The notes beneath the pieces are model-generated. The model had not been told where the DNA came from, made no database searches, and saw only the letters and a list, made by a program, of their open reading frames with translations. Of a DNA stretch of 64,000 bases, positions 1-64,000 are shown piece by piece (the first letter of the stretch is position 1; every line of letters starts with the position of its first letter). The translations under genes and the position numbers were made by a program. Source of the DNA: Minisyncoccota bacterium (GTDB lineage Bacteria > Patescibacteriota > Minisyncoccia > UBA6257 > JAGOQP01); the NCBI GenBank assembly GCA_017991375.1, contig JAGOQP010000004.1, positions 6,499-70,498 of the forward strand, written 5' to 3'.

Positions 1-308
1 GCGCAAACCACATCGAATGATTGGTCGCCAAATGGAAGATGGGTCGCGGTTCCTTCTTTGACCGTAAGTCCTTTTTGTTCGCAGAACGCCAGCGCGGTTG
101 GGCTAATATCAACTCCATACACACGGTGTCCTTTCTGATTGAAAAATTCCATTACCGCGCCACTGCCACACCCCACGTCGAGCACATCCAGACGATCTAA
201 CCTTTTGTTCGCGTGTCGCAACGCGTGTTTTAAAAAAAAGCGCTTTGCAACAAACCAAAAATGGCTTTGTTCTATACGATGCATATTCTCGTACTCCGCG
301 TATTGCAT
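1..308 (-). CDS. class I SAM-dependent methyltransferase (partial; runs off the window start)
   Basis: The minus frame was hand-translated from the ATG at 306-308: MQYAEYENMHRIEQ...LDRLDVLDVGCGSGAVMEFFNQKGHRVYGVDISPTALAFCEQKGL...FDVVC. It carries the SAM-binding motif I DVGCGSG and an acidic motif II, and has no stop before position 1. It is absent from the ORF track because it is truncated by the window edge. Confidence 0.55.
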   Translation of the reverse strand, partial: MQYAEYENMHRIEQSHFWFVAKRFFLKHALRHANKRLDRLDVLDVGCGSGAVMEFFNQKGHRVYGVDISPTALAFCEQKGLTVKEGTATHLPFGDQSFDVVC

Positions 309-310
309 AT

Positions 311-1027
311 TTATCCACGATACTTTCGGCGTATATAGTTAAGTTCTATTTCAAGTAATTCTTTTGCGCTCGTAATGATTGACTTAAGCACATGGACACG
401 CGAATCATCATCATGCGCCCACTCGACTCCCATTTGTTTAATGGGAATATGCTTTTTATGCGCGATAAAAAGAAGCTCTGTATCAAATCCCCACCGGTCA
501 ATGCGCGCCACTGGAAAAATTTTTTGCGCGGCCGGCCGAGAAAAACATTTAAACCCACAAGTAAAATCTTTTATTCCAGGAACAAGCATGTTGGAAAGTA
601 GTGTAAACCCCTGGCCAAGCATCGTTCTTACAGACGACTCATATTTTTGAATGTGTGATTCAGCAAGACGTCTGCTTCCAATAATAACCTGGTCGTCCTT
701 CTCCATAATAGAGCGCAGGTGATCAAACTCCTTAAGCGGCGTCGCCAAATCAATATCAAAAAACACAATCCAATCCCCTGTCGCCGCGGCAACACCTTGT
801 CTTACCGCGTATCCTTTTCCACGATTATGTTCATACGATACCACGCGTATGTTTCCTTTTTTCTGATAGGGCTGCAAAACATCAAGCGTTTTATCTGTTG
901 ATCCATCATTAACGAAGATAACCTCAGTATCCACTGATTGTTTGGCAAAAAAATCACAAATAGCGTCAATGCTTTTGGGGATGCGACGTTCTTCGTTATA
1001 TACGGGAATAACTATTGAGAATTTCAT
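311..1027 (-). CDS. GT2 glycosyltransferase, polyprenol/dolichol-phosphate mannose synthase (DPM1/Ppm1)-like
   Basis: 238 aa. The N-terminus FSIVIPVYNEE...VIFVNDGSTD..YEHNRGKGYA...FFDIDL is the classic GT-A fold of GT2 enzymes, with a DxD-like motif. The size and motifs match Dpm1-type polyprenyl-phosphate sugar synthases. Confidence 0.75.
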   Translation of the reverse strand: MKFSIVIPVYNEERRIPKSIDAICDFFAKQSVDTEVIFVNDGSTDKTLDVLQPYQKKGNIRVVSYEHNRGKGYAVRQGVAAATGDWIVFFDIDLATPLKEFDHLRSIMEKDDQVIIGSRRLAESHIQKYESSVRTMLGQGFTLLSNMLVPGIKDFTCGFKCFSRPAAQKIFPVARIDRWGFDTELLFIAHKKHIPIKQMGVEWAHDDDSRVHVLKSIITSAKELLEIELNYIRRKYRG

Positions 1028-1030
1028 ATA

Positions 1031-3154
1031 CTAACGCGCCAGCGCTTGTTCTATGCTTTTTATACGCGCGCGTACAACTTCAAGACGCCGCGCATCCCCT
1101 TTTTTGGCAATAAATGGCTCTAATTGTTTATACACATCAAGCGTTGCTCTGTCTGTTCCTCGAGTAAACGCGGGAAGAGTAAACGCTTTTTCCATAAGGT
1201 CAATCACTTGTTCAATGGGTGGATCTTGGCGGGTGAGGAGCACCGCCGCCAAAAAGAAATACGAATTACCCACGCGTGGATTTAACTCAATTGTTTCTTT
1301 AAGTAATTGCTCTGCCTTTTCATGTTCGCCTACAAGCGCCAACGTATATCCATAATAATATCGTGTATCCTGACGCTTTGGAGCAAGCGTGAGCGCCTTT
1401 TCGTAGTACACTAACGATTGGTCCATATATTTCATGTTATTAGTTGCCTGGCCCAACGCCGCGTAGGTTTGCGCGACCACGGTAAATGCTCTTGGGTTGT
1501 ATGGTTCTCGTTGAGCGAGCTCCTCGGTCGCCTGCAATACACGGATGAATATCTTATTAACCTCTTCGTTTTTCCCCACATACTGTTGAAGCGCGCCGAG
1601 CAAGCTTTGTCTAATATCTTGTTGCGCGTATGTATAGGGCTCAAGCATGCTATCCAAACTTTCTTTCATAACTTGAACGGTTGTCGAACCACTAAGCTTA
1701 TTAAGCGTTACCCGCATTTGAGCATACGCGACACAAGACATCACAAACACAATCGCGAAAAAAATTCCCACTGACGCAATAATAACAGTGAGCCCAACAC
1801 CGTTACGCGCGTGTTCGTGATGATCAATGGGCACCGCCTCTTTTTCTTTTTCGCTCTGGGCGTTCCACAATAGCGCGCCAAACGCGATGAACACAAAAAA
1901 TGGAATGTATGTTGAAACGGACTCAAAAACAAAAAGATTTTGGATAAAATATGCTACCCCAAAAAAAGTAATCGCCCCCGTTTCAATGCTGAGCGGACGT
2001 CGTAGTACCACCCACACCAGGAATACCCACAACGCAAGATATGCCACGAGCCCAAGCACGCCATTCATAACCGCAACGTCCATTAACTTATTATGCGCGC
2101 GATCAAACCAGTTTTGTTCAAACTCAAAATATTTCGGATTGTAATACTTATTATACGCAACTGAAAAATTTTCAGGACCCCAACCAGTAAGAAACTTTAC
2201 CGGCCCATTAGTAATGGGGTTGAGCGCCCGCGCGCTCACGCCAAGTGAAATTAAACGTGTCTGTAATGTGGGATCATTAAATGAAGCGGCCGCGAGACGA
2301 TCTATTCCTGGAATTTTTTTCCAAAACGCATCCGATTTAGTTAGAAGAAACACTACCGAGAGCATAATAACGAGTCCCACGATAACCAGTGCTATTTTTT
2401 TAAGATGCCATCTACCAAACAACATTCGATCACCCGATTTGACCGCCATAATAAGCGCCGCCACCGCAAGTCCAGCGCCCATACCAATCATCACACCACG
2501 CGTTTGAGAGACCAAAATACCCACCAGAGAGAGTGGGAGCATCGCCCATGCGACAAGGTGCCACTTACTCCCTCGCTCACCAATAACCATAAGCGCCGCG
2601 AATATAGTAAAGAGAAAAAGAATGGCAATATATATTGGGTTTCCAGTAAATGAACTTGGACGCGCCTGCCCGAGCGACAGCCACTGATACATTTGATTAA
2701 TAAAGAGAACGCCACCGGTAATCAGAGAGAGCTTGCAAAACATAAGCCAATCTTTTTTCGCAAACACCAGCATACCAAGCAAGAAAAATCCAAAAAAGAA
2801 TGACATCCCGAGCAATCCTTCCGCGCGCTCGATGTCTCCAAAAAAGGCACGGAATGTATTTACCGCGGTGAGCGTGCTTACAATATAGACCACAAAAAAC
2901 GCCGTTACTGAAATAACAATGGGATTTTTTTTGATTTGAGAAAAACGTTCGGCGATTTCTTTTCTGAACGCGTTGTTTGCCATCGCGTATCCCGCACACA
3001 AAAGCGTCGCAACCATAACCAATATTTTTATGGCCATGCTTTTGCCGGTAATATATGGGAAGAACACCCCCGAATCGACGATGAGTGGAACAAACGCAAG
3101 GAGCAATAAACTCCATACTATAGCTCGTTTCATATGGTATAGATAATAGAACAA
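1031..3154 (-). CDS. polytopic membrane protein with O-antigen-ligase (Wzy_C)-like core and C-terminal TPR repeats
   Basis: 707 aa with about 12 predicted TM helices and a large periplasmic-type loop, typical of WaaL/O-antigen ligase-like proteins. The C-terminal ~250 aa contain repeated TPR-like helices (AYYYGYTLALVGEHEKAEQLLKETIELNP...). This architecture is common in CPR glycosylation loci. Confidence 0.6.
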   Translation of the reverse strand: MFYYLYHMKRAIVWSLLLLAFVPLIVDSGVFFPYITGKSMAIKILVMVATLLCAGYAMANNAFRKEIAERFSQIKKNPIVISVTAFFVVYIVSTLTAVNTFRAFFGDIERAEGLLGMSFFFGFFLLGMLVFAKKDWLMFCKLSLITGGVLFINQMYQWLSLGQARPSSFTGNPIYIAILFLFTIFAALMVIGERGSKWHLVAWAMLPLSLVGILVSQTRGVMIGMGAGLAVAALIMAVKSGDRMLFGRWHLKKIALVIVGLVIMLSVVFLLTKSDAFWKKIPGIDRLAAASFNDPTLQTRLISLGVSARALNPITNGPVKFLTGWGPENFSVAYNKYYNPKYFEFEQNWFDRAHNKLMDVAVMNGVLGLVAYLALWVFLVWVVLRRPLSIETGAITFFGVAYFIQNLFVFESVSTYIPFFVFIAFGALLWNAQSEKEKEAVPIDHHEHARNGVGLTVIIASVGIFFAIVFVMSCVAYAQMRVTLNKLSGSTTVQVMKESLDSMLEPYTYAQQDIRQSLLGALQQYVGKNEEVNKIFIRVLQATEELAQREPYNPRAFTVVAQTYAALGQATNNMKYMDQSLVYYEKALTLAPKRQDTRYYYGYTLALVGEHEKAEQLLKETIELNPRVGNSYFFLAAVLLTRQDPPIEQVIDLMEKAFTLPAFTRGTDRATLDVYKQLEPFIAKKGDARRLEVVRARIKSIEQALAR

Positions 3155-3337
3155 AAATAAGAATTAAGAAAGAACGGGCACCACGGTATAAATCAACACA
3201 TACTCACTCGCCAAGATATTTTTAGATATCTATATTAAAATAGCAAATTGGTTTTTCTATTATTGACAAACCACCCCATCCAATGTAACGTATAATCGCG
3301 CACTTTGACACAAAGGAAAAAGGAAAGGAGAAGCGCG

Positions 3338-4033
3338 ATGATCAGCAAAGAAAGACATATCGCACTATCATGGAGGATTCCTCTGTTGGTTGGTATGCTC
3401 ACGGGCCTATTTCTTCTTGCACGGTACTTTGTTGCCGGATACATCCCAGGCCTTGCGCCGTATACCCTCAATCCCTTGGGAAGGGTACACAATCTGGCAA
3501 CCACAACACACATGCATGTTTCACCTCCCTCAAGTTGGTTTTATGTTCTTTCTCTCCCAGTGTTCACGTTTTTGTTCATCACATTTCTTCCAATAATAAG
3601 ACATGAGACAGGCCGAGAGAGACCTTGTCGAGGTGGGATCCGCGCTGGTTTGTGTGTGGCGACCATATCTTTTTTGCTCTCACTTGCGTACTGGACTACC
3701 TGCATTGGCTCTAGTGCGCAAATTACACCTCAAGATCTTTTTACTCTCTCTATCTTCTTTTTCACCTTGGCTGGTGTTTCTATACTATCTATCACGAATA
3801 TGATTGAATTGTTCACCGAATCTTCAGGAGAGATTTTTCGCTTTTTTTTCGGGTATGCTATCGGATCTGGGTTTATTGCCGATTTCGTCCTTGGGATTTC
3901 TTATGGGCTCGGGGTCACCGCGCTTATAAGTATCTTAGGGGCTGGAGTAATGTACGCGTCATGTGGAATCGGCCACGTTGTCAGACGTTGCCCTCCACGA
4001 ATATTCCAGTGGTTCCTTGCCACTGACAAGTAG
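3338..4033 (+). CDS. hypothetical polytopic membrane protein
   Basis: The track ORF is 3305..4033. The ATG at 3338 (MISKERHIALSW...) is preceded by aaggaaaggag, a good Shine-Dalgarno sequence, so the start was moved. Several hydrophobic segments; no recognisable family. Confidence 0.45.
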   Translation: MISKERHIALSWRIPLLVGMLTGLFLLARYFVAGYIPGLAPYTLNPLGRVHNLATTTHMHVSPPSSWFYVLSLPVFTFLFITFLPIIRHETGRERPCRGGIRAGLCVATISFLLSLAYWTTCIGSSAQITPQDLFTLSIFFFTLAGVSILSITNMIELFTESSGEIFRFFFGYAIGSGFIADFVLGISYGLGVTALISILGAGVMYASCGIGHVVRRCPPRIFQWFLATDK

Positions 4034-4053
4034 AGCTCACACCGCACACTTCC

Positions 4054-4085
4054 ACGACTCGTCCTCCGACGAGTCGTTTTTGTTT
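4054..4085 (+). terminator. Rho-independent terminator after the 3338..4033 gene
   Basis: acgactcgtc-ctcc-gacgagtcgt is a perfect 10-bp stem with a 4-nt loop, followed by ttttgttt. Confidence 0.6.
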
Positions 4086-4239
4086 ACGCGTATCCAACCC
4101 GCAGTCGATTAGGTAGCAAGACAAAGCTCGCTACCTGACCCAGTTAACAATACATGTTCAATGATTACTCAGCGCTACGAAATACTAATGAAGCAATACG
4201 AATATACTAAACACCGCTCACTAATCACTACCCACCACC

Positions 4240-5604
4240 CTATATCCCATACGTAATCGTCGCCAATTGAATAAATTGCCACACGACGATCAGAAAAAAG
4301 AAAACAACGACTATTGGATATTTTAAGAACCATTTCCCAAGCATCCACGCCAAAAGAATAACCAGGCACAATAAAGACGGAAAGTAGTGGTATAAAAATG
4401 CCACGCGAGCGATAGCAGTGTATGCCAAAAGATTCACCCAGTACCCAAACATCAAAAAGAGTACCGCCCACGCCTCGGTGGTCATTCTTTTTTCGCGCGT
4501 TGTCTTGATAACAAACCACAGCAGCGCCCAGAAAAACGCACCCACCCCCGCGTACCAAATAATTTCATTCCCATGAAGATACATCGTTGGTGTACGAGGT
4601 GTCCCAAAGGGTCCGAGCCAATAGTAGATAGGCTTTATGCCAAACGGCCATTGATACCATGCTGAACTTTCGGTATGAGGAGCGGTTAAATCACGATTAT
4701 AGGTAAACATTTTCTCATTGAGCTCAACGATTTTGTAGAGCATGTTCTGTGGAACAAAATCATTGGTGTGATAGTATTCATTTCCTACTAATGTCGCGCG
4801 AAACGGCCCCGTCATATATACATCACCTGTCCCACTCAGCGGAAGAAGCGCTAAATGAAGCCAGCACCAGAACATATAGACACCAACAGCACATAGTGCC
4901 AAAAGCGTCCCCAGTCCAAGCATTATTAGACGCTTTCCTTTTCTCGCGATAATATCAGCAAGAACTACCACCCCCGCGAGGCCGATAAAAAATACCCCTG
5001 TCATTTTGACGCTTGCAGCACATCCCACCAAAACACCCGCGACAACATAAAGGGCGATTTTTGACCATTTCCGCTCGCGCGTTCGCGCGAGCCATAATAT
5101 CCACAACCCCGCAATACCAAAAAGAAGTAAAAAAATATCCATGAGCGCCAGCCGCGATTGCGTAAGTAGCGCGTTATCAAAAATAACCAAAAGTCCAGAG
5201 AAAAACGCTACGCTCTTTTTTTTAAAAAGCTGATACGAAAACGCGTACATCGCTAGCACTAACAACACTCCCGCAACGCTCACCGCGGCACGATACGCTT
5301 TATAGGAATTATCCGTATACTGCTGACCAATTTTGGTAAAGGTAAACGATGTGTTTGGTTCGTGCCCTGCTATGAGCGCGGCACCAGCCATCACCAATTT
5401 GGCAAGAGGAGGATGTATATCAAAATAATACTTTCCATCGAAATAGCGATCGGTAAATTGAGCAAAGTGAAATTCGTCAAACACAATTTGATCAGGATAC
5501 CCAAACGCAAAAAAACGAGTAGCCACAGCGAGAAACAAAAGCACTATCAGCAATGTATAGTGATTAGAAAACAAAGAGGCACACCGCGTGCAAAATTTTT
5601 TCAT
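4240..5604 (-). CDS. PMT-family (GT39) protein O-mannosyltransferase / phospholipid-carrier-dependent glycosyltransferase
   Basis: The track ORF begins with a TTG at 5655; the first ATG (MKKFCTRC) is at 5602-5604. It has many TM helices, and the first periplasmic loop carries FDEFHF...DIHPPLAKL, the conserved DE and HPPL(G/A)K motifs of Pmt / ArnT-like GT-C enzymes. Confidence 0.7.
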   Translation of the reverse strand: MKKFCTRCASLFSNHYTLLIVLLFLAVATRFFAFGYPDQIVFDEFHFAQFTDRYFDGKYYFDIHPPLAKLVMAGAALIAGHEPNTSFTFTKIGQQYTDNSYKAYRAAVSVAGVLLVLAMYAFSYQLFKKKSVAFFSGLLVIFDNALLTQSRLALMDIFLLLFGIAGLWILWLARTRERKWSKIALYVVAGVLVGCAASVKMTGVFFIGLAGVVVLADIIARKGKRLIMLGLGTLLALCAVGVYMFWCWLHLALLPLSGTGDVYMTGPFRATLVGNEYYHTNDFVPQNMLYKIVELNEKMFTYNRDLTAPHTESSAWYQWPFGIKPIYYWLGPFGTPRTPTMYLHGNEIIWYAGVGAFFWALLWFVIKTTREKRMTTEAWAVLFLMFGYWVNLLAYTAIARVAFLYHYFPSLLCLVILLAWMLGKWFLKYPIVVVFFFLIVVWQFIQLATITYGI

Positions 5605-5648
5605 ACGAATATAGTATAGCAAACACGAGAGAAAATTATGGCGCAACA

Positions 5649-5683
5649 AAACCAAAACGACCCGTTAAGGGTCGTTTTGGTTT
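5649..5683. terminator. perfect hairpin (15-bp stem) between the two minus-strand genes
   Basis: aaaccaaaacgaccc-gttaa-gggtcgttttggttt. The stem ends in a U-rich run on both strands. It lies directly downstream of the stop of the 5733..7595 gene. Confidence 0.5.
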
Positions 5684-5732
5684 CGCGTGCCTCTTTGTGT
5701 TAAACAAGAAGCTCGCTGGCTTTAGCCATGCA

Positions 5733-7595
5733 TTATTGCATGTTCAAAGCTGATGTCTTCCACACGTTCTCGTCCATAGTCGTGTAGCCCAACGTGCGCG
5801 TTGCGCTCGCTGCCCAACCGACTTTCTGGAGCGTGAAGTGATACAAGCCATCACCAGTTGAGTTGCCCTTATTCATGACAAAGTCAACCGTGATTGTTCC
5901 TGTAACATCCTTCGGCAGTTTGTAGATAGACGTGTCAGATTGCACTTGGAAGTTTGAATCCAACGAGACCAGCTTGCTGGTTGTGGTTGAGTTCGTGTCT
6001 TCTGTGTTTGACTTGTAGATCTTCAAAACTGTTGAAGTTGAAAGATTCAAGAAGTACAAATCGCTTCCACCTGCCTTAACGGTGAAGGTGAACTTACCCG
6101 TGAGTGAGCTGGTTGAAACACCAGATACACCTGGGAAGAATGTCAACGAGGTTGTCGGAGCTGATGCAAACACTGGAGCAACCTTGAAGACGCTCAAGCT
6201 GTCGCTCGTTGCCGAGCCAGTAGCTGTTACTGAGTCGCCCATGCTGTTCTCCGCTGTCACACCTGCTGTCGCTCCAGTTCCTTCAACGTTGATCTTAACG
6301 GTTCCCGTGTATGCGGTTGTTGTCGCGCCACGGAAGTCTCCCTTAATGGTCAACGTCTTTGTTGAATCCTTGTCGACGTATACCTCAACATTGCTGATTG
6401 ATGCTAATCCCGCTGCACTCACTGATCCTGATCCAATGAGGGTTGACCCATCATAGACGTAGATCGTGTTAAGAGCCGGCGATGAACCGCTTGCCCATGT
6501 GGTTGAAGTCACGTTGAATGCAGTGACTTTAATGCGATCATTTTCTGAGCGCAAATCAAATGCCAACAAGGTCGCGGCGCTTACATCTCCCTGGTTGTCA
6601 GAGAGGATGTTTCCGGTCTTTGGTGAGTTGACGTTCTTTGAGATTGTCAACGCAGCTGAGTTTGCCAAGGTCTTCTTAGCAGTAAACGTGCGGCTGAATT
6701 CCGTGGTCGGGCCGTATTGGCTCAAACCAAGTCCGTCAAGTCCGCGAACGCCATTTTGAGGAACCGTCAATGTGTACGTAGTGTTCACATATGACGAATC
6801 AATCGTGGTGTTAACGTCTGCTGCAATGTACAAAACGCGGGTCTCATCCTTCTTTACTAAGAAGTTGAAGCCTGAAATCGTTATGTAGTACGTTGTTCCT
6901 TCTTTAACAATAGTTGAAGAATTTAACGCAACTTCTGCCAACGTTGCCGAACCATCGGTTACGTAGAGGCGATTCAAGATCTTGTTGTAGATCGTGGTTG
7001 CAGTTCCAAGGCTCAACTTCACGCGCTCGATGCTTACATCGCCGAGTGTTGCTTTTGCCTTGATACCCATCACGTTGATCTTTGAATTCCCTTCGTACAC
7101 GTTTGTTCCAGCGGCCGGAGATGGGTTGACTTCAACAGTCAACGAACCTTCTGACTTTGTTGTTGGAACAACAGTTGTTGTTGGGGTCACGGTCGTGGTT
7201 GGGGTGACCGACGTAGCCAAGTAGGCACGCGTCTTTGGTCCAAAGTATCCCGATGCCGGCGTGATTCCAACTGATGCCTGCCATGCTGCCAAGGCTGTTT
7301 TGGTCAAAGGACCAAAGAATCCAGTCGGAGCAGTAATAGCGAGGAATCCTTTTGCAATCAACATTGATTGCAATGATGACACATCGTCTCCCTTTGAACC
7401 CACGGTGAGGTCGCGAGTATATGAGGTTGACGCTGTTGATGTTTGCCCAAGCTGTGCTTGCAAGGTTTGGATCTGAGCCAAGAGGGCCGCGATCTGAGCC
7501 TGCAAATCAGCTGTGCTTTGTGCGTTAACGTTAACTGAAGGGACGAGCACTATTGCCGCCAATGCAACTAACGCAACTTTCTTTAATGAACTCAT
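5733..7595 (-). CDS. secreted Thr/Ser-rich surface protein with N-terminal coiled coil and peptidoglycan-binding (PG_binding_1-like) repeats
   Basis: The start was moved to the internal Met MSSLKKVALVALAAIVLVPSVNVNAQ, a clear signal peptide. This is followed by LQAQIAALLAQIQTLQAQL (coiled coil) and two GYFGP.T..AL..WQ repeats of the PG-binding kind. The next ~450 aa are Thr/Ser/Val-rich beta-type sequence (TPTTTVTPTTTVVPTT...). Confidence 0.6.
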   Translation of the reverse strand: MSSLKKVALVALAAIVLVPSVNVNAQSTADLQAQIAALLAQIQTLQAQLGQTSTASTSYTRDLTVGSKGDDVSSLQSMLIAKGFLAITAPTGFFGPLTKTALAAWQASVGITPASGYFGPKTRAYLATSVTPTTTVTPTTTVVPTTKSEGSLTVEVNPSPAAGTNVYEGNSKINVMGIKAKATLGDVSIERVKLSLGTATTIYNKILNRLYVTDGSATLAEVALNSSTIVKEGTTYYITISGFNFLVKKDETRVLYIAADVNTTIDSSYVNTTYTLTVPQNGVRGLDGLGLSQYGPTTEFSRTFTAKKTLANSAALTISKNVNSPKTGNILSDNQGDVSAATLLAFDLRSENDRIKVTAFNVTSTTWASGSSPALNTIYVYDGSTLIGSGSVSAAGLASISNVEVYVDKDSTKTLTIKGDFRGATTTAYTGTVKINVEGTGATAGVTAENSMGDSVTATGSATSDSLSVFKVAPVFASAPTTSLTFFPGVSGVSTSSLTGKFTFTVKAGGSDLYFLNLSTSTVLKIYKSNTEDTNSTTTSKLVSLDSNFQVQSDTSIYKLPKDVTGTITVDFVMNKGNSTGDGLYHFTLQKVGWAASATRTLGYTTMDENVWKTSALNMQ

Positions 7596-7760
7596 GTTTC
7601 TAAATTTTGTATAGGATTTTCTTGTTTTAGTAATCGTTTCGTTTTTCCTTTTGTGGAAAAACAGTTCAGATAGCACACTCCTCTGCTACCGACCCGCTGC
7701 TTCATCGGTGAGGACGAATCAGCAAGCTAACAGTTAATACGGAATGAGCTCCTGTTTCAT

Positions 7761-7960
7761 TACCGGTCTCTTTGTGGAGACCAGTCTCAAAAATATGGCC
7801 ATATTTTTGAGACTGGTTCCCGCAAAAACAAAAAGCTCACCGGCAAGGTGAGGCAACACAATACAAGGACGGAAAGCCGCGCAAAAAACGCCGTTTCCGT
7901 TGATCAGTGATCGCTTGTATTCTGCCTCACGGTTAGAAGCGATATACTCGCCTAACCACA
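7761..7960. promoter_or_regulatory. highly structured intergenic region (multiple hairpins including a 36-bp perfect palindrome at 7781..7816)
   Basis: ccagtctcaaaaatatgg|ccatatttttgagactgg is a perfect palindrome. Adjacent hairpins are ggtctc-tttgtg-gagacc, ctcacc-ggcaa-ggtgag, acggaaa..tttccgt and ggttag..ctaacc. The region is the ~380-nt stretch upstream of the 5733..7595 gene on the minus strand. Confidence 0.4.
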
Positions 7961-8134
7961 GAACGAAAGCTCTATTTCTACGATGCGCCCATTATACACG
8001 AGTGGGGTATTTTTGTCAATAATCCGACTTTGTGTACACCGGGAAGCACCTCTCTTGGCTTTTAATGTTCAAGCGGCGCCGAGCGCCGTTCGAGAGTATA
8101 AACGAAACACATCCATATCCGTTACGGGTGTGTG

Positions 8135-8974
8135 TTACGCCGTCTTTTGTTTCTTAATACGCAAGAATGATTTAGGGCCACCCGTCCCTACTCGTTCAAT
8201 AATCTTCTTATCAACTAATCGTTGGATATCATACCTCAATGTCCGGTCACTAATCCCTGGAAGTATGTCTTGGATGTCTTTTATGTGGCATAATGTGCGC
8301 TTTTTTAACAAATCAACAATCATCTCCTGTCTTTCAGAAAAATATGCCGCTTTTGGTATTTCATCTACACTTTTGGCCATACTTATTGCCGGACTTTTTT
8401 GTGTCTCTGTTATTTTGGCAGTGTTTATGCCGTCTTTTTCAATATTCTCATTGCCGGACTTTTTATCTTCTTTTATATATGTTGCCGGACTTTTTTGCGA
8501 TGCGTCTATATCAATAGATTTTACGCCACTATTTATCATTTTCTCATTGCCGGACTTTTGTGCTTTTGTTTTCACTTCTTCATCTTTCTCTTCGGATATG
8601 TGCGCAATCATTTTCGCGAACTCCGAAAATATCATAGGTGGTTTTGAAAACATTTCTTCTATAAGAATTCTTTCTTTGCTCCCCTTAGCAACTGTTTCCG
8701 CTTTCTCATACACCATATCCGAGAGGGTTTTTTTAAGCCCGTTTATTTCCCTGAGCAAAACCCCCGCATTGACACTACTTATTTCCCCCACCTCTTGGGT
8801 CAAGCGAACAGCATATTCAAGTTCAGCTAAGGTATCTACCGTTTTTGACCCCATATACGAAAGTGCGACATCTTCAAGATACTTTTGGAGCTGTGGACGA
8901 GAAATATGGGCCGCCACTCGGAACACGGCCCACACCACCTCAAACGATCGTTGTTTAAAAAAATCTGAGGGCAT
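8135..8974 (-). CDS. DNA-binding protein with C-terminal DeoR-type winged-helix HTH and internal short peptide repeats
   Basis: The C-terminus ERQEMIVDLLKKRTLCHIKDIQDILPGISDRTLRYDIQRLVDKKIIERVG is a typical DeoR/wHTH domain. The middle region has repeated KSGNE / QKSPA peptides, encoded by a 4x DNA repeat (ttgccggacttt). The overlapping plus-strand ORF 7983..8981 is low-complexity antisense. Confidence 0.5.
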   Translation of the reverse strand: MPSDFFKQRSFEVVWAVFRVAAHISRPQLQKYLEDVALSYMGSKTVDTLAELEYAVRLTQEVGEISSVNAGVLLREINGLKKTLSDMVYEKAETVAKGSKERILIEEMFSKPPMIFSEFAKMIAHISEEKDEEVKTKAQKSGNEKMINSGVKSIDIDASQKSPATYIKEDKKSGNENIEKDGINTAKITETQKSPAISMAKSVDEIPKAAYFSERQEMIVDLLKKRTLCHIKDIQDILPGISDRTLRYDIQRLVDKKIIERVGTGGPKSFLRIKKQKTA

Positions 8975-9060
8975 AAGATGATCATTAATCGTTAACTATT
9001 AACAACAGGACTGATACTAAAGTACTCTTTGAACGATAACCTCATGCTGATAAACCAGTA

Positions 9061-9541
9061 AAACAAATACTTTTAGGAAGCGGGAAGGTGGGCAAACCAC
9101 CTTCCCATATTTGAACAGAAGCTTCTTACTCTTTTCTTCCTCGAGCGCTTTACAGACCACGATGTATTCAAGATCGTCCGTAGCCTCCGGCTCGTGAAGA
9201 AGTATTGAAAGAGCTTTGGCCTAGTTCGCTGTCGGCTATGACTTGGGTTGGTTTGTTGGTGGCACTTTTGCCTTTTCCTTGTCTGACGTGCCAGCTTCCG
9301 CCTGCGAAATTTCTGGCATATGAAGTCGCATGCCGGTCACGACATCGAGCCCGCCGCTCAAGCTGCACAGACAGGTAAAGCGACCGTGGTCGTCTTGTGG
9401 GAACATTTCTGCCCCACACCGAGGGCATGTCGGCCCGCGCCCATGACGACGCATGTACTGATCAGTTTCATCCCAGTACCCCATGCGACACCTCCTTTGT
9501 TTTGTTATTAGTTTTGAAGCTTCCTAAAAGTACTTGTTTTA
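9061..9541. mobile_element. IR-bounded GC-rich insertion (MITE/IS-remnant-like)
   Basis: The left end aaaacaaatacttttaggaagc (9061..9082) and the right end gcttcctaaaagtacttgtttt (9520..9541) are inverted repeats with 21/22 matches. The interior is about 55% GC against a ~40% background. A strong hairpin, gggaaggtgg-gcaaa-ccaccttccc, sits just inside the left IR. Confidence 0.4.
9236..9484 (-). CDS. small zinc-ribbon-like protein carried on the IR-bounded GC-rich element
   Basis: 82 aa: MGYWDETDQYMRRHGRGPTCPRCGAEMFPQDDHGRFTCLCS..., with a CxxC ... CxC arrangement. A strong SD (aaggaggt) sits 5 nt upstream of the ATG on the minus strand. GC-rich codon usage is unlike the neighbouring genes. 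Confidence 0.45.
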   Translation of the reverse strand: MGYWDETDQYMRRHGRGPTCPRCGAEMFPQDDHGRFTCLCSLSGGLDVVTGMRLHMPEISQAEAGTSDKEKAKVPPTNQPKS

Positions 9542-9840
9542 AAGAGCAATGCATCAAATAACTACCCCACTTGCCACATACACACCCTTCCGTAGTCCAC
9601 CACGGATGGACGTAGAGGGTCCACCCCGGGCCCGTCGAAGAACTACACGCTATCTGCCATAAGCTTATTAGACACGCGCTACATTACCCCTACCATAGAG
9701 CCGATAAAAATAGAAGTCAAGGCATAGCGTATAAGTAACATAAAAGAGCGCCATTTCATCGTTGTGTTATTGTAAAAAATCAATACTCTTTTTTCTTATC
9801 CTATTCTCTCTCCTCTCTATACACACCCTTCATCACCCAT

Positions 9841-9878
9841 TTGACCCCTTTTTTCACGATCGTGAAAAAAGGGGTCAA
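9841..9878. repeat. 38-bp perfect palindrome, copy 1 (TTGACCCCTTTTTTCACGATCGTGAAAAAAGGGGTCAA)
   Basis: Exact palindrome. It has the 5' flank tcatcacccat, which is shared with copy 3. It lies about 50 nt upstream of a TGnTATACT extended -10. Confidence 0.9.
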
Positions 9879-9918
9879 TCATACACTTCTATAAGTTATC
9901 AACACTCATATACATTTT

Positions 9919-10040
9919 TGTGATATACTTTTTAGTATCATGAGAACATTGGCAGAAAATGGTGCGCGCGCCAACACGGTGTGTCAGACATACGTGACCC
10001 CGTAGCATGTTAACGTTCCGCCCCGATGGGCGGTTTTTGT
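9919..10040 (+). ncRNA. candidate small transcript / leader: extended -10 promoter (tgaTATACT, 9921..9929) to intrinsic terminator (10018..10040)
   Basis: A TGnTATACT extended -10 element is followed about 100 nt later by ccgccc-cgat-gggcgg plus tttttgtt. The transcript would contain a 22-codon ORF (MRTLAENGARANTVCQTYVTP*) with no SD. It ends 50 nt before the 10092 gene. Confidence 0.3.
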
Positions 10041-10091
10041 TAATAAAGTCACGCCTCCATTCACTGCTCTATTATAAGTAACACAACATAT

Positions 10092-10661
10092 ATGTTTGAA
10101 GGCGCACAACAAAGCGGAGTCGCTCCGCTATCGCCCACTCCGCAATCACAAACAAAACGATTGTGGAAATTTGTCGGCATGTTTGTCGGGATTATCATTA
10201 TCGCCGCAGGTATTTATTACGGATGGGAGTATTATCTAAGCCCATCGGCGCGCGGGCGCATAGATGCCAGCACTATGCAAAAAAACTACGAACAATTTGC
10301 GCAACAAAAAGCTCAATATGAAGAAGCGATGAAGAACGATACTTATGGAGGGAAAACACCAGAGGAAACGCTTTCTCTGTTTATTTCAGCCCTTGAAAAA
10401 GGCGATGTCGATTTGGCAAGTAGATATTTTCTTATAGGAGAGAAAATTAGCCAGAGCGAATGGCGCGACGGCATACAAAAAATGAAGGACGCAGCACAGT
10501 TGGGATTTATAATAAATGATATAAAGTCATCTGAATTATTGGAAAGGTCGGAAATGCTTAATTACGCAATATTTAGAACAACAAATAAGGAATCGGGGCC
10601 TCATGACATATCGCTTAAACTCAATACGTATTCAAATATTTGGAAAATAGAAAGTTTATAG
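10092..10661 (+). CDS. hypothetical membrane-anchored protein (single N-terminal TM)
   Basis: 189 aa with one N-terminal TM segment (FVGMFVGIIIIAAGIYYGW) and a soluble C-terminal domain. No recognisable motif. It is probably co-transcribed with the nuclease gene. Confidence 0.5.
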   Translation: MFEGAQQSGVAPLSPTPQSQTKRLWKFVGMFVGIIIIAAGIYYGWEYYLSPSARGRIDASTMQKNYEQFAQQKAQYEEAMKNDTYGGKTPEETLSLFISALEKGDVDLASRYFLIGEKISQSEWRDGIQKMKDAAQLGFIINDIKSSELLERSEMLNYAIFRTTNKESGPHDISLKLNTYSNIWKIESL

Positions 10662-10704
10662 AAACCATGCTTTCAGCACATTACAAATATTATATCTACC
10701 ATCT

Positions 10705-13700
10705 ATGCACTCTATTAATTCAAAAAGAGCGTTTTTTGGAGCCCTGGTACTCACTGTGTTATCGGGGCTTTTTTGTTCTCATCCAGCACTCGCCTATCAA
10801 CCACAGACACACCGCTTTATTACCGAGCAAGGCATATCCCTCTATAACAAAAGCCACCCCGATGCTCCTATTTCAGAAAGCGCGATATCGTTTATGACCG
10901 ACGGAGCGCGACGAGAAGACGATCCCCTGCGATGGTTAAACCATTTCTACGATCCGATAAGCAAGAAGGGGCTGAGTCACAACGGAGCGATTGACCCCCT
11001 TTTTCAATTTGGTACATGGGAATCATCAAAGCTGTGGGCACAAGACGAACAGAACCAAAGTCGTATCGTATACTCACCCCTTATCGCGACGATTTTATCT
11101 AGCATCCAACAAAAGCAAGTTGAAAAATTTTTTCCCACATCAATATTTACCTGGGACCGCGCCATTACATATTGGGTAGAAGGAAACATTGAAATGGCTA
11201 TGGTAACGCTCGGTCACGTACTTCATCTTACGCAAGACGCCTCTGTCCCCGACCATACCAGAAACGATCCACATGTTTCCGGAAGTCCTTATGAAGATTT
11301 TGTTGGAAAATCAAATGTATTAAAAACGAATAGCAGTATCATTTCTTTGGCAAAAGAACAGCACAAACCGCTTTCATCCCTTGAGAACGCGTTTGATCAG
11401 ATAGCTCTTTATTCAAATAATAATTTCTACAGTAAAGATACCATTGGCATACAAAGTGGATATGAAGATCCACAGCCAGATTTTTTTCAAAAGGAAGGAA
11501 CGAAATACTTCGGTATTAAAAATGGCATAACAAAAGATTACAAACTATACAAAAGTCTTTTGGGGAAAAGCTATTTCTTAACAAATAATTCATTAATTAC
11601 ATTAGCAGATGAAGATGTCCTCTCCGATTATTGGTCTCTTCTTGGTCCAAAATCAATAGCGAATACAGCTGGGGTAATTGAGTTATTTTTTAAAGAAGCT
11701 CGAGCGGCACAGCGTAATGCCTCTATTAGCCACGAAAAATCATTTTTTGCTCGAATTGTAGACGCCGCAAAAGGAGCTATTATCGACTTATTCTCATCGG
11801 CAACAAATCAAGACGAGGAAATTATCACCATTCCAATCTCAAACACCTCGCCAACTCCGAGCGTAAGCCACCAAGCCACGCCAACACCTTCCAAAACCGT
11901 TGCGCCGACAAAATCGCCAACTCCTTCGCAACCACTAATCACAACATTTCCCACTCGCGCGCGTGTACTGAGAATTATTGATGGAGATACTATTGTACTT
12001 GAAAATAATATAACCGTGCGATATCTGGGAATTGATGCTCCCGAACTGGAGGATAGCACAACAAAGAGTGGGTGTTTGGCGCAAGAATCAAAACAGCGCA
12101 ATACAACACTTGTTAACGGAAAAACAATTTCTCTTGAGTACAGCGGCGAGAAAACCGATTCATTCGGACGATTACTTGCTTATGTCTCTGTCGACAACGC
12201 GCTGGTAAATCAACAACTAGTCCGCGAGGGGTTGGCGTATGCGTATAACTTCAACCACCCTCATCCAAAGGAAATGGTTTTCTCGTCTGCTCAAGAAGCG
12301 GCGCGAAAAGATAAGATTGGGTTATGGGGATCTTCATGCGCACCCACGCCGACGCCATCTCCCTCATCAACACCAAAAATAACTCAAAAGACAACAAAAA
12401 CATCCGCTCCGTCGTGCTCGCTTATTTCCTCTCAAACCCCGTCACATAATCAACTTATTATAAACGAAGTCGCATGGATGGGATCTCCCACAAGCGCCAA
12501 TGACGAATGGATTGAGTTAAAAAACATAGGATCTTTTCCTATTACATTATCGGGATGGTCGCTTGCCACTCAAGATGGGAATCTCCGTATTGATCTTTCA
12601 GAATCAAAGCGACTTGTTATACCTCCTGACCAGTTTGTATTACTCGAACGAACAAATGACGCAAGCGTTCCTACTATCACTGCCGATATTATTTATAGTG
12701 GGGCTCTTTCAAATTCCAACGAGCGTCTTATGCTCTTTGATCCCTCATGCGCTCTTATAGACGACGCGCTCGCGGGATCATCATGGCCAGCTGGGGATAA
12801 CGCGACAAAGCGAACAATGGAACGCGCCCAATCTGGATTTGGATGGCACACATCGCAAGAAAGCGGCGGGACGCCAGGGAGAGAAAATTCATATCAATCT
12901 TTTGGCTCGGGCGGTGGGGGAGGGTCATCGGGGACATCGCCTTCTCCATCGTCATCGCCTACCCCGTCACCATCAGCGTCGCCCTCTCCGTCTCCGACAC
13001 CAACAACGCTACCAAACGTGCGCATCAATGAAATCATGTATAACCCAGCAGGGGCTGATGATGATCACGAATGGATAGAGATATATAACGAAGGATCAAT
13101 TGCTTTTGATGTAACGTCTTTACGTCTTATTGAAAACGAAACGGCGCATATAACTTCCGCAATCGGGCAAACCACTATCGCTCCATTAGAATACGCTATT
13201 ATCGCCGACGACGTAGATACCTTTTTGACTGATCACCCTGGATTTACTGCTCCCGTATTTGATAGTTCTTTTTCTCTGAGCAACGAGGGAGAGTCCCTTT
13301 CTCTTTCATATGACAATCAAATAGTACACAGCGTACCCTATCAAGCTACGTGGGGAGCAAATGGCGATACATCATCGCTTCAATTTATGAATCCGGGATG
13401 GTACGCCTACCAACCGACGCCCGGAAAAGAAAACACGCCCTCACAAGAAATCACATCAGACCCAATATCCGCGTCGACACATATACTAATCAGCGAAATA
13501 CAGGTCGCGGGGGCATCTCCTGATGATGAATTTATTGAACTATACAACCCCACCGATTCATTCATATCACTCCGTGATTATTCCATACAATACATCAGTG
13601 GACGCGCGGAGACACTTTCTGATCCTTATAAGAAAAATTTTCCCGATGATGATCTTATTGCCCCTCATGGGTTTTATTTGCTAGCAAACGGGGGTGGGTT

Positions 13701-15363
13701 ATTTGCTCAAAAAGCCGACATGACATGGAATAGCTTTTCTCTTTCGGGAGAATCAAAGGGAGGAATTATCGTTCTTGTTGCTACCACCACGCCCATCACC
13801 ACACTGGCCACCTATCCCATTATTGACCAAATCGCCTACGGAACACCAATTCTTCAGCCATCAGCAGCGCCACTCCCCGATCCGAGCATGAGCATTGAAC
13901 GAAACGCCCTTATTTCAACAAAATGCTTCATCGCACAAGGCGCCTACCTTTTTAGCGGAAATGGATGCGACACAGACGCAACAAGTGATTTCATAGTCAA
14001 TGAAAATCCTTTTCCACAAGGGTCATCCAATTTAGCAGAACCCAGATCGGGACCAGGATCCCCTATATCATTTGAAGCGTTATATGATCCGAGTACATTT
14101 GTGCTCTCACTCTCATGGATGCCTGCTGACGAAAATAGCTATTATGTTCCAGAAAAATCCATAACCACGAATCCATCTGATGGTTTTATTTCTCTAGGAA
14201 CTACCACTGACTTAACAAGTCAAGCACGAATGATAGACATTGGCTTAGATTACACCATACAAGTTACCGCATATGATGCCGATGGATTTCCTTCTGCACC
14301 GGCGACAACAACTATTTCCATGCCGGGAATGCTTACTCATCTTTATTTTTATGAAACATCTCCGGGATCGGAAGCATATGTTCTTGAGCCAATATTCAAA
14401 ACCTATCCATTCGTTATTGATCCAAACATAAAAGAAGATATCCCCCACTGGAGAGCACTCGCATTTTTTCTTGATCAGCCAACTATATCAGTTATGCCGC
14501 AATATCCGTACGGTAGTATTGAAGGCATAAGTGGCGGGATGCAAATAACCCACCCCACTTGTATAAATCCTGATGGGACCATAGTTACTCAAGCAGTGAC
14601 TTTTCCCGACACGGCTGGTATGTGTGGAAGTGGTGGAGGAATTTTCAACTCAACGTATCCATACGCATTACTTGAAGATAATCGCGTTCGCCTTCCAGTG
14701 GCGCCAGACACTGCCGCTCAAATTACTCCAACGTCTACCGTTATTGTCGCGTTCTTCACCTCGGGAAAATCAACTAACGGCGACGGACGTTATCCTGAAT
14801 TCTTACGTGTAGTGGTCGATCGATTTCCCGTCTCTTTAGGAGAGCCCCCAGAACCACTACCACCAACACCCCCTGTTATTACCACCACTGCCGATAATTT
14901 TGATCCAATCCGTGAGAAATTAGTTGTAACATGGGATGATTCGTCCGATCCCGACTCACTTGATCGTTATATCGCTTATGAATTTCGCGGCGGCGCCTCT
15001 ACTCAACCCATAACCGATTACCCGTGGTTGCCGGCCGTACGCAGTATTGATGGATCAACGTATGTAGAACCAAGCATAGAGGCGCGCCAAGGAGAAACAT
15101 ATGTTATTCATATGCGCGCTGTTGATGAAGACGGGCATTATTCTGATGTTTCCACTATACCTATTTCTATTCCAGCTACAGAGATGCTATTAACGGCGCC
15201 GCTGTTGTTTTCTGCGCCTCCGTTACTGGATGACAAAAATGTGAGTAGCGCATCCAGCACTGACGAATCTATTGTCCAACCAACAACCCCATCTGAGACG
15301 CTACCAGAAAATCCAGCAACCACGCCGGCGCAAAACTCAACAGAAACAGAGGACAATGTATGA
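10705..15363 (+). CDS. giant secreted multidomain nuclease: Zn-dependent PLC/S1-P1-like N-domain + staphylococcal-nuclease (SNase) domain + three lamin-tail domains
   Basis: 1552 aa with a signal peptide. The N-domain has WLNHFYDP...LGHVLHLTQDASVPDHT, matching the zinc ligands of PLC / S1-P1 nucleases. The SNase domain is VLRIIDGDTIVL...VRYLGIDAPE...GRLLAYV...NQQLVREGLAYAY. Three LTDs follow (LIINEVAWMG..DEWIELKN; VRINEIMYNPAG..HEWIEIYN; ILISEIQVAG..DEFIELYN). The domains are separated by PSPSPTPT linkers. Confidence 0.8.
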   Translation: MHSINSKRAFFGALVLTVLSGLFCSHPALAYQPQTHRFITEQGISLYNKSHPDAPISESAISFMTDGARREDDPLRWLNHFYDPISKKGLSHNGAIDPLFQFGTWESSKLWAQDEQNQSRIVYSPLIATILSSIQQKQVEKFFPTSIFTWDRAITYWVEGNIEMAMVTLGHVLHLTQDASVPDHTRNDPHVSGSPYEDFVGKSNVLKTNSSIISLAKEQHKPLSSLENAFDQIALYSNNNFYSKDTIGIQSGYEDPQPDFFQKEGTKYFGIKNGITKDYKLYKSLLGKSYFLTNNSLITLADEDVLSDYWSLLGPKSIANTAGVIELFFKEARAAQRNASISHEKSFFARIVDAAKGAIIDLFSSATNQDEEIITIPISNTSPTPSVSHQATPTPSKTVAPTKSPTPSQPLITTFPTRARVLRIIDGDTIVLENNITVRYLGIDAPELEDSTTKSGCLAQESKQRNTTLVNGKTISLEYSGEKTDSFGRLLAYVSVDNALVNQQLVREGLAYAYNFNHPHPKEMVFSSAQEAARKDKIGLWGSSCAPTPTPSPSSTPKITQKTTKTSAPSCSLISSQTPSHNQLIINEVAWMGSPTSANDEWIELKNIGSFPITLSGWSLATQDGNLRIDLSESKRLVIPPDQFVLLERTNDASVPTITADIIYSGALSNSNERLMLFDPSCALIDDALAGSSWPAGDNATKRTMERAQSGFGWHTSQESGGTPGRENSYQSFGSGGGGGSSGTSPSPSSSPTPSPSASPSPSPTPTTLPNVRINEIMYNPAGADDDHEWIEIYNEGSIAFDVTSLRLIENETAHITSAIGQTTIAPLEYAIIADDVDTFLTDHPGFTAPVFDSSFSLSNEGESLSLSYDNQIVHSVPYQATWGANGDTSSLQFMNPGWYAYQPTPGKENTPSQEITSDPISASTHILISEIQVAGASPDDEFIELYNPTDSFISLRDYSIQYISGRAETLSDPYKKNFPDDDLIAPHGFYLLANGGGLFAQKADMTWNSFSLSGESKGGIIVLVATTTPITTLATYPIIDQIAYGTPILQPSAAPLPDPSMSIERNALISTKCFIAQGAYLFSGNGCDTDATSDFIVNENPFPQGSSNLAEPRSGPGSPISFEALYDPSTFVLSLSWMPADENSYYVPEKSITTNPSDGFISLGTTTDLTSQARMIDIGLDYTIQVTAYDADGFPSAPATTTISMPGMLTHLYFYETSPGSEAYVLEPIFKTYPFVIDPNIKEDIPHWRALAFFLDQPTISVMPQYPYGSIEGISGGMQITHPTCINPDGTIVTQAVTFPDTAGMCGSGGGIFNSTYPYALLEDNRVRLPVAPDTAAQITPTSTVIVAFFTSGKSTNGDGRYPEFLRVVVDRFPVSLGEPPEPLPPTPPVITTTADNFDPIREKLVVTWDDSSDPDSLDRYIAYEFRGGASTQPITDYPWLPAVRSIDGSTYVEPSIEARQGETYVIHMRAVDEDGHYSDVSTIPISIPATEMLLTAPLLFSAPPLLDDKNVSSASSTDESIVQPTTPSETLPENPATTPAQNSTETEDNV

Positions 15364-15419
15364 GATAAAACTACAAGTAAATGAGATACAAAAAACCACT
15401 CGACATCTGAATATTCTCC

Positions 15420-15457
15420 TTGACCCCTTTTTTCACGATCGTGAAAAAAGGGGTCAA
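15420..15457. repeat. 38-bp perfect palindrome, copy 2
   Basis: Identical to copy 1 over all 38 bp. It lies between the nuclease stop (15363) and the 15528 gene. Confidence 0.9.
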
Positions 15458-15527
15458 AAACCGACAAGACCAATGAGCACACCGGCGATCAAACAATCAA
15501 CACACCAACTATTAAAATAAAATCCCT

Positions 15528-16091
15528 ATGATTTACGCACATTCCGCTTGTTATAAATATAAACACAAATACTCGGCATCAATAGCACTTCTTAAATTAC
15601 TTATCGGCTGTGGGCATGTTTCGCTTGATGAATTTTTAAAAAACTCCAACAAAAATTTAACTAAAGACCAATTGTTAAAAAACCGCAAAGCGTATCACAA
15701 AATGATACATAAGTTACACCAAGAGGGGCTCGTCGAAAAAATAGACGACAGAAGAAAATCGCCAGTGAAAGTGGTGTCTGGCAAATTATCTACCCTTAAG
15801 GAAAAGCTACTCAAAAAAGACTTGGCCCAACATACATTGAGAGATGGGGGTCAAAAAAGCATGTTTCCAATAATTGTTGCGTTTGATATACCAGAAAAAT
15901 ATAGAACAAAAAGAGATTTCCTTAGACGATTACTCCAGTCATTAGGGTATCAGATGATACAAAAGAGTGTGTGGATCGGCTATTATAAACTGTCAAAAGA
16001 TTTCATGGACGAGTTAAGAGAAATTAGAATTCTTCCTTATGTTGACGTATTTTCAATAAACCGATCAGGGACTATTAGAAAGTACCAATAA
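15528..16091 (+). CDS. solo winged-helix + Cas2/VapD-like domain protein (putative regulator or nuclease; no cas neighbourhood)
   Basis: 187 aa. The N-terminal half looks like a wHTH (LDEFLKNSNKNLTKDQLLKNRKAYHKMIHKLHQEGLVEKID). The C-terminal half, MFPIIVAFDIPEKYRTKRDFLRRLLQSLGYQMIQKSVWIGYY, follows the Cas2 beta1-alpha1-beta2 pattern (compare YDITDD..RNRVAEFLKKMGKRVQYSVFEC). The first codon in the track may not be the true start. Confidence 0.5.
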   Translation: MIYAHSACYKYKHKYSASIALLKLLIGCGHVSLDEFLKNSNKNLTKDQLLKNRKAYHKMIHKLHQEGLVEKIDDRRKSPVKVVSGKLSTLKEKLLKKDLAQHTLRDGGQKSMFPIIVAFDIPEKYRTKRDFLRRLLQSLGYQMIQKSVWIGYYKLSKDFMDELREIRILPYVDVFSINRSGTIRKYQ

Positions 16092-16129
16092 TCACCACCA
16101 TACTCTGCTTATTTTGTGTCATCACCCAT

Positions 16130-16167
16130 TTGACCCCTTTTTTCACGATCGTGAAAAAAGGGGTCAA
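16130..16167. repeat. 38-bp perfect palindrome, copy 3
   Basis: Identical 38 bp plus the shared 5' flank tcatcacccat, as in copy 1. It lies 39 nt after the stop of the 15528..16091 gene. Confidence 0.9.
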
Positions 16168-16359
16168 AGAATACACATAACACGCATAAAGCGGTGCGAT
16201 ATAAAACTGGTGGGTATAGCAACTATTTCTGTTCCGATAATAAGCGTAAGAAAACACACTCTAGATTTTTTTGAGTGTTGTTCACTTGCGATATTTCCAC
16301 ACGTTTTAGAGAACAGATTTTGATAACACTGGAAAAAACGATTATATTTTACTCCTTGT

Positions 16360-17634
16360 TTATTCCTCGCGTTCGGTGAGAGTAACGCTTAGTTTCATTT
16401 CTTTTCCTGAACGAGAAATAACAACCTCAACAATGTCTTTAGGACTTTTTTGAGCTACTAACGCGGCAAGTGAATGACTACTATCAACAACACGCCCATC
16501 AAAGGAAATAATAACGTCCCCTTCTTTAATCCCCGCTTTTTCGGCCGGAGAGTTTGGTTCAACCGCAAATCCCTCCCCATCTCCTTTCACCAACGCTCCT
16601 CTTTCCACTGATAAATTATATTTTTTTGCGGTTTCGGCGGTAAGCATAGTGTAACGCACTCCCAGATACGCGACTTTAAGCGTGCCATTTGAACGCACCG
16701 ATTCAATGGATTTTTTTGCCGCGTCTATAGGGATCGCAAACCCGATACTCTGGGCACCTGATACCATTGCCACATTAATGCCGATGACCTCGCCGCGTAG
16801 GTTGAGTAGGGGGCCACCACTGTTTCCTGGATTTATTGCCGCGTCGGTTTGAATAACATTTTCAATTGTTTCTGACTGACCGCGACCATCTGAGGCAACC
16901 ACGGTGCGAGAAAGACCCGATATAACTCCTTTTGAAATAGTATTCCTAAATTCTCCCAGCGCATTCCCAATCGCAATAGCTGTCTGCCCCAACTTCAGAT
17001 TTTCTGAGCTTCCTAAGGCAACTACTGGTAAGCCGCTCGCTTTTATTTTAATGATTGCCACATCGAGTGATGGATGCCGCGCAAGCACCGTAGCCGCGAA
17101 TTTCCCTCCGTCGTTCGTAAATACCGTATAGTCGGCTTTTGTATCCGAGACCACGTGTTTATTCGTTACAATAAGTCCATCTGATGACACAATAAATCCC
17201 GAGCCCCCTCCAACGCTTTCTTTGCGTGTTCCTTTCTGACATGGTTGAGAGAACTGAAAACCTCCCCCGAAAAATTGCTGAAACTCTTCTGGGAGATCTC
17301 CAAATGGGTTAAAGGGGCATTGTTCTATAACCGGAATGTCTTTGTCTATTACGATAGAGACCACCGCGGGTGAAGCTTCTGATACTGCCTGTACCACCGC
17401 GTCTTCGTACGCGACTCCACTATTTTCGTTTTTTTCTAATATTGGCGCTGTTGTCTCTTGGGGTGAGCGCTTAAATAATTCTTGATACCATTTACCAAGC
17501 ACTGACGCGTGACTCGATGAGGCCTCCAGCAAGGACCCCACCATACTTATCATTAGCACCACGCCCACTAACGAAATGGGGAGCGCGTAGCGACGCACCA
17601 TTTTTTGCATGCGAGATAGTTTGTGTGAAAGCAT
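16360..17634 (-). CDS. htrA: HtrA/DegP-family serine protease with PDZ domain
   Basis: GNSGGPLLNLRGEVIGIN is the catalytic-Ser motif. His and Asp regions (TNKHVV, DVAIIKI) are present, followed by a C-terminal PDZ domain, with an N-terminal TM anchor. Confidence 0.85.
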   Translation of the reverse strand: MLSHKLSRMQKMVRRYALPISLVGVVLMISMVGSLLEASSSHASVLGKWYQELFKRSPQETTAPILEKNENSGVAYEDAVVQAVSEASPAVVSIVIDKDIPVIEQCPFNPFGDLPEEFQQFFGGGFQFSQPCQKGTRKESVGGGSGFIVSSDGLIVTNKHVVSDTKADYTVFTNDGGKFAATVLARHPSLDVAIIKIKASGLPVVALGSSENLKLGQTAIAIGNALGEFRNTISKGVISGLSRTVVASDGRGQSETIENVIQTDAAINPGNSGGPLLNLRGEVIGINVAMVSGAQSIGFAIPIDAAKKSIESVRSNGTLKVAYLGVRYTMLTAETAKKYNLSVERGALVKGDGEGFAVEPNSPAEKAGIKEGDVIISFDGRVVDSSHSLAALVAQKSPKDIVEVVISRSGKEMKLSVTLTEREE

Positions 17635-17638
17635 ATTA

Positions 17639-18835
17639 TTATTGGTTAAGTACTTTACTCATAATGGAAAGCGCGTGATCGCATTCTTCTTTGGTTGTGT
17701 ATCGTCCAAATGAAAATCGGATGCTCTGTGTATTTCGATACTCGTCATATCCCATCGCGCTCAGAACGTGCGATGGTTTTGAAAAACGTTGCGCACATGC
17801 CGAGCCCGAAGATACCGCAAGCCCTTCTAAATCAAGCGCAATATGTAGATTGTCTTTATATGGAACGAATATATTTATAATGTGTGGCGAACATATTGTC
17901 GTATCGGTAACCGATCGCTCTATTTTTGGATATAGCTTTTTAAACGACTTATAGAAATATTCCGAGAGATCAAAAATTTTTTGATACTCGTCCACCCGGT
18001 TTTCGCACGCTATCTGGGACGCGCGAGAAAAACCAACAATACCCGCGACATTTTCTGTCCCCGATCTTATGCCGTATTCTTGGCCTCCACCCGTGATAAG
18101 CGCCGCTAAACCGGATGGCTCGCGCATATACAGCGCGCCTATTCCTTTTGGACCGTATATTTTATGAGCGCAGAGCGTCATATAATCCACTTTATGTGAG
18201 GTAACGTCCACCTTATGCAACGCATATGCTTGAGCCGCATCTGTGTGCACCAATGGATACATGCTTTTTCCCCCATGCTCCGAGCGAAATTGCTCTACCA
18301 GCGAAATAATTTCTTTTATCGGTTGTATAGCGCCCGTTTCATTGTTCACCCACATAACCGACACCAGTATCGTTCGATTATCCAGGTGTTTTCCAAGCGC
18401 TTTAAGATCAACCGTGCCGTTTGAGTCGACCGGGACATACACTATTTGAGCAGATCCATCTTTCTCGATGTCGGCAACTGTTTCTATAATCGAGGGATGT
18501 TCAATGGCGCTCACTATTATTTTGGGAATAACGCCACATCCTTTGTTGTTTCTGAAAAATGTTTTAAGCGCTCCTCTGATAACTATATTGTTTGCTTCTG
18601 TCGCGCTTGCGGTAAATATAAGTTCTCGATGATTTGCCCCGATGCATTTTGCGATTGTTACTCGAGCAGTATCAACAGCGGCTAGTGCTCGCTGACCATA
18701 CGCGTGGAGCGAATTTGGGTTTCCATAAATACTATCACTTTCCCCCTCTATATATGGAAGCATTGCCGCGGCAACGCGCTTGTCAATTGGCGTTGTGGCG
18801 GCGTAATCAAAATAAAGTGGAGATTTTTTAGCCAT
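17639..18835 (-). CDS. cysteine desulfurase (class V aminotransferase, NifS/IscS/SufS-like)
   Basis: LYFDYAATTP, SGHKIYGPKGIGALY (PLP-Lys region) and the SGSACAQ active-Cys loop are present. The start was moved to the MAKK Met, which has GGAGA about 9 nt upstream; this is inside the track ORF 17639..18901. Confidence 0.8.
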   Translation of the reverse strand: MAKKSPLYFDYAATTPIDKRVAAAMLPYIEGESDSIYGNPNSLHAYGQRALAAVDTARVTIAKCIGANHRELIFTASATEANNIVIRGALKTFFRNNKGCGVIPKIIVSAIEHPSIIETVADIEKDGSAQIVYVPVDSNGTVDLKALGKHLDNRTILVSVMWVNNETGAIQPIKEIISLVEQFRSEHGGKSMYPLVHTDAAQAYALHKVDVTSHKVDYMTLCAHKIYGPKGIGALYMREPSGLAALITGGGQEYGIRSGTENVAGIVGFSRASQIACENRVDEYQKIFDLSEYFYKSFKKLYPKIERSVTDTTICSPHIINIFVPYKDNLHIALDLEGLAVSSGSACAQRFSKPSHVLSAMGYDEYRNTQSIRFSFGRYTTKEECDHALSIMSKVLNQ

Positions 18836-18864
18836 AATCATCATTCTCCAGTATGACACGACTT

Positions 18865-19431
18865 TTAGAATAACCTTTGATAGAGCAACTTTTCCGTCCA
18901 ATCGAGAGGAACCTTAAGCACATCGGTGGTATTGCGCTGTGGAACTAAAAGATGTCCCTGTTTTTTGGCGAGCTCGTAGAGATCCTTGGTGATTTTTACA
19001 TCGTTTAAGCAATATGACTTGAGCTCGTCGATACGTCCCTCTTTATAGAAACTCACCGCGTCCAAGCCATGGCCCGTTTTGCCTAGTCCGATGTTTGCTT
19101 GAGCTAACAAATCCAGACCGATACGCTTTCCTATTGCCAACTCGATGTCATCGAGCATATCTATATGTGGGATCGAAAAGATATCAAAATCAAAATGTTT
19201 CGCCATCACTGGCAAATCAAACCGCGTAATAGCAAATCCTATGATGAGCTCTGTGTTTTTGAGTAGTTGAGCCACGTCGTTTAGTTCGTGCTCTTGGAAA
19301 GCTATAAACTCATCTTTGTTGTATGAATATACTCCCACCAGCGAGACATCCAACCCAGCAAAGTTGTCTCGCCCTACGTCCGCAAATGTGTTTTTTGTTT
19401 CGATATCAATAACTAAAGTATCTTTTTTCAT
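18865..19431 (-). CDS. DEDD-family 3'-5' exonuclease domain protein (DnaQ/RNase T-like)
   Basis: LVIDIETKNT is an Exo I motif (DxE). It is followed by H...D-type motifs (SYCLNDVKITKDLY), and the protein is 188 aa. Confidence 0.5.
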   Translation of the reverse strand: MKKDTLVIDIETKNTFADVGRDNFAGLDVSLVGVYSYNKDEFIAFQEHELNDVAQLLKNTELIIGFAITRFDLPVMAKHFDFDIFSIPHIDMLDDIELAIGKRIGLDLLAQANIGLGKTGHGLDAVSFYKEGRIDELKSYCLNDVKITKDLYELAKKQGHLLVPQRNTTDVLKVPLDWTEKLLYQRLF

Positions 19432-19635
19432 GCGCGTAGATTAGTACGTTTGCGTCGTTTTTCTATTGATGTCTGATGCGGCCTAAAAAGCGGCCACTAA
19501 AGTATGGAAAAACAATTCAAAGAGAGCACGACCATCAAAGATTATTCACCCACACAATTGTGAATTCCTTGTGGAACTATGTTACGGTAGCACGCGCGCG
19601 CAAATGATGTCAAAGTATTTAACTTGACGAATACG

Positions 19636-20994
19636 TCAATGTAGTACATGTACCCGTTTTGCCATGCTGCGAATGTCATTTTTGAGCACTTTACATACGG
19701 ACATATTCACTCCCGCGATATTTACACGCGCCACCGACTCGGTATTGGCGTATCGTACATTACACCACGCGTTATCGCTTGTGAGAGAAATTCCATCGCT
19801 ATCTGATACCTTGTATGCATTCTTGCGGCCATATGCTAAAAGCAGCTTATATATGCGTTTTAGGTGATTTTTGGATGCAGTAACGGTTTGTTCTGGTATT
19901 TGATAGACCCCTGGAAGCATGTCAACGTACCGCGATAACGCGTAGGGTAGTCGCGAGAGCGCGTTTATCACGCTTAGCGCCGCCATAACTGCTGAGTCAG
20001 AATAGAAGAACGATGAAAAATAGTAGTGCCCCGACCCTTCGATTCCTATATCGCTTTTTGTTTTTCTCATAAGAGAGCGCAAGAATACATGCCCCACGGG
20101 ACTGGCAGTTATATATACCGGATGAGTCAGTGTTTTTTTAAACACATTAACGTGAAATGCGTTTACCACCGACACAACACTTTTTTTTATTTTTTTGTAT
20201 GCCGCTAACAGACGCCAGATGTGTCCCGCCGACACCACATTTCCTTGTTCGTCCAGAAACACCGCGCGATCTCCATCCCCATCAATAATAACTCCCATAT
20301 CAGCGTGATGTTTTTTTATCGCGTCTTTGGTGTCTTGATGCGCCGATGATATGAGTGGATTAGGTCCATGCGCGCTAAACACTCCATCACATTTTTTGTT
20401 AAGTATGATACATGTAACACCTTGCTTTCGCATCGTTCGCGCAAGTATTTCCCATATCGGACCCGTTGATCCGTTTGATGTGTCTATCACCACTTTCAGT
20501 GGACGATTTACACTAATAAATCGTTTTAAAAAATGCGCGTACTGTTGATGATATTTTGATTTTCCGAGATTTGTTTTTTGCGCAGTCTCATTGTACTTTT
20601 CCGGTTGGATCCTTCCTAGTTGTTTTTTTATATTAGTGCCACCAATTCCCATTCCGCGCGCATCAAAAAATTTTAGGCCGTTGTACTCCTTTGGGTTGTG
20701 TGATGCCGTTACCATAATTCCCCCGGCTGATTTTAGTGTATGCACAAAATATACCACCATAGGCGTGGAGCAAAACCCTATATCGTAATACGCTATATTC
20801 GCTCGAGAGAGTCCCTCGCGCAATGCCGTATGTAGACCATACGAGCTCACCCGCGCATCATACCCAATAACCACAGCCCCCTGGCCACTAAACACCTTTT
20901 TTAGCTTACGCGCGATAGAAAAAACAACTCGTTCATTAATTTGGCTCGGATAGGTGCCCCTTATATCGTATAATCTGAATATAGAGTCGTTCAT
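19636..20994 (-). CDS. phosphomannomutase/phosphoglucomutase (alpha-D-phosphohexomutase)
   Basis: YDIRGTY at the N-terminus, the active-site TASHNP phosphoserine loop, and the metal-binding GVIIDGDGDR loop are present. Confidence 0.8.
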   Translation of the reverse strand: MNDSIFRLYDIRGTYPSQINERVVFSIARKLKKVFSGQGAVVIGYDARVSSYGLHTALREGLSRANIAYYDIGFCSTPMVVYFVHTLKSAGGIMVTASHNPKEYNGLKFFDARGMGIGGTNIKKQLGRIQPEKYNETAQKTNLGKSKYHQQYAHFLKRFISVNRPLKVVIDTSNGSTGPIWEILARTMRKQGVTCIILNKKCDGVFSAHGPNPLISSAHQDTKDAIKKHHADMGVIIDGDGDRAVFLDEQGNVVSAGHIWRLLAAYKKIKKSVVSVVNAFHVNVFKKTLTHPVYITASPVGHVFLRSLMRKTKSDIGIEGSGHYYFSSFFYSDSAVMAALSVINALSRLPYALSRYVDMLPGVYQIPEQTVTASKNHLKRIYKLLLAYGRKNAYKVSDSDGISLTSDNAWCNVRYANTESVARVNIAGVNMSVCKVLKNDIRSMAKRVHVLH

Positions 20995-21127
20995 GGTTTA
21001 TTAAGAATACCACAAAATTACCGTCAGTCGCACCATGTTGTTTTTTAATTGACATTCATTGCCAAACATCCTTATTTGCGCTTTAATTGAGTAAGAGATA
21101 CATACTGTTTCTTTTTTGTTTATTTTC

Positions 21128-23311
21128 ATGTCTAAAAAAAATAAAAAGAAGGGTGGGCAGATCAGAGAGAATCTTATTAAACCTCCGCAGCTTGGACAAC
21201 AGACGATACGAACCGTGTGGGCGCTTATTTTTTTAGCTGGCGCTATCGTCCTAACTCTCGCTGGGTTTCATAAGGCGGGAGACGCGGGAGAAATGCTTTT
21301 TGAGGGCTTGTATGCTCTTTTTGGATGGGGGTACGCGTTATTACCCGTAACGCTTGCCGGCATGAGCATCGAACTCCTTCTGCGACGTGACGAGCGAACC
21401 ATATACGGACCAACCCTTTGGGGGGCGCTTTTGTTTGTTGTCGCCGCGCTTGGTTTTATTGACGTTTGCGCTAACGCTCAAGCGGGATTTGTTGGAATCG
21501 GCGCTGGATATATTAAGGTGTTCTTGGGAGATGTCGCGTGGGGAATGGTTCTTCTTGTCGCCGCGGCTATTGGTATTGTCGTCTCGCTTGATCGTCCTAT
21601 TGTATTAAAAAGAGAAAAAAGCGAAGGAGATCAAGGTACTAATACAAAAAAGATTATTCCCTCATTGCCGTCATTTGAGACGCTTAACCGCGTAGAAGAC
21701 AAAAAAGAAAACGATAAGAAAGATGGGGTAGAAGAAAAAAAGAATACCGAGGATGTTCCTGTCCGCGCATTTAAATCAGATGATCGTAGGCGTACCGAAA
21801 GCGGCGTCATCAAAAAGTTTTCTGATTATAAGGCTCCCCCCATAGAACTCCTTAAGTCATCCATTGAAAAACCGAATGGAGGCGATCTTAAGGCAAACAT
21901 GAACATCATCCAGAGAACGCTGGAAAGTTTTGGCATTCCCGTTGAAATGGGTGAAATCAATATCGGTCCAAAAGTTACTCGCTACGCACTCAGACCCGCC
22001 GAGGGCATTAAACTCTCCCGCATAACAGCGCTTCACCAGGATTTATCACTTGCTCTATCCGCGCATCCTATCCGCATTGAAGCTCCTATTCCCGGAAAGC
22101 CGTATGTGGGCATTGAGGTACCAAATAAAAACGCCGCAGTCGTACGTCTTGGTAGTCTTATTTCGTATCCTGAGTTTGCTCAGGCGGGAAATCTTGGATT
22201 TGCTATCGGGCGAGACGTTACTGGAGAGCCGGTGTTTGCTAATGTTGAAAAAATGCCCCACATGCTCATCGCCGGCGCAACTGGATCGGGGAAATCCATT
22301 ATGCTTCATTCTGTGCTTATTTCGCTTCTGTATAAGAATTCCCCACAAACACTCCGACTGGTGCTTATTGACCCAAAGCGCGTTGAACTCTCCGCGTATA
22401 ACGGATTGCCGCACCTTATTGCTCCTGTGGTTACTCAAGGCAAAAAGGCATTGAGTGTATTTAAATGGGCAATTGCTGAAATGGAGAAGCGCTATGAAAC
22501 TCTTTTGAAAGCCGGCGTGCGCGACATTCAAAGCTACAACAAAAAGAATACTGGCGATCTTATGGCGTATGTAGTGATTGTTGTTGATGAAATGGCTGAC
22601 TTGATGGCCGCTTATGGACGTGATGTTGAAAACGCGATTGTCCGTCTCGCGCAAATGGCGCGCGCGACAGGGATTCACCTTGTTCTTTCGACACAACGAC
22701 CGTCGGTTGAGGTTATCACCGGTCTTATAAAAGCAAACATCACCGCACGTATCGCTCTCCAAGTAGCAAGCCAGATTGATTCACGAACTATTTTGGATTC
22801 CGCTGGCGCTGAGAAATTACTTGGCGGAGGAGATTTACTTTTTGTATCCGCTGAATTATCAAAACCAAAACGTATTCAAGGATCATATCTCAGTGAAGAT
22901 GAAATAAAAAAGGTAACCGATTTTATAAAAGAGAATAACGCTGATTGGGCGGGAGGAGTTGATGAAGAAGATATTTCTTTTGCCCAAGCAACCCAAGAGA
23001 ACGATAAAGAGCCGCGCGGAGACCAGAGCGCTAAAGATCTCTTTGAAGAGTACGCGGAGAACGAAGAAGATGATGATTTGTACAATGACGCTGTTGAATT
23101 GGTGCGACAATATCAAAAGGCATCAGCAACATTTTTGCAACGAAAGTTGGGGGTTGGATATTCACGCGCGGCGCGATTACTCGATCTTATGGAAGAACGT
23201 AATATCATCGGCCCAGGAAATGGCGCAAAGGCACGCGAGGTTTATGTGCTACCCGATAACCCTCAGGCCGCTCTTCCTCGAGACGACGAACAAGAGGAAG
23301 ATGTTGCCTAA
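21128..23311 (+). CDS. ftsK: DNA translocase FtsK/SpoIIIE
   Basis: It has N-terminal TM helices, a Walker A (GATGSGKS), a Walker B (VVDEMADLM), and a C-terminal winged-helix gamma domain (ATFLQRKLGVGYSRAARLLDLMEE). The start was moved from the track's TTG to the ATG at 21128. Confidence 0.85.
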   Translation: MSKKNKKKGGQIRENLIKPPQLGQQTIRTVWALIFLAGAIVLTLAGFHKAGDAGEMLFEGLYALFGWGYALLPVTLAGMSIELLLRRDERTIYGPTLWGALLFVVAALGFIDVCANAQAGFVGIGAGYIKVFLGDVAWGMVLLVAAAIGIVVSLDRPIVLKREKSEGDQGTNTKKIIPSLPSFETLNRVEDKKENDKKDGVEEKKNTEDVPVRAFKSDDRRRTESGVIKKFSDYKAPPIELLKSSIEKPNGGDLKANMNIIQRTLESFGIPVEMGEINIGPKVTRYALRPAEGIKLSRITALHQDLSLALSAHPIRIEAPIPGKPYVGIEVPNKNAAVVRLGSLISYPEFAQAGNLGFAIGRDVTGEPVFANVEKMPHMLIAGATGSGKSIMLHSVLISLLYKNSPQTLRLVLIDPKRVELSAYNGLPHLIAPVVTQGKKALSVFKWAIAEMEKRYETLLKAGVRDIQSYNKKNTGDLMAYVVIVVDEMADLMAAYGRDVENAIVRLAQMARATGIHLVLSTQRPSVEVITGLIKANITARIALQVASQIDSRTILDSAGAEKLLGGGDLLFVSAELSKPKRIQGSYLSEDEIKKVTDFIKENNADWAGGVDEEDISFAQATQENDKEPRGDQSAKDLFEEYAENEEDDDLYNDAVELVRQYQKASATFLQRKLGVGYSRAARLLDLMEERNIIGPGNGAKAREVYVLPDNPQAALPRDDEQEEDVA

Positions 23312-23403
23312 TAACTCTTCTTTACTTATTCCTTTTTTATATATAGGATATAAGTGCATATTGCCTTTTTTACTGTCTATAGGTCATTTTTGGGGCTTTG
23401 TAT

Positions 23404-24114
23404 ATGGAAATAAAAGATTTTGCGGCAACAATTAAAGAGGCCATGCGAGCGCACGGTTTTAGCGAAGACCGCCTCGGGGAAGAGACGGGGATCGCCCCAC
23501 GACATTTGAGGGCTCTTTTTGATCATGATACCGACAATTTGCCTGCCGCGCCTTATGTTCGAGGATACATACAAAATATAGCCGAGGTTCTCGATTTAAA
23601 CGGTGATCAACTGTGGAGTGAATACACCGTTACCCAGAACATCAAACGATCTGGGGTTGATGACACTTTGCCTATTAATCGCTTCGCGCAACGAGCGATT
23701 CATAAGAAATGGATTTTCATAGCGATTATCGGACTTATCGTGATTGCATATGCTATCCCCAAGGTAGCGAACTTTTTTGGAAGACCATCACTTGAAATTA
23801 CCACTCCCGCCGTTGATAAAATCACCGTGGACAACCAACTGCTTACTATCAGCGGGCGGATTGCCAACCGACAAGACAAGGTTACCATAAACGATGAGGA
23901 AATCGTTGTGCGTGATGATGGAGCGTTTGAAAAAGAGGTTCCTCTTTCTGAAGGTATTAACACTTTTGAAATAAAAGCTTCTCGTTTCTTGGGGAGTCAG
24001 ATGATTGTTGAACGGACGGTTATTTATCAATCAAAAGCCGTGTTCAAGCCAGCAGCCGGCACCACCACATCGGCAACTTCTTCCGTTAGAGGCGATTATA
24101 TTATTGAAGAATAA
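23404..24114 (+). CDS. RodZ-like protein (N-terminal HTH, single TM, C-terminal beta domain)
   Basis: The N-terminal XRE-type HTH (TGIAPRHLRALFD) is followed by a TM segment (WIFIAIIGLIVIAY) and an extracytoplasmic domain. This architecture matches the cytoskeleton protein RodZ. Confidence 0.5.
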   Translation: MEIKDFAATIKEAMRAHGFSEDRLGEETGIAPRHLRALFDHDTDNLPAAPYVRGYIQNIAEVLDLNGDQLWSEYTVTQNIKRSGVDDTLPINRFAQRAIHKKWIFIAIIGLIVIAYAIPKVANFFGRPSLEITTPAVDKITVDNQLLTISGRIANRQDKVTINDEEIVVRDDGAFEKEVPLSEGINTFEIKASRFLGSQMIVERTVIYQSKAVFKPAAGTTTSATSSVRGDYIIEE

Positions 24115-24172
24115 TCCCTTTCACACCAAAACGTTTTTTTTGAAAAACTTTGCCTGCCGCATGGAGATATTT

Positions 24173-24934
24173 TTATACTCTGAATAAGGCCTGTGTATTT
24201 GATACTACTTTTTTTCTTGTTTGTTCCAACGACACCCCCCATACATTAGCAAGCGCTTCATATATCTCGGTGATATAGGAAGGTTCGTTTGCTTGCCCGC
24301 GATGGGATTTGGGAGCAACCCATGGCGCGTCTGTTTCCAAAAGGATATTTTCCCGCGGAATTGTTTTTATTACCTCATCAAATGTTCTATTAAACGTAAT
24401 AAGCCCTCCAAACGTAAAATAAAAACCCATACTCATAAGCTCATGAGCATCAGATAGCGTTCCGGTAAAAAAGTGAAGAGCCCCCGGACGAGAAAGAAGT
24501 TTTTCTTTGTTTTGTTTTAGCATCTCTATCGTATCCGCGAATGCTTCGCGACAATGAATCACGAGTGGTTTTTGCACCTGGTGCGCAAGATCAATGTGTT
24601 TTTGAAACAGTTTTTTTTGTCCTTCTTTCTTTGATTCGTCGTTTAAACGAAAATACTCCAACCCACATTCACCTATGCCAACGACTTTTTCGTCACGCGC
24701 ATATTCCGCTATTTCCTCTACCGTTCCGGCTTCTGTCGGGTGGATACCAATGGTTGCCCACATAGTATTGTGTTGATGTGCCAAGATAATCGCGTCTTTG
24801 CTTGTTTTAACATCGGCCCCAGCGTTTATCATGGCCACTCCCGCCTCTTTAGCACGCAGAATAATACCCTCTCTGTCGGCATCGCATGATTTAAATTGAA
24901 TATGTGTGTGGGCGTCGATAAAAGAGTAACTCAT
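24173..24934 (-). CDS. TatD-family metal-dependent hydrolase
   Basis: FIDAHTHI is the HxH metal-binding start of the TIM barrel. The conserved H, E and D positions are present. The start was moved to the MSYSF Met. Confidence 0.8.
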   Translation of the reverse strand: MSYSFIDAHTHIQFKSCDADREGIILRAKEAGVAMINAGADVKTSKDAIILAHQHNTMWATIGIHPTEAGTVEEIAEYARDEKVVGIGECGLEYFRLNDESKKEGQKKLFQKHIDLAHQVQKPLVIHCREAFADTIEMLKQNKEKLLSRPGALHFFTGTLSDAHELMSMGFYFTFGGLITFNRTFDEVIKTIPRENILLETDAPWVAPKSHRGQANEPSYITEIYEALANVWGVSLEQTRKKVVSNTQALFRV

Positions 24935-24994
24935 AACAAAGGACCTACGATTAACAACAATAAATCCCATTTACTGTAAACCGCCCGGCATCTT

Positions 24995-25025
24995 TTTGCA
25001 AACAAAAAGGTCCCCACGGGGGACC
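24995..25025 (-). terminator. Rho-independent terminator for the 25049..25483 gene
   Basis: On the minus strand, ggtcccc-cgu-ggggacc is followed by tttttgtttg. Confidence 0.55.
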
Positions 25026-25048
25026 ATCGAGAACATGGGGCTTTAGGG

Positions 25049-25483
25049 TTATGACAATTTCTGCAGAATCAAAATATCTCCCCAAAAAAGATCGTCGTCC
25101 CCTAACTCAGCCACAACACATTCTGGGTTGGTGTTTTCGCGCCAGCTACATTTTAGCGACTTTCTTTTCCCCGACGCATTTTCTACAAAGATAAGAGTGC
25201 TACAGAGACGAGATAGATAGAAAGGGCTTTCTCCCTCGGCAATGTTATCCAAAACAACAAGCACAAAGCCCGTGGGTACCCATGGATCAATCGCGGCTGT
25301 CTCAAACCATTTAAGAATATCAACGACCTTTGCTGGTATATCACCAACAAGAGAAAATTTATTCGCGACGCTACATCTAGGGCTCGCTAGGAAGTCAATG
25401 ATTTCTGGCGATATCTCTATTTCTTGAGGCAACCAAAAGCCGTGTGGAACAGTACACATCGGTTCGCGACGAAGGATGATCAC
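25049..25483 (-). CDS. hypothetical protein
   Basis: 144-aa ORF with non-repetitive composition, followed by a clean terminator. No recognisable motif. Confidence 0.4.
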   Translation of the reverse strand: MIILRREPMCTVPHGFWLPQEIEISPEIIDFLASPRCSVANKFSLVGDIPAKVVDILKWFETAAIDPWVPTGFVLVVLDNIAEGESPFYLSRLCSTLIFVENASGKRKSLKCSWRENTNPECVVAELGDDDLFWGDILILQKLS

Positions 25484-25547
25484 GCCACCCCTCCTTTCTT
25501 AAAGTACGTGGTTTATTTATATCCTATCTGGAATGCGCAGTCAATCG

Positions 25548-27026
25548 CTATTCCAACCGAGGAAATAGATTTGTTCCTTTTTTGACTGATACTATTTTTC
25601 CTTTAAGAGTGATGCTGTTTCCTATCTTTTTTGCCGTATCCGGGAGAAATGGCGTTAGTAACACACCTACCGCATTGGCTATAACCGCGAGATTGTAGAG
25701 CGTCTTTTCGTTTTCTATGAGAGAGTGCTTTTCATCCCATGGCTTTTTTTCATTGATATACATATCGCCGAACGCGATAAGATTCCAAAGAGTATTTACC
25801 GCATCATTGAGATGAAATGTGTTTATATGTTCGTCTATTGCCTGCGCTGTTGTTTTTATTTTGTTTTCAACAATCAGATCCATCATGCGATGATCATTGT
25901 TAACTGGATAGTGGCGCTTTGAGATCATCCCCACCACTCGCGCGATAAAATTACCCAGCCCATTAGCAAGATCCGCGTTGTATCTGTTTTTGAACTTTTC
26001 TTCTGAATAGTCCCCGTCCTCGGTTGTCGCAATTTCTCGTATAAGATAGTGACGTACCGCGTCGGTCCCATAGCGCGATACCAAATCGACTGGCGAAATT
26101 ACATTCCCTAGCGACTTTGACATTTTTTGTCCGTTTACGTTTATATGCCCATGTACGAGCAGTTTTTTTGGCAAAGGAAGTTTCGCGGACAACAACATCG
26201 CTGGCCATATAGCGGCATGGAATCGCAAAATATCTTTCCCAATGACGTGCACATATGCCGGCCACCATTTATTAAATTCTTCTTCGTCTCGTCCATATCC
26301 AATTCCCGATATGTAGTTAGTTAACGCATCGGCCCATACATACATTGTTTGAGTGGCGTCCTCTGGGACCGCAATCCCCCATTTGAGTTTTTGCGCCGAG
26401 CGAGAAAAACTTACATCTTCTAGACCTTTTTCCATAAGCGACAATATTTCGTTTGCTTTTGATTCGGGGATTATTTCTAATTCTTTTTCTTTGATCTTAT
26501 TTTTGAGTGTTTTGGTGTACGCGGAAAGACGGAAAAACCAATTTTCTTCTTGAATCAGTTCGGGTTCTTTGCAGTGAATGGCGCATTTACCGTCTATAAG
26601 ATCTTTATCGGTTACAAATGCTTCACATCCAGCGCAATAAAGCCCATGATATGTTCTCTTATATAAATCTCCCGATTCGGCCAGAGCCGCCCACATTTTT
26701 TGAACTCCTGGCAGATGATTTTTTTTATCAGTTGTTCTTATGAATTGGTTCCACGCTATGTTGAGTGTTTTTTTAAGATCTTTGAATGCTTTGCTATTTT
26801 TATCTACTAGTTTTTTTGGAGTAATTCCAACTTTTTGGGCTGTTTTTTCGATTTTCGTTCCATGCTCATCCGATCCTGTCATAAAGAACACATTGTGTCC
26901 TTGTTGGCGATAATATCGAGCAATAACGTCTGCTTGGACAAACTCAAGCGCGTGCCCTATATGAGGGACGTCGTTTACATACGGAATTGATGTAGTTATG
27001 TATATCTTTTTATCCGTGTTACCCAT
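25548..27026 (-). CDS. metG: methionine--tRNA ligase
   Basis: PYVNDVPHIGH is the HIGH motif and KMSKSLGNV is the KMSKS motif. Zn-knuckle cysteines (CAGCEAFV...CAIHCK) and an anticodon-binding helical domain are present. The start was moved to the Met preceding GNTDKKIYITT. Confidence 0.9.
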   Translation of the reverse strand: MGNTDKKIYITTSIPYVNDVPHIGHALEFVQADVIARYYRQQGHNVFFMTGSDEHGTKIEKTAQKVGITPKKLVDKNSKAFKDLKKTLNIAWNQFIRTTDKKNHLPGVQKMWAALAESGDLYKRTYHGLYCAGCEAFVTDKDLIDGKCAIHCKEPELIQEENWFFRLSAYTKTLKNKIKEKELEIIPESKANEILSLMEKGLEDVSFSRSAQKLKWGIAVPEDATQTMYVWADALTNYISGIGYGRDEEEFNKWWPAYVHVIGKDILRFHAAIWPAMLLSAKLPLPKKLLVHGHINVNGQKMSKSLGNVISPVDLVSRYGTDAVRHYLIREIATTEDGDYSEEKFKNRYNADLANGLGNFIARVVGMISKRHYPVNNDHRMMDLIVENKIKTTAQAIDEHINTFHLNDAVNTLWNLIAFGDMYINEKKPWDEKHSLIENEKTLYNLAVIANAVGVLLTPFLPDTAKKIGNSITLKGKIVSVKKGTNLFPRLE

Positions 27027-28041
27027 TTGTCTTTTCTCGTAAAATTCTTTTTCGTTCGGACCAATCGTCGGCAACTTCCTGCAAAATAATAACCACTGGA
27101 ACCGCTAAAACTACCCCCACCAGTCCGGATATTTCCGACCCCGCGATCATCGCGATAACAATCATCACTGGATCTACTCCGATAGCCCTACTCATAATAA
27201 GCGGGACTAGTACATGATTTTCTATTTGCTGAATTAGTATGAACACCGCGACTGCTATAATTGCTAATGTCAATGATTTTGGCAATGTTATCAAAAACGT
27301 TATGATACCAACCACAATTGGACCGACATAGGGAATAAGTTCCAACACCGCCGCTAATAACGCGAGCACGAGCGCGTAATCAACACCCATAATCACTAAA
27401 CCAATAAACGTGAGTGCGCCCACAATAAAACTTAGTAATAATTGACCACTTAACCATTTGCCCAACTTATGTCGCGTTCGCGTGTAGAGTCCCACTACAT
27501 ACTCTTCCTTGCTCGTTGGGAGAACTGCTCGAATGAATCGCTCAACGCCATCTCTACTCAAAGCCATATAAAATGAGAGTACTAGCGAGACGCCGATAAG
27601 GAACATATTACCTACTATGGCGGCGATAACACTCCAGAAATCGGCCCCACCACCCGCCAGCATACCAATAAGGCCCCCAACTCCTTTGTCTAATTGCATC
27701 ACCACATCAGATGTTCCTAGCGACTCTAATGCGGGAATTTTCAGTTCGTTTATATGATCCAATAGATAGCGGAGTTGTATGAGCGATATAGGAACTAATG
27801 TGTATAGTAATAGCGCTATTATTGCCGTCCCAACAATAAATATCGTCAAAACACCCAATAATCGAGGGATTCCTTTGCGTTCTAAGTACGCCACCGGCGC
27901 GTGAAGCGCTGACGAAATAATAATAGCCACTCCTACCATAACTAACGCCGAGCGCGCATAAAACAACGCCACCATCAAGACGATCATTGCCGCTATTTTC
28001 CATAGCGTTGCCCACGATATATCAAACTGTTTTTGCTCCAT
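27019..28041 (-). CDS. AI-2E family transporter (UPF0118/PerM-like)
   Basis: 340 aa with about 8 TM helices and the family's characteristic layout, including the conserved region LIPYVGPIVVGI. Confidence 0.75.
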   Translation of the reverse strand: MEQKQFDISWATLWKIAAMIVLMVALFYARSALVMVGVAIIISSALHAPVAYLERKGIPRLLGVLTIFIVGTAIIALLLYTLVPISLIQLRYLLDHINELKIPALESLGTSDVVMQLDKGVGGLIGMLAGGGADFWSVIAAIVGNMFLIGVSLVLSFYMALSRDGVERFIRAVLPTSKEEYVVGLYTRTRHKLGKWLSGQLLLSFIVGALTFIGLVIMGVDYALVLALLAAVLELIPYVGPIVVGIITFLITLPKSLTLAIIAVAVFILIQQIENHVLVPLIMSRAIGVDPVMIVIAMIAGSEISGLVGVVLAVPVVIILQEVADDWSERKRILREKTNG

Positions 28042-28120
28042 CTATATTTTTAATAATACGTAACTATTTGCTATACAACAAGAGCGTCCCGCTGGACGCT
28101 CCATGTTGATTTCTCACTTT

Positions 28121-29389
28121 TTAGCCCCACAAGGCCTTCTCAATCTTTTTAGTATCTTCATGTGGGCCAACAACCGCGAGAGACCATCTATCTGGAGTGA
28201 GTAGCTGTTTTGATAAACGATTAACATCACGCACTGTTACTGCGCGCAACTTTTTAACTACTTGCTGGGGCGTATATACTTTACCCGTTGCCGCCATCTG
28301 CCCCGCGTACCAAAATCCTAAACTAGATGGCGTTTCAAGGGAAAGGAGAAGCGATCCAATTCGATGATTTTTTGCCCGAGAGAGTTCTTTTTCGGTGATC
28401 CCATCGCGAATGAGTAATTGTATTTGTTTTCTAATCTCCGCGAGTCCTTGGCCCAAACGATCATTACTGAGGCCTCCAGATATCGTTACGTGACCATGCG
28501 TTCTCCATATATCAAGAGAGCTTCTGATATAGTACGCCATCCCGAGCTTTTCTCGAATTGTCTGAAAAAGTCGTGAACTCATTCCTCCTCCGAGAATGTC
28601 TACCATGAGCATTCCCGCAAATTGTGATGAGTCGTTCGTTGTCATTGCTTTTGCGCCTACTATAATATGCGCCTGATCAAGAGCGCGACGCACAACGGCA
28701 ATTTTTTGCTGTTTGTTTTTTACTATTTTTGGCATTACTATCCTTTTCCCTCGTGGAAGTTCCCCAAATAGTTTTTTTACTTCTTTTTCTGCTTGAGCCG
28801 GCGTTATATTGCCCGTCATTACAATTGTGGTTGTCGCGGCGTGATAATACTTATCACGATACGCATGTATGTCGTTTTTTGTCATCGCTAAAATATTTTC
28901 TTTCGGGCCCGCGATGTCACGCCCTGCATGTTGGTTGCCATAGAGCGCTTTTTCAAAAATCTGTTCAACTTTTGCTCGAGGCTGATCTTCATACATATTA
29001 ATTTCTTCTATAATCACCCCTTTTTCTTTCTCTAATTCTTTTTGGTCTATTATCGGGTGAAGGTATAAATCAGCTACAATTTCGGCGATTTTTTCTCTGT
29101 GCTCGGCAGCTGCCTTTGCGTGATATCCTGTTAATTCTCTCTCGGTAAACGCGTTATAGTGAGCGCCTAGTCCTTCTAGTTCTGATGATATATCAATGGC
29201 ATGTGGGCGTTTTTTTGTCCCTTTGAAACACAGGTGTTCGAGAAAATGCGATATGCCATTTTGTTTTTGCGTTTCGTACGAGCTTCCGGCGCTTACTAAA
29301 ACCGCGCACATTACCGAAGGATTTTTACTATCTGGAACGACTACTAAACGTAGTTTATTTGAAAATGTTTTTTGACTAATACGATACAT
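28121..29389 (-). CDS. M16-family zinc peptidase (pitrilysin/insulinase-like)
   Basis: HFLEHLCFKGT carries the inverted HxxEH zinc motif near the N-terminus. The distal Glu (ELEGLGAHYNAFTERE) is present, and the protein has two-domain length. Confidence 0.8.
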   Translation of the reverse strand: MYRISQKTFSNKLRLVVVPDSKNPSVMCAVLVSAGSSYETQKQNGISHFLEHLCFKGTKKRPHAIDISSELEGLGAHYNAFTERELTGYHAKAAAEHREKIAEIVADLYLHPIIDQKELEKEKGVIIEEINMYEDQPRAKVEQIFEKALYGNQHAGRDIAGPKENILAMTKNDIHAYRDKYYHAATTTIVMTGNITPAQAEKEVKKLFGELPRGKRIVMPKIVKNKQQKIAVVRRALDQAHIIVGAKAMTTNDSSQFAGMLMVDILGGGMSSRLFQTIREKLGMAYYIRSSLDIWRTHGHVTISGGLSNDRLGQGLAEIRKQIQLLIRDGITEKELSRAKNHRIGSLLLSLETPSSLGFWYAGQMAATGKVYTPQQVVKKLRAVTVRDVNRLSKQLLTPDRWSLAVVGPHEDTKKIEKALWG

Positions 29390-29390
29390 A

Positions 29391-30530
29391 CTATGTGATT
29401 ATTTTTATTATGATTTCATAGAGCACATATACCATACTCACCACAAAAACCCCTCGCATAATAATCATCCACCAAGAAGGGATTTTCCCCGCGATAGGAA
29501 CGTTAGATTCTTTTTTGTGTTTGTTCCACATACATATAATCATAAGCCCCTCAAGAGATACAAATATGCCGCCCGCAACCTCTAGTAGTTGCACGAGAGA
29601 CCCGAGATGAGCCATGTATATCGCCACCGGGATAAACACCGTGACAATCCCCGCTATCCACGAAGAAAGGGAAACATCATGCTCAAGTGATTTTTTGACA
29701 TCTTGCGCGACCGCGATGTAAGAAGTTATAACCGCCAAAATTCCCAGAACTCCCAGAAGGACCTGCGCCCACGCAGGCACCATAAGTCCACTGATGGTAT
29801 CTTGGGTTACTTTTTCTGAGGCACCAATAACTCCTATCACAAATAACACATACACCAACGCCGCAGATATGGTTCCTATAATAATCGCTTTCCTTATTCT
29901 TTTTTTCCGCTCACCTTCTTCACCACCATATGCTACCACGCTTGGAATCGCCGGCCGCCCATTGAGCGCGAAAAGAATAACTCCAAATGGCACTAGCAGA
30001 GACACGATGGAATTACCCATCACAGGAATACTCGCGTGCACGTCACTTGTTATTCCGTATATCACCACCATACCAACAATCATCATCATCCCCACAACCG
30101 CGATTGTTTCTACTATGCTCACCGCTCTTACGCTCATATATGCCGCGATTGACCCGCCTATCCAAAAAAGTATTGCTCCGTATACGCTCCACTCCGATGG
30201 TAGAATAATCTTAAAAAAATCGACTGCGAAAAGAATATATATAGCTAGCACAAAAAGCATGTGCACAATTGTCATCGCTATCGCTCCCGTATATCCTTTT
30301 TTCCCCATGTACTTTTTTGCCACCCCCGCGAATCGGTGTTGATGCCCAATATCCGCAACCACATCCGCATACATCGTATGGATTGAAACCATCAACGCGG
30401 TGAACAACACCGCGGCCGCCGACGCTACAACGATTCCCGCCTTGGTGCTTACGTATGGTAGGGCAAAGATGCCGGCCCCGATAATGGTGCCGGCAAGTAA
30501 TGCCGCTGGAATAATAGTCGTTTTTATCAT
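29391..30530 (-). CDS. amino-acid permease (aromatic/hydroxy amino acid permease-like)
   Basis: About 11 TM helices. The N-terminal GTIIGAGIFALPY matches the GAGMLALP signature of Trp/Tyr-type permeases. Confidence 0.5.
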   Translation of the reverse strand: MIKTTIIPAALLAGTIIGAGIFALPYVSTKAGIVVASAAAVLFTALMVSIHTMYADVVADIGHQHRFAGVAKKYMGKKGYTGAIAMTIVHMLFVLAIYILFAVDFFKIILPSEWSVYGAILFWIGGSIAAYMSVRAVSIVETIAVVGMMMIVGMVVIYGITSDVHASIPVMGNSIVSLLVPFGVILFALNGRPAIPSVVAYGGEEGERKKRIRKAIIIGTISAALVYVLFVIGVIGASEKVTQDTISGLMVPAWAQVLLGVLGILAVITSYIAVAQDVKKSLEHDVSLSSWIAGIVTVFIPVAIYMAHLGSLVQLLEVAGGIFVSLEGLMIICMWNKHKKESNVPIAGKIPSWWMIIMRGVFVVSMVYVLYEIIIKIIT

Positions 30531-30533
30531 AGC

Positions 30534-31184
30534 TTATTGATCTTGAGAACCAAATTCTTGTGTGATGACTTCATCGTCACTCTGCGTCTGTACCTCTTCC
30601 CTTTCTTGTTTAATAAGTTCTATAACTTTTTGCACCAATTCTTTGGGATCTGATGAGTATACAATTTTCCCTCTCCCTCGGTGTGATTTTGCAATCATGT
30701 CTTTTATAATATCGTCTGTCTCCCATGGTCCCTCTAAAACACCGATTGGCTTGTGATCTTCAAACGCGATAGTAAATTCGTTAAGCGTGCCTAAGCGTCC
30801 GCATCCAATAATAACCGCGTCAGTAGATCTAGTTAAGATCAGGTTGCGCCCAGAATAGCCAAATCCGGTGTATACGATAAGATCGTGATATTCAGATGGC
30901 AATTTATATACCCTTACATGTTCTTTGAATGTCGCCGCCGGCGAAAAACCTATAACCAGCCCGCCCTCTTCCTTTGCTCCTTTGGAGGCGAGAAAGGGGA
31001 ATCCCGTCGTTGCCCCATCAACAAGTAGCGCCCCCTGGCGTACAATTTCTTTTCCAATTTCCGTTGCCTGAACAAACGCACGATCGCCGCAATGAGATGT
31101 TTCAGCTGCTCCTGATACGCATATACGATATTTGGGAACCGCAAGATTGATATTTGAGTGGTTAATCACCGTGTTTTTTTCCAT
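30534..31184 (-). CDS. TIGR00725/LOG-like Rossmann-fold nucleotide-binding protein
   Basis: ICVSGAAET...GALLVDGATTG...IGFSP...GCGRLGTLNE is the COG1611/LOG-family pattern. An acidic C-terminal tail is present. Confidence 0.55.
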   Translation of the reverse strand: MEKNTVINHSNINLAVPKYRICVSGAAETSHCGDRAFVQATEIGKEIVRQGALLVDGATTGFPFLASKGAKEEGGLVIGFSPAATFKEHVRVYKLPSEYHDLIVYTGFGYSGRNLILTRSTDAVIIGCGRLGTLNEFTIAFEDHKPIGVLEGPWETDDIIKDMIAKSHRGRGKIVYSSDPKELVQKVIELIKQEREEVQTQSDDEVITQEFGSQDQ

Positions 31185-31188
31185 ATTT

Positions 31189-32559
31189 TTATAATTCTAC
31201 CACGCTCCCCGCGCGGGGGACAGATGCATCAATTGCAAACGTATCTCTTATTTTTGCCGCTAGAGGTTCACTCTGGTCCAACTCTCCTTGAACAACAAAA
31301 ACTTTCTTGACTGAATTACGCATTGATTCGATCCATTTAATAAGTAACGGCTGGTCAGCATGAGCAGAATATCCTCCAATTGCTCTTACTCGACAACGGA
31401 CTGGAATTTTTTCTCCAAAAATAGTCACTGAGGGCGTCTTATCTATAATTCTTCTTCCTAGTGTCCCCTCTGACTGGAATCCTACAAAGAGAATTGTGCT
31501 CTGAGGATCTGATAAATACCTCATCTCGTGATGTAGAATTCTCCCCCCATTTGACATACCAGATCCGGCGATAATAACTTTTGGTGGGAGCACATTGTTT
31601 ATTTCTTTTGATTCTTCTTTGGTGAGCGTGAAGTGAAGCCCGCTGAAATTAAATATTTCCCCTTCTTTTCTCAGTTTTGCAATTGCTTCTTTATCAAAGT
31701 ATTCTGGGTCATCCGCGTATTTCTGGTATACCGACGTAAGCTTTATCGCTAACGGACTATCAATATACACGGGTACCCGCGGGATGCGCCCGTGCTCAAT
31801 AAGGTCATTTATCTCATACAACAAGTCCTGCGTGCGCTCTAGCGCAAATGCCGGAATCATAAGCGTTCCTTTTAGTCGTACCGTGTCTTCAATAAGGTCT
31901 TCTAAGATATTTTTTCTCTCTTCTACTGATTCATGGACTCTATTTCCATACGCCGATTCGATGAGCGCGTAGTCCGCGTCGGCAATGTACTCCGTATCCT
32001 TAACGAGCGGAGCGGGAATGTTCCCTAAATCGCCCGAAAAAACAATCTTTTTCCCCTCTGCTTCTACCACAATCGATGCTGATCCTAAAATATGTCCTGA
32101 GTTAAAAAATTTTATGCCAAAAGGACCAACTGAAAATGATTCGTGGTACCGCACTGTTTTCCAGTGACTCATCGCGGTATCTATATCATCAATGGTATAC
32201 AATGCGGGATGAGTTTCGGTCGCGTCGTGCTCCATAAGATGGTGAGCATCTAACAATAATTCATACGCGGAGTCGTGTGTGGGTGGCGTTGAATAGATTG
32301 GCCCCGTATATCCTTTGCTTATTAACTGCGGAATGCGTCCTATGTGGTCTATGTGACCGTGTGTTACTAATACCGCACTAATCTTTTTGGGATCAAAAGC
32401 AAATCCATTTTCATTTACTCGTCGTGCGTCATCTTGTCCTTGGTGCAATCCACAATCAATAAGGATACTCATATCATCGCTTTGGAGTAGATAGTTTGAT
32501 CCAGTCACCTCTTGTGCTCCTCCCAGAAATGTTAATTTCATAGTTGTTTTTTTGACCAA
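31189..32559 (-). CDS. beta-CASP family metallo-beta-lactamase ribonuclease (RNase J/CPSF-like)
   Basis: LTFLGGAQEVTGSNYLL...ILIDCGL and the HGHIDHIG (HxHxDH) motif are present, along with downstream beta-CASP motifs (D, H, H). Confidence 0.65.
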   Translation of the reverse strand: MVKKTTMKLTFLGGAQEVTGSNYLLQSDDMSILIDCGLHQGQDDARRVNENGFAFDPKKISAVLVTHGHIDHIGRIPQLISKGYTGPIYSTPPTHDSAYELLLDAHHLMEHDATETHPALYTIDDIDTAMSHWKTVRYHESFSVGPFGIKFFNSGHILGSASIVVEAEGKKIVFSGDLGNIPAPLVKDTEYIADADYALIESAYGNRVHESVEERKNILEDLIEDTVRLKGTLMIPAFALERTQDLLYEINDLIEHGRIPRVPVYIDSPLAIKLTSVYQKYADDPEYFDKEAIAKLRKEGEIFNFSGLHFTLTKEESKEINNVLPPKVIIAGSGMSNGGRILHHEMRYLSDPQSTILFVGFQSEGTLGRRIIDKTPSVTIFGEKIPVRCRVRAIGGYSAHADQPLLIKWIESMRNSVKKVFVVQGELDQSEPLAAKIRDTFAIDASVPRAGSVVEL

Positions 32560-33758
32560 TAGTGATTAATTGCTTCGCGTACTACTTGGCTTTCTGACCA
32601 TGGTTGTTTTATCCCCCGCTGTAAACGAATGGAGGATTCTGACCCTTTTCCCGTGAACACAACCACATCTCCGCTAGCCGCCGTTTTCACCGCATACTGT
32701 ATTGCTTCTTTTCTATCAAGAATAAGCTGCGTATTTCCTTTGTATGTATTAGGAATGCCCCTTTTGATGTCTTTTATTATATTCATCGGATCTTCATCGA
32801 AAGGATCTTCATTAGTGAGAACAACAATATCACAGTAGCGAGACGCCACCTCCCCCATTCGTGGGCGCTTTGCACTATCGCGCCCTCCGCCCGCAGAACC
32901 CAACACGCATATAAGTCGTGCCGATGGCGCCTTTTTTTCTCTGAGTAATTGATACAATCCCTCTAATGATTCTGGAGTGTGCGCGTAATCGACGACCGCG
33001 CGTATTGGTGTTGTGGTTATTACTTCCATTCTTCCCGGAACACCTGGAAATGTTTCTATCGCTCGCTGAATAGATTCATCAGCAATGTTCCATCGACGCG
33101 CGACCGCACACGCGGCGGCAGCATCTATTCTATTTTCTCCCTCTAATGATTCTGGGATGCGCCACGACGAAGGAATGTCTTCTTTTTGAAATTGATGCAC
33201 TAGGTGATTTCCCGCCGCCTCTATAAAGTGTGTTGATTCTTTGTCTTTTGCGTACACAAAAAAATGGGGATGTCTGCTATACACATCTTTGGCAACATAT
33301 GAGAAGAATTCTTTTTTGGCGTCTCTGTATCTCTCAAAAGACCCGTGACTTTCGATATGTTCGGGATGGATGCCTAAAAACACCGCATCATCCCAAGGAA
33401 TATATAAGTGTCGATACTGCGTAACTCCTTGAGACGTAACCTCGGTAATGGCAAAATCACATTTTTGTCTTTGTGCTCGCATGAGCCATCTTTTTACAAA
33501 CGCCCTGCCTGGCATCGTGTTTCCGGTCATGTTTGGCGTTTCTACCACGTCCACGCAGATACGCGCCGTGGAAAGAGAGGCGGTTTTATATCCCGCGGTC
33601 TTAAATATATGCTCTACTAGTGCCACCGTTGTCGTCTTCCCCTTCGTGCCCGTTATCCCAATAATGCGCATCGGCGATTTAGTGTTTAACAAAAAAGAGC
33701 TGATGATACTCCAGCTATAATGATATGCGTTTTTTACTATAGTGCGTAATGATTTCAT
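32538..33758 (-). CDS. Mur ligase family protein
   Basis: GITGTKGKTTT is the Mur-ligase P-loop, and the middle domain is present. The probable true start is the MRIIGITG Met, about 87 nt inside the track ORF. The exact substrate cannot be assigned by eye. Confidence 0.6.
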   Translation of the reverse strand: MKSLRTIVKNAYHYSWSIISSFLLNTKSPMRIIGITGTKGKTTTVALVEHIFKTAGYKTASLSTARICVDVVETPNMTGNTMPGRAFVKRWLMRAQRQKCDFAITEVTSQGVTQYRHLYIPWDDAVFLGIHPEHIESHGSFERYRDAKKEFFSYVAKDVYSRHPHFFVYAKDKESTHFIEAAGNHLVHQFQKEDIPSSWRIPESLEGENRIDAAAACAVARRWNIADESIQRAIETFPGVPGRMEVITTTPIRAVVDYAHTPESLEGLYQLLREKKAPSARLICVLGSAGGGRDSAKRPRMGEVASRYCDIVVLTNEDPFDEDPMNIIKDIKRGIPNTYKGNTQLILDRKEAIQYAVKTAASGDVVVFTGKGSESSIRLQRGIKQPWSESQVVREAINHYWSKKQL

Positions 33759-33760
33759 TT

Positions 33761-34345
33761 TTATTTGCCTGCCAACGCGCGGAGCGCCTGCTTTACCTGC
33801 TCTTCTATGGTATGCGTGTCTTTGTGTATGTGTTCTATTGCCGTCTTGATATCACTCCGCGCATATCCCAAACGCGCAAGTACTTGTTCAACCTCTTTGT
33901 GCGCGCGTGGCACCCCTGAAACGACGATGCCTTCTTTTTTTAGACGCTCGTTGAGTTCGATAATTATTTTTGATGCCACTTTCTCGGTAATACCACACAC
34001 CGCTGAAAGAGATTTTGGTTCGCGACACATAATCGCCGCGTGAATGTCTTGAATTGAGGCGCTGTTTAGTATCTTAAGCGCACCTCGTGGTCCAATACCC
34101 GATACTAAGTTAAGCAATTCAAAGAGCCGCATCTCTTCTTCGTGCTCAAACCCGAATAGTTGAATTGTTTGTGGATATAACCAGGTAAATAACGATGTTT
34201 CTTCTCCTATTTTTGTTCTTTGTGCTTTATCTTTCAATACCTGCACCGCGATCCCGATACCGGCGATAGAAATAACTACTGCGTCTTCATTTTTAGCAAT
34301 ACACGGACCCGTAATTGAATATACCATTGATGATGCTGTAACCAT
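33761..34345 (-). CDS. ruvA: Holliday junction branch migration protein RuvA
   Basis: An N-terminal OB fold (VYSITG...IGI) is followed by tandem HhH motifs (LLNLVSGIGPRGALKIL...) and a C-terminal domain III. Confidence 0.85.
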   Translation of the reverse strand: MVTASSMVYSITGPCIAKNEDAVVISIAGIGIAVQVLKDKAQRTKIGEETSLFTWLYPQTIQLFGFEHEEEMRLFELLNLVSGIGPRGALKILNSASIQDIHAAIMCREPKSLSAVCGITEKVASKIIIELNERLKKEGIVVSGVPRAHKEVEQVLARLGYARSDIKTAIEHIHKDTHTIEEQVKQALRALAGK

Positions 34346-34436
34346 TAGCAGTATTATACGGCTTTTGTTTTGATGTGTACATTGACTTAGTTATTTTATT
34401 GTAGTACTATGCCATCCGTTACTAGATACTTATTTT

Positions 34437-34706
34437 ATGCCTAAAATACAATCCGCTCGGAAAGCGCTCCGTCAAAATGCCCGCCGGCGTGCTCAAAACA
34501 GCGCTCGTAGAAACGCGCTTAAAAAAGTGGTCAAGGAATTCAAAAAACTCACCACTGAAAAGCAATTATCAGAAGCCCAGCGCGCCTTAGAAGCTGTGTA
34601 CGCCATGGCCGATAAAGTCGCCAAGACACACGCTATCGCAAAAAACAAGGCGTCGCGCGTTAAATCACGCATGGCCACGCTGCTCAAAAAAGCATCGTCA
34701 CGGTAA
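34437..34706 (+). CDS. rpsT: 30S ribosomal protein S20
   Basis: MPKIQSARKALRQNARRRAQNSARRNALK... is the characteristic S20 basic helical N-terminus. The protein is 89 aa. Confidence 0.9.
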   Translation: MPKIQSARKALRQNARRRAQNSARRNALKKVVKEFKKLTTEKQLSEAQRALEAVYAMADKVAKTHAIAKNKASRVKSRMATLLKKASSR

Positions 34707-35534
34707 TATAAATGAAAGTAACGCTTGATCCGGATCTAATAGTCCGGATTTTAGTTTCCTGTCTATTTCTAAAAGTTTTTTTGTATGCTCTGGGGATTGT
34801 ATGGCTTTTGCTATATAATTTAATACTGCAGCTGGTTCAATTCGCGTATACATTATGCGTTCTCCTATTGCTAATACCGTTTCTTTGTGCCTTTGTTGTA
34901 TCGCACGCACAAGCTCTCCACTTGTTGCTGTTTTTTTATACTCATACAACTGGTCGAGTTCTTTCTCTGTTATATTTTTCCCGAGCAGAGCGAGACGATC
35001 TATTTCATTTTCAACCGCACTCATGTCATACCCAATAACACGACTCCCTATTTTTTGAGCTCCGCATGTGTCGCAGACACGCGTGACTGACGCATTGTCT
35101 ATGTGCATATTTTTATCCTGAGCTCTTTTTTTTATATATTCTATAATCGTCTTTCTGTCATACGGCATGTGCCGCTCCGTTTTGTACGCATACTCTTTGA
35201 GTATTTTCCCCACGGGACTCATTTCTTGGGACTTAGTAGTTCTGCTGGCGATGATAAGCATTACTTCTTGCGCATCTCGCGCGCATGAAAGATTCTTTTT
35301 AAGCTCCTCTTCATCTGTGATGGTATATACATTTTTAACCGTTATAATCCTCCGCTGAGCACCAAATATACTTCTGGATACTATATGTTCGTACAGCTTT
35401 TCCTTCGCATCATCTTCTTGGCCATCAATAACAAAAAGAGCGCTTTCTGGGTAACGTTTTTGCAGTTGTTGTGTTAATTCTCTAGCACGGTGGGAGATCG
35501 CATGCTCGTTATCCCCCCATATTAATACCACCAT
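34698..35534 (-). CDS. DNA polymerase III delta subunit (HolA)-like
   Basis: 278 aa, beginning VVLIWGDNEH, with an AAA+-like delta N-domain and helical C-domain pattern. Size and position next to rpsT and ruvA are consistent. Moderate confidence only. Confidence 0.45.
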   Translation of the reverse strand: MVVLIWGDNEHAISHRARELTQQLQKRYPESALFVIDGQEDDAKEKLYEHIVSRSIFGAQRRIITVKNVYTITDEEELKKNLSCARDAQEVMLIIASRTTKSQEMSPVGKILKEYAYKTERHMPYDRKTIIEYIKKRAQDKNMHIDNASVTRVCDTCGAQKIGSRVIGYDMSAVENEIDRLALLGKNITEKELDQLYEYKKTATSGELVRAIQQRHKETVLAIGERIMYTRIEPAAVLNYIAKAIQSPEHTKKLLEIDRKLKSGLLDPDQALLSFILP

Positions 35535-35599
35535 GGCCGTATTGTACGCCGCTTGCTATGTGAGACGCAAGCAACATTCACTGATTCGCACGAAGTAGC

Positions 35600-36500
35600 C
35601 ACCGATCAACGCAGATTGTATGCAGTGCATTAAAATTTATAAAAAAATCAGCCCCGCTCCCGACGAATCGGGAATAGGGCTAAGGGTTCAAACCAAAGGG
35701 ATTGAAGTCCCGAGGGTCTTAGGATTGAGAGCTGACCTGTGTGTCCTCCGTAGCTTACGCGGAGGTGGACGACACGGCGAACGCGAACCCGTCGCCACGA
35801 GGCCACCTGACGCCAGGCCAGCCGTCGTATGCGCTGAGCCAGCGACCAGCGCCGTTACGGCGCGCGCCCAGCAAGCTCGGATCGCCTTCGGAGTTGTTGA
35901 TGGGCTCGTGCATGGCAACGATCGACCGCAGACCCATTGCTTCGATCTCCTCGTCCGTGAACTTCTCGCGGATGAGGCATGCGAGTTCGGCGTTGGGCTT
36001 TATGAGCTTGCGTATGAATGCATACATCCGAATGCTCCACGTGGTCCGATCGTTGTCCTCAAAGAGCATACCCTTGAGAATGGCCACCTGGGTGGTCACG
36101 CCGCTGGTCGGCGTGAAGTATGGGCTTTGGAGCACCCGCTTGGCGTAGTCATCCACCCGAAAGCCCTTGAGTCGGGTGATCCACTCCTCGCCGGTCGTGC
36201 CGTCCGAAGTGACGGAGAAGTAGATGATGCCGTCTTCCTCGCGCCACGGGTGGGGTGGTTCGCACACCACAATCTCGCCGCGGAGAAAACGGAGCGCCAT
36301 GTCGTGGCCACCGAGCTTCTTGACGATGGCGTTGAGTTGGCCGGCAGTGAGGCCGGCTGATGCGAATTCTCTACTCATAGTTATCTCTCCCTTCCTTGGG
36401 GTGTTTTTCTCCTCTACGCCGAGGAGGCACTATGAGCTGGGTATAGTCATAGCAAGATGGGGCCTATGAGATAAGCCACATATTGCTATGACTATATGCG
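35600..36500. other. GC-rich (>60% GC) compositional island in a ~40% GC genome
   Basis: The composition shifts abruptly at about 35600 and about 36420. The island's single gene uses GC3-rich codons. A 13-bp-stem hairpin (36443..36495) lies at the right edge, and a hairpin plus T-run lies at the left edge (about 35650..35690). Confidence 0.6.
35755..36378 (-). CDS. hypothetical protein (207 aa) encoded on GC-rich island
   Basis: MSREFASAGLTAGQLNAIVKKLGGHDMALRFLRGEIVVCEPPHPWREEDGIIYFSVTSDG... is a complex globular sequence. A good SD (ggaagggagag) sits 6 nt upstream. The overlapping plus-strand ORF 35620..36360 is Arg/Ala/Gly-rich antisense. Confidence 0.6.
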   Translation of the reverse strand: MSREFASAGLTAGQLNAIVKKLGGHDMALRFLRGEIVVCEPPHPWREEDGIIYFSVTSDGTTGEEWITRLKGFRVDDYAKRVLQSPYFTPTSGVTTQVAILKGMLFEDNDRTTWSIRMYAFIRKLIKPNAELACLIREKFTDEEIEAMGLRSIVAMHEPINNSEGDPSLLGARRNGAGRWLSAYDGWPGVRWPRGDGFAFAVSSTSA

Positions 36501-36572
36501 TGTTTTATAAAAGAACTATAGATGCGTTATACACCTAAAGGATGTGTTTGTCAAGCAGTAAAAATTCGTTTA

Positions 36573-37895
36573 TCACTCCGTTTCTGTTAGCTCCTTTTTG
36601 GGAATTAGTTGTGGATCCGTGGGGAGCGTTAAGTAGAAAACCGATCCTCTGTTTATTTCCGATTCCGCCCATATACGTCCTCCATGTCGTTCAATAATGT
36701 TTTTGGTAATATATAATCCCAATCCAGATCCATCTGACATCGTTTTTACCGCATTCTCGGCGCGGAAAAATTTGGTAAATAACTTTTCTAACTCTTCCTT
36801 CGATACGCCTATCCCCGTATCTTTGATGCTTATTCTTATAAATGATTTGTCTTCTTTTTCAATAGACACGGTCACCGTTCCATTTTCAACATTGTATTTA
36901 ATCGCGTTGTCTAACAGGTTGAAAAATGCCATGCTCAATTTTTGTGGGTCAATGTATACACGCGGCAACGCTTCTTGTGGTCGGTTGAAATATAATTTTA
37001 TTCCGTATTGCTTTGCCGTGTCGTTTATCTGAACAAGAACTTCTTCTACAAACGAGATGATGTCTTTTTCCTCGAATTGATAGCCAAATTTTCCCTCTTC
37101 TATTTTCGATATATCAAGCAGATCGTTTACTGTCTTGAGCATTTTTTTGGCAGCTAAAAATCCCGTGTTTACTAACTCTTTTTGTTGAGGCGCGAGCGAT
37201 TCTTCTCTTTCCAATGCTTCGAATGTCCAGTTAACCGCGGTGAGCGGCGTACGAAGTTGATGCGCCGCAACAGTGATAAAATCGGTTTTTGATTTTAGTA
37301 GTTGGGCCTCACGCGTTTTGTCGGTTATAATTTTTACAAATCCACCTGGTGACTCATCGCTCTCGATGACACGATCTGTTATTACTCGAAGTTCCAATTT
37401 GGGATTATCAAACGATATATCAACTACTTGTGGATACATACCAGGATCTGAGTGTTTTACCACCACTGGAGCGAGTGACGAAAATATTACCTGCGCGAGC
37501 GTTCGCAATGCCGGATCGGATGCCATTGCCGCCGTGATAACCTTTCCTATAACCTGATTTTCTTGTAGTCTAAATATTTCTTGCGCCGCTTTGTTGAATA
37601 TCAATATCTTAAATGACTGGTCATACGCAATAACCCCATTGGCAAGATTAGTAAACACACTCTCTACCTGCTGTGTTTTTGTTCTGAGTTCAACGCTCGC
37701 GCGTGTTAGCTTTAAACTAAGTCCCAGGAGAATGGAAATGATAACAACTATAATGGCTGGCGCCACTACTCTGAGTATTCCTTGGCCATATATCCCATCA
37801 AGAATTGCAACCACCACCGCTAGGGGCGTTAAATAAAGAGCTGGCCTAAATTCGGGCTGGTTTAGATATTTTATTTTTGTTGTTTGAGATACCAT
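36573..37895 (-). CDS. sensor histidine kinase (two TM, PAS-like, HisKA, HATPase_c)
   Basis: AAHQLRTPLTAVNW is the H-box. N, G1 and G2 boxes are present (LLDNAIKYN, DTGIGV, GSGLGL). No response regulator is nearby. Confidence 0.8.
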   Translation of the reverse strand: MVSQTTKIKYLNQPEFRPALYLTPLAVVVAILDGIYGQGILRVVAPAIIVVIISILLGLSLKLTRASVELRTKTQQVESVFTNLANGVIAYDQSFKILIFNKAAQEIFRLQENQVIGKVITAAMASDPALRTLAQVIFSSLAPVVVKHSDPGMYPQVVDISFDNPKLELRVITDRVIESDESPGGFVKIITDKTREAQLLKSKTDFITVAAHQLRTPLTAVNWTFEALEREESLAPQQKELVNTGFLAAKKMLKTVNDLLDISKIEEGKFGYQFEEKDIISFVEEVLVQINDTAKQYGIKLYFNRPQEALPRVYIDPQKLSMAFFNLLDNAIKYNVENGTVTVSIEKEDKSFIRISIKDTGIGVSKEELEKLFTKFFRAENAVKTMSDGSGLGLYITKNIIERHGGRIWAESEINRGSVFYLTLPTDPQLIPKKELTETE

Positions 37896-39092
37896 TTATT
37901 CCAGTGAATACTGATATAGCCGATCGTCGTATCGATTGATAAAGTAGAGATTATTTCCAACGTGCTGAATGGCATAAACATCGAGCATTGTTTCTCCAGA
38001 GTCCAGTATGGTATCAACAGATTTTTTTTCTACATCAAGACGCACCACAGTATCTTTGGTATATGTTGCTCTTTTGTTTATGTCGTCTGGCCACATAACC
38101 GTTCCCTCTTTTGAAGCCGCGTATGGAATCGCACACCATACCAATGCGTTTTCCCCAAACGCACACTTCTCTTTTATAGTCGAAAATGCCGCGTCAACAA
38201 TTGACGTTCCAATTGTGTCTATGATTCGCACCTGCATCGATCGTCCGTTATTACTCTTAAAAAGCATTGCCCGCGTTCCATTGGTATCCCATATAACTTG
38301 AATCCCATTGCCGCTATCTAAAACCGACGCTGTTTTATTTTTTATATTAAACTGGACTATTGACGCTTCGGTTTTATAGGAGGACCGTGGTGCTAGCGTT
38401 ATTACGTCTTTTGCCCCCCATATTATGTTCACATCTTGAATCGCCAGCGTTGTTATTGGTGTTGGTTTTTTACTTCCCGCTGGACTCTGACGAATATATA
38501 TCGTTTTTTCTGAAGCGCTCGTTTTGCTTAATAGAGCAATCTGAGTACCATCTGGAGAGAATGCAACTGATATCACATCAGGGCTGAGCCATTCCCATGT
38601 TTTTTTAACTCCATCAAAAAGGACCTTTTGTCCATTTTCTAATGTTATGACCGCGTATGGTTTCCCTAAAGCTCCTATAACCGATTGTGCCGTTTGATTT
38701 GCGAGAGAGAGTACTACCTGATGGGTACTCGTACCCGTGCCAGAGAAAATATCAACATTTTTTGTCGCATACCAAAGGATAGGCGTGCTCGTCGGAGATT
38801 GTTTTGAAAACCAATATCCGACAATGTTTTTATCTGAAACAATACTTAGACGCTTTTTTTGATTCTCATAGAATTCCAAAAGGTCTTTTTCTGTTATGTC
38901 GTTCTCCTGCGTTGCCCCTCCTCCGCCTTGATATCCAGAAGATGTAATAGGAAGCACGCTGTTGTTTTTTTGCCCACCCTCCGAAATGGTAAGAGTTGCT
39001 CTTTGTAGCCCAACATATACACCAACACCAATTGCTCCTATAATAGCAACAACTATCACGCTTATAATTATTCTTTTTCCTTTTTGATTCAT
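37896..39092 (-). CDS. membrane-anchored beta-propeller protein (PD40/TolB-like repeats)
   Basis: One N-terminal TM, then beta-rich repeats including FSPDGTQIA (PD40 signature). It is the last gene of the T4SS-like operon. Confidence 0.5.
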   Translation of the reverse strand: MNQKGKRIIISVIVVAIIGAIGVGVYVGLQRATLTISEGGQKNNSVLPITSSGYQGGGGATQENDITEKDLLEFYENQKKRLSIVSDKNIVGYWFSKQSPTSTPILWYATKNVDIFSGTGTSTHQVVLSLANQTAQSVIGALGKPYAVITLENGQKVLFDGVKKTWEWLSPDVISVAFSPDGTQIALLSKTSASEKTIYIRQSPAGSKKPTPITTLAIQDVNIIWGAKDVITLAPRSSYKTEASIVQFNIKNKTASVLDSGNGIQVIWDTNGTRAMLFKSNNGRSMQVRIIDTIGTSIVDAAFSTIKEKCAFGENALVWCAIPYAASKEGTVMWPDDINKRATYTKDTVVRLDVEKKSVDTILDSGETMLDVYAIQHVGNNLYFINRYDDRLYQYSLE

Positions 39093-39098
39093 ATAGTA

Positions 39099-39929
39099 TT
39101 ACAAACATCCCCCAGAGAGCACATCCCAATGATCTCCCTCGAGCGCGTAGATGGCACCTGTTGATGGGTTTTTATATTTCTTCGCCCCATCACTTGGACG
39201 AATCCCGACGTATGTAAAGTTTCCTTCTATGTACTGCTTTAGTGACTCATTGAGCCGCAGATCAACCTTCCACCCATTTTGATGCGAGCACACCCCTATC
39301 GAGTGATTACCTTCTGTCCCTGATGTTATAAATACTTCACACCCTGATCCTTGGCAATTTTGTTTAAGATTTATTATTTCGTTGATAATCGACTGCTTTA
39401 GGCCTCCCAACAACGTGCATCCTGTTGTTTGTCCTTCTTGGCATTGTGGTTTTGCTTCAACGCCACCAGCTTGGAGTCTCTGACGTACCGCGGCATCATC
39501 GCCCCCTGTTGCCGGTGTTTGATTGACTCCCGTTGAAAGATCTCCTGGTTTCACTTTTAGCTGTGTGAGGCCTGGATTTATTGTATTAAGAATAAGATAT
39601 GCCCCAAATAAAAGAAGTATGCCTATTATCGCTTCTTCAATTATTTTTCTCGCGTCGGCCAGTTTAGCGGGCGCCCCTTGGTTAAACACAACCATCAGTC
39701 CTCCATATACAATACGAATGATCGCAAGCGCCCCTGCTACTCCCAACGCGTATATATATATTTTATTCACAAAATCCGCTGGGTTTGTCGCACTAGCAAA
39801 ACTAGGGAATCCAAACTCAACATAGGTTGTTGATGCTGTGACCGATGAAGCGGCCTGGGCAGATGTCGCTGCTAACATAGCCCATACTACTACAATCATT
39901 CTTATTATGTCCGCTTTTGTTTTCATCAT
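39099..39929 (-). CDS. VirB2/TrbC-like pilin with Cys-rich C-terminal extension
   Basis: A long signal peptide is followed by two hydrophobic helices (IYIYALGVAGALAIIRIVYGGLMVVF / AIIGILLLFGAYLILNTI) separated by a short charged loop, as in conjugative pilins. An ~120-aa C-terminal domain with 8 Cys follows. Confidence 0.45.
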   Translation of the reverse strand: MMKTKADIIRMIVVVWAMLAATSAQAASSVTASTTYVEFGFPSFASATNPADFVNKIYIYALGVAGALAIIRIVYGGLMVVFNQGAPAKLADARKIIEEAIIGILLLFGAYLILNTINPGLTQLKVKPGDLSTGVNQTPATGGDDAAVRQRLQAGGVEAKPQCQEGQTTGCTLLGGLKQSIINEIINLKQNCQGSGCEVFITSGTEGNHSIGVCSHQNGWKVDLRLNESLKQYIEGNFTYVGIRPSDGAKKYKNPSTGAIYALEGDHWDVLSGGCL

Positions 39930-40633
39930 TGCTCTATTCTAAAATTAACGGCACGAGATGCTTGTTCTAGCTCGTCGGTTCTGCTTTGCGCGTTTGCGGT
40001 TACTTTTATGCCCTGTCCTATAATCGGTTCTTTTATCCCGACCTCCAATGCAAAGGGAGCGTTTTCGTTTGTTGTCACTTTCGTACTATTGATCGCCCAC
40101 CTCATGGCTAGATCTGCATTCTTCGTGTTGAAGAAGAATGGGAATGCGTTAACCCGTATCGCTACCGGCGATGTATTTTTTATTATTCTTGTTTTTGTCT
40201 CCAATACCAACTCGGGTTCACCTAGTGGAATTTTAAAAAACGTTCTTACAAATGATGCGTTTTGTGTTTGTGCGTCTTGGTAGTTAAACTCAACCTGTAC
40301 TTCAAGATCTAGCCCTCTAAATAGCGTTCCGGGAATTTCTATTGATTTTTTACCCACGCCTTTTTCAAGGAGCGAGTCATTTACATACCAACGTACCTCA
40401 CTTTTTTTAAGATCGATAAACTTTCCCTTATCTTGTGGATTTTGGCTGATTGCTTCGATAGAGGCCGTGACCGTTGCTTGATCGCTTGGGATATGTTTTC
40501 CTTCAAACCATAGCGGCGCGTTGTTGTTCGCGTGCCATGTCACTATGAAATGCGGCTGAGCGGCGTATGTATGCGTCGTAACCACTAACAACCACATCGC
40601 CCCTAATATTACTACAGCATTAGACCATTTCAT
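39926..40633 (-). CDS. secreted hypothetical protein (T4SS-associated)
   Basis: 235 aa with a signal peptide (MKWSNAVVILGAMWLLVVTTHTYAA). Its stop overlaps the next start by 4 bp within the operon. Confidence 0.4.
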   Translation of the reverse strand: MKWSNAVVILGAMWLLVVTTHTYAAQPHFIVTWHANNNAPLWFEGKHIPSDQATVTASIEAISQNPQDKGKFIDLKKSEVRWYVNDSLLEKGVGKKSIEIPGTLFRGLDLEVQVEFNYQDAQTQNASFVRTFFKIPLGEPELVLETKTRIIKNTSPVAIRVNAFPFFFNTKNADLAMRWAINSTKVTTNENAPFALEVGIKEPIIGQGIKVTANAQSRTDELEQASRAVNFRIEQ

Positions 40634-40666
40634 GTGGTTTAGTATAACACATTTTTATAGTTTGTG

Positions 40667-41206
40667 TTATTTTTTTAGTATTTTCCCCTTAATTTTCATT
40701 ACGTCGGCTGCGTGACCGAATGTCTTTTTAAACGATTCGGGGTTGTTCGTCTGCCATATAGTGAGCACTGCCGCTACCGTGCTGATCGGAAGCCATCCAA
40801 CAAATGGAACCATTTCCGTTAATTGAGCAACGATGTTCTTCCCAATCGCGGCGTCAACTCCTTTTAGGTATAACCACGCGACCGTCGCGGGCCCAAACAC
40901 TACCCGCGTTACCCAAATGGAGTCCCCCAAATCTCCAATAACAGCCATAGACACGTACAAAAAAATATCGACACCATCAAAACGGGCACTATTTTGTCTT
41001 GGTTTATCGCTGTCTAAAGAGTTTTCTTCTTCCTCGTCTGTATCTTTTCCCTCGTTATCTTCTTCGTCCTCCTCGTCATTATCGTATTCCTCTAATTCGC
41101 TCTCGTCGTTTATTTTCGTATTTTTTTCTCCTTCATCCACGCTCGCATCCCCTTTTTTCAAAAGGGTTTTATTTTCTTCTTTCTCCATCTTTTCCGATTG
41201 AACCAT
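40667..41206 (-). CDS. hypothetical protein with acidic N-terminus and C-terminal hydrophobic helices (T4SS-associated)
   Basis: The N-terminal ~70 aa are D/E-rich (EEYDNDEEDEEDNEGKDTDEEEE). The C-terminal half has 2-3 hydrophobic segments. Confidence 0.4.
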   Translation of the reverse strand: MVQSEKMEKEENKTLLKKGDASVDEGEKNTKINDESELEEYDNDEEDEEDNEGKDTDEEEENSLDSDKPRQNSARFDGVDIFLYVSMAVIGDLGDSIWVTRVVFGPATVAWLYLKGVDAAIGKNIVAQLTEMVPFVGWLPISTVAAVLTIWQTNNPESFKKTFGHAADVMKIKGKILKK

Positions 41207-41208
41207 AA

Positions 41209-42963
41209 CTAAACCAGTTGCGCTTCTTCTCCGAGAAGTTGTTGCGGTTTTGTGGTTACCACCTTGTCTTCAAAGAATGACGCGACTACTTGCATCGCCA
41301 CATGCTTGAGGCCCGCAAAAAAGAGTCCCTGCCCCACTCCGGCTTCTAGCAATAGATTCTTTTCCGCTTCGGTGAGATTGAATGTTTTTGCGACTACATC
41401 AACACTCGCTGGAGCTTGTTTAAGCAGTAATTGCAGTGATGAGTTTGTGATAATTGGCTTTCCGTACGGAGAACTAAGAAAATCTTCAACCTCTTGCGTG
41501 ATTGTTGTGAGTCCTAGGTAGTATTTGCGACCCCTTTTTGCCAAACTGAATAAAAACGCGGCTCCCTCGGGATATTTCATCATAACCCACGCTTCATCGA
41601 TAACCAGAATACGACGCTTCAACTGAGAACGTACTAGATTCCAGATGAAATTCAAAATGACGTACATTGCAATAGGACGAAGCTCTTCATCTAGATCGCG
41701 AATCGAAAACACCACTAGACGGTTGTTGATGTCTATGTTTGTTTTTTGGTTGATAAAGCCCGAATAGGTCCCCTGCGTGAATCGGTAGAGTTTTTCCGCC
41801 ATTATTCGCCCGCCTTCCATGTTGCGCAACACTGTTTCAAAGTCAGAAAGACGCGGGGGTTCCATGTTCAAGAAATTCGGATTTTCAGGAGTGATGTCAA
41901 ATGACGCATATGTCTCCGTTAGTGCTCTGTCTAAAATGGCTTCTTCTTCAACGGAAATGTCGCCAAGCATAATTTTCATCAAACCCGTCAGCGTGAGAAT
42001 GTTTGACTTAAACACGTCTGCCGGGTCTTCCCCAGGGGGAACTTTTGGAATATCAAAAGGGTTTATATGCTGATCGGAGGTGAGGGATACTTTAAAGTAC
42101 GTTCCTCCTACGGTGTCACATAAATTTTTGTACTCATCTTCCGGATCAATAACCAACACCTCGGTCCCCACCATAAGAGATCGCAGTATTTCCAATTTAG
42201 TCGCGTATGATTTTCCAGATCCGGATTTCGCAAATACAACCTGGTTTCCATTTTCGAGAGAAAAGCGATCAAAAATAACTAGTGTGTTATTGTGTTGATT
42301 TATACCGTACAGTATTCCCGTTTCCGACGTGAGATCCATAGACACAAATGGAAAAAATGACGACGCTGGGCCAGAGTTGAGAGGCGTTTTGATTTGAAGT
42401 TTATCATTCCCCAGCGGAATGGTTGAGATAAACCCTTCTACTTGTTGGAATATTGCTGGTTTTATGTAGATGAGTTTACTTTCGAAGATGTTATTGATAA
42501 TTTCTTCAAGTTCGTTGAGTTTCTCTATGGTGTCGGCATAGATGGTTACATACACTGCCGTTTCAAAGAGCCGTTCGCGCGCTTGTTGCAAGTTGTCTCG
42601 AAGCGCTTCCACATCGGAAAAAGCCGTCTCCAACATAGGGTCGCGTACGAATCCCTTTTCTTCTCTATCGGAAAGCTCTGCTTCTATTTGAGCGGCTTTT
42701 TTCCTCAGGTTTTTCATTGCTAGAGCTGTATCAACCGGATGCACGAAAATAGAGACATCAAAGAGCTTTGCCATATTCACGATTGGAGAAAACCACCCAC
42801 TGGATAGAAAGCGGGGATATGAGAACACAAACATCGTTTTGGCAAGTTTATTTCCTATTTTGATGTGATCGTGCTCAACCTCAACCGCCGCAGGAGCGAG
42901 GAGATTTTGCGTCTCTTGTTTATCTTGGTTGTTATATGGCTTTTGAAGACGGATGTCGTCCAT
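41209..42963 (-). CDS. virB4: VirB4-family type IV secretion ATPase (C-terminal ATPase portion)
   Basis: The Walker A is FAKSGSGKSY and the Walker B is LVIDEAW. Arg-finger regions and the TrbE/CagE-like C-terminus are present. It lacks the ~200-aa VirB4 N-domain. Confidence 0.8.
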   Translation of the reverse strand: MDDIRLQKPYNNQDKQETQNLLAPAAVEVEHDHIKIGNKLAKTMFVFSYPRFLSSGWFSPIVNMAKLFDVSIFVHPVDTALAMKNLRKKAAQIEAELSDREEKGFVRDPMLETAFSDVEALRDNLQQARERLFETAVYVTIYADTIEKLNELEEIINNIFESKLIYIKPAIFQQVEGFISTIPLGNDKLQIKTPLNSGPASSFFPFVSMDLTSETGILYGINQHNNTLVIFDRFSLENGNQVVFAKSGSGKSYATKLEILRSLMVGTEVLVIDPEDEYKNLCDTVGGTYFKVSLTSDQHINPFDIPKVPPGEDPADVFKSNILTLTGLMKIMLGDISVEEEAILDRALTETYASFDITPENPNFLNMEPPRLSDFETVLRNMEGGRIMAEKLYRFTQGTYSGFINQKTNIDINNRLVVFSIRDLDEELRPIAMYVILNFIWNLVRSQLKRRILVIDEAWVMMKYPEGAAFLFSLAKRGRKYYLGLTTITQEVEDFLSSPYGKPIITNSSLQLLLKQAPASVDVVAKTFNLTEAEKNLLLEAGVGQGLFFAGLKHVAMQVVASFFEDKVVTTKPQQLLGEEAQLV

Positions 42964-42965
42964 AT

Positions 42966-43628
42966 TTATTGTTGTTTTGTTGGTTCTTTTTCTTTGATCA
43001 ATTCTTTTTCTACCGCCTCCGGATTGTATAGATTGTAGTACAATTCTTTGAGTTCATCGTCATTGAGCGTCACCGCTCGTAATTCTATCCGCTCAAGTCC
43101 TCCAATTACTTGATCTATGCGCTGGCGTAGTTGAAACATTTTTTGGTCCATTGTTTCTTCTTTTTCTTTCGCACTCTGTTTTTTGCCAAACGGCAAGAAT
43201 CCAAGCAGACCCTTTTTCACCTCTCCTAGTCCAACTCCATCATAAGGAACTACGACAAAAAAGTTTTTTGTCATAATTTCATTCTGCTTTACAAAGTCCC
43301 GTATAAACGTAATGTGTTCACTTATCTGGTTGCGTAACAGTTCGTTTGTCTCCTTTGTTTTGAGCTGCTCCATGTACGTGAGATAGTTTTCTATATTGAG
43401 CTTCCTGGAGTGAATTACTATTTGCACTGAAAAATCGAGCGAGTTAAGAAAATCTTGATACGATCCGATAACCATTTCCTGTTCTTCTTCCGACTTAAGG
43501 TCAAAATTCATTCCCGTTACCATCAATACCGCTCGCATCGCGCCGTTTTTGAGAGTAACTACTCCATCTTTTATTTGTTCAACTTCAACGAATTGTTGCG
43601 TTGAGTTTGTTGATGATTGATTTGCCAT
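42966..43628 (-). CDS. VirB4 N-terminal domain, encoded as a separate ORF
   Basis: KDGVVTLKNGAMRAVLMVTGMNFDLKSEEEQEMVIGSYQDFLNSLDFSVQIVIHSRK...NFFVVVPYD parallels the VirB4 N-terminus of Agrobacterium (EDGSIMSIARIDGVAFELEEIE...FNTLLRNIADDHVSIYAHLVRH...FLTLVVSP). It ends 2 nt before the ATPase ORF, in a different frame. Confidence 0.6.
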   Translation of the reverse strand: MANQSSTNSTQQFVEVEQIKDGVVTLKNGAMRAVLMVTGMNFDLKSEEEQEMVIGSYQDFLNSLDFSVQIVIHSRKLNIENYLTYMEQLKTKETNELLRNQISEHITFIRDFVKQNEIMTKNFFVVVPYDGVGLGEVKKGLLGFLPFGKKQSAKEKEETMDQKMFQLRQRIDQVIGGLERIELRAVTLNDDELKELYYNLYNPEAVEKELIKEKEPTKQQ

Positions 43629-43737
43629 TTAATAGTGCTTTTCCGCTTCTGGCGGAAAAAGCGATTAGTGAATAGTGAAAAGTGGGGGAGCGTATGTCGT
43701 ATTTAGTATAGCGTATTTAAGAGATAAGCGCTATTTA

Positions 43738-44277
43738 CTATCTAAAATCAACCCGTTTCGCGACCTCGCGAGCGCCGCTCACCTTTCTGAAAACCATAAA
43801 CTGCTCTTTGATATCTCCGATTGATTTCTTTGCCACTGATTTTTCACGTTGAGGGATCGGATTTTTCGATGTGGTAATGTCTTGCCACAGTTTTCCTATG
43901 TTAGAAAGTCCTTTAAGCGCATTTCTAAGCGCATTTCGGCGTGCTTCTATATTTGTGGAACGAGTCAATGATGGGATTGTTATAACCTCTTCGGCCGCCG
44001 GCCGTTTCCATAAAAACATTTTTGGTTTCCATATAAACTTAAGCGCGAGTAGCCCAACCGCATATAGTGGTCTTCCATTTATTTTAATAAACGCGCTCAG
44101 AACTCCCCCACCAACCAAGACCACCGCGATAGGAATCCAGAATCCCAGGCGAAGAACGAAAAACAGAAAAAAAGCTACTAATGAAGGCGCCGCAATAAGT
44201 CCAAACTGCTTTAGAGTCAGTGGCCCTACGATTTTACTTTCTAAATCTATAAATTGTGGGACTTCGAATTGGGACAT
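43738..44277 (-). CDS. PrgI/VirB3-like small membrane protein
   Basis: 179 aa. Two adjacent TM helices near the N-terminus (LIAAPSLVAFFLFFVL / WIPIAVVLVGGGVLSAFI) are followed by a basic C-terminal tail. It sits immediately upstream of virB4, as in PrgI-PrgJ. Confidence 0.5.
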   Translation of the reverse strand: MSQFEVPQFIDLESKIVGPLTLKQFGLIAAPSLVAFFLFFVLRLGFWIPIAVVLVGGGVLSAFIKINGRPLYAVGLLALKFIWKPKMFLWKRPAAEEVITIPSLTRSTNIEARRNALRNALKGLSNIGKLWQDITTSKNPIPQREKSVAKKSIGDIKEQFMVFRKVSGAREVAKRVDFR

Positions 44278-44339
44278 GAAAAGAAACTAACAACTCACAA
44301 CCGACAACTAACAACGGATGTGATGTAAATAGAATTATT

Positions 44340-45227
44340 TTATTTTTTGAGAGTTAAGTCGTCCAGATTAACCGTGCCTTGCGGCTCACTTGGTTTTGGA
44401 ATCTCTGGGCTTTTGGGAGTGGTATAGTTGACCATTTTTATCTTTTCTTCTTTTTTCGGCTGAACTCCAAATTCTTTTACCGTCAGGGGAATTTTTTTCT
44501 CTTCTTGCGTCTGAGTGGCTTCATCTCCTGCTACTTGGATTTGCGCTTTTGAAATTGACGCTGTGGTTGATCGTGGAGTAAATGAAGTGTTAAATGATCC
44601 TTTATATCCTCCGTATGATATTTGTTTATACTCCTCCTGTGGGCGTGTTTGCGTGGCAGATGGAATTTCGTCTTTCTTATGGATAATAAATGGTCCGTCG
44701 GGCATAATCATTGTTCCCATTTTCTTCTCGGTGGGTCCTTGATTTTGCATGGGGACGCTTTTTAACTTATCAAACATCGCCGAACCGTCTATGCGTTCGA
44801 ACATGTCTTCTTTTTTGAGATTCACCGTTCCCGTGCCTTTGAGGTTTACTTCTTTGTCTATGCGTGGTTTTTGGATATCTTGTGATTGGACTGCTCCTAA
44901 TTTAAACGCCACGAAATTTTTTTCTATATCTTGCTTCCACGGCGCGAACACTTTTTCATCAACTGTTTGATATATCTGCAACGTTATATTATTCTCTGTT
45001 TTTATCACTTCTTTAAGCTCGTCAAATAGTTGCTGAGGCGCCAAAAATCCGTATATCACCAGATCACACGCATGGATAAGATTATTGATCTGCCAATCAT
45101 CCAGTTGGAATCTTTCACCGATTTCATATAACGCATCGTCTTTGTTTGGATCCTGCAATAATTCGCGCAAAATTATGGGAAGATTATCCCATCGTTCAAG
45201 TTGTTGTTGTGGTGTAACACTAACCAT
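44340..45227 (-). CDS. hypothetical protein (T4SS operon)
   Basis: 295 aa and hydrophilic, with no TM. It lies in the operon between the VirB6-like and VirB3-like genes. Confidence 0.4.
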   Translation of the reverse strand: MVSVTPQQQLERWDNLPIILRELLQDPNKDDALYEIGERFQLDDWQINNLIHACDLVIYGFLAPQQLFDELKEVIKTENNITLQIYQTVDEKVFAPWKQDIEKNFVAFKLGAVQSQDIQKPRIDKEVNLKGTGTVNLKKEDMFERIDGSAMFDKLKSVPMQNQGPTEKKMGTMIMPDGPFIIHKKDEIPSATQTRPQEEYKQISYGGYKGSFNTSFTPRSTTASISKAQIQVAGDEATQTQEEKKIPLTVKEFGVQPKKEEKIKMVNYTTPKSPEIPKPSEPQGTVNLDDLTLKK

Positions 45228-45233
45228 ATATTA

Positions 45234-47594
45234 TTACTTTCCTTTTTCACCACCCGAAGGCGGCGTTTGAGGAGTTGATGTTGTTTCTTGCTGAGGAGTG
45301 GCCCCTGATGTATACCCACCCATAATACTAGCCCTACTTGAAGCCAGTTTTTGCCCCAGCTCACTTAATTCTTGATCAATCACTTGTTCGCTGGATGTTA
45401 CGGCCTTCTTCTTTCCTTCCTTGCCTTTCTTGCTCCTCGTGACCCCTTGTTGCATTATTTCTAATTTTTTTTGTATTTCTGCTGGGTCTAGTATCTTTTT
45501 TGGATCTACTGATCCTATTTTGTCGGCGAGCTCTTTTAGTTTCTTTTTTCTTTCTTCTAATATTGCGACTTCTTTTTCTTTACCACCTTCCTCTCTCTTT
45601 TGCGCAATAGCAGTATCAACATCGCTTATTCTTTTTCTAAGACCTCTTATGCCTTCTGCTATTGTTTGCGTGTAGAAAATATCAAGATTTTTTCCTTCCA
45701 ATCTTGGCGCGGTTGAGTGGACTGCTCGCCCTCGACTGCTTACTATAGCGCTCGCATACGCTTGTCTAAATGTTGTCGCTTGATCCTCGCCACCCAGCCC
45801 TTCTATTTGTGGGTCGCTAGAAAATGCTGCCGATCCTACCGTCTCTGCCATTTGGCTCCAATCGCTTGGACTGAATTTCCCATAGAACGCTCCCGCAAGA
45901 TCTTGGTATTTTTTTCTTTTAATCTCTTTGATCTCTTCATGGGTAACCGGATCGCGTTTCGGAAGACCTGTTTCTGGGTCCTTTACTGTCTCCTCAACCT
46001 CAATTTCTCCCGTGGGCGCTTGCAATGCGCGCATCATGTCGTATGTCATGCCAAACTTCTTTTCCATATCGGCCGCATCTTGAGCACGACCAACTTTTCT
46101 CATTGTTTCTATCGCGGCGATGCGATCACTTAAAGACGTTAGCGCCACGACTTCTTTTACCTTCTTTTTCTTAGTGAGCCATGCTATGGTCGCGGCTCTT
46201 CTTTCTCCCGTCATGGTTGAAATAAGCTTCATTACCTGTTCGGGCTTCATGGTATCGAGCTCCTTTTCAAACTCGCGCGAGTATTCGCTTGAGACTTTTT
46301 CTGCCTCAAGTTCCTTTTCTTCTATCTTTCTTGCCGCCACCCCAAGTCCAAACATTCTTCCAAACCGGTTGGACCCCGCCGCAATAACTTTTTTTCTCCC
46401 CCATTTTCCCGGTTTGCTCTCTAAAGTTGCCCGACCCATGCGACCACCAGCTCGACGTAGTTTTGTTTTACTCCACGCGGTTGTTTTTTGGGTTGCTTTG
46501 TTTGCTAACCCCAGAGCCATTTGTGCTCCGCCACCTGCAAAACTAAGAGCAAATTTCATTCCAAATATCATCATTGCTAACACTATAATTGGTAGCATAA
46601 TGTCTCTAAACCGAGCGTTCCCTAAATTTGCCCCCACATCTTCAGTCTGAGCGGAAGGATTACTCGATGATCCAATATTCGAAAGTCGTGATGTGAATAC
46701 GTCTTGGCTCATGCTCGAAAATGATATAACGAGCCACATAAAAAGAAGAACAATCGGAACGTAAAAAACCCATTTATTGAAAACTCCCCACCATTTGCCC
46801 CAGTACGCTTTTCCAAAAGGTATTACCCTCAACAGCCATACCATAGGAGATATTATGAGCAGCATAGCGAGATAAAAATATCTCACAAAGAGAGATGCCC
46901 CTAACCCCAAAAAGACCAAGAAAATGACGAGTCCTACTACAACAGACACAAAGAGACTTATAGTATCTTGAAGTTGGATCGAGACGAAGTCGGTTATTTT
47001 TTGGAAAATACTTTTATCATCAGATACAATTAAGTTTTTATAATTTCCCACCTCTCCCATCAGTGAATTACCTAATTCATAGAACTGTTCAGTTCCTTTT
47101 CCTCCTATTTGTTCTATAAGGAAGTTAGAAAACACGTCGGATACCCGTATGATGGTCCCCGCAATAACTAAACTAAAATTCACTAAAAGAGCGCTTACGA
47201 TCAAACCAAAAAGCATTTTATTCCATACATATTCTTTATATCTAAGGATGGTCCCGATGGCCATCGCGATTATTGCAAGAACGAAACCCAAATTCGCAAT
47301 ATCTCTAAAAACTGTCCACCCTATATATATAAAACTCTCTTTTCGTGTTATGTCCTCTGCTAACAATTGGTTAAATTGAACCCCTACGTTTATTAACATT
47401 GCTCCAAATTTAACCAGAGCACCCGCTATACTATTAATAGTGAGTAAGATTGTATTGATTATTGGCAATGCTGGTATTGCCCCTATAAGGGCCGAGGCGT
47501 GAGCGGACAACGGAGCCACGATTAACACCACGATTATCGCTGTTATTATTCCTATGTTCTTTTTGTACCCCAACCACTTCATATTATTGAACAC
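45234..47594 (-). CDS. VirB6/TrbL-like polytopic membrane protein with long charged C-terminal tail
   Basis: The N-terminal ~400 aa have about 8 TM helices plus a large loop. The C-terminal ~380 aa are hydrophilic, Lys/Glu-rich and probably disordered, ending in a Thr/Pro/Gln-rich tail. The architecture matches the TrbL/VirB6/PrgH class. Confidence 0.65.
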   Translation of the reverse strand: MFNNMKWLGYKKNIGIITAIIVVLIVAPLSAHASALIGAIPALPIINTILLTINSIAGALVKFGAMLINVGVQFNQLLAEDITRKESFIYIGWTVFRDIANLGFVLAIIAMAIGTILRYKEYVWNKMLFGLIVSALLVNFSLVIAGTIIRVSDVFSNFLIEQIGGKGTEQFYELGNSLMGEVGNYKNLIVSDDKSIFQKITDFVSIQLQDTISLFVSVVVGLVIFLVFLGLGASLFVRYFYLAMLLIISPMVWLLRVIPFGKAYWGKWWGVFNKWVFYVPIVLLFMWLVISFSSMSQDVFTSRLSNIGSSSNPSAQTEDVGANLGNARFRDIMLPIIVLAMMIFGMKFALSFAGGGAQMALGLANKATQKTTAWSKTKLRRAGGRMGRATLESKPGKWGRKKVIAAGSNRFGRMFGLGVAARKIEEKELEAEKVSSEYSREFEKELDTMKPEQVMKLISTMTGERRAATIAWLTKKKKVKEVVALTSLSDRIAAIETMRKVGRAQDAADMEKKFGMTYDMMRALQAPTGEIEVEETVKDPETGLPKRDPVTHEEIKEIKRKKYQDLAGAFYGKFSPSDWSQMAETVGSAAFSSDPQIEGLGGEDQATTFRQAYASAIVSSRGRAVHSTAPRLEGKNLDIFYTQTIAEGIRGLRKRISDVDTAIAQKREEGGKEKEVAILEERKKKLKELADKIGSVDPKKILDPAEIQKKLEIMQQGVTRSKKGKEGKKKAVTSSEQVIDQELSELGQKLASSRASIMGGYTSGATPQQETTSTPQTPPSGGEKGK

Positions 47595-48933
47595 ATTCTG
47601 GATGCTCTGATTTTATTGTTAATAACTCATCAAGCTTTGCCTGCGCTTCTTGTAGCGCCGTATTATTTCCCATCTCTGCGTTATCGGATTCCATTAATTG
47701 GATAAGGCCAGCGTACATAGATCTAAATGTATCCATCAGTTGTTGTAGTCCAATGAGTTGCTCTGAAAAATCAGACGACCTTACATCGACTCCTTGTAGC
47801 CCCTGCAGATTTTCCATCGCTTTGGTTAACGCCGTTTGTATGCCGTCGATAACTGCTTGTATTTCTGTCACTGTCGCCTCGCCAACACCCGAGGTCGCGC
47901 ACTGTGCAAGCGATTGAGCGAGGGTGAGCGCTTCGTTATATTTTTGGGCAACGGGATCGAAATAATCAATAAACTGCTGGTACTCTGCTATCATATTGTC
48001 TACTTGCTCCTGATTATACTGAGCGATAATTTCATCACCGTCCCCCGAATCACCGCTTCCTGTTGAAGAAAAACCATCTTGGAAGTACGATACTAACCTA
48101 TCTATAAGCGCGTTTATTACTGCCGCGTAAATGCTTTGAATGTTACTTGTAAAATCAAACTTACCGTCAACAATTTTGTTTGCCGCGTTCGCCACAACTG
48201 ATGCTGGAGCCATAATATTCCACTTTTCGCACTCCTTGCTCTGATCGTCGTTTGTGTACTTGAGACATTTTTTAGGAGCAAGGAATCCTCCCGCTGACGT
48301 CGATTCGTTTTGTCGCGCCTCTTTTTCCGCAGACGCTTTTGTCAGGAATTGACCCTCGAGCCGCAAGCTGATCCAATAAGGATTTACTTCTGGTGAAAAC
48401 ATCGCGTCGTATGTCAGCCAATCGCCCCTTCTTAGAAAATCTTTGGTGTTTTCCAGGTTTTGTCTAAAATCCTCAAAACGACAAGTTACCGGCATATTAT
48501 TTCCCCTTACATTGTAGTACTTATACATCGCAATCAATCTGACGCGCAGTTGTTGCGAAAATGGAGCACAAAGATTGAGGCCTTCTGTTTTTAGGTATTC
48601 ATTGAGCGAATCAAACGCGATGTTCCCCGCATCATTTAGAAATGCCTTCCAATCGCCGACAAATTTAGGCTTTCCGCCTCCGTTGATCCAATTGATAATT
48701 TCCTCGGTCATCAAGTCGACGATACGACGCACCATTAAGTCCCTGACCATTTTCCACTTATCATTCTTTCTATCTATTACCTGATCTTGTACTGTTTGTT
48801 TTGTCGTCACCATCTGATGTTCAAAATCGTTGACTGGAACACCTGTGCCAACCGCTTTTACATCAGTTATACCAAAAACTAGCGCGCTTAACACACACAA
48901 CAGAAAAAGTGCCCCTATTACTTTAACTTTCAT
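47584..48933 (-). CDS. secreted hypothetical protein (T4SS operon)
   Basis: 449 aa with a signal peptide (MKVKVIGALFLLCVLSALVFGITDVKA). The C-terminal half is helical and coiled-coil-like. No recognisable family. Confidence 0.45.
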   Translation of the reverse strand: MKVKVIGALFLLCVLSALVFGITDVKAVGTGVPVNDFEHQMVTTKQTVQDQVIDRKNDKWKMVRDLMVRRIVDLMTEEIINWINGGGKPKFVGDWKAFLNDAGNIAFDSLNEYLKTEGLNLCAPFSQQLRVRLIAMYKYYNVRGNNMPVTCRFEDFRQNLENTKDFLRRGDWLTYDAMFSPEVNPYWISLRLEGQFLTKASAEKEARQNESTSAGGFLAPKKCLKYTNDDQSKECEKWNIMAPASVVANAANKIVDGKFDFTSNIQSIYAAVINALIDRLVSYFQDGFSSTGSGDSGDGDEIIAQYNQEQVDNMIAEYQQFIDYFDPVAQKYNEALTLAQSLAQCATSGVGEATVTEIQAVIDGIQTALTKAMENLQGLQGVDVRSSDFSEQLIGLQQLMDTFRSMYAGLIQLMESDNAEMGNNTALQEAQAKLDELLTIKSEHPECVQ

Positions 48934-48984
48934 AACGGGATTACACTTTTAGTATACCACATCGATGATTTTACTGCTTGTGTA

Positions 48985-50154
48985 TTACTGCAGTCCTGTA
49001 CCAAAATAGGAGATCATTCCTTGCCCCCACGAATAATAATCGTATAAGGAGTGCGTGCAGATGCCCGGACCACCAATCGCTTCTCCCAAAATCCAGTTTC
49101 CTGTTATTACCATTTTGTACAGAAATGGATTGTAGAGATACACGACCCAATACAAGAAGAACGCTCCACCGGTTGGAGGTGATATGGTAAGGGCCAATCC
49201 CGTTAAACAGGTATCCGTTATGGTGATAATCCCCCCAAATGGAATAAGTCCTGGTGTCGCGTAGGTGGGGGTCGCCATGCCTATTAATGTTGCCACCGCG
49301 CGCCAAAAACCGCTTGGTTTTTGGGCGGTTAGTTTTAGGGCTTTTTTTATAACATCCGACTGAGCCGCGTATGTGTTTTTGTATTCATTTGATTTTTGCT
49401 CAAGCGTCGCCGGCGTGCCGTCTCCGCTCAATACCGCGTCCACAAATGATACGTTGTACTGGGCCCAGTTTATAAGGTCTTTTTTTTGACTATGTGTTAT
49501 TGATGCCGCACCTAACTGTGCTTGAGCTTGAATACCAATCTTTTTCCACACACTCAATGTTTTTTTGGTCTGATCAGTAAGACCATTTTTGAGCGCATCC
49601 TCTAGGGCCGCAGGGATTGTTGCTGGAATTCCATTTACAGTAAGCATGCCAGCTATATCGTCCTTACTTACCATAACGTTTTTCGCTATGGCTGTTATCT
49701 CTTGAGCGAGTGTCTGCGTTGGATTATTTATTGACACACTTGGTGAGGATGAAACAGTTAACGCTGTTTTTGGCGTTTGGACTACTACCGGTGTTACACT
49801 CGGTGATCGTGATACGGCAACGTTTTTTTCTAGTATTTTATTTTTAATCGCTAATTTCGTTTTGATGCCTACGTATCCATATGCGGGCGTTATTCCCTGC
49901 TCTTTTTGAAATCGGATTACTGCTTTTTTGGTAAGTTGTCCAAAGTATCCGGTTACGAGTCGCTCGGGATATGTAGTTTTGTTGTTATATTTTTCGTCAG
50001 ACAAAAATGTTTGTAATGTTGCCACCGCGTCCCCTCGTGAGCCACTATATATGTCTTGAGACGAGGCTGTTAACTCATCATATGATAAGATCTGCGCTTG
50101 TGCGACGCCACACCACAGAGACACAAGAAAAACAAAAATTATTATCCTTTTCAT
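48985..50154 (-). CDS. secreted peptidoglycan-binding domain protein with hydrophobic Gly-rich C-terminal domain (T4SS operon)
   Basis: A signal peptide is followed by a PG_binding_1-like unit (GSRGDAVATLQTFL...GYFGQLTKKAVIRFQKEQGI). The C-terminal ~110 aa are hydrophobic and G/P-rich (GLIPFGGIITITD..GGAFFLYWVVYLYNPF). Confidence 0.5.
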   Translation of the reverse strand: MKRIIIFVFLVSLWCGVAQAQILSYDELTASSQDIYSGSRGDAVATLQTFLSDEKYNNKTTYPERLVTGYFGQLTKKAVIRFQKEQGITPAYGYVGIKTKLAIKNKILEKNVAVSRSPSVTPVVVQTPKTALTVSSSPSVSINNPTQTLAQEITAIAKNVMVSKDDIAGMLTVNGIPATIPAALEDALKNGLTDQTKKTLSVWKKIGIQAQAQLGAASITHSQKKDLINWAQYNVSFVDAVLSGDGTPATLEQKSNEYKNTYAAQSDVIKKALKLTAQKPSGFWRAVATLIGMATPTYATPGLIPFGGIITITDTCLTGLALTISPPTGGAFFLYWVVYLYNPFLYKMVITGNWILGEAIGGPGICTHSLYDYYSWGQGMISYFGTGLQ

Positions 50155-50158
50155 ATTT

Positions 50159-50935
50159 TTAATACGCTGTTATTTGTGACTGTATTTTGACCCAATCCTT
50201 GAGAACGTCTGGGAGCGCATCAAGACCGAGCGACGCCTTGAGTGGATCTTTATCAAACACTATAAAGGAGTCGAATATTTTTTGGAGGTTTTCAAAAAAA
50301 ATAATGTTTTGTTTGTGAAATGTAGTAAATACTCGTGGCACGGGAAGTGTTTTTAAACTACTTACAATCTTTCTGTTCATATCACTTGCCTCCTTGGCGG
50401 GCGTTGTATTGTTTCTCAAAAAAACATCATCAACCATCGTGTCAATCCATGTTCCTTTTTTAATAAGCCCTATTTCTTTCTCAACTATTGTTGCGTATGC
50501 ATCTCCATACTCTTTCTTTCTCGCGTCTGATATGTCATCTACTATGCGGATGTCGCTATCTTTTACTGCTCGGTATAATTCTAAAATATTGGTACTCGTC
50601 GCTCCCAAATTTTTTATATTCACCGCCGCCAATGATTGACTCAGCGAAGAAATATCAGCACTCCCATCCCATGAACTTAGAAGTTGATCGGTAATATCTT
50701 GTGTGATGTTTCCCGTCACGTTGTTTGATGATTCACTCACGCTCTTTGGTGATGAGGTAGCACCTTCTTTAATGCTTATATTTTGCTTTATAATTCCCTC
50801 CTGCTGGATTGACTGAGACGTTCCTAATTGTGTTGATTTATCCTCTTTAACCCCGCCGACAAAAAAGAACCATCCCACAAGAAAGGCGGCGATGAGAACT
50901 GCAAATACTATACCGATTCGCTGCGATTGTTTCAT
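50159..50935 (-). CDS. membrane-anchored hypothetical protein (first gene of T4SS operon)
   Basis: 258 aa. One N-terminal TM (IGIVFAVLIAAFLVGWFFFVGG) is followed by a Ser-rich linker and a soluble domain. Confidence 0.4.
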   Translation of the reverse strand: MKQSQRIGIVFAVLIAAFLVGWFFFVGGVKEDKSTQLGTSQSIQQEGIIKQNISIKEGATSSPKSVSESSNNVTGNITQDITDQLLSSWDGSADISSLSQSLAAVNIKNLGATSTNILELYRAVKDSDIRIVDDISDARKKEYGDAYATIVEKEIGLIKKGTWIDTMVDDVFLRNNTTPAKEASDMNRKIVSSLKTLPVPRVFTTFHKQNIIFFENLQKIFDSFIVFDKDPLKASLGLDALPDVLKDWVKIQSQITAY

Positions 50936-50965
50936 TGCGTGTATTGTATCACGCGACTCGCGGGC

Positions 50966-51757
50966 TCACAATTGAGTTGCTATTTTTTCTATTAATTCAA
51001 CACTTAAATCTTGAGGGCGTGCTTGTTTTGATAGATCATACATCCTCAGAACATTTTCTATTTTTTCTCTTTCATATCCCCCTTGCGCCAGGTTTGAGAC
51101 AGCCATTTTTCTTGGCTGTTTGAATACCGCGCGCATACATTTATAAAACAGCTCTGGGGCGCACCGCGCTTTCTCGACGCGAGGAATAATCTCTATAACA
51201 GCCGAGCTCACTTTGGGAGGTGGATTAAAGTTTCCCGCAGCAACGATGAATTTTTTACGGGGAACTCCCCAATATTGAACCGATGCGGCGAGCATATTCA
51301 TTTTGGGCGGACGGACGGTGAGACGGCTAGCTACTTCTTCTTGGATAAGCGCGATTGTTTGAGTTGGTTTTACTTTCGCATCCCCTATAACACGCAATAA
51401 ACTTCCGGTTATGTAGTATGGGATGTTGCCAATAACTACATAAGACGCGTGACGGGCGCGTCGTGATGAGGCGATCAACGGAAAAACATCAAGAGCATCT
51501 TGATTGATTATTTTGACGTACTCTCCTTTTATATTTTCTTTTAACGCGGGGATAAGTGCTTTATCTTTTTCTATGCACACTAACTGCCATTTTTTTATGC
51601 GCGCGTTTTTAAAGCGTTCTATGATGTGCTTGGTCAACTGCCCCGTTCCCGAGCCAATTTCGATTACCACCATGTTCTCGCATGGCTCTATTATTCTGGC
51701 GATTTTTTCCAATATCGCTTCATTCTTAAGAAAATGTTGGCCTAGTCGTCTTCCCAT
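50966..51757 (-). CDS. rsmA: 16S rRNA (adenine1518/1519-N6)-dimethyltransferase RsmA/KsgA
   Basis: LGQHFL at the N-terminus, VVIEIGSGTGQLT (SAM motif I) and NIPYYIT are present. Confidence 0.85.
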   Translation of the reverse strand: MGRRLGQHFLKNEAILEKIARIIEPCENMVVIEIGSGTGQLTKHIIERFKNARIKKWQLVCIEKDKALIPALKENIKGEYVKIINQDALDVFPLIASSRRARHASYVVIGNIPYYITGSLLRVIGDAKVKPTQTIALIQEEVASRLTVRPPKMNMLAASVQYWGVPRKKFIVAAGNFNPPPKVSSAVIEIIPRVEKARCAPELFYKCMRAVFKQPRKMAVSNLAQGGYEREKIENVLRMYDLSKQARPQDLSVELIEKIATQL

Positions 51758-51765
51758 ATTATTGG

Positions 51766-53559
51766 CTAATCATACTCGATAAAACGCTCCTCGTCATCAA
51801 GTGTTTTTTCTCCCATAAAAGTCGTGTGCTGGGGTGGTAATTCGTAGATAAATCGTGACGGAGTAGTATAGAAACTGATCGTAAGCGATTCTTTTGCTCG
51901 CGTCATCGCCACATACATTAGACGGCGCTCTTCTTCCATTTCCCGCTCAGAAAACAACGCTCGTTGGTGTGGTAGTATTCCCTCGTTGACGCCCACAATA
52001 AATACCGCATCAAACTCAAGCCCTTTAGCAAGATGGATGGTCATTAGATACAATCCTCCCGTGACAACCTTTTGGCGCTTTTTTCTTTTTGCATCAAGTG
52101 GGCTTGCGAGCGCTATTTTTTGAAGCACGTCGTCGATTGACGAGAATTGGTGAGTAAAATATACAAGCTCTTGCACGTTTTCTATTCGGTCCTGATAATT
52201 TTCGAACTCTTTTTGCAACATCGCAAAAAAATCCGCCCGCTTGAGCGCGTACTCAAGTACTTGTGCTGGTGGCATGAGCGCTGCTTTTTGAGGTAATACT
52301 TGTTCAAACTCTGTGTATATATTTTTATAAAACGTTTTTTTGATCCGCTCTAGACTAATAGAGTCGCTTGGGTTGGCCGCATACCGCAATATAGCAATGC
52401 AATCTTTTATCTCTTTGCGCTCATAGAAAGACTGCGCTCCAAAAAGATTATATTCCGCTCCATGCTCAACACATGACTGCTCCAATGCTCGACTCTGCGC
52501 GTTTGTTCGAAAGAGCACACCAACTGACTTTCCCTCTTTTGCTAGATCGTTTGCTTTTTCTATAACATAGTCGGCCTCTATAAATTCATTATCTAATTCG
52601 GTAATAGTGATTGGGTCTCCTTGGTTATTTTGAGTCCATAACTCTTTGTGTTTTTGAGCGCTGTTGCGCGCGATAAGCGCAGACGATGACTCTATAATGG
52701 TTTTTGTGGATCGATAGTTTTGGTCCAATACGACGATGCGCGTCTGAGGCCATTCTTTTTCGAAGTTGAGAAAGTTTCTGAAGTCGGCGAACCTAAACGC
52801 GTATATAGATTGAGCATCGTCTCCTACTACATTTATGTTTTTATGTTCTTGCGCGAGCATTTTTACCATTGCATACTGGGCTGTGTTTATATCTTGATAC
52901 TCATCGATAAGGATGTAGTCATATCGCGCCTGGTATGCCTTTTTGACTACTGGGTGCTTCTCGAACGCGCGCACTACTTTTTCGATTAAGTCATCAAAAT
53001 CAAACGCATTATTCTTTTGTAACGCCTGCTCGTATAACACATACAGCGACATTTCAATCTGATACATGCCCGCGTTCATTTCGCTTTTGTTCGCGCCGCA
53101 ACACCATTCATTCTTAACCTTTGAAAAGAACCGCATTAGTTTTGGTGGAGCATATTTTTTTGGATCAGTGTTTGATTCTTTGACAATGTTTTTAATAACG
53201 CGCAGAGAATCGTCGTCGTCATAAATGGTAAATCCTGGCGTTCTTCCCCATAGAGCGCTCTGTTCACGAAGGATGCGCGCGCCGAATGAGTGAAACGTTC
53301 CCACAAATGGCTCGTCTGTTATGGTGATATGGTGATCATCTATTATTTTTTTTACTCGCGATTTCATTTCGTCCGCCGCCTTGTTTGTGAATGTTATAGC
53401 AACAATACGTTTTGGATCAACGTGTTTTTCCGCGATTAAATATGCTAGTCGCGCAGTGAGCGTCTTTGTTTTCCCCGACCCAGCGCCCGCAACAATTAGC
53501 AATGGGCCCTCCGAGGAATACACAGCTTCTTTTTGTTTTTCGTTAAGATCGTGGAACAT
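51766..53559 (-). CDS. UvrD/PcrA/Rep-family SF1 DNA helicase
   Basis: LNEKQKEAV, motif I (AGAGSGKT), motif II (ILIDEYQD) and downstream motifs III-VI (VGDDAQSIYAFR, YRS, GxxFD..) are present. Confidence 0.8.
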   Translation of the reverse strand: MFHDLNEKQKEAVYSSEGPLLIVAGAGSGKTKTLTARLAYLIAEKHVDPKRIVAITFTNKAADEMKSRVKKIIDDHHITITDEPFVGTFHSFGARILREQSALWGRTPGFTIYDDDDSLRVIKNIVKESNTDPKKYAPPKLMRFFSKVKNEWCCGANKSEMNAGMYQIEMSLYVLYEQALQKNNAFDFDDLIEKVVRAFEKHPVVKKAYQARYDYILIDEYQDINTAQYAMVKMLAQEHKNINVVGDDAQSIYAFRFADFRNFLNFEKEWPQTRIVVLDQNYRSTKTIIESSSALIARNSAQKHKELWTQNNQGDPITITELDNEFIEADYVIEKANDLAKEGKSVGVLFRTNAQSRALEQSCVEHGAEYNLFGAQSFYERKEIKDCIAILRYAANPSDSISLERIKKTFYKNIYTEFEQVLPQKAALMPPAQVLEYALKRADFFAMLQKEFENYQDRIENVQELVYFTHQFSSIDDVLQKIALASPLDAKRKKRQKVVTGGLYLMTIHLAKGLEFDAVFIVGVNEGILPHQRALFSEREMEEERRLMYVAMTRAKESLTISFYTTPSRFIYELPPQHTTFMGEKTLDDEERFIEYD

Positions 53560-53713
53560 AACTCGATGCGAATTTACGAATGGAGACGACTGACAACTAA
53601 CAACCTACAACAGCGGGGAGGCAATCGTTGATCATCTACTACCAGAAAATAACAAAAGAGTAAGTACCACTATAGCATAGTGGGTTTTAATACAAAATAA
53701 ACTTTTAATCACA

Positions 53714-55252
53714 TTACGCTCCGACGCGAGAGCGATACGAGAACGCTTCATTCGCGCAATCTGTATCAACTATGTCCTTTTGATCACAATCTGCTATTGT
53801 TTGGGCTACTTTGAGCATTTTAAAATATCCTCTTGCTGAAATGTGCCCCTTGTCGAGCATTTGATTCATTATATTTTTGGCGTCCGGGGTGAGTTGTATT
53901 GTCTCTTGTGCTTGTTTTGATGAAAGATGCGCGTTCTTTACGTTTTTTATCTGATGGCGTTGACATCGATCGCCTTGTCGCGCGCGTGCTTTTTCTATTG
54001 TTTCTTTGCGCGTTATTGTTTCATATTCATCATCTTTTTTTTCTAAATCATCTGAAGTAACGCGTCCTACCCATATATGCATATCGATACGATCCATTAG
54101 GGGCCCTGACAGCTTCTTTTGGTACCTTTGAATCTCATACGCACCACACACGCATCTTTTTTGATCATCTCCCCAGTATCCACAAGGGCACGGATTGGCT
54201 GCCGCAACCAGCATAAACTCAGCGGGGAAGGTTACTGTTTGTTTCGCGCGAGAAACAATTACCACTCCTTGTTCCAGTGGCTGTCTGAGCGCTTCAAGCA
54301 CGTCCCGATGAAATTCGGGGAACTCATCCATAAAAAGAACCCCTTTGTGCGCTAGACTAATTTCTCCCGGTCGTGGATTTTGACCACCACCCACAATCGC
54401 AACCGTTGACGCTGAGTGGTGGGGTGAGCGGAACGGTCTTTGTAACACATAAGGTTGTCCCACCAAAAGACCTGCCGCGCTGTGAATTCGCGTTACCTCA
54501 ATCGCTTCTTTTCTATCGAGATCCGAAAGTAGCGACACAAGCCCTTGCGCCAACATTGTTTTCCCCGTTCCTGGAGGGCCCATCATAAATATATTGTGTC
54601 CTCCTGCCGCGGCAATAGTAAGAGCTCTCTTTGCCGCTTGTTGTCCTTTGATGTGAGAGATGTCCGCTGTGTTACTTGTGCTTATTCTTTCCTGCTGAGA
54701 TTCGAGGGCTCCTTTTTGTATTCGTCCCTCTACATACTCAATAATTTCTCTTAAGTGCCCCACTGGAATAATTTTTACACCATCAATGAGCGCTACTTCT
54801 TTTTTGTTTTCTTCTGGAATAATTATTTCATCAAATCCATTCTCTTTTGCCACGCAACACATATTGAGCGCCCCCACCACCGGGCGAACCATGCCGTTGA
54901 GCGCAAGTTCTCCAACCACCATTCTTTTTTTTGTGTCCTGTATCGCGATCTGACCTGACGCACGTAAATATCCTAATGCAATGGCAACGTCGTATTGCGA
55001 TCCGTTCTTTTTTATATCAGCTGGAGCGAGATTAATCGTTACTCTTCTATTTTCACGCGTCGGTGGTTTGACTCCACAATTTTTTAGCGCTGAAGCAACC
55101 CGCTCGCGCGCTTCTGATACCGCTTTGTCAGCAAGACCAACGATAGTAAACGACGACAAACCAATGTTGATATCGGTTTCCACTTCTATAACCCGCGCGT
55201 AGATGCCATCAAGCTCTGCCGCAAAAAACGTCGCCGTTGTTTTTTCTCCCAT
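53714..55252 (-). CDS. YifB/ComM-family Mg-chelatase-like AAA+ ATPase
   Basis: The N-terminal ChlI/Lon-like domain (GLSSFTIVGLADKAVSEARERV) is followed by Walker A (GPPGTGKT) and Walker B (LFMDEFPEF) motifs and a C-terminal Mg-chelatase domain. Confidence 0.8.
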   Translation of the reverse strand: MGEKTTATFFAAELDGIYARVIEVETDINIGLSSFTIVGLADKAVSEARERVASALKNCGVKPPTRENRRVTINLAPADIKKNGSQYDVAIALGYLRASGQIAIQDTKKRMVVGELALNGMVRPVVGALNMCCVAKENGFDEIIIPEENKKEVALIDGVKIIPVGHLREIIEYVEGRIQKGALESQQERISTSNTADISHIKGQQAAKRALTIAAAGGHNIFMMGPPGTGKTMLAQGLVSLLSDLDRKEAIEVTRIHSAAGLLVGQPYVLQRPFRSPHHSASTVAIVGGGQNPRPGEISLAHKGVLFMDEFPEFHRDVLEALRQPLEQGVVIVSRAKQTVTFPAEFMLVAAANPCPCGYWGDDQKRCVCGAYEIQRYQKKLSGPLMDRIDMHIWVGRVTSDDLEKKDDEYETITRKETIEKARARQGDRCQRHQIKNVKNAHLSSKQAQETIQLTPDAKNIMNQMLDKGHISARGYFKMLKVAQTIADCDQKDIVDTDCANEAFSYRSRVGA

Positions 55253-55288
55253 AAAATAATTTAAAGAACTTTTGTTTTGCTATAAGAA

Positions 55289-55331
55289 AAATCCCCTTGG
55301 GTCCTCCGTTACGGCGGACTCGAGGGGATTT
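55289..55331 (-). terminator. long hairpin immediately downstream of the dksA-like gene
   Basis: aaatcccct...aggggattt forms a 9-bp outer stem with an imperfect inner stem. The trailing U-run on the minus strand is weak. Confidence 0.35.
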
Positions 55332-55333
55332 AT

Positions 55334-55672
55334 TTATTTTTCGTGGGCATTTATTTTACATGAGCGACACAGATGCGATTCGGGAACAATATCAAGAATA
55401 TCATCCTCTATTATTCCCTGGCATACATCGCACACCCCGTACGTACCACGCTCTATACGAGCAAGCGCTGATTCAATCGCCGACAATCGTTGACGCATAG
55501 TGGTTTCTTTTGCTCCCTGTTCAAACGAAAGCGTTGATTCATCCACCTCGTCCTCATTGCCGGGAAAATCCCCTAGATCAACCGGCGACCCAAATTCCTG
55601 TATGGCTTTTTCTGTTTCCTCTTTTTCTTTGAGCAGTTTTTCTTTGTAGAAATTTAGTTTTGCTTCATCCAT
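55334..55672 (-). CDS. DksA/TraR-family C4-type zinc-finger protein
   Basis: A coiled-coil N-region is followed by CDVCQGII...CRSCK, a CxxC-(17)-CxxC zinc finger at the C-terminus. The start was moved to MDEAKLNFYK. Confidence 0.65.
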   Translation of the reverse strand: MDEAKLNFYKEKLLKEKEETEKAIQEFGSPVDLGDFPGNEDEVDESTLSFEQGAKETTMRQRLSAIESALARIERGTYGVCDVCQGIIEDDILDIVPESHLCRSCKINAHEK

Positions 55673-55676
55673 ATTA

Positions 55677-56828
55677 TTATGGGTTAGTTGGTGTGGCTGG
55701 AGTTCCCTGTGGAACATTGGTTGCTTGAGGCGTACTTGTTGCCGGGGGCGTTGGTGTTGTTTGACCCATAGATGTCTTGAGTCGTCTTATCACATCAACC
55801 ATCTGATTATACGATGTTGCTAGTACTATATATTTCCCCGTTGTTGTTTCGACAAACCCATACTCAAACACCTGTCCTAATTTTGTATTGTAAGCGATAT
55901 ACCGCACAGGAAATCCTTCAATGAGACCATCTTTGAACGCCGCTCCTGTTGGAAGTTTTACGTCTGATAGAAATAGGTTTTTGCTCTCTTGTCCTGATTC
56001 AATAAGCATTCCAATAGTTGAGGTTACCTGAGAAATAACCACCGCCGGCTGCAATTTAAACACAACCCCTACTTTGTTTCCACCAACCTTATCGGCATAC
56101 AACCACATCGTCGCATCTTTTTGAATGTATTGAGAGGCATTTTGCGCAAATGTTGGCAGTAACATCTGAGCAATAACAGCCGCTTCTATTGGTTTTTGAG
56201 CTGCGTCAACTACGGGCATTTCTTTTACGCTTCCTACCACCATCTTATCTTGAGCCGCAACCGCCAGGGCAGATTTTATCCCCACAAGAGAGATGTCCGA
56301 AAGAATAAGCGGCTCTGTTTTTGTTGGATTACTAATTACCGAATTGTGAATTACTTGTTCCGGTGTTGGCTCTGGCGTCTGAGTTATCTCGGGTGTTGGC
56401 TGTATTGTTGCCAGAGGAAGCTCTCCCTCTGGTGTTACCACTGGAACTGGTTGATTAAGCGCGGTTACTAAATAATACGCTCCAAATCCAAGCGCTCCTA
56501 ACAGAATAACTATTCCGATAGTCCAACCGATTTTTTTAGCAATTCCAGATGATGGGGTGGTTTCTTCCTGCACCACTTGTGGCGCTGGAGTGCTTTCTTG
56601 AGGCGGTGTGCTTTGTTGAGGTTGCTGGTATATATTCGTTGCCTGATTAGTTGTTGAAAGCTCTGGCGCGTTTATTACCTGTGATTGAGGCATTTCCCCT
56701 CCGCTTTGTTGCACTGACTGTACATCGCTTGCCATTGTTCGGACCCCCACCTGCTCCTCCGGAGATGGTGGTGATGGAGGAATATTTGTTTGATTATTTT
56801 GCTGATAATTATTTTGGTTTTGATCCAT
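55677..56828 (-). CDS. membrane-anchored hypothetical protein with Q/N/P-rich disordered N-terminus
   Basis: The first ~110 aa are low-complexity (QNNYQQNNQTN...). One TM (WTIGIVILLGALGFGAYYLV) and a C-terminal globular domain follow. Confidence 0.4.
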   Translation of the reverse strand: MDQNQNNYQQNNQTNIPPSPPSPEEQVGVRTMASDVQSVQQSGGEMPQSQVINAPELSTTNQATNIYQQPQQSTPPQESTPAPQVVQEETTPSSGIAKKIGWTIGIVILLGALGFGAYYLVTALNQPVPVVTPEGELPLATIQPTPEITQTPEPTPEQVIHNSVISNPTKTEPLILSDISLVGIKSALAVAAQDKMVVGSVKEMPVVDAAQKPIEAAVIAQMLLPTFAQNASQYIQKDATMWLYADKVGGNKVGVVFKLQPAVVISQVTSTIGMLIESGQESKNLFLSDVKLPTGAAFKDGLIEGFPVRYIAYNTKLGQVFEYGFVETTTGKYIVLATSYNQMVDVIRRLKTSMGQTTPTPPATSTPQATNVPQGTPATPTNP

Positions 56829-57020
56829 GATTTTTTTGGCTCTCGCCGCTAATAAATAGAACCTTTTTTACAGTGTACCACACCACAACTAAAACAAAAA
56901 GGTTTTTGGGTTAATAACTTATTTAGTGTCTATTGCACGCTATGTTTGACGATTATTGTTGGTACTTTACGCGACCAATCTTAGCCATTTTGCCTATGGT
57001 TAGTGTGGTATACTTGTTGC

Positions 57021-59429
57021 ATGAAAACTCTTTTGCTCATAGATGCCCATTCGCTGATTCACCGGTGTTTTCACGCTCTTCCTCCTCTTACCAACACCAA
57101 CAGAGAGCACGTCGGGGCACTCTATGGAGTTTCTAGTGTCCTGATCAAAATCATCACCCAAAAAAAACCTGACTATGCCGCCGCGCTTTTTGACCGACCG
57201 GAACCAACGTTCCGCAAAGAGAAATTCTCCGCGTATAAAGCGCACCGCCCTAAAGCGCCAGATGAACTCATATCTCAACTCATTCGCGCGCGCGAGCTTT
57301 TTGGAGCTTTTTCTATTCCCGTATTTGAAAAACCTGGGTTTGAGGGGGATGATCTTATCGGCACGCTTGCGACATCGCTTGGAAAAACCAAGGGGGTAAC
57401 CGCGGTCGTTCTCACGGGAGACCTTGATTCGCTCCAACTTGTTTCTGATGGTAATGTGATCGTTGAAACGTTCAAAAAGGGAATTTCCGATACTATAATC
57501 TACGACGAGGCGGCGGTGTTTGAGCGATACCACCTTACTCCATCACAACTTATTGACTACAAAGCGCTTGTTGGCGATCAATCGGATAACATACCCGGCG
57601 TTGCTGGGGTTGGACCTAAAACAGCCGTGACTCTTTTACAAAAATATTCAACACTCGACTTGTTCTTTAAAAATGGTCAAGGTGAATCTTTTTATGACAA
57701 GATTATCTCCCAAAAAGAGACGGCTATCCTTTCCCGAGAGCTTGCCACTATTGATTGTGCCGTTCCTCTGTCTGTCTCTCTTGACGATCTTATTTTTGAC
57801 CCCTCTTATGAACGAATAGCCACTTATTTTTCATCTCAGGGATTTTCAAGTTTACTGCGAAGAATTCCATCACCGCACCAATCGTCACCCGCTACTCAAT
57901 CGCCATCGCCAATCGCCACTATTAACACAAGAGATGTTGTTTTTTTGGATACACACGCAACCACACTACAACAAAACGAATATGCTTCATCCAAACTTAA
58001 GATTGGTTGGGATATAAAAGATATATATAAAGTAACCCCTTTTTGCCCTCCTTTTTTTGATATAAAAATTGCTCTTGATTTACTTGGAGTTGATACCACT
58101 GACTGGCGCGCGACGAGCGAACATCTTTTTAAACAACTACTCGAAAAGGAAGATTTTTTAATTCATTCATATGAATGGATAAAACAAAAACTAGAACATC
58201 ACCATCTCTCATCCCTTTATAACACCGTAGAGTTACCACTTATTCCTATTTTGGCACGCATGGAGATGCGTGGAATCGCTATCGACAACGCATCTCTTTC
58301 GCGCGTTTCGCACGAGATGGAACTCCAACTCTCTCGAGCACGGGAAGCGATTGCCTCTGAGGTGGGTCCGCATATTAACCCAAATTCACCCAAACAACTT
58401 CTTACTTACTTAAAAGAAGAACGCGGACTTCGTTTATCATCGACATCCGCCGAGGCAATTGAAAAAATAAAAGAAAAAAATCCTCTACCTCTTTTTGATA
58501 AACTTGCGGCTTATCGAGAGCTCTTTAAACTTAAAACGACCTATGTGGACGCGTTTTCCCGTCTTGTGTACAAAGACGGTCGCATACACCCTACCTTTTT
58601 ACAACTTGGGGCCGCTACCGGAAGAATGTCTTGTCAAAATCCCAATATCCAAAACATCCCCCAAGAGTCCACATGGTCTGCCCCCATTAGAAACGTCTTT
58701 GTGCCATCGCGTGGTTTTTCTCTTGTTTCTTTAGATTATTCACAAATAGAGCTCCGCGTTCTTGCTTCACTCTCTGGTGATCCCGATATGACGCGCGCGT
58801 TCACTGAAGGAAGAGACATTCACACCCTGACTGCATCAAAGATTTTTAATACACCACTTGAGGCCATCACTCCACACATGAGACGTCTTGCTAAAACGCT
58901 TAATTTTGGAATGATTTATGGCATGGGTGCTCGCGCTCTCGCGCACACCGCGCATATTCCACTTGCTCAAGCGAAGGAATTTATTGATCGTTACTTTGAT
59001 GAGTTTTCCACTATTAAACAGTGGCAGGGTGGTGTGTTGGAGGGTGCGCGCGCGCATGGTGTTGTTTCTAATATTAATGGGCGATTTAGATCACTGCCAC
59101 ACATTCACTCCCCAAACCGCTATCTTGCCGCCGAGGCCGAGCGTATGGCTATTAACATGCCAACCCAAAGTCTGGCCGCTGATATTCTCAAACTTGCCAT
59201 GATTTCAGTTGATGCCTACATCCAAAAAGACAATTTGGGTGATGTTGTTCGTTTGCTTCTTTCTATTCACGACGAGCTTGTCTTCGAGATACACCATTCA
59301 CTACTCAATAGTAGTAAGTCGAGCTCTGTTGTATGCGACCTGCAAGAAATTATGGAGCGCGCCTTTTCTCTTTCTGTGCCACTGCGCGTTGACGTGAAAA
59401 TGGGAATTCGTTGGGGAGAGATGGAATAA
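57021..59429 (+). CDS. polA: DNA polymerase I (5'-3' exonuclease + family A polymerase)
   Basis: The N-terminal 5'-nuclease has LLLIDAHSLIHRCFHA...GFEGDDLIG. Family A polymerase motifs are RRLAKTLNFGMIYG (motif B) and HDELVFE (motif C). The start was moved to MKTLLL. Confidence 0.85.
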   Translation: MKTLLLIDAHSLIHRCFHALPPLTNTNREHVGALYGVSSVLIKIITQKKPDYAAALFDRPEPTFRKEKFSAYKAHRPKAPDELISQLIRARELFGAFSIPVFEKPGFEGDDLIGTLATSLGKTKGVTAVVLTGDLDSLQLVSDGNVIVETFKKGISDTIIYDEAAVFERYHLTPSQLIDYKALVGDQSDNIPGVAGVGPKTAVTLLQKYSTLDLFFKNGQGESFYDKIISQKETAILSRELATIDCAVPLSVSLDDLIFDPSYERIATYFSSQGFSSLLRRIPSPHQSSPATQSPSPIATINTRDVVFLDTHATTLQQNEYASSKLKIGWDIKDIYKVTPFCPPFFDIKIALDLLGVDTTDWRATSEHLFKQLLEKEDFLIHSYEWIKQKLEHHHLSSLYNTVELPLIPILARMEMRGIAIDNASLSRVSHEMELQLSRAREAIASEVGPHINPNSPKQLLTYLKEERGLRLSSTSAEAIEKIKEKNPLPLFDKLAAYRELFKLKTTYVDAFSRLVYKDGRIHPTFLQLGAATGRMSCQNPNIQNIPQESTWSAPIRNVFVPSRGFSLVSLDYSQIELRVLASLSGDPDMTRAFTEGRDIHTLTASKIFNTPLEAITPHMRRLAKTLNFGMIYGMGARALAHTAHIPLAQAKEFIDRYFDEFSTIKQWQGGVLEGARAHGVVSNINGRFRSLPHIHSPNRYLAAEAERMAINMPTQSLAADILKLAMISVDAYIQKDNLGDVVRLLLSIHDELVFEIHHSLLNSSKSSSVVCDLQEIMERAFSLSVPLRVDVKMGIRWGEME

Positions 59430-59465
59430 AAATTCCCCTTACTGAACTCTGTCGCGGGGGAATTT

Positions 59466-59897
59466 TTATATTATATGTTTGATAACTATTTTTCTCTCTT
59501 TTCCTATTCCTTCGCTTTCTGTTTTTAAATCTGGATTCATAGCGAGCTCCGTGTGCACAATTCTTCGCTCATACGCATTCATTGGTGGGAGTGTAATACT
59601 CTCTTTTGTAGCGAGCGCTTTGCGTGCCGCCGCTTTTGCTAGTTTTATAATCAATTCCTCTCGTTCTTTTCTATAATTGTTCACATCCACAAACACCAGC
59701 GCGTCATCATGTTTTTTTGAAATCATTTTTGCCACGAAATCAAGATCAGAAACAAATTGCGGTAATAGTTTTATTAAAAACGGAGCGTCGTTTATAAAAA
59801 TAGAAAAGCGCCTTGATTCGTCTGTATATGAGACGGACACATCGGAAAACCCCATGTGTTTTATTAAATTAGTTAGAATCTCCTGTGTTTTTTTCAT
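59466..59897 (-). CDS. Jag/KhpB-like RNA-binding protein (KH + R3H domains)
   Basis: The C-terminal YERRIVH is the R3H motif. It sits in the conserved position downstream of yidC. Confidence 0.7.
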   Translation of the reverse strand: MKKTQEILTNLIKHMGFSDVSVSYTDESRRFSIFINDAPFLIKLLPQFVSDLDFVAKMISKKHDDALVFVDVNNYRKEREELIIKLAKAAARKALATKESITLPPMNAYERRIVHTELAMNPDLKTESEGIGKERKIVIKHII

Positions 59898-60606
59898 TGT
59901 CTTTGTTTATCTTTCTGTTTATTACTATCTGTTGTATAACCGAAAAAACAGATGTCGTCAACCAGTATATCGCGATAGCCGAAGGGAGGTTGTACAAAAT
60001 AACAATAGTCAGTAGCGGCCCTACAACCATCATTTGTTTTGACACTCGTTCTGTTGTTGAGAGCTCTTTTTTGGGATCGCGATTTTTTTTAGCCACACCA
60101 AACAACAACGCCGACTGAATATACTGCGCCACCGCGGCCATTACCACCAACACCACGCTTTTTTTGCTTAAATCAAATACTCCTAGAAAAGAGTAGTTTA
60201 TTACTGTGGGGTGGGCTATAAAAGTATATAATTTATCTAAAACGTCCTGGGAAAAACCCTTAAAAAAAACTTGGTATAACCCGATGAGAATGGGTAGTTG
60301 GATAAACAACAAAAGAAAGCCGGCAAAGGGATTTACTTTGTGCTCTTTGTACACATTCATTATTTCTTGTACTTGCTTCTCTTTGTTTTCTTTGTGTTCT
60401 TGTTGTATTTCTCTAATACGCGGCGCGATTTTTTGCATAATTGTCTGATCCTTCGCGCTTTTGTAAAACAGTGGCAGTAAAATTGTTCTAATGATCACCG
60501 TCACAATCACAATCGCGATTCCCAAATCTGCCCACGTATTGTTGTACACCAAAAACAGCAGGTTAAGTAACGGTCTGTATATTATTTCATTAAACAAAGC
60601 GATCAT
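59869..60606 (-). CDS. yidC: membrane protein insertase YidC (short form)
   Basis: 245 aa with 5 TM helices. The conserved TM2/TM3 region NPFAGFLLLFIQLPILIGLYQVF is present. Synteny rnpA-yidC-jag holds. Confidence 0.8.
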   Translation of the reverse strand: MIALFNEIIYRPLLNLLFLVYNNTWADLGIAIVIVTVIIRTILLPLFYKSAKDQTIMQKIAPRIREIQQEHKENKEKQVQEIMNVYKEHKVNPFAGFLLLFIQLPILIGLYQVFFKGFSQDVLDKLYTFIAHPTVINYSFLGVFDLSKKSVVLVVMAAVAQYIQSALLFGVAKKNRDPKKELSTTERVSKQMMVVGPLLTIVILYNLPSAIAIYWLTTSVFSVIQQIVINRKINKDNEKNTGDSN

Positions 60607-60941
60607 GATTGTTTTAGTAGTTTTACTACGTCTTTTTTTAATTCTTCTTTTGTTTTATGGGCGACTCCCGGCAGTGCCAGTATAACATACGCGCATTCTT
60701 TTTGTTCACATACTTTTTCCAGGCGTAGTGTTTCGTATACCACTCTTTTGATTCTATTTCTCTCTGTTGCGTTTTTTGCAACCTTCGTAGACACTACCAC
60801 CGCACACCCTCCTTTGGTTGTTTGGGTTTTATATTGTTTAATTAAAAAGAGCGACGAGCGTTTTGAGATTAGTTGTTTTTTTTCGCTCTCTGCCGCTCTT
60901 TTGAAAAACAGTGTTGTGAGTCGGTGTTTTTTCTTAAGCAT
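60603..60941 (-). CDS. rnpA: ribonuclease P protein component
   Basis: 112 aa, basic, with the RNR motif (ATERNRIKRVVYE). It lies directly downstream of rpmH. Confidence 0.75.
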   Translation of the reverse strand: MLKKKHRLTTLFFKRAAESEKKQLISKRSSLFLIKQYKTQTTKGGCAVVVSTKVAKNATERNRIKRVVYETLRLEKVCEQKECAYVILALPGVAHKTKEELKKDVVKLLKQS

Positions 60942-60953
60942 TTATCGCTGTTC

Positions 60954-61100
60954 TTACTTTTTTCTTCGCACCGCGAGCTTTTTTCGTCCCTTAGCTCGCC
61001 TACGCGAGAGCACTTTCCTTCCCGGGGCTGTTTTCATTCGTTTTAAGAACCCGTGTGTTTTTGATCTCTTTTTTTTCTTTGGTCTGTATGTTAATGACAT
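60954..61100 (-). CDS. rpmH: 50S ribosomal protein L34
   Basis: The minus strand was hand-translated as [48 protein letters not shown] (48 aa). It is not in the ORF track because it is below the size cut-off. This is the classic L34 sequence. Confidence 0.85.
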
Positions 61101-61169
61101 AGTTTTTTCATACTATCACCTTTTTTTCTGAATAACAACCTTTGGCGTGCTATTTGCGTCTCTCTTTAT

Positions 61170-61200
61170 TTTTTGTTATCCACACCTTATTCACACCCGC
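61170..61200. promoter_or_regulatory. DnaA boxes upstream of dnaA (rpmH-dnaA spacer)
   Basis: TTATCCACA is at 61176..61184 (perfect). TTATTCACA is at 61187..61195 (1 mismatch). Confidence 0.6.
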
Positions 61201-61314
61201 AACCTTGTTGCCACTTTTATTTGTTTCCTGTTTGGATTACAATACAAACGCTCCTGTTGTTTTTTATAAAAACCCGCATTATTACTATCTTATTTTTTAT
61301 ACCTTTTTTAAATC

Positions 61315-62688
61315 ATGGACCTTAAGAAGTTGTGGGAAAAGACGCTTTCTGAAATCGAGCTTCAAATTTCAAAGCCCAATTTTCTTACCTGGTTTAAAAA
61401 TAGTCGCCTAATCGAAAAAAACGACCAAACAAACGTTGTTACTATCGGGGTAGGAAATAATTTTGCTAAAGAGTGGATATCAAGTAAGTATAATAAGCTT
61501 ATTTTAGAGCTTTTAAGAGGAGCCGATGATTCTATTCATCATATAAACTATATTGTTTTTACTGAAAACGTTGAGCCCAAAATCTTTTCTCCACAAAAAG
61601 AATCCCCCGCTGTGCCTATTGGTCAGGGAGGATTTTCTGACTTTGCGGTAGATCCCGAGAGTAATCTCCATCCGCGATATACGTTTAAAAATTTTATTGT
61701 TGGTTCATCAAACGAACTAGCGTACGCGGCTTCTTGCGCTGTTGCTAAAGATGTTGGTAAAAGATATAACCCTCTTTTTATTTATGGAGGGACCGGTTTG
61801 GGTAAGACGCATCTTATTCAGGCAATTGGAAATGAAATTATAAAAGCGTTTAAAAATCGCGTTCGCGTTCGTTATATCCCATCTGAAAAATTTGTTAATG
61901 ATATCGTTTGGGCCATCAAGACAAAGCGCATGGAGGATATAAAGAACAAATACCGATCGGTTGATGTTCTTATTATTGATGATATTCAGTTTATCGGAGG
62001 AAAAGAGCGCAGCCAAGAGGAGTTTTTTCACACGTTTAACATGCTTCATCAAAACAATAAACAAATTATCATCTCATCTGATCGTCCTCCATCTCAAATA
62101 TCCACCCTTGAGGAACGTCTTAGATCTCGTTTTGAGGCGGGTATGACTGTTGATATTACCTATCCTGATTATGAGATGAAAATGGCTATTATTAAGAATA
62201 AAAGCCAGGAAAAAGGACTTTCCTTGTTAGATGACGTTGCCCATCTTATTGCCACAAAAATACAAAGAAACGTTAGGGAAATAGAGGGTATTATTAACAA
62301 GTTATATTTTTACAAAGAGTTTAAAAATGTTGATGTTTCAGTAAAAATTGCCGAAGATATTATAAGTGCCACGCTACAACAGACAATGGCAAATGTGAAT
62401 CCCGCCCATATTATCAAGTGCGTTGGTGATTTTTTTGAACTATCAAATAATGAATTAATAAATAAATCCCGTAGAAAAGAAGTTGTTGTTCCACGACAGG
62501 TTGCTATGTTTTTGCTTCGGGATATGTTGGGGATGTCTTATCCTGAAATTGGGGAAAAAATGGGGAAACGCGATCATACTACCGCTATACACTCTTACGA
62601 GAAGATAAGTAAAGAAATAGTGCATAATAAAAACCTTAACCAAAAAATTGTTCTTATTAAAGAATTAGTTAATAAAAACTCTTCTTAA
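61315..62688 (+). CDS. dnaA: chromosomal replication initiator DnaA
   Basis: The AAA+ domain has Walker A (GGTGLGKTHL) and Walker B (VLIIDDIQF). Sensor motifs and the C-terminal DNA-binding domain IV (VAMFLLRDMLGMSYPEIG...RDHTTAIHS) are present. Confidence 0.9.
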   Translation: MDLKKLWEKTLSEIELQISKPNFLTWFKNSRLIEKNDQTNVVTIGVGNNFAKEWISSKYNKLILELLRGADDSIHHINYIVFTENVEPKIFSPQKESPAVPIGQGGFSDFAVDPESNLHPRYTFKNFIVGSSNELAYAASCAVAKDVGKRYNPLFIYGGTGLGKTHLIQAIGNEIIKAFKNRVRVRYIPSEKFVNDIVWAIKTKRMEDIKNKYRSVDVLIIDDIQFIGGKERSQEEFFHTFNMLHQNNKQIIISSDRPPSQISTLEERLRSRFEAGMTVDITYPDYEMKMAIIKNKSQEKGLSLLDDVAHLIATKIQRNVREIEGIINKLYFYKEFKNVDVSVKIAEDIISATLQQTMANVNPAHIIKCVGDFFELSNNELINKSRRKEVVVPRQVAMFLLRDMLGMSYPEIGEKMGKRDHTTAIHSYEKISKEIVHNKNLNQKIVLIKELVNKNSS

Positions 62689-62827
62689 TTTTATTGCTTT
62701 TTATCCACACTCTTTTCCACATATTATTATTTAATTATCCTGTATATTTATTCGTTTATTTCTAGTTATTCCCATTATCCACACCTTCTATAACTACTAC
62801 TATATTTATATATAAGAACACATACAT
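62689..62827. promoter_or_regulatory. oriC-like dnaA-dnaN spacer with DnaA boxes and AT-rich unwinding region
   Basis: TTATCCACA occurs at 62701..62709 and 62775..62783 (both perfect). TTTTCCACA is at 62713..62721. The AT-rich tract tactatatttatatataag lies at 62795..62815. Confidence 0.6.
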
Positions 62828-63946
62828 ATGAATGTTATTATTTTAAAGAATAATTTAAAGGATGGTTTATGGGCTATCTCCGGAGCTCGAAAAGATTCCG
62901 GGCAGCTTCCTATTTTGAAGAACTTTCTACTTGAGACACGTGATGATAAATTATGCCTTTCTTCTACCGATTTAGAGTTAGGAGTTATTCATACTATATC
63001 TGCTAAAATTATAGAAAATGGCTCTGTAACAGTTCCTTTTTCCGTCTTTTTTCAGATAATCAATAATATTAGTAGCGAGCGGATTACTTTAGAGACAAAA
63101 GGAAATTCTTTATTTATAAACACTGACAATTACAAAGCAAAAATATCAATCGTTGCTCGTGATGAATTTCCTATTATCCCCCACCTTACTTCTGTTAACG
63201 CTTCCTTCTCATTTGATTCATCGCACATCACGGATGTTTTCTCTTCTGTTGTTCCCGCGTGTCATATTTCAGATCTACGCCCTGAGTTGAGTGGCGTTTT
63301 GTTTTCTTATAAAGATTCCATTCTTTTGTGTGCCGCGACCGATAGTTTTCGTCTTGCCGAGAAAACCGTGTATTCAAAAAAATACGAAACATCTTTTGAT
63401 GGTGATATTGCTGTTATTATTCCGCTTAAAACCGTTCTTGAAGTTATTAGGCTTTTTTCTCAAAAAACAGATTCGTCTATTACCGTTTCTTTTGATGAAC
63501 ACCAGGTTTTATTTGAAAACAATTCAACAAAACTTATATCTCGTCTTATAGAGGGAACGTTTCCTGATTATACCGCGTATATTCCAAAAGAATTTGAAAC
63601 AGAGGTTATTATTGATAGAGAAGATATAACCTCAGCGTTGAAGCTTACTAGCTCATTAACTAATCGACTTAATGAGATTCAATTTTTTACCGACGAACAC
63701 TTAAAAAACCTCACCGTGTTTTCTTCCAGTCAAGAATTTGGAGAGAATGAGTATCTTTTGTCGGCAAAAATTTCTGGATCACAAACTCGCGTTGCTTTTA
63801 ACTGGAAGTTTATTCTCGATGGTCTTAAAAACATAAAAACAAAAACAGTTTTTTTGGGTTTTAATGGCGAGCAAAAACCGAGCGTTATTAAATCACCAGA
63901 CGATCCTCTCTTTTTGTATATTATTATGCCGATTAAAAGTTCGTAG
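62828..63946 (+). CDS. dnaN: DNA polymerase III beta sliding clamp
   Basis: 372 aa. It begins MNVIILKNNLKDGL (compare MKFTV.R..L...L), has a three-domain repeat pattern, and lies directly after dnaA. Confidence 0.9.
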   Translation: MNVIILKNNLKDGLWAISGARKDSGQLPILKNFLLETRDDKLCLSSTDLELGVIHTISAKIIENGSVTVPFSVFFQIINNISSERITLETKGNSLFINTDNYKAKISIVARDEFPIIPHLTSVNASFSFDSSHITDVFSSVVPACHISDLRPELSGVLFSYKDSILLCAATDSFRLAEKTVYSKKYETSFDGDIAVIIPLKTVLEVIRLFSQKTDSSITVSFDEHQVLFENNSTKLISRLIEGTFPDYTAYIPKEFETEVIIDREDITSALKLTSSLTNRLNEIQFFTDEHLKNLTVFSSSQEFGENEYLLSAKISGSQTRVAFNWKFILDGLKNIKTKTVFLGFNGEQKPSVIKSPDDPLFLYIIMPIKSS

Positions 63947-63949
63947 TTT

Positions 63950-63983
63950 ATCACACACCCCCGCTCATGCGGGGGTGTGTGAT
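63950..63983. terminator. perfect 15-bp-stem hairpin after dnaN
   Basis: atcacacacccccgc-tcat-gcgggggtgtgtgat. There is no clear U-run on the plus strand (followed by aaaaa), so its function is uncertain. Confidence 0.3.
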
Positions 63984-64000
63984 AAAAACTAATTTGATAG

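Follow-up and report, generated by a model that had tools for sequence, protein, structure and literature searches.

The stretch of DNA analysed, here called the window, comprises 64,000 nucleotides from a Minisyncoccota bacterium (GCA_017991375.1), an uncultured member of the ultra-small Patescibacteria. At its left end, five open reading frames on the minus strand encode a methyltransferase, a GT2 glycosyltransferase, a Wzy_C/TPR membrane protein, a protein O-mannosyltransferase (PMT) homologue and a secreted surface protein (Table 1). ORF calling and a Pfam scan returned all five, with their predicted domains, where an earlier interpretation of the DNA alone (the sequence-only reading) had placed them. 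The gene block with glycosylation functions observed in that reading is partly confirmed. Its four glycosylation genes do not lie in one block, however, as PMT is split from the Wzy_C/TPR gene by an insertion of ~910 bp containing an opposite-strand ORF and a terminator. The insertion is missing in L002, a relative at 65% identity. The inserted ORFan had no Pfam or NCBIfam matches, and homologues were absent from L002-L089 and from 80 Wzy_C loci (L090-L169). Otherwise the genes are tightly packed, with gaps of 3 nt and 2 nt and one 4-nt overlap. The methyltransferase gene, which encodes 245 amino acids (L001 7502-8239) and is cut by the left end of the window, starts 2 nt past the GT2 stop codon, so that co-transcription is probable. 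The cluster continues for at least 6 kb beyond this end and includes a GT2, methyltransferases, an MptA/B-like GT-C, a Wzx flippase and a GT2-GtrA fusion; an initiating phosphoglycosyltransferase was not seen in the available sequence. For these genes, identities, folds, conservation of catalytic residues and synteny statistics were established.

Table 1. Features of the locus, numbered from the first nucleotide of the window
Feature	Position	Strand	Basis or remark
SAM-dependent methyltransferase, N-terminal 102 codons	1..308	-	Methyltransf_11, E 2.8e-15
Soluble GT2, 238 aa, polyprenyl-phosphate hexose synthase (ALG5/DPM1/GtrB-like)	311..1027	-	PF00535, E 7.6e-32
WaaL-like Wzy_C membrane protein, 700 aa, C-terminal TPR	1031..3154; 700-aa protein 1031..3133	-	Pfam Wzy_C + TPR
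ORFan, 212-242 aa, ~5 TM helices	3395..4033	+	within the ~910-bp insertion
Terminator-like hairpin, 10-bp stem followed by a T-run	4054..4077	+	closes the inserted ORF
PMT (GT39) homologue, 454 aa, without MIR domain	4240..5604	-	PMT + PMT_4TMC domains, conserved residues
Secreted surface protein, 620 aa	5733..7595	-	signal peptide + PG_binding_1, E 6e-10
Codons of linker TSVTPTTTVTPTTTVVPTT (aa 128-146)	7158..7214	-	low-complexity stretch, position shared by orthologues
5' leader of the surface-protein gene, long, highly structured	7596..7991	-	MFE -150.6 kcal/mol, z = -8.8 vs shuffles
Near-invariant 56-nt leader element	7680..7735	-	12-bp hairpin with CUCACC loop, or imperfect inverted repeat
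Perfect sigma-70-type promoter (TTGACA-17-TATAAT)	7991..8019	-	conserved in L002
279-aa protein, C-terminal DeoR-type winged HTH	8135..8974	-	Pfam HTH_DeoR, E 4.5e-6

The assignment of the 454-aa protein to GT39 was upheld. It matches PF02366 (PMT) with 149.7 bits (gathering cutoff 22.7 bits, E 1.3e-43) and PF16192 (PMT_4TMC) with 89.1 bits (cutoff 32.4 bits, E 3.4e-25), the PMT_4TMC part aligning with residues 538-674 of yeast Pmt4. Its PDB sequence matches are yeast Pmt4, Pmt1 and Pmt2 only (1.6e-38 and weaker), and the yeast/fungal Pmt4 alignment scores 136 bits. The DE and HPPLAK motifs noted previously are present, and in the Pmt4 alignment they face 'vfdevhf' and 'hppfak'. All 26 homologues compared keep D43, E44, H64, P65, P66, L67 and K69, together with D156 in loop 2 and R400 and F403 in loop 5 (R-x2-F). 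D156 and R400 line up with a conserved D and R of Pmt4. The key residues of the Mycobacterium tuberculosis PMT are D74, D176, R441 and Y444 (PMC12331936), to which those of the window PMT were matched via yeast and not by direct alignment. ArnT, an identity that would have spoken against a PMT, was rejected: the ArnT model NF009784 scored 23.8 bits against a cutoff of 567 bits, the PDB matches are confined to fungal PMTs, and PMT_2 was not matched in the Pfam scan. The actinobacterial Pmt equivalog NF058602 reached 24.8 bits against a cutoff of 800 bits and matched at model positions 94-188 only; the window PMT therefore does not rank with the actinobacterial group as an orthologue. By the precedent of its family, it would transfer mannose from polyprenyl-phosphate-mannose to Ser/Thr of exported proteins.

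The GT2 had been read as a Dpm1-like polyprenyl-phosphate-mannose synthase. Its place among the polyprenyl-phosphate glycosyltransferases (DPMS, GtrB, ArnC) is supported by sequence and model: the top PDB profile matches are GtrB sll0501, DPMS 5MLZ and ArnC, the DxD motif (D91/D93) is invariant among homologues, and the AF2 model (pLDDT 89.5) is closest in fold to DPMS 5MLZ (Foldseek E 8e-16, TM 0.75). TM helices were not predicted. The mannose part of the assignment is unproven. Among solved structures the GT2 matches a mannose enzyme best. Two annotation pipelines, JGI and NCBI, give the ALG5-like name dolichyl-phosphate beta-glucosyltransferase to relatives that share 55-65% identity with it. 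The annotation of the GT2 relatives points to glucose and the precedent of the PMT family to mannose. The "phosphomannomutase" at 19636..20994 could not be retained as the source of mannose-1-phosphate. This protein is an ambiguous PGM/PMM/GlmM enzyme, scoring best with archaeal-type GlmM (273 bits, below the cutoff) and next with PMM/PGM (232 bits); its gene lies 12 kb away, separated from the cluster by unrelated genes. In 7 other loci, scattered over several PMT clades, the gene that immediately follows PMT is an orthologue of this GT2.

The 700-aa protein, as proposed, combines an O-antigen-ligase-like domain with TPR repeats. It matches PF04932 (Wzy_C) with 38.7 bits (cutoff 31.7 bits, E 1e-9) and is a member of the WaaL/Wzy_C superfamily, with the 12-TM fold of that group and conserved Arg/His in a large external loop. 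The AF2 model (pLDDT 91) contains 12 TM helices, an extra 13th (aa 446-481) and a TPR domain (aa ~486-700), and in the PDB it comes closest in fold to the WaaL O-antigen ligase 7TPG (E 3.6e-5, TMt 0.61). A set of 40 homologues shows no variation at R212, R279, R293, D344, R345 and H347. The spacings R212-R293-H347 (81 and 54 residues) compare with 73 and 50 for R215/R288/H338 of E. coli WaaL, spacing being the sole basis on which the residues were mapped. From the helix count of the model and the known topology of WaaL, the 13th helix should place the TPR domain outside the cell. A glycan ligase or O-oligosaccharyltransferase (O-OTase) is predicted, the Wzy_C domain by itself not telling ligase, O-OTase and polymerase apart. 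PglL_A (PF15864), the motif that sets PglL apart from WaaL, was not matched at E<=0.01 in the Pfam scan, which is compatible with O-OTase function since this motif is also missing from PilO/TfpO (PMC3643930).

The signal peptide and PG_binding_1 domain expected of the protein next to PMT were both found. A short coiled coil stands between them, and after PG_binding_1 come the S/T/P linker and a Cys-free C-terminal region of ~470 residues, rich in T/S/A/V, that matches no Pfam family. The C-terminal part belongs to a family of 497 representative clusters, 350 of them at E<=1e-10. The claim that ~450 C-terminal residues are extremely Thr/Ser-rich was overstated: S+T amounts to 27% of the protein (12 to 40% per 50-aa block), against 9-15% in other proteins of the window. 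The sole low-complexity stretch is the TP-rich, 19-residue linker TSVTPTTTVTPTTTVVPTT. Orthologues carry a low-complexity S/T/P(G) linker at the same place, conserved in position and not in sequence, and the linker is the most probable candidate for an O-glycosylation acceptor. For the 56-nt leader element, covariation was not significant. Features relevant to an S-layer protein are the PG_binding_1 anchor, the strong promoter, the long structured leader, the Cys-free composition and the conserved family. Conserved at the head of the module is the winged HTH (wHTH) gene, which is co-located in L002, L004, L011 and more than 15 Wzy_C loci.

The partner of the surface protein was sought from both sides, in 86 other PMT loci and in the 80 Wzy_C loci. 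In the former, PMT is mostly solitary or stands in the order MetRS-TatD-PMT-SecDF. The PG-binding protein, which the sequence-only reading took for the specific neighbour and substrate of PMT, occurs in four other distinct loci only (L002/L003, L004, L011, L084), so that this part of the reading is unsupported. Within two genes of PMT, secreted S/T/P-rich proteins showed no enrichment, at 1.0% as against 1.9% farther away (p = 0.3). In the latter survey, by contrast, an orthologue of the PG-binding protein lies at most three genes upstream of Wzy_C/TPR, on the same strand, in 39 of the 59 loci having upstream DNA. After dereplication at 90% identity it does so in 29 of 46, and 27 of these match the C-terminal part; in several of the others, position -1 is taken by a large signal-peptide protein. 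Of the 80 loci, 1 has PMT in its vicinity. Each locus that joins PMT and the PG-binding protein also has Wzy_C/TPR. The adjacency is kept across Wzy_C enzymes 29-50% identical to that of the window, while the downstream genes vary freely. Among 128 genes from the three positions after Wzy_C in other loci, the most frequent families were sugar-nucleotide SDR enzymes with 21 members, GT2 with 10 and methyltransferases with 9, then a second Wzy_C with 7, Wzx with 5 and Asn-synthase homologues with 4. From the non-enrichment near PMT and the adjacency near Wzy_C it follows that the wHTH protein, the PG-anchored surface protein and the WaaL-like ligase form the conserved unit. On this synteny, the conserved partner of the surface protein is the O-antigen-ligase-like enzyme and not PMT; PMT and its GT2 are lineage-specific additions, and a variable glycan-synthesis cluster follows the unit.

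The window PMT groups in one clade with those of L002, L004, L102 and L011. Their linkage may thus go back to one inheritance, and the PMT-Wzy_C-PG order within the clade could reflect inherited gene order and not selected linkage. The association of PMT with the module has at least two origins, one in the window clade and one in L084. This genome has AI-2E/MetRS/TatD without PMT at that place, which, set beside MetRS-TatD-PMT-SecDF in relatives, indicates relocation of PMT.

In the model we favour, to which we give an even chance, the region is the head of a surface-glycoprotein locus of Patescibacteria (Paceibacterota-like), with en bloc transfer by Wzy_C/TPR to the neighbouring protein and an acquired PMT route. 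For donors, acceptors and sugar we infer the following. The core of three genes would provide the wHTH protein, the strongly promoted PG-anchored surface protein with its S/T/P-rich linker and the WaaL/PglL-like Wzy_C enzyme. The lineage-variable downstream cluster would build an undecaprenyl-pyrophosphate-linked glycan that is flipped across the membrane and moved en bloc onto the adjoining surface protein by the Wzy_C/TPR enzyme, the TPR domain presumably holding the acceptor. PMT, having moved into the locus in this lineage, would use polyprenyl-phosphate-hexose made by the 238-aa GT2 and attach hexoses singly to Ser/Thr of exported proteins, wherever these have S/T/P-rich segments that lack structure; the linker of the surface protein and the PT-rich linkers of a 1552-aa nuclease/LTD protein would be among these segments. 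There are precedents: 21 of 31 pglL genes adjoin their own pilin substrate (PMC3643930), Wzy_C and a TPR motif occur together in the S-layer O-OTase WsfB, and methyltransferase and Asn-synthase genes occur in S-layer glycosylation clusters (PMC2943079).

The original interpretation, a dedicated Ppm1/Pmt-type O-mannosylation module with the adjacent Thr-rich PG-binding protein as cognate substrate and Wzy_C/TPR and the methyltransferase as accessories, is partly supported but on balance unlikely. PMT is a convincing GT39 with intact catalytic residues, a Pol-P-hexose synthase lies in the cluster and repeatedly adjoins PMT elsewhere, the TP-rich linker is of the acceptor type favoured by mycobacterial PMT (PMC12331936), and PMT adjoins the PG-binding gene in the window, L002, L004, L011 and L084, with two independent origins. 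Arguing against this interpretation are the prevailing contexts of PMT in the 86 other loci, the unenriched S/T/P-rich neighbours, the near-absence of PMT from Wzy_C/PG-binding-type loci, the presence of Wzy_C/TPR wherever PMT and the PG-binding protein are linked, the glucose names of the GT2 relatives and the ambiguous, unlinked PMM.

We similarly doubt that Wzy_C/TPR joins a glycopolymer to something other than a protein, for example peptidoglycan or a membrane lipid, with the PG-binding protein as structural or scaffolding partner and PMT as an independent general O-glycosyltransferase for secreted proteins. Patescibacteria are not known to have an LPS core acceptor. The lipid acceptor of WaaL, the best structural match, the missing PglL_A motif and the likeness of the downstream genes to O-antigen or secondary-wall-polymer clusters would fit a non-protein acceptor, and the 620-aa protein, since it binds peptidoglycan, could give the ligase its position at the wall. 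The S/T/P linker at a fixed position in the neighbour points instead to a protein acceptor, as do the frequent adjacency of O-OTase genes to their substrates (PMC3643930) and the TPR domain, which binds proteins and is carried by WsfB (PMC2943079). Least probable, and indeed quite improbable, is that functional coupling is absent, with the gene order inherited in a small gene-dense genome and Wzy_C acting as the Wzy-type polymerase of a surface polysaccharide. The single clade of the five PMTs is in keeping with this, and Wzy_C covers polymerases too, a second copy being among the downstream genes elsewhere. Against it stand the persistence of the PG-binding/Wzy_C adjacency in diverged enzymes, the different orders PG-PMT-Wzy in the window and PG-Wzy-PMT in L011, in which the neighbours nevertheless stay together, and the independent association of PMT in L084.

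Among known systems, the conserved unit is closest by analogy to PglL/TfpO–pilin pairs and to Gram-positive S-layer glycosylation loci. With PglL/TfpO(PilO) of Neisseria, Acinetobacter and Pseudomonas it shares a Wzy_C/WaaL-fold membrane enzyme encoded directly downstream of, and co-oriented with, a secreted protein whose acceptor region is of the low-complexity Ser/Thr/Pro kind, Und-PP-glycan clusters nearby and the C-terminal TPR motif reported in PglL (PMC3643930, PMC2943079). A co-oriented gene next to the candidate acceptor, a trait typical and not strictly defining of PglL-type enzymes, was found in the 29 of 46 dereplicated loci. Unlike these pairs, the candidate substrate is a PG_binding_1-anchored, Thr/Ser/Ala/Val-rich protein and no pilin, the enzyme lacks a PglL_A match and has the 13th TM helix and a TPR domain of ~215 aa, the host is a monoderm-like Patescibacterium, and a wHTH gene belongs to the unit. 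The slg loci of Geobacillus stearothermophilus and Paenibacillus alvei (WsaB/WsfB) resemble the unit in the Gram-positive-type envelope, the surface-protein gene near a glycan cluster, an O-OTase with Wzy_C (and TPR in WsfB), and methyltransferase and asparagine-synthase-homologue genes (here including L002). They differ in SLH anchoring in place of PG_binding_1, the 620-aa protein being only a candidate surface-layer protein, in a Wzm/Wzt ABC transporter in place of Wzx, and in having neither PMT nor the MptA/B-like GT-C.

The PMT side recalls the Ppm1 and Pmt proteins of M. tuberculosis (Rv1002c), S. coelicolor and C. glutamicum in the MIR-less PMT with DE motif, loop-2 Asp and R-x2-aromatic, the soluble GT2 Pol-P-hexose synthase, the Pro/Thr-rich acceptor regions and the link to Sec export, represented by the PMT-SecDF adjacency in relatives. 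However, the window PMT agrees far better with fungal Pmt4 than with the actinobacterial NCBIfam model, the GT2 relatives are annotated ALG5-like and not Ppm1/DPM1, and the host is not one of the Actinomycetota, the one bacterial phylum for which POM has been demonstrated (PMC12331936). The three-component GtrA/GtrB/GT-C system of extracytoplasmic glycosylation is similar in that GtrB is the best profile match of the GT2 and the cluster holds the GT2-GtrA fusion and two further GT-C proteins (PMT, MptA/B-like), but the 238-aa GT2 is without the TM helices that GtrB has at its C-terminus, and the expected acceptor of a PMT-type GT-C is a protein and not O-antigen or teichoic acid.

Tentatively, and with far more doubt than confidence, these comparisons may be extended to Patescibacteria at large. 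The unit of wHTH protein, PG-anchored protein and 13-TM WaaL-like enzyme with external TPR would be an undescribed, widely conserved O-oligosaccharyltransferase-substrate pair dedicated to building the main surface glycoprotein, and a eukaryote-like, MIR-less PMT with an ALG5-like synthase would form a second route of O-glycosylation in some lineages. If this is true, PMT-type protein glycosylation would be on record for the first time beyond the Actinomycetota, and it might be O-glucosylation instead of O-mannosylation.

The conserved unit in this part of the window consists of a winged-HTH (wHTH) protein, a peptidoglycan (PG)-anchored surface protein and a WaaL-like membrane enzyme with a TPR domain (Wzy_C/TPR protein), and it heads a variable glycan cluster. 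We surveyed 80 metagenomic loci with Wzy_C/TPR proteins 29-50% identical to that of the window. Of these, 59 reach far enough upstream of Wzy_C to be scored, and in 39 of the 59 a homologue of the surface protein was encoded on the same strand, no more than three genes upstream of Wzy_C and mostly as its immediate neighbour. After dereplication at 90% identity, 29 of 46 loci had the upstream homologue, and 27 of these 29 matched the C-terminal part of the protein. The wHTH gene lay alongside in at least 15 loci, and in several loci without a surface-protein match a large signal-peptide protein occupies position -1. The 128 genes from the first three positions downstream of Wzy_C are mostly variable glycan-synthesis genes, among them SDR sugar-nucleotide enzymes (21), GT2 (10), methyltransferases (9), a second Wzy_C (7), Wzx (5), Asn-synthase homologues (4) and nucleotidyl transferases (4). 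A protein O-mannosyltransferase homologue (PMT) was near Wzy_C in a single one of the 80 loci, L102. We found no published description of the three-gene unit.

In the window, which has a G+C content of about 44% and whose genes find their best matches in Patescibacteria, Paceibacterota and Parcubacteria sequences, the unit is accompanied by genes for a PMT, a polyprenyl-phosphate-hexose synthase-like GT2 and a methyltransferase. All domains predicted by the sequence-only reading were matched in a Pfam scan and the genes of its glycosylation block are present, but PMT and Wzy_C are split by an insertion of about 910 bp. It lies in the interval that separates the end of PMT from the beginning of Wzy_C (window 3155-4239) and is missing from a 65%-identity relative (L002). 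The five-TM ORFan within the insertion had no homologue among the other 168 fetched loci. In the same contig of the public assembly (L001) the cluster runs on past the window end, with overlapping genes or gaps of a few bases, through the remainder of the methyltransferase, a 497-aa GT-C protein, a 258-aa single-TM protein, a Wzx-type flippase, a second methyltransferase and a GT2-GtrA fusion. The GT-C protein is flagged MptA_B_family in precomputed data, a match that our own Pfam scan did not return.

Features of the window and of the comparison loci
Feature	Position or loci	Strand	Remark
Methyltransferase	1-308	-	gene start only
238-aa GT2	311-1027	-	
700-aa Wzy_C/TPR protein	1031-3133	-	
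Five-TM ORFan in insertion	3305/3395-4033	+	opposite strand; no homologue or family match
Strong terminator of the ORFan	4054-4077	+	
454-aa PMT	4240-5604	-	
620-aa secreted surface protein	5733-7595	-	
279-aa wHTH protein	8135-8974	-	DeoR-type winged HTH at C-terminus
TraG-like P-loop ATPase	41209-42963	-	
786-aa signal-peptide protein	45234-47594	-	TP-rich tail
Second PG_binding_1 protein	48985-50154	-	
dnaA	61315-62688	+	
372-aa ORF after dnaA	62828-63946		
56-nt element copies	L002 1882-1937, L004 3673-3728, L011 1668-1723		
56-nt element, further loci	L095, L100, L107, L111, L119, L136, L165		
AI-2E/MetRS/TatD/PMT/SecD/SecF/AlaRS order	L005, L006, L007, L010, L031		partly L012-L015, L022, L024, L028

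The AF2 model of the Wzy_C/TPR protein is of high confidence (pLDDT 91), and its best match among solved structures is the WaaL O-antigen ligase (7TPG). WaaL surfaced in the fold search only: sequence comparison of the membrane part with the PDB gave chance matches, and the full-length profile search was overrun by TPR proteins. WaaL has 12 TM helices and both termini in the cytoplasm. Since the model adds a further helix (446-481) to this topology, the TPR domain would lie on the outer side of the membrane. The large loop after helix 9 contains the invariant residues R279, R293, D344, R345 and H347; R212 is likewise invariant, and the spacing of R212/R293/H347 resembles that of R215/R288/H338 in E. 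coli WaaL.

The surface protein differs from its first description as a protein with an extremely Thr/Ser-rich C-terminal region of about 450 aa. Its Ser+Thr content is 27%, about twice the local average, and in place of the Thr-rich region there is a single TP-rich linker of 19 residues (aa 128-146); a BLASTP self-comparison revealed no internal repeats. The C-terminal 474 residues belong to a family without a Pfam model that comprises 497 representative clusters, 350 of them with E<=1e-10. Most members have 600-680 aa and the same N-terminal module of about 150 residues. In the orthologues a low-complexity S/T/P(G) linker, fixed in position and unrelated in sequence, joins PG_binding_1 to the C-terminal part; in 51 of 116 full-length members it contains at least 11 S/T/P among 16 residues.

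At 7596-8019 (minus strand) the surface-protein gene is preceded by a perfect TTGACA-17-TATAAT sigma-70-type promoter, which is kept in L002, and then by a 390-nt leader with a minimum free energy of -150.6 kcal/mol (z = -8.8) and a perfect 17-bp hairpin at about 7768-7829. In length and structure the leader resembles those reported for S-layer genes. Within the leader, a 56-nt element (window 7680-7735, minus strand; core 7690-7720) is almost invariant across 11 distinct loci; the proteins next to it are only 30-65% identical. The RNA can fold into a hairpin of 12 bp around a CUCACC loop, and at the DNA level the element is an imperfect inverted repeat, GCTGATTCGTC-N6-GATGAAGCAGC, which could be an operator of the adjacent wHTH protein. 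Covariation in the hairpin of the element was not significant, as 73 of 500 shuffles attained the observed score, and the covariance model found no copies outside its training sequences. Comparison of the element with Rfam gave no family, only miRNA-hairpin noise below threshold, and nothing came up when the entire window was scanned for tRNAs and Rfam families.

The identity of the PMT as a GT39 enzyme is convincing. It matches PF02366 (E 1e-43) and PMT_4TMC (E 3e-25), and its only matches among PDB sequences are the fungal Pmt4, Pmt1 and Pmt2 (E 1.6e-38 and weaker), in alignments that span both halves and pass over the MIR domain. The alternative that it is an ArnT-type enzyme was rejected on the score of the ArnT family model and on these PDB matches. 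D43-E44, HPPLAK, D156 and R400-x2-F403 are unchanged across 26 homologues and correspond to D74, D176, R441 and Y444, shown to be essential in the M. tuberculosis PMT (PMC12331936). With 24.8 bits against a cutoff of 800, the protein falls short of orthologue-level membership in the actinobacterial Pmt family. In a single-sequence comparison fungal Pmt4 reaches 136 bits, far above the 24.8 bits from the actinobacterial family model, which hints that the MIR-less patescibacterial PMTs are nearer to eukaryotic PMT cores than to the only characterised bacterial PMTs.

The GT2 protein, a soluble enzyme, is a polyprenyl-phosphate sugar synthase. Profile searches matched it to GtrB, DPMS and ArnC, and its AF2 model (pLDDT 89.5) matches DPMS 5MLZ with a TM of 0.75. 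Relatives at 55-65% identity are labelled dolichyl-phosphate beta-glucosyltransferase by JGI and NCBI alike, so that the sugar may be either glucose or mannose. A putative phosphomannomutase at 19636-20994, previously cited as the source of the mannose precursor, was dropped as pathway evidence: it is indistinguishable from GlmM or PGM and unlinked to the cluster.

Intact PMTs are widespread in Patescibacteria; a single PMT peptide pattern matched 288 species-representative genomes. In the loci surveyed, 80 from such genomes and six from assemblies, PMT is mostly solitary or stands in the order MetRS-TatD-PMT-SecD-SecF (about 8-10 loci), an adjacency to SecDF that fits Sec-coupled glycosylation. 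A GT2 orthologue lies directly 3' of PMT in seven loci from several PMT clades, which supports a pair of donor synthase and transferase. The PG-binding surface protein has PMT as a neighbour only in L002/L003, L004, L011 and L084, all of which carry Wzy_C/TPR too. S/T/P-rich secreted proteins were not enriched within two genes of PMT (3 of 314 near versus 17 of 884 far), and on these 1198 neighbouring genes of 86 loci a substrate next door was rejected as a general PMT rule. The sequence-only reading of an O-mannosylation module adjoining its acceptor keeps its enzymology and loses its central inference, the PMT-substrate pair.

One Paceibacteria clade conserves the order AI-2E, MetRS, TatD, PMT, SecD, SecF and AlaRS. 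At 24-28 kb (24173-28041) the window has AI-2E, MetRS and TatD with neither PMT nor SecDF; PMT, missing there, has apparently moved into the surface-protein locus. In a neighbour-joining tree without support values, the PMTs of the window, L002, L004, L102 and L011 form one clade beside the TatD/SecDF clade, and L084 is a separate association. L084 is an independently assembled PG-binding/Wzy_C/PMT locus, with an extra 713-aa multi-TM protein between Wzy_C and PMT (7781-9922, plus strand) whose sole family match is a faint DUF6798.

We favour the interpretation that the Wzy_C/TPR enzyme O-glycosylates the surface protein, the glycan being transferred en bloc to this neighbour, because the unit matches the pglL-pilin and S-layer glycosylation arrangements. 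In PglL-type O-oligosaccharyltransferases the enzyme gene lies beside its substrate gene, as in the unit described here; 21 of 31 pglL genes are located beside pilin genes (PMC3643930). The O-OTase WsfB of a Gram-positive S-layer glycosylation locus has both Wzy_C and a TPR motif, like the Wzy_C/TPR protein, and S-layer glycosylation clusters hold methyltransferase and Asn-synthase-homologue genes. The main rival explanation is action of the enzyme on a non-protein acceptor. The best structural match of the enzyme is an O-antigen ligase; E. coli WaaL has its functional residues R215/R288/H338 in common with PglL (PMC3643930). Alongside en bloc transfer to the surface protein, PMT and GT2 would provide a second, lineage-specific route that adds single hexoses to S/T/P-rich segments of exported proteins.

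Elsewhere in the window, a 1552-aa exported protein (10705-15363, plus strand) combines a staphylococcal-nuclease domain and three lamin-tail domains (LTD) with three long PT/PS-rich linkers, which have as many as 15 S/T/P in 16 residues. It is another good candidate acceptor for O-glycosylation, and it is possibly an extracellular DNA-scavenging enzyme. In a 187-aa protein (15528-16091, plus strand) a PaaX-type central Cas2-like domain was recognised (E 7e-15), and CRISPR_Cas2 gave a weak match. About 12 co-oriented genes at 37896-50154 (minus strand), mostly without a Pfam family but with the TraG-like ATPase, the 786-aa signal-peptide protein and the second PG_binding_1 protein among them, could form a type IV secretion, conjugation-like or surface-appendage cluster. 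Between 60000 and 64000 the G+C content, about 0.44 before, falls to 0.34-0.38 over dnaA and the stretch immediately upstream of it, probably the replication origin region.

According to a 2025 paper (PMC12331936), Actinomycetota are the only bacteria in which PMT-type O-mannosylation has been observed to date, and it appears restricted to them. We found no literature that connects Patescibacteria or CPR with protein O-mannosylation; patescibacterial PMT homologues are already in databases under 'phospholipid carrier-dependent glycosyltransferase'. Their wide occurrence broadens the question of why bacteria use a eukaryote-like pathway, and the small MIR-less PMTs are practical material for structural biology. 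The ultra-small Patescibacteria (CPR) live attached to host cells, and to our knowledge almost nothing is known of their surface chemistry. The conserved pair of surface protein and glycan ligase provides a concrete candidate for the main patescibacterial surface glycoprotein and can be tested through co-expression in a heterologous host, with no need for a culture of the organism. As the downstream glycan genes differ between lineages, such a glycoprotein could bear on host attachment, phage recognition and serotype-like variation.

Follow-up and report, generated by a model that had tools for sequence, protein, structure and literature searches.

The window, the whole 64-kb stretch of DNA that was analysed, is an ordinary segment of a bacterial chromosome that carries genes for FtsK, HtrA, phosphoglucomutase, a PMT-type mannosyltransferase and a histidine kinase. 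It also contains an inverted repeat, with AAAACAAATACTTTTAGGAAGC at 9060-9081 on the plus strand and its near-complement at 9519-9540 (21/22 positions, or 22/23 with one more base, 9059-9081 against 9519-9541). The arm motif occurs twice in the window and in none of 100 dinucleotide shuffles of it. A sequence-only reading had reported 22-bp repeats with 21/22 identity at 9061..9082 and 9520..9541; the repeats are real and both coordinate pairs were one base too high. The same reading described a GC-rich interior, which is indeed richer than its surroundings, but at 52.2% (9082-9518) rather than about 55% and on a window background of 43.2% rather than about 40%. The ORF in the interior, reconstructed to its ancestral extent, reaches 54%. 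The hairpin with a 10-bp stem and a 5-nt loop that had been placed against the left repeat was recovered (Table 1).

The single ORF between the repeats encodes 82 amino acids and has the features that the sequence-only reading had given it, a strong Shine-Dalgarno sequence (GGAGG, ending 6 nt ahead of the ATG) and a CPRC...CLC arrangement of cysteines (C20-P-R-C23 and C38-L-C40). The gene is not intact, however, but a truncated version of a family of about 121 amino acids. Searching 5.8 billion proteins returned 28 relatives, nearly all of them about 121 aa long and none with a Pfam domain, and the residues CxxC...DDHGRF.C.C are invariant among them. Only sub-threshold matches to Zn-ribbons were returned for the 82-aa protein and a 121-aa homologue by Pfam, PHROGs and NCBIfam. 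Beyond two in-frame TAG codons, both at positions where the homologues have Glu, the reading frame still aligns with the homologues' C-termini. The ancestral stop codon at 9122-9124 is now AAG, and the frame continues through the hairpin and the arm to 9017. The tail that lies past the TAG codons carries substitutions at strongly conserved positions, which include the nearly invariant R79 and the GP and PEY motifs of most members. Recoding or readthrough of TAG was considered and rejected, because TAG is a normal stop in the window, where it ends 9 of the 44 long ORFs, and because the conserved C-terminal positions are substituted. The truncation is not an assembly error either, since the identical 82-aa product was found on four contigs from different samples. 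By its sequence, the window gene is a pseudogene-like fragment, a broken gene of about 121 codons that would at best now yield an 82-aa Zn-ribbon fragment. Among the cassette cargos described below, the Zn-ribbon family has five members counting the window copy, and the member at locus L071 is likewise broken.

The repeats do not mark the ends of the unit. Loci that share the arms and carry unrelated genes match the window in just two blocks, ~9563->9488 and ~9125->9025, and we therefore delimit the unit as 9023..9562 on the minus strand (Table 1). Conserved sequence thus extends past both arms, by 22 nt on one side and about 36 nt on the other. At the 5' end, the unit starts with GTTAT, and homology with L009, L106, L043, L054, L056, L124 and L127 begins at 9562-9564. 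At the 3' end, many loci stop matching the window at 9023-9025, and an nhmmer profile of the 3' flank matches it only at 9108->9024. Profiles of the two conserved flanks match the window at E = 1e-8 and 2e-14. The gene directly downstream of the unit (8135-8974) encodes a DeoR-HTH protein; it starts 48 nt beyond the unit's 3' end.

Table 1. Parts of the unit in the window, in the order in which they are read on the minus strand.
Feature	Position	Strand	Remarks
GTT core	G at 9562	(-)	5' boundary of the cassette; homology with L009 and with cassettes of unrelated cargo begins at 9562-9564
5' outer arm GTTATTTGATGCATTGCTCTTT	9541..9562	(-)	diverged from the family consensus GTTATCGGAAATATTGCTCTTTT
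5' inner arm AAAACAAGTACTTTTAGGAAGC (right inverted repeat)	9519..9540	(-)	22-mer found upstream of 30 unrelated cargo families
CA-rich leader	9485..9518	(-)	Shine-Dalgarno GGAGG at 9491-9495
Present ORF, 82 aa	9236..9484	(-)	N-terminal Zn-ribbon part (CxxC...DDHGRF.C.C); ends at in-frame TAG 9236-9238
Decayed C-terminal part of the ancestral ORF	9122..9235	(-)	second in-frame TAG at 9221-9223
GC hairpin GGGAAGGTGG-5 nt-CCACCTTCCC	9082..9106	(-)	abuts the 3' arm; conserved element of the frame
3' inner arm GCTTCCTAAAAGTATTTGTTTT on the gene strand (left inverted repeat)	9060..9081	(-)	partner of the 5' arm in the predicted fold of the transcript
Small variable hairpin region and first 8 nt of the 3' outer arm (AAAGAGTA)	9023..9059	(-)	family homology ends here

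The repeat does recur elsewhere, a point on which the sequence-only reading had staked its case for a mobile element. Scanning 185,579 species genomes for AAACAARTAYTTTTAGGAAGC identified 25 stretches, and a metagenome scan for the arm motif 97. In both sets the matches lie mostly in plus/minus pairs, 220-1170 nt apart. From these we extracted 74 units, in each of which an arm pair flanks one ORF and a GC hairpin that lies directly at the 3' arm. Among the 73 usable cargos there are 30 unrelated families, of which only one, a radical SAM enzyme, has a Pfam match. Around these cargos the flanks form a constant, AT-rich frame, while the GC content of the cargo ranges from 31 to 54%. The frame opens with GTTATCGG...TTGCTCTTTT and the 5' inner arm (in full, the consensus outer arm GTTATCGGAAATATTGCTCTTTT followed by the inner arm), and continues with a CA-rich leader of 13-58 nt that closes in a Shine-Dalgarno-like motif, mostly GGAGG, ahead of the ATG. 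After the ORF come (TA)GCTTCC.., the hairpin (GGGRA...TYCCC in the 74 cassettes, with stem sequences that vary between them), the inverted inner arm, a variable hairpin of 0-31 nt and the inverted outer arm AAAAGAGCAATACATCCGATAAC, so that the 3' end reads as GC hairpin and 3' arm, then AAAAGAGC...CCGATAAC. The outer arm consists of the GTT core and 23 nt, the inner arm has 22 nt, and the inverted outer arm ends in ..AAC. The window copy has the same layout, with an arm pair in plus/minus orientation around one ORF, the Shine-Dalgarno sequence at the 5' arm and the GC hairpin at the 3' arm. Its closest intact homologue, at L009, aligns with 9563->9023 as a 541-nt block at 78.5% identity, within which the arms are identical at 43 of 44 positions; the neighbours of the L009 copy (a recombinase gene, fmt, def and hisS) are unrelated to those in the window. 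Judged by this homology of the frame, the window unit almost certainly belongs to the conserved-frame cassette family.

The layout of integron attC sites was found in the relatives, at L009, at L037 and in 18 distinct units downstream of frame cassettes. In many relatives, cassettes of this and other types form co-oriented arrays. One array, at L037, has at least six cassettes on the same strand, whose cargos include NUDIX and HIT proteins, a 70-aa frame cassette and others. Each of them starts with GTTxxxx and ends in its own complement, xxxxAAC, with four core types represented (GTTGTCGG, GTTCAACG, GTTGTGCG and GTTATCGG). The units between cassettes are imperfect palindromes of ~100-130 nt, in which AAC, 1 nt, an 11-bp L'' box, a Y-shaped tip, an 11-bp L' box, 3-4 nt and GTT follow each other. 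At L037 the L''/L' sequence is specific to the unit and stays with the upstream cassette whichever cassette comes next, which places the junction at GTT, as in integrons. For the same reason, we rejected a crossover halfway along the inter-cassette unit, by which the units would have become elements with long terminal inverted repeats. The L box is a perfect 11 bp in 34 of 48 units, among which there are 33 distinct L'' sequences; its structure is kept while its sequence varies freely. A one-base bulge is present in some units (such as that from A to B in L037), with no systematic bulge among the 48. A crude detector of this layout found 178 attC-like units in the real loci compared to 22 in shuffled loci. 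With DNA parameters, folding favoured the bottom strand in each of the 18 distinct units next to frame cassettes mentioned above, and the mean difference was -2.5 kcal/mol. A bias of this kind towards the bottom strand is reported for attC sites (PMC5027507).

At L009 the cassette adjoins a divergently transcribed gene for a tyrosine recombinase of 274 aa. Homologues of the protein, 42-64% identical over the full length, are encoded in more than 15 other loci, a count that leaves out two weaker partial matches and comes from loci fetched for the arm motif only. The recombinases beside arrays have 271-274 aa, and at least six distinct loci have a frame cassette whose start lies ~100-140 nt from the divergent gene. 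The combination of divergent recombinase, attI-like region and co-oriented array was found at L009, L043, L052, L106, L122 and L127. Different cassette types follow the attI-like region, the sequence of which is conserved (..TTCGCATAAyAyACAA..~45 nt..TTCGCATATAAACnA|GTT). The recombinase aligns with archaeal XerA in one collinear stretch (5hxy, 148.7 bits) and with Vibrio cholerae IntI4 in two (145.1 bits), which leave IntI4 residues 183-244 unmatched. The NCBIfam integron integrase model TIGR02249 likewise matches in two stretches (212.8 bits, cutoff 265), and the XerA model NF040815 scores 218.7 bits at a cutoff of 220. By these alignments, the recombinase lacks the IntI-specific domain that defines integron integrases (PMC9668308, PMC4792948, PMC8138268). 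The scarcity of extrahelical bases in the L boxes is in keeping with such a protein. The recombinase is possibly a dedicated cassette integrase of ancestral type, or else possibly the Xer of candidate-phyla bacteria (the 'Cand' group, PMC8138268). Because both are possible, we call the system integron-like rather than an integron.

Recombination sequences of the pdif type are dif-like, double-strand sites of about 28 bp. If the units described here were modules of that sort, a host Xer-type recombinase would exchange them as double-stranded DNA at dif-like sites. The affinity of the adjacent recombinase to XerA points in this direction, as does its want of the insertion that IntI uses to handle folded attC sites (PMC4792948). 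Xer-related 'Cand' recombinases of candidate phyla are on record (PMC8138268), and the recombinase could be their housekeeping Xer that merely sits near the arrays. Further, units bounded by inverted sequences recall the pdif modules of Acinetobacter (PMC7399989). Like IMEX elements, these lack their own integrase and exploit Xer-family tyrosine recombinases, and the pdif modules are small groups of genes with recombination sequences in inverse orientation at their ends. Yet the sites in our loci are long folded palindromes of ~100-130 nt in which the sequence of the 11-bp stem varies and the pairing stays, the arrays are co-oriented with a recombinase gene adjoining them, and by eye the AAC|GTT junctions do not resemble dif-type palindromes with their 11-6-11 layout. 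Also against Xer modules are the systematically greater stability of the bottom strand, the complementarity of each cassette's own ends around AAC/GTT, as in integron cassettes, and the position at L009 of recombinase and cassettes between fmt and def, where they look like an inserted platform. We consider this alternative unlikely.

As read from their sequences, the features of the relatives together reproduce the intI-attI-cassette geometry of an integron. Like the cassettes and attC sites of integrons, including CALIN and cassettes at secondary sites (PMC4889954, PMC5027507), the units comprise a single, mostly small ORF of usually unknown function, they are co-oriented in arrays, and their first bases complement their own end. 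The sites share with attC the imperfect palindrome with AAC...GTT boxes, the asymmetric unpaired spacer, a variable but paired L box, a variable tip and the more stable bottom strand (PMC5027507), and the arrays share with integrons a divergent tyrosine recombinase and a conserved attI-like junction, ...A|GTT. Several features set the system apart. The recombinase is without the IntI-specific domain, the L boxes are mostly perfect 11-bp helices without extrahelical bases, the unpaired spacer has 1 nt on one side against 3-4 nt on the other, and the tip is Y-shaped. This subfamily of cassettes also adds an inverted repeat of ~45 nt inside each end, together with its own leader, Shine-Dalgarno sequence and hairpin. 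The hosts appear to be small-genome bacteria of candidate phyla; complete integrons are reported to be absent from very small genomes (Cury et al., 2016, PMC4889954). Judging from the anatomy of the cassettes, the family quite probably moves by site-specific recombination at GTT.

The window copy departs from its relatives in having no attC-like site. It kept the GTT core at its 5' boundary and a diverged 5' outer arm, and lost all but the first bases of the 3' outer arm and with them the 3' partner of the core; the complementarity of a cassette's own ends is seen at L037 for all four core types. Beyond 9023 there is no R'' (..CCGATAAC), L box or attC-like site, nor is there one nearby in the window, and the gene has acquired two premature TAG codons and lost its stop. 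Searches of the 64-kb window with nhmmer, the attC detector and recombinase homologues found the one copy of the frame and no second copy, attC-like unit or recombinase homologue; the sole match of the detector, at 5566-5705, is an unrelated nested palindrome. The feature is likely a solitary, decayed cassette of an integron-like system. Since in such a system the recombinase would excise and insert cassettes at the G|TT junction, as in integrons, with the folded bottom strand of the attC-like site as the putative substrate, the window copy would be what is left of an earlier insertion into an ordinary chromosome and could no longer move. Of 64 cassettes, about 15 likewise stand alone and stop right after the 3' inner arm, without a 3' outer arm; the mobility part has therefore been lost repeatedly while the inner arms were kept.

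Bacterial MITEs with functional ends, such as the Correia elements of Neisseria, ERIC and RUP, are short, have inverted ends and are transcribed, and they can form RNA duplexes that affect the stability or processing of neighbouring messages. They are usually non-coding, carry their repeats at their true ends, produce target-site duplications and are moved by transposases. The sequence-only reading had interpreted the locus as an acquired element of this kind or an IS remnant, and one part of that interpretation holds: the unit is discrete, horizontally acquired and derived from a mobile element. Were it a non-autonomous, IS-derived transposon, the 22-nt repeats would be terminal inverted repeats, a transposase would act in trans and the gene would be a passenger. 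It is true that a short unit lies between inverted arms that have diverged far less than the cargo, that the solitary copies, at ordinary chromosomal sites, end at the 3' inner arm, and that a single MAG can contain several copies (L036/L037 and L030/L041). But the arms are not the unit's ends, as in the relatives conservation continues for up to ~45 nt outside them and on to an attC-like site, and the frame is asymmetric, as the Shine-Dalgarno sequence invariably lies by the 5' arm and the GC hairpin by the 3' arm. The target-site duplication that had been suggested as a check was found at neither candidate boundary (no direct repeats at 9059/9541 or 9023/9562), and the 5' boundary is instead the GTT core. 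Co-oriented copies stand in arrays by a tyrosine recombinase, no transposase was seen with the cassettes, and the 64-kb window has a single copy. None of these hallmarks, non-coding nature, terminal repeats, target-site duplication and transposase, was seen for the cassette unit, and a transposon is distinctly improbable here, although the solitary cassettes make a second, arm-bounded mode of spread conceivable.

The inner arms may have a role in the transcript. Complementarity between the two arms extends to 1435 of 1518 positions in 69 distinct cassettes, a high figure that is partly built in, because cassettes were chosen by the match of both arms to one consensus. Transition mismatches that can form G.T number 45 for the sense strand and only 12 for the antisense strand. 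At arm position 11, the 49 distinct arm pairs have C-G (20), U-G (20), U-A (8) and C-A (1), states that read as a classical compensatory path via a wobble pair on the sense strand. Counting pairs, 96.6% of cells were paired and 5 pairs had changed on both sides, which none of 500 shuffles reached, in a test that kinship among the cassettes inflates; once the partners were slid against each other, pairing fell to ~50%. Variant arms also stay complementary, as in cassettes A and E of L037 (GCTCAC/GTGAGC in the latter) and in L067 (AGGGGA/TCCCCT). The strand bias of the arms is opposite to that of the attC-like units and of canonical attC sites (PMC5027507), which points to sense RNA and not to a recombining DNA strand.

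Consistent with this, the predicted fold of the window transcript encloses the whole ORF between the paired arms, next to which the GC hairpin stacks, in the minimum-energy and the centroid structures alike, and its z-score is -6.9 (-4.4 for L009). We propose that the sense transcript would fold with its two inner arms paired, so that the ORF is enclosed by a stem on which the GC hairpin stacks, and that the duplex probably insulates, stabilises or processes the mRNA of each cassette. The early mRNAs of phage T7 are messages bracketed by stems and processed by RNase III. They offer an analogy for the function of the arms only, in that complementary flanks of a cistron form a duplex that defines and stabilises a monocistronic RNA; unlike the intercistronic hairpins of T7, the duplex predicted for the cassettes spans the whole ORF. 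On these models, we put the chances that the arms act in RNA at about even. The bias towards wobble pairs on the sense strand suggests a built-in RNA device by which each cassette would be expressed autonomously; the usual description of integron cassettes is that of promoterless passengers (PMC5027507).

The arms could instead be signals that belong to the particular gene, a promoter or operator at the 5' arm and a terminator formed by the hairpin and 3' arm, with their inversion due to chance or to a palindromic regulator such as the DeoR-type neighbour. The fixed distance of the 5' arm from the Shine-Dalgarno sequence would suit this, as would a possible promoter (TTGCTC-17 nt-TAGGAA, read by eye) that overlaps the 5' arm, the position of the hairpin after the ORF and the DeoR-HTH gene directly downstream. 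Against it, the same arms surround 30 unrelated cargo families with unrelated neighbours, the 3' arm is conserved as strongly as the 5' arm and covaries with it, no U-tract follows the hairpin, and a scan for promoters and terminators found no site at the arms. A gene-specific regulatory origin of the repeats is thus highly improbable.

Taken by itself, the window feature is of modest interest, since it is a cassette that was acquired horizontally, is now dead and lies in an ordinary chromosome; the family is the more interesting subject. A search of the accessible literature on integrons, cassettes and tyrosine recombinases in Patescibacteria and candidate phyla returned no description of it, an absence that is not proof of novelty. 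It is a tentative proposal, and one that we hold with some doubt, that the loci represent an undescribed integron-like system of small genomes of the candidate-phyla type, with attC-like arrays, a recombinase without the IntI-specific domain, a frame around at least 30 ORFs and arms that serve as a self-insulating mRNA stem. Arrays served by such a recombinase could represent a 'proto-integron' state, and attC-like arrays beside it would make the transition from Xer to IntI testable (PMC4792948). Furthermore, the ORFs, at least 30 of them unrelated and of differing GC content, appear to have entered a cassette frame that already existed, an observation of relevance to the unsolved origin of integron cassettes. 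A mechanism of cassette genesis should leave regularities such as a conserved frame that fits 30 unrelated ORFs precisely.

The surroundings of the window copy offer no sign of a larger acquired region. The sequence-only reading had extended the acquisition to the whole 9-16 kb stretch, but the neighbouring genes are at background GC and nothing was found in support. The 34-nt palindromes that bracket the module nearby are a repeat of another kind and occur in none of the 139 related loci. A metagenome scan with the DeoR-type neighbour returned no relatives of that gene, and no empty site was found. Rfam searches, at the gathering threshold for the whole window and at an E-value threshold for 8900-10150, and a tRNA scan gave nothing relevant. 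A structured RNA or attC remnant in 9542-9780 was rejected, since this region folds no better than its shuffles (z = -0.5 and -0.7). By eye, a stretch near 9752-9775, for which the nhmmer match was not significant, weakly resembles an outer arm.

In the locus with the closest intact homologue (L009), the divergent tyrosine recombinase and two cassettes, about 2 kb, lie between fmt and def (positions 551-4061). Because these two genes are usually neighbours, the arrangement suggests that the entire small recombinase-cassette platform was itself inserted. Several solitary cassettes are sharply delimited at the 3' end (L021, L027, L035, L038, L093, L111 and L135), where the following host gene begins its coding sequence just 10-20 nt (to the start codon) past the 3' inner arm, with neither an outer arm nor an attC-like site (the palindrome separating cassettes in arrays) after that arm. 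That copies repeatedly stop so abruptly at the arm's U-rich tail could be due to deletion, to another way of spreading or to copying whose limit was set by the end of a transcript. Exact 21-nt matches to the arms (L018-L042) were found in metagenome-assembled genomes (MAGs) labelled Patescibacteria, Moraniibacteria, Falkowbacteria and Saccharibacteria and also in those labelled Bdellovibrionales, Gammaproteobacteria, Flavobacteriaceae and Nanoarchaeota. The breadth of these labels reflects either cross-phylum exchange of cassettes or binning errors.

The Zn-ribbon cargo family, whose broken member sits in the window cassette, seems prone to breakage and recombination. One frame cassette (L081, 816-1171) encodes a 79-aa protein that fuses a different N-terminus to the C-terminal half of the family (..GMSDQQKAEIPLINRLN..), and a further truncated copy of 76 aa carries a long untranslated tail (L071, 333-833). 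In L003, and also in L004-L007, a Zn-ribbon homologue (P0008) lies between direct repeats of ~110 nt rather than between the arms. Each repeat copy contains the palindrome AAAACAAGCTTAnnnnAGCTTGTTTT followed by TTTACT-17 nt-TAGGAT/TAGAAT, an arrangement that looks like a duplicated operator-promoter. The only stretch that it has in common with the cassette arms is AAAACAAG.

The perfect 34-nt palindromes of the window are unrelated to the cassette frame. They enclose genes for a 189-aa protein and a 1552-aa LTD/SNase protein, and a PaaX_M/Cas2-like gene, and identity between the copies at 9830 and 16119 extends with the flanks to 49 nt. No copy was found in the window beyond the three tabulated, nor in any of 139 related loci. 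The nested intergenic palindrome was flagged by a crude attC detector, yet it is unlike the cassette sites. A second GC-rich island (window 35700-36380, ~60% GC vs 43%) is probably another acquired gene; it lacks the cassette-frame arms, and the plus-strand ORF overlapping its 207-aa ORF had no Pfam match.

Coordinates of repeats, palindromes and the island ORF
Feature	Location	Strand	Details
Perfect palindrome, 34 nt, three identical copies	window 9843-9876, 15422-15455, 16132-16165		GACCCCTTTTTTCACGATCGTGAAAAAAGGGGTC
Nested intergenic palindrome	window 5566-5705		AAACAAAGAGGCAC...GTGCCTCTTTGTGTT around terminator-like hairpin AAAACCAAAACGACCC-GTTAA-GGGTCGTTTTGGTTT
207-aa ORF in GC-rich island	window 35755..36378	minus	own SD
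Direct repeat copies (~110 nt) flanking P0008	L003 5848-5960 and 6530-6640

What the first reader, a model, noticed from the sequence alone, without database searches (positions are those of the whole stretch)
9841..16167. Three identical 38-bp perfect palindromes (TTGACCCCTTTTTTCACGATCGTGAAAAAAGGGGTCAA) bracketing a nuclease module and a solo Cas2-like gene
Exact copies lie at 9841..9878, 15420..15457 and 16130..16167. Each sits in an intergenic gap: before the 10092 gene plus the 1552-aa nuclease, between the nuclease and the wHTH-Cas2-like gene, and after it. Copies 1 and 3 also share an extra 11-nt 5' flank (tcatcacccat) and a similar atacac 3' flank. They therefore look like direct-repeat boundaries of a ~6.3-kb unit. 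There is no U-tract after any copy, so they are not canonical intrinsic terminators. The sequence contains a TTGAC(C) -35-like hexamer, and copy 1 lies about 50 nt upstream of an extended -10. Plausible roles are operators for the adjacent wHTH-Cas2-like protein, recombination or attachment sites of a mobile cassette, or REP-like elements. Exact conservation of 38 bp three times in 6 kb argues for recent duplication or strong selection.
Basis: seen in the sequence. Interest (0 to 1): 0.8.

Follow-up and report, generated by a model that had tools for sequence, protein, structure and literature searches.

The report
Palindromic sites bracketing a Cas2-like regulator gene
The three identical 38-bp palindromes are most likely the DNA-binding sites of the small "Cas2-like" DNA-binding protein encoded between two of them, and the same gene-between-two-palindromes layout turned up in every related bacterial genome examined, which appears not to have been described before.

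Summary
There are three exact copies of the 38-bp perfect palindrome at 9841, 15420 and 16130, and no others, not even degenerate ones, in the 64 kb. The source is a CPR bacterium ("Candidatus Pacebacteria" MAG).

The gene 15528-16091 encodes a ~190-aa PadR-like winged-helix plus Cas2-like (Pfam PaaX_M) protein. It belongs to a large CPR family (at least 810 clusters at 50% identity) that is often mislabelled "Cas2".

The key result is comparative. I examined 13 such genes in 12 distinct loci. Twelve have a ~38-bp palindrome on both sides; the thirteenth has a clear one upstream and an indel-containing one downstream. The arms differ completely between lineages, but the core ACGA|TCGT is almost invariant and the length is conserved. 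Dyad symmetry is strictest at positions 1-4 and 13-18 from the centre. This geometry (TTGACC-N26-GGTCAA) matches the published E. coli PaaX operator (TGATTC-N27-GAATCA).

Such palindromes are rare away from these genes, so this is not a generic REP. I found no mobility signal and no RNA-strand bias.

Best reading: these are cognate operator sites of a self-bracketing "mini-PaaX" repressor, and this genome carries one extra site upstream of the secreted-nuclease operon. The proposed 6.3-kb mobile unit is not supported. The mechanism is inferred, not shown.

The parts
9841..9878 (.). Palindrome copy 1 (TTGACCCCTTTTTTCACGA|TCGTGAAAAAAGGGGTCAA). An extra site 5.6 kb from the regulator gene, upstream of a short leader or small transcript and of the 10092/nuclease operon.
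   Evidence: Exact match, 0 expected by chance. Perfect 19-bp arms. Core ACGATCGT as in all homologous loci.
9830..9840 (+). 11-nt flank TCATCACCCAT, shared in register with 16119-16129. It indicates that copies 1 and 3 derive from duplication of a segment of at least 49 bp, or that the site has a one-sided extension.
   Evidence: the only significant flank similarity among the three copies.
15420..15457 (.). Palindrome copy 2. It lies 57 nt after the nuclease stop codon and ends 70 nt before the regulator's ATG. This is the 'upstream' bracketing site.
   Evidence: An upstream palindrome is present at all 13 family genes (one is cut by a contig end).
15528..16091 (+). Gene for a 187-aa PadR-like winged-helix + Cas2-like (PaaX_M) protein ('mini-PaaX'). 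It is the predicted binder of the palindromes.
   Evidence: Pfam PaaX_M 7e-15 and CRISPR_Cas2 2e-5; TIGR01573 30.5 bits against a cutoff of 24.5. AF2 model: wHTH 17-82, helix 84-105, ferredoxin-like fold 110-185. Foldseek: Cas2 proteins score best, PaaX-family structures match over the full length. F119, D120, P122, E123, R133 and S147 are invariant in 120 homologues.
16130..16167 (.). Palindrome copy 3. It starts 39 nt after the regulator's stop codon, between convergent genes. This is the 'downstream' bracketing site.
   Evidence: A downstream palindrome starts at or just after the stop codon (sometimes overlapping it) at 12 of 13 family genes, with an indel-containing one at the 13th.
10092..10661 (+). 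189-aa protein with an N-terminal hydrophobic segment and no reliable family match. First gene of the unit bracketed by copies 1 and 2.
   Evidence: only sub-threshold hits.
10705..15363 (+). 1552-aa protein with an N-terminal signal-peptide-like segment, a staphylococcal-nuclease domain and three lamin-tail domains. Candidate regulated target.
   Evidence: Pfam SNase 6e-19 and LTD 4e-37. NCBIfam thermonuclease. PADLOC 'SNc+LTD' 1e-23.
9919..10040 (+). Promoter-like extended -10 (TGATATACT, 9921-9929), a 21-codon ORF (9940-10005) and an intrinsic terminator (stem 10018-10033 plus T5). This is a short transcript or leader between copy 1 and gene 10092.
   Evidence: Sequence. Terminator scan. 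No Rfam family. Fold not better than shuffles (z = -0.9).

Best explanation
The 38-bp palindromes are the cognate double-stranded DNA sites of the protein encoded at 15528-16091. That protein is a ~190-aa PaaX-like repressor reduced to a PadR-type winged helix, a long helical spacer and a Cas2-like dimerisation domain.

Inferred mechanism: a dimer sits on the dyad. The conserved Cas2-like core lies over the invariant ACGA|TCGT. The two variable winged helices read the lineage-specific outer half-sites (here TTGACC/GGTCAA), which lie about 31 bp, or three helical turns, apart. This is the same wide-spaced geometry as the E. coli PaaX operator.

One site lies upstream and one immediately downstream of the regulator's own gene. 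Together they would form a self-contained autoregulatory unit, working by promoter occlusion or looping upstream and by roadblock or insulation downstream. In this genome a third, duplicated site upstream of the leader and secreted SNase-LTD nuclease operon probably places that unit under the same control.

Shown: the gene-site association, the conserved length and core, the arm turnover with maintained symmetry, and the fold. Inferred: binding itself, which domain contacts which part of the site, repression, and control of the nuclease.
For: 1. Association. I examined 13 family genes in 12 distinct loci from different CPR lineages (28-39% identity to the window protein where listed). Twelve have a palindrome on both sides and the thirteenth has an indel-containing one downstream. 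This holds whatever the orientation of the neighbouring genes. In random 150-bp windows more than 1 kb from these genes, a centre with at least 15 of 20 symmetric positions occurs in 1.1%. In the flanks it occurs at 9 of 13 (upstream) and 8 of 13 (downstream). Of 40 such centres in 208 kb, 20 lie within 260 bp of these genes, and these carry the ACGATCGT core or a one-base variant of it.

2. Site anatomy. Across 27 sites, 91.6% of positions are complementary, against 56% in shuffles and 32-46% when slid. Both-sided changes occur at 18 of 19 pairs. Symmetry ends at position 19-20 in all lineages. It is highest at positions 1-4 and 13-18 and dips at 5-7, so the site is bipartite.

3. Geometry. 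It equals the published PaaX operator TGATTC(N27)GAATCA (PMC9493321).

4. Protein. It has a wHTH plus a Cas2-like fold. Full-length structural matches go to the PaaX-family structures 3kfw and 8a39. The Cas2-like half is highly conserved and the wHTH half is variable, which mirrors the conserved core and variable arms of the sites.

5. Paralogues. Paralogues with 61% identity share arm sequences (L014). Two homologues with 36% identity, probably from one MAG, have unrelated arms.

6. Promoter context. In most other lineages a -10-like hexamer lies within or just after the right arm of the upstream site (no control run).

7. Strand bias. Mismatches show no strand bias (G:T 15 against A:C 12), as expected for a duplex site.
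Against: No binding data exist. The downstream site usually lies between convergent genes, where there is no promoter to control. It sometimes overlaps the stop codon, which an operator does not require.

In most loci the only detectable sites are the two around the gene itself. That is odd for a regulator of other genes and fits a self-contained or selfish module equally well.

In this window the upstream sites sit about 75-90 bp before the nearest -10-like elements, not over them.

The three L010 sites differ at positions 6-12, yet each is internally symmetric. This is not explained by protein contacts. It needs either hairpin selection or quasipalindrome template-switch correction, a known mutational process (general knowledge, not tested here).

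The invariant Asp at the end of strand 1 (D120) aligns, by model coordinates, with the N-terminal strand of Cas2 that carries its conserved metal-binding Asp (the identity of that residue is from general knowledge, and no residue-level alignment was made). The domain may therefore be catalytic and not merely structural.
Confidence: 0.55

Rival explanations
1. Boundaries of a selfish or recombining cassette. The wHTH-Cas2-like protein would act as a nuclease or recombination factor on the two palindromes flanking its own gene, extruded as cruciforms or single-strand hairpins. The unit would then be a minimal mobile or excisable element, and extra palindromes would bracket neighbouring 'cargo' such as the nuclease operon.
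For: The protein's only consistent sites are the two ends of its own gene, independent of neighbour orientation. Synteny is not conserved between lineages. Paralogues occur in one contig, each with its own bracket (L014). Tandem pal-gene-pal-gene-pal arrangements occur (window; L014 3217/3879/4456). The Cas2-type Asp is invariant. Arms are perfectly self-complementary even at positions that vary between sites of one locus (L010). Copies 1 and 3 were duplicated together with 11 nt of flank.
Against: The same protein sits in the same context in every place returned (P0003: 14 contigs read, 4 places shown; P0059: 24 read, 4 shown; P0024: 7 read, 3 shown). I saw no target-site duplication or significant flank similarity beyond the 11-mer. 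There are no relatives in 2.9 million viral contigs. Copy number is low. No transposase or integrase is consistently adjacent; one tyrosine recombinase in L012 is the only case. Cas2-fold proteins are not known recombinases (general knowledge).
Confidence: 0.15
2. RNA-level hairpins. The palindromes would be transcribed and would act as U-tract-less terminators, as 3'/5' stabilising stem-loops, or as processing sites for a Cas2/VapD-like ribonuclease, with the conserved GAUC as the loop.
For: The predicted hairpin is strong (-27 kcal/mol, 17-18 bp). Copies sit where terminators are expected: after the nuclease gene and after the regulator gene, neither of which has another terminator. Downstream copies abut or overlap stop codons in several loci. 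The pattern of conserved 'loop' plus covarying 'stem' fits. Some Cas2 and VapD proteins are reported RNases (general knowledge; the PDB titles include 'RNA'se SSO8090').
Against: There is no excess of G:U-compatible over A:C mismatches on the sense strand (15 against 12 overall). By hand count the figures are about 9:9 upstream and 7:3 downstream. The upstream copies in L007, L009, L012 and L013 lie between divergent genes, where no terminator is needed. Canonical hairpin-plus-T-run terminators exist in this genome (10018-10040), so the palindromes are a distinct class. Symmetry is strictest at the outer end and dips near the core, the opposite of what stem fraying would give. No Rfam family matches.
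Confidence: 0.12
3. A generic REP-like intergenic repeat of this genome, or a neutral recent triplication, with no specific link to the neighbouring genes.
For: Three 100%-identical copies indicate recent copying or gene conversion. The rest of the genome could not be examined: the source MAG is absent from the searchable collections.
Against: All copies in the 64 kb lie within 6.3 kb, and there are no degenerate copies or solo half-sites. The same architecture recurs around homologous genes in 11 other loci, with a different arm sequence in nearly every lineage. Neither a lineage-specific REP nor a neutral duplication can explain that.
Confidence: 0.04

Closest known systems
E. coli / Pseudomonas PaaX repressor and its operators (phenylacetate catabolon)
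   Same: The architecture is a winged helix followed by the Cas2-like middle (dimerisation) domain (Pfam PaaX_M; structural matches to 8a39 and 3kfw). The operator is a pair of 6-bp inverted half-sites about 27 bp apart, total about 39 bp (PMC9493321), against TTGACC-N26-GGTCAA here. PaaX represses its own promoter (same paper).
   Different: There is no PaaX C-terminal domain (said in PMC9493321 to bind the inducer), and no Pfam PaaX N- or C-terminal match in 120 members. No paa genes are nearby. The Cas2-type FDIPE motif is retained. The site has an invariant ACGATCGT core and is a full-length palindrome. Sites bracket the regulator gene on both sides, which to my knowledge is not described for PaaX.
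CRISPR-associated Cas2
   Same: The C-terminal 75 residues have the Cas2 ferredoxin-like fold. The best structural matches are type II-A and other Cas2 proteins. The score exceeds the TIGR01573 cutoff, hence the database name 'CRISPR-associated endonuclease Cas2'. The flanking repeats are palindromic and of CRISPR-repeat size (38 bp).
   Different: The window has no CRISPR array, and no cas1 lies among the neighbouring genes here or in any homologous locus. The protein is fused to a wHTH. The 'repeats' are separated by a 0.7-kb gene, not by spacers.
REP elements flanking RAYT (REP-associated tyrosine transposase) genes
   Same: A single-copy gene is bracketed by the short palindromes that its product presumably recognises, with a few extra copies nearby.
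   Different: The gene is not an HUH/Y1 transposase. The palindromes are not highly repeated or dispersed in the sequence available. There is no conserved GTAG-type 5' tetranucleotide. The conserved part is the dyad centre.
Autoregulated type II toxin-antitoxin operators, and VapD (a Cas2 homologue) toxins
   Same: A nuclease-fold domain related to VapD/Cas2 is coupled to a DNA-binding domain, with palindromic sites at its own gene. The module appears to be self-contained.
   Different: It is a single fused polypeptide with no partner gene. Sites lie on both sides of the gene. No toxicity or RNase activity is known.
Recombinase core sites (loxP/FRT, dif/pdif modules, integron attC)
   Same: The anatomy is two inverted arms around an 8-bp central region, and identical sites bracket gene modules.
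   Different: No tyrosine or serine recombinase is consistently linked. The central region is itself palindromic, so the site has no polarity, and it is conserved across lineages. There is no evidence of rearrangement.

Membership tests
PaaX-family transcriptional repressor | Central Cas2-like (PaaX_M) domain | tested here: met
   PF20803 at 7e-15 (55 bits, cutoff 24). 120 of 120 homologues match.
PaaX-family transcriptional repressor | N-terminal winged-helix DNA-binding domain | tested here: met
   AF2 model: three helices plus a beta-hairpin wing at 17-82. Weak PadR/MarR/HTH_45 matches. However, the PaaX N-terminal Pfam model is not matched.
PaaX-family transcriptional repressor | C-terminal helical (inducer-binding) domain PaaX_C | tested here: not met
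   The protein ends after the Cas2-like domain (187 aa). No PaaX_C match in 120 members.
PaaX-family transcriptional repressor | Operator of two 6-bp inverted half-sites about 27 bp apart | tested here: met
   TTGACC-N26-GGTCAA. Symmetry peaks at positions 13-18 in 27 sites. Published operator TGATTC(N27)GAATCA. Binding itself was not tested.
PaaX-family transcriptional repressor | Linkage to phenylacetate (paa) catabolic genes | tested here: not met
   No paa genes among the neighbours in the window or in 11 other loci.
CRISPR-Cas adaptation protein Cas2 | Cas2 fold and sequence signature | tested here: met
   TIGR01573 at 30.5 bits against a cutoff of 24.5. PF09827 at 25.0 against 23.8. Cas2 proteins are the top Foldseek hits.
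CRISPR-Cas adaptation protein Cas2 | Adjacent cas1 and a CRISPR array | tested here: not met
   No regularly spaced repeats in the 64 kb. Neighbouring genes are not cas genes here or in any homologous locus. The remaining ORFs of the window were not all scanned.
REP / REPIN-RAYT system | High-copy, genome-dispersed extragenic palindromes | tested here: not met
   3 copies in 64 kb, all within 6.3 kb, with none degenerate. 3-4 remote sites in about 190 kb of other loci. The whole genome is not available.
REP / REPIN-RAYT system | Flanked gene encodes a Y1 HUH transposase | tested here: not met
   Pfam and NCBIfam show only PaaX_M/Cas2 and wHTH.
Intrinsic (Rho-independent) terminator | GC-rich hairpin followed by a U-tract | tested here: not met
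   The hairpin is present (-27 kcal/mol) but there is no T-run after any copy. None was reported by the terminator scan.
Integron attC cassette array | IntI integrase nearby; imperfect attC with conserved R'/R'' boxes and extrahelical bases | tested here: not met
   No integrase next to the sites in the window. The sites are perfect palindromes without the attC consensus (sequence).
Mobile element with terminal inverted repeats | Target-site duplication, multiple copies, variable insertion context | tested here: not met
   No TSD or flank similarity apart from the 11-mer of copies 1 and 3. The context is identical in all places returned for three homologues. None found in viral contigs.

The most novel reading that the evidence does not exclude
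The palindrome-gene-palindrome unit is not a mere autoregulated repressor. It would be a previously unrecognised CPR-wide module in which a catalytically competent Cas2 homologue, guided by its own wHTH, nicks or cleaves the invariant ACGATCGT core of CRISPR-repeat-sized palindromes flanking its gene. That would make it a minimal self-acting (mobile, excisable or defence/addiction) element. It would also be a living example of a Cas2-plus-palindromic-repeat association outside CRISPR, relevant to how Cas2 and repeats came together.
Probability: 0.12. Interest if true: 0.9.

Novelty: new variant of a known kind. Interest (0 to 1): 0.65.

Why it matters
Transcription-factor/operator pairs in the Candidate Phyla Radiation are, as far as I know, largely uncharacterised, because most of these organisms are uncultured. 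Here a large family (at least 810 clusters at 50% identity) comes with its predicted sites attached to each gene. Every genome therefore supplies a matched protein-site pair. That makes a recognition code (wHTH residues against outer half-site bases) and the role of the Cas2-like dimer directly testable in vitro.

It also corrects a widespread mis-annotation: these proteins are named 'CRISPR-associated endonuclease Cas2' in genomes that show no CRISPR context. In this genome it suggests how a secreted SNase-LTD nuclease, plausibly a DNA-scavenging enzyme of an episymbiont, could be controlled. If the conserved Cas2-type Asp proves to be catalytic, the module would be a new kind of self-acting element linking Cas2 to palindromic repeats.

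Tried and rejected
1. I scanned GTDB genomes, JGI metagenomes and IMG/VR for the palindrome with a relaxed loop. This found only two unrelated hairpins (L001, L002). The source MAG is not in these collections, and its protein is not in the contig index.

2. I looked for family members in viral contigs and found none.

3. Rfam at gathering thresholds on the whole window, and at E<=1 around copy 1, gave only sub-threshold miRNA and XIST hairpin artefacts.

4. I tested for an RNA-strand signature (G:U against A:C mismatches) and found no bias.

5. I tested for extended flank homology or target-site duplication among the copies. Only the 11-mer of copies 1 and 3 is shared.

6. I searched the window for a decayed second regulator gene upstream of copy 1, using tblastn and a family HMM on six frames. 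There is none. The weak hit at 3292-3396 has no Pfam support.

7. I looked for solo half-sites or extra sites in the loci. There are almost none.

8. The palindromic CGATCG at 61956 turned out to be inside dnaA and is a chance match.

9. Strain-level comparison of palindromes (L003-6, L015-18, L019-21) found the sequences nearly identical, with one SNP, so it was uninformative for compensatory change.

10. The promoter scan is uninformative: matches equal the shuffle expectation.

Full report
OBSERVATION. The 38-mer TTGACCCCTTTTTTCACGATCGTGAAAAAAGGGGTCAA occurs exactly three times in the window, at 9841-9878, 15420-15457 and 16130-16167. Allowing up to 3 mismatches gives no further matches, and none of 100 dinucleotide-preserving shuffles gave any. 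Each copy is a perfect palindrome with 19-bp arms and no spacer. Copies 1 and 3 also share the 11 nt TCATCACCCAT directly 5' of the palindrome, in register. The 3' similarity is not significant. Searches with one half-site (up to 3 mismatches) or with TTGACC-N26-GGTCAA (up to 1 mismatch) find nothing else in the 64 kb. None of the copies is followed by a T-run, and none was called as a terminator.

CONTEXT. The window comes from a CPR bacterium. The product of 15528-16091 is 100% identical to MBP6855688.1 from a 'Candidatus Pacebacteria/Paceibacterota' MAG. The dnaA-dnaN region lies at 61.3-63.9 kb. Copies 1 and 2 bracket a 189-aa gene with an N-terminal hydrophobic segment (10092-10661). They also bracket a 1552-aa protein with a signal-peptide-like N-terminus, a staphylococcal-nuclease domain and three lamin-tail domains. 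This architecture matches the PADLOC model 'SNc+LTD'. Copies 2 and 3 bracket the 187-aa gene. Downstream lies a convergent HtrA-like protease gene. There is no CRISPR array in the window.

THE PROTEIN. It matches Pfam PaaX_M ('PaaX central Cas2-like domain', 7e-15). More weakly, it matches Cas2 models, just above their cutoffs. This explains its database name, 'CRISPR-associated endonuclease Cas2'. The AlphaFold2 model was built from a 120-sequence alignment (mean pLDDT 78.5, above 93 in the C-terminal domain). [quoted passage not shown] Foldseek against the PDB ranks Cas2 proteins first for the C-terminal domain. The PaaX-family structures 3kfw and 8a39 align over 145-168 columns. The family is large and uniform. 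The best 150 hits are all single-domain-pair proteins of 174-214 aa, with 810 clusters (50% identity) at E<=1e-30 and 3271 at E<=1e-10. A word-indexed search gave 2688 proteins at E<=1e-5, and the organism names given are CPR/Patescibacteria. All 120 aligned members hit PaaX_M, 115 hit Cas2, and some hit PadR-like wHTH models. None hits the PaaX N- or C-terminal models. F119, D120, P122, E123, R133 and S147 are invariant, and the N-terminal wHTH half is much more variable.

THE DECISIVE COMPARISON. I retrieved the DNA around homologues from eleven other loci (L003, L007-L015, L019). One of these (L014) carries two family genes, so with the window there are 13 genes in 12 loci. Twelve genes have a palindrome of about 38 bp on both sides. 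The upstream copy of L008 is cut by the contig end, and several copies are imperfect. The thirteenth gene, the second one in L014, has a clear palindrome upstream and an indel-containing one downstream. The arms are unrelated between lineages, but the centre is ACGA|TCGT in nearly all. One-base variants are CGGTCG, CGACCG and CGGCCG, and L009 has TGATCA.

CGATCG sites fall into two classes. Those next to these genes have 13-20 of 20 flanking positions symmetric; the single exception is the indel-containing site downstream of the second L014 gene. Those elsewhere have 4-10, with three exceptions: the extra sites at window 9859 and L014 4456, and a chance case inside dnaA.

The association is strong. 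In 208 kb, 20 of the 40 centres with at least 15 of 20 symmetric positions lie within 260 bp of the 13 genes. Only 1.1% of random 150-bp windows reach that score.

On a centre-anchored, ungapped alignment of 27 sites, 91.6% of cells are complementary. The figure is 56% in shuffles and 32-46% when partners are slid. Eighteen of 19 pairs change on both sides. Symmetry stops at position 19-20 in every lineage. It is nearly complete at positions 1-4 and 13-18 and dips at 5-7. The sites therefore share a conserved length, an invariant core and lineage-specific, strictly symmetric outer half-sites.

WHAT THIS RESEMBLES. The published E. coli PaaX operator is TGATTC(N27)GAATCA, and PaaX represses its own promoter (PMC9493321). 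The site here is TTGACC-N26-GGTCAA, which has the same wide-spaced geometry. The outer half-sites are about 31 bp apart, or three helical turns, and so lie on one face of the DNA. The conservation pattern of the protein mirrors that of the site: the Cas2-like domain is conserved and the wHTH is variable, just as the core is conserved and the arms are variable. From this I infer that the Cas2-like dimer sits on the dyad and that the wHTH domains read the ends, held apart by the long helix.

Two further points are consistent with this. Two paralogues with 61% identity in L014 share arm sequences. P0059 and P0067 have 36% identity and are probably from one Liptonbacteria MAG, judged by neighbouring accessions but unverified; their arms are unrelated. 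In most other lineages a -10-like hexamer lies in or just after the right arm of the upstream site. This fits promoter occlusion, but I ran no control for it.

WHAT DOES NOT FIT A SIMPLE OPERATOR. First, the downstream site usually lies between convergent genes and may overlap the stop codon, so it controls no promoter. Second, in most loci the only detectable sites are the two around the gene itself. Extra sites are few: window copy 1, L014 4456 (after a hydrogenase-protease-like gene), L013 3144, and L019 18452 (same outer half-sites, different core). Third, in this window the upstream sites are centred about 75-90 bp before the nearest -10-like elements. Fourth, the three L010 sites differ at positions 6-12 yet each stays self-complementary. 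That needs either hairpin or cruciform selection or quasipalindrome template-switch correction, a known mutational process (general knowledge). Fifth, by model coordinates the invariant D120 falls in the N-terminal strand of Cas2 that carries its conserved metal-binding Asp (general knowledge for the Cas2 residue), so catalysis cannot be excluded.

RIVALS. The generic-REP reading is contradicted by the clustering of copies and by the family-wide association.

The RNA-hairpin or terminator reading has some support. The hairpin is strong (-27 kcal/mol) and sits where terminators would be expected. Against it, there is no G:U-over-A:C bias (15:12). Four upstream copies lie between divergent genes. 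Canonical terminators exist elsewhere in this genome. The symmetry profile is the reverse of stem fraying.

The mobile or recombining cassette reading fits the self-bracketing, the lack of conserved synteny, the tandem pal-gene-pal-gene-pal arrangements and the duplicated 11-nt flank. However, for three homologues every place returned has the same context. There is no target-site duplication, no viral occurrence and no linked recombinase, apart from one tyrosine recombinase in L012.

THE 6.3-KB UNIT. The conserved unit is the 0.7-kb regulator gene between copies 2 and 3. Copy 1 is an extra site that was copied together with at least 11 nt of the flank of copy 3, or the reverse.

Between copy 1 and gene 10092 lie a promoter-like TGATATACT (9921-9929), a 21-codon ORF (9940-10005) and a strong intrinsic terminator (10018-10040). 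Copy 1 may therefore control a short transcript or leader and not the nuclease promoter directly. This remains open.

VERDICT. It is a CPR-wide 'mini-PaaX' gene bracketed by its own 38-bp palindromic sites, with one extra site next to a secreted nuclease operon in this genome. I put about 0.85 on the palindromes being the cognate sites of this protein. I put 0.55 on the specific operator/autorepressor mechanism. I found no description of this architecture in the searchable literature. I rate it a new variant of a known kind (a PaaX-type repressor and operator). There is a minority chance (about 0.12) that it is a self-acting Cas2-homologue/palindrome element of a new kind.

Noticed in passing
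window 9919-10040: A promoter-like extended -10 (TGATATACT) is followed by a 21-codon ORF (MRTLAENGARANTVCQTYVTP) and a strong intrinsic terminator (CCGCCC-CGAT-GGGCGG + T5), just before gene 10092. It could be a small RNA, a small protein or an attenuating leader of the nuclease operon. No Rfam match, and the fold is no better than shuffles.
   Followed up: partly
window 9059-9541: 23-bp inverted repeats (TAAAACAAATACTTTTAGGAAGC / GCTTCCTAAAAGTACTTGTTTTA, 96% complementary) flank a 437-bp GC-richer segment. The segment holds small minus-strand ORFs (9236-9484, with a weak zinc-ribbon hit at E 0.014). This may be a miniature inverted-repeat element or a small-gene cassette in the otherwise ORF-poor gap 8981-9841.
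   Followed up: partly
window 7771-7826: A 56-bp near-perfect palindrome (28-nt arms, 89% complementary, centre TGG|CCA) lies in the divergent intergenic region between 5733-7676 (-) and 7983-8981 (+). It is unrelated in sequence to the three copies. It could be an operator or a bidirectional element.
   Followed up: no
window 61315-63946: dnaA (61315-62688) and dnaN (62828-63946) follow rnpA/yidC/jag-like genes, and GC falls to 34-38%. The chromosomal origin region is therefore at the right end of the window, about 45 kb from the palindromes. The palindromic CGATCG at 61956 is inside dnaA and is a chance match.
   Followed up: partly
window 10705-15363: The SNase + lamin-tail-domain part of the 1552-aa protein matches the PADLOC model C3a212 'SNc+LTD' (1e-23). 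The same architecture is therefore listed among candidate defence-associated proteins, although here a secreted DNA-scavenging role seems at least as likely.
   Followed up: no
loci L003, L007, L010, L011, L015 and the window: Neighbours of the family genes often have DNA-uptake or DNA-processing functions: ComEC (L007), type IV pilus/T2SS genes (L010, L011), a TrwB-like coupling protein (L003), DNA ligase (L011), TatD DNase (L015), and the SNase nuclease (window). This could be chance in small CPR genomes. I did not test it statistically.
   Followed up: no
L003 6636-6665: Directly after the downstream palindrome, the outer half-site motif CTTACTAAA recurs as extra direct repeats (GACCTTACTAAACCTTACTC). 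This looks like iterated protein-binding half-sites.
   Followed up: no
L002 600-730 (JGI contig Ga0214917_10033978): An unrelated contig, picked up by the relaxed pattern, carries several adjacent short palindromic hairpins (a REP-like cluster). It is not related to the finding.
   Followed up: no
window 8379-8560: Four copies of a 21-nt motif (ATACTTATTGCCGGACTTTTT-like) at alternating 65/31-nt spacing lie inside ORF 7983-8981 (332 aa, no Pfam match). This is presumably a repeated peptide segment.
   Followed up: no
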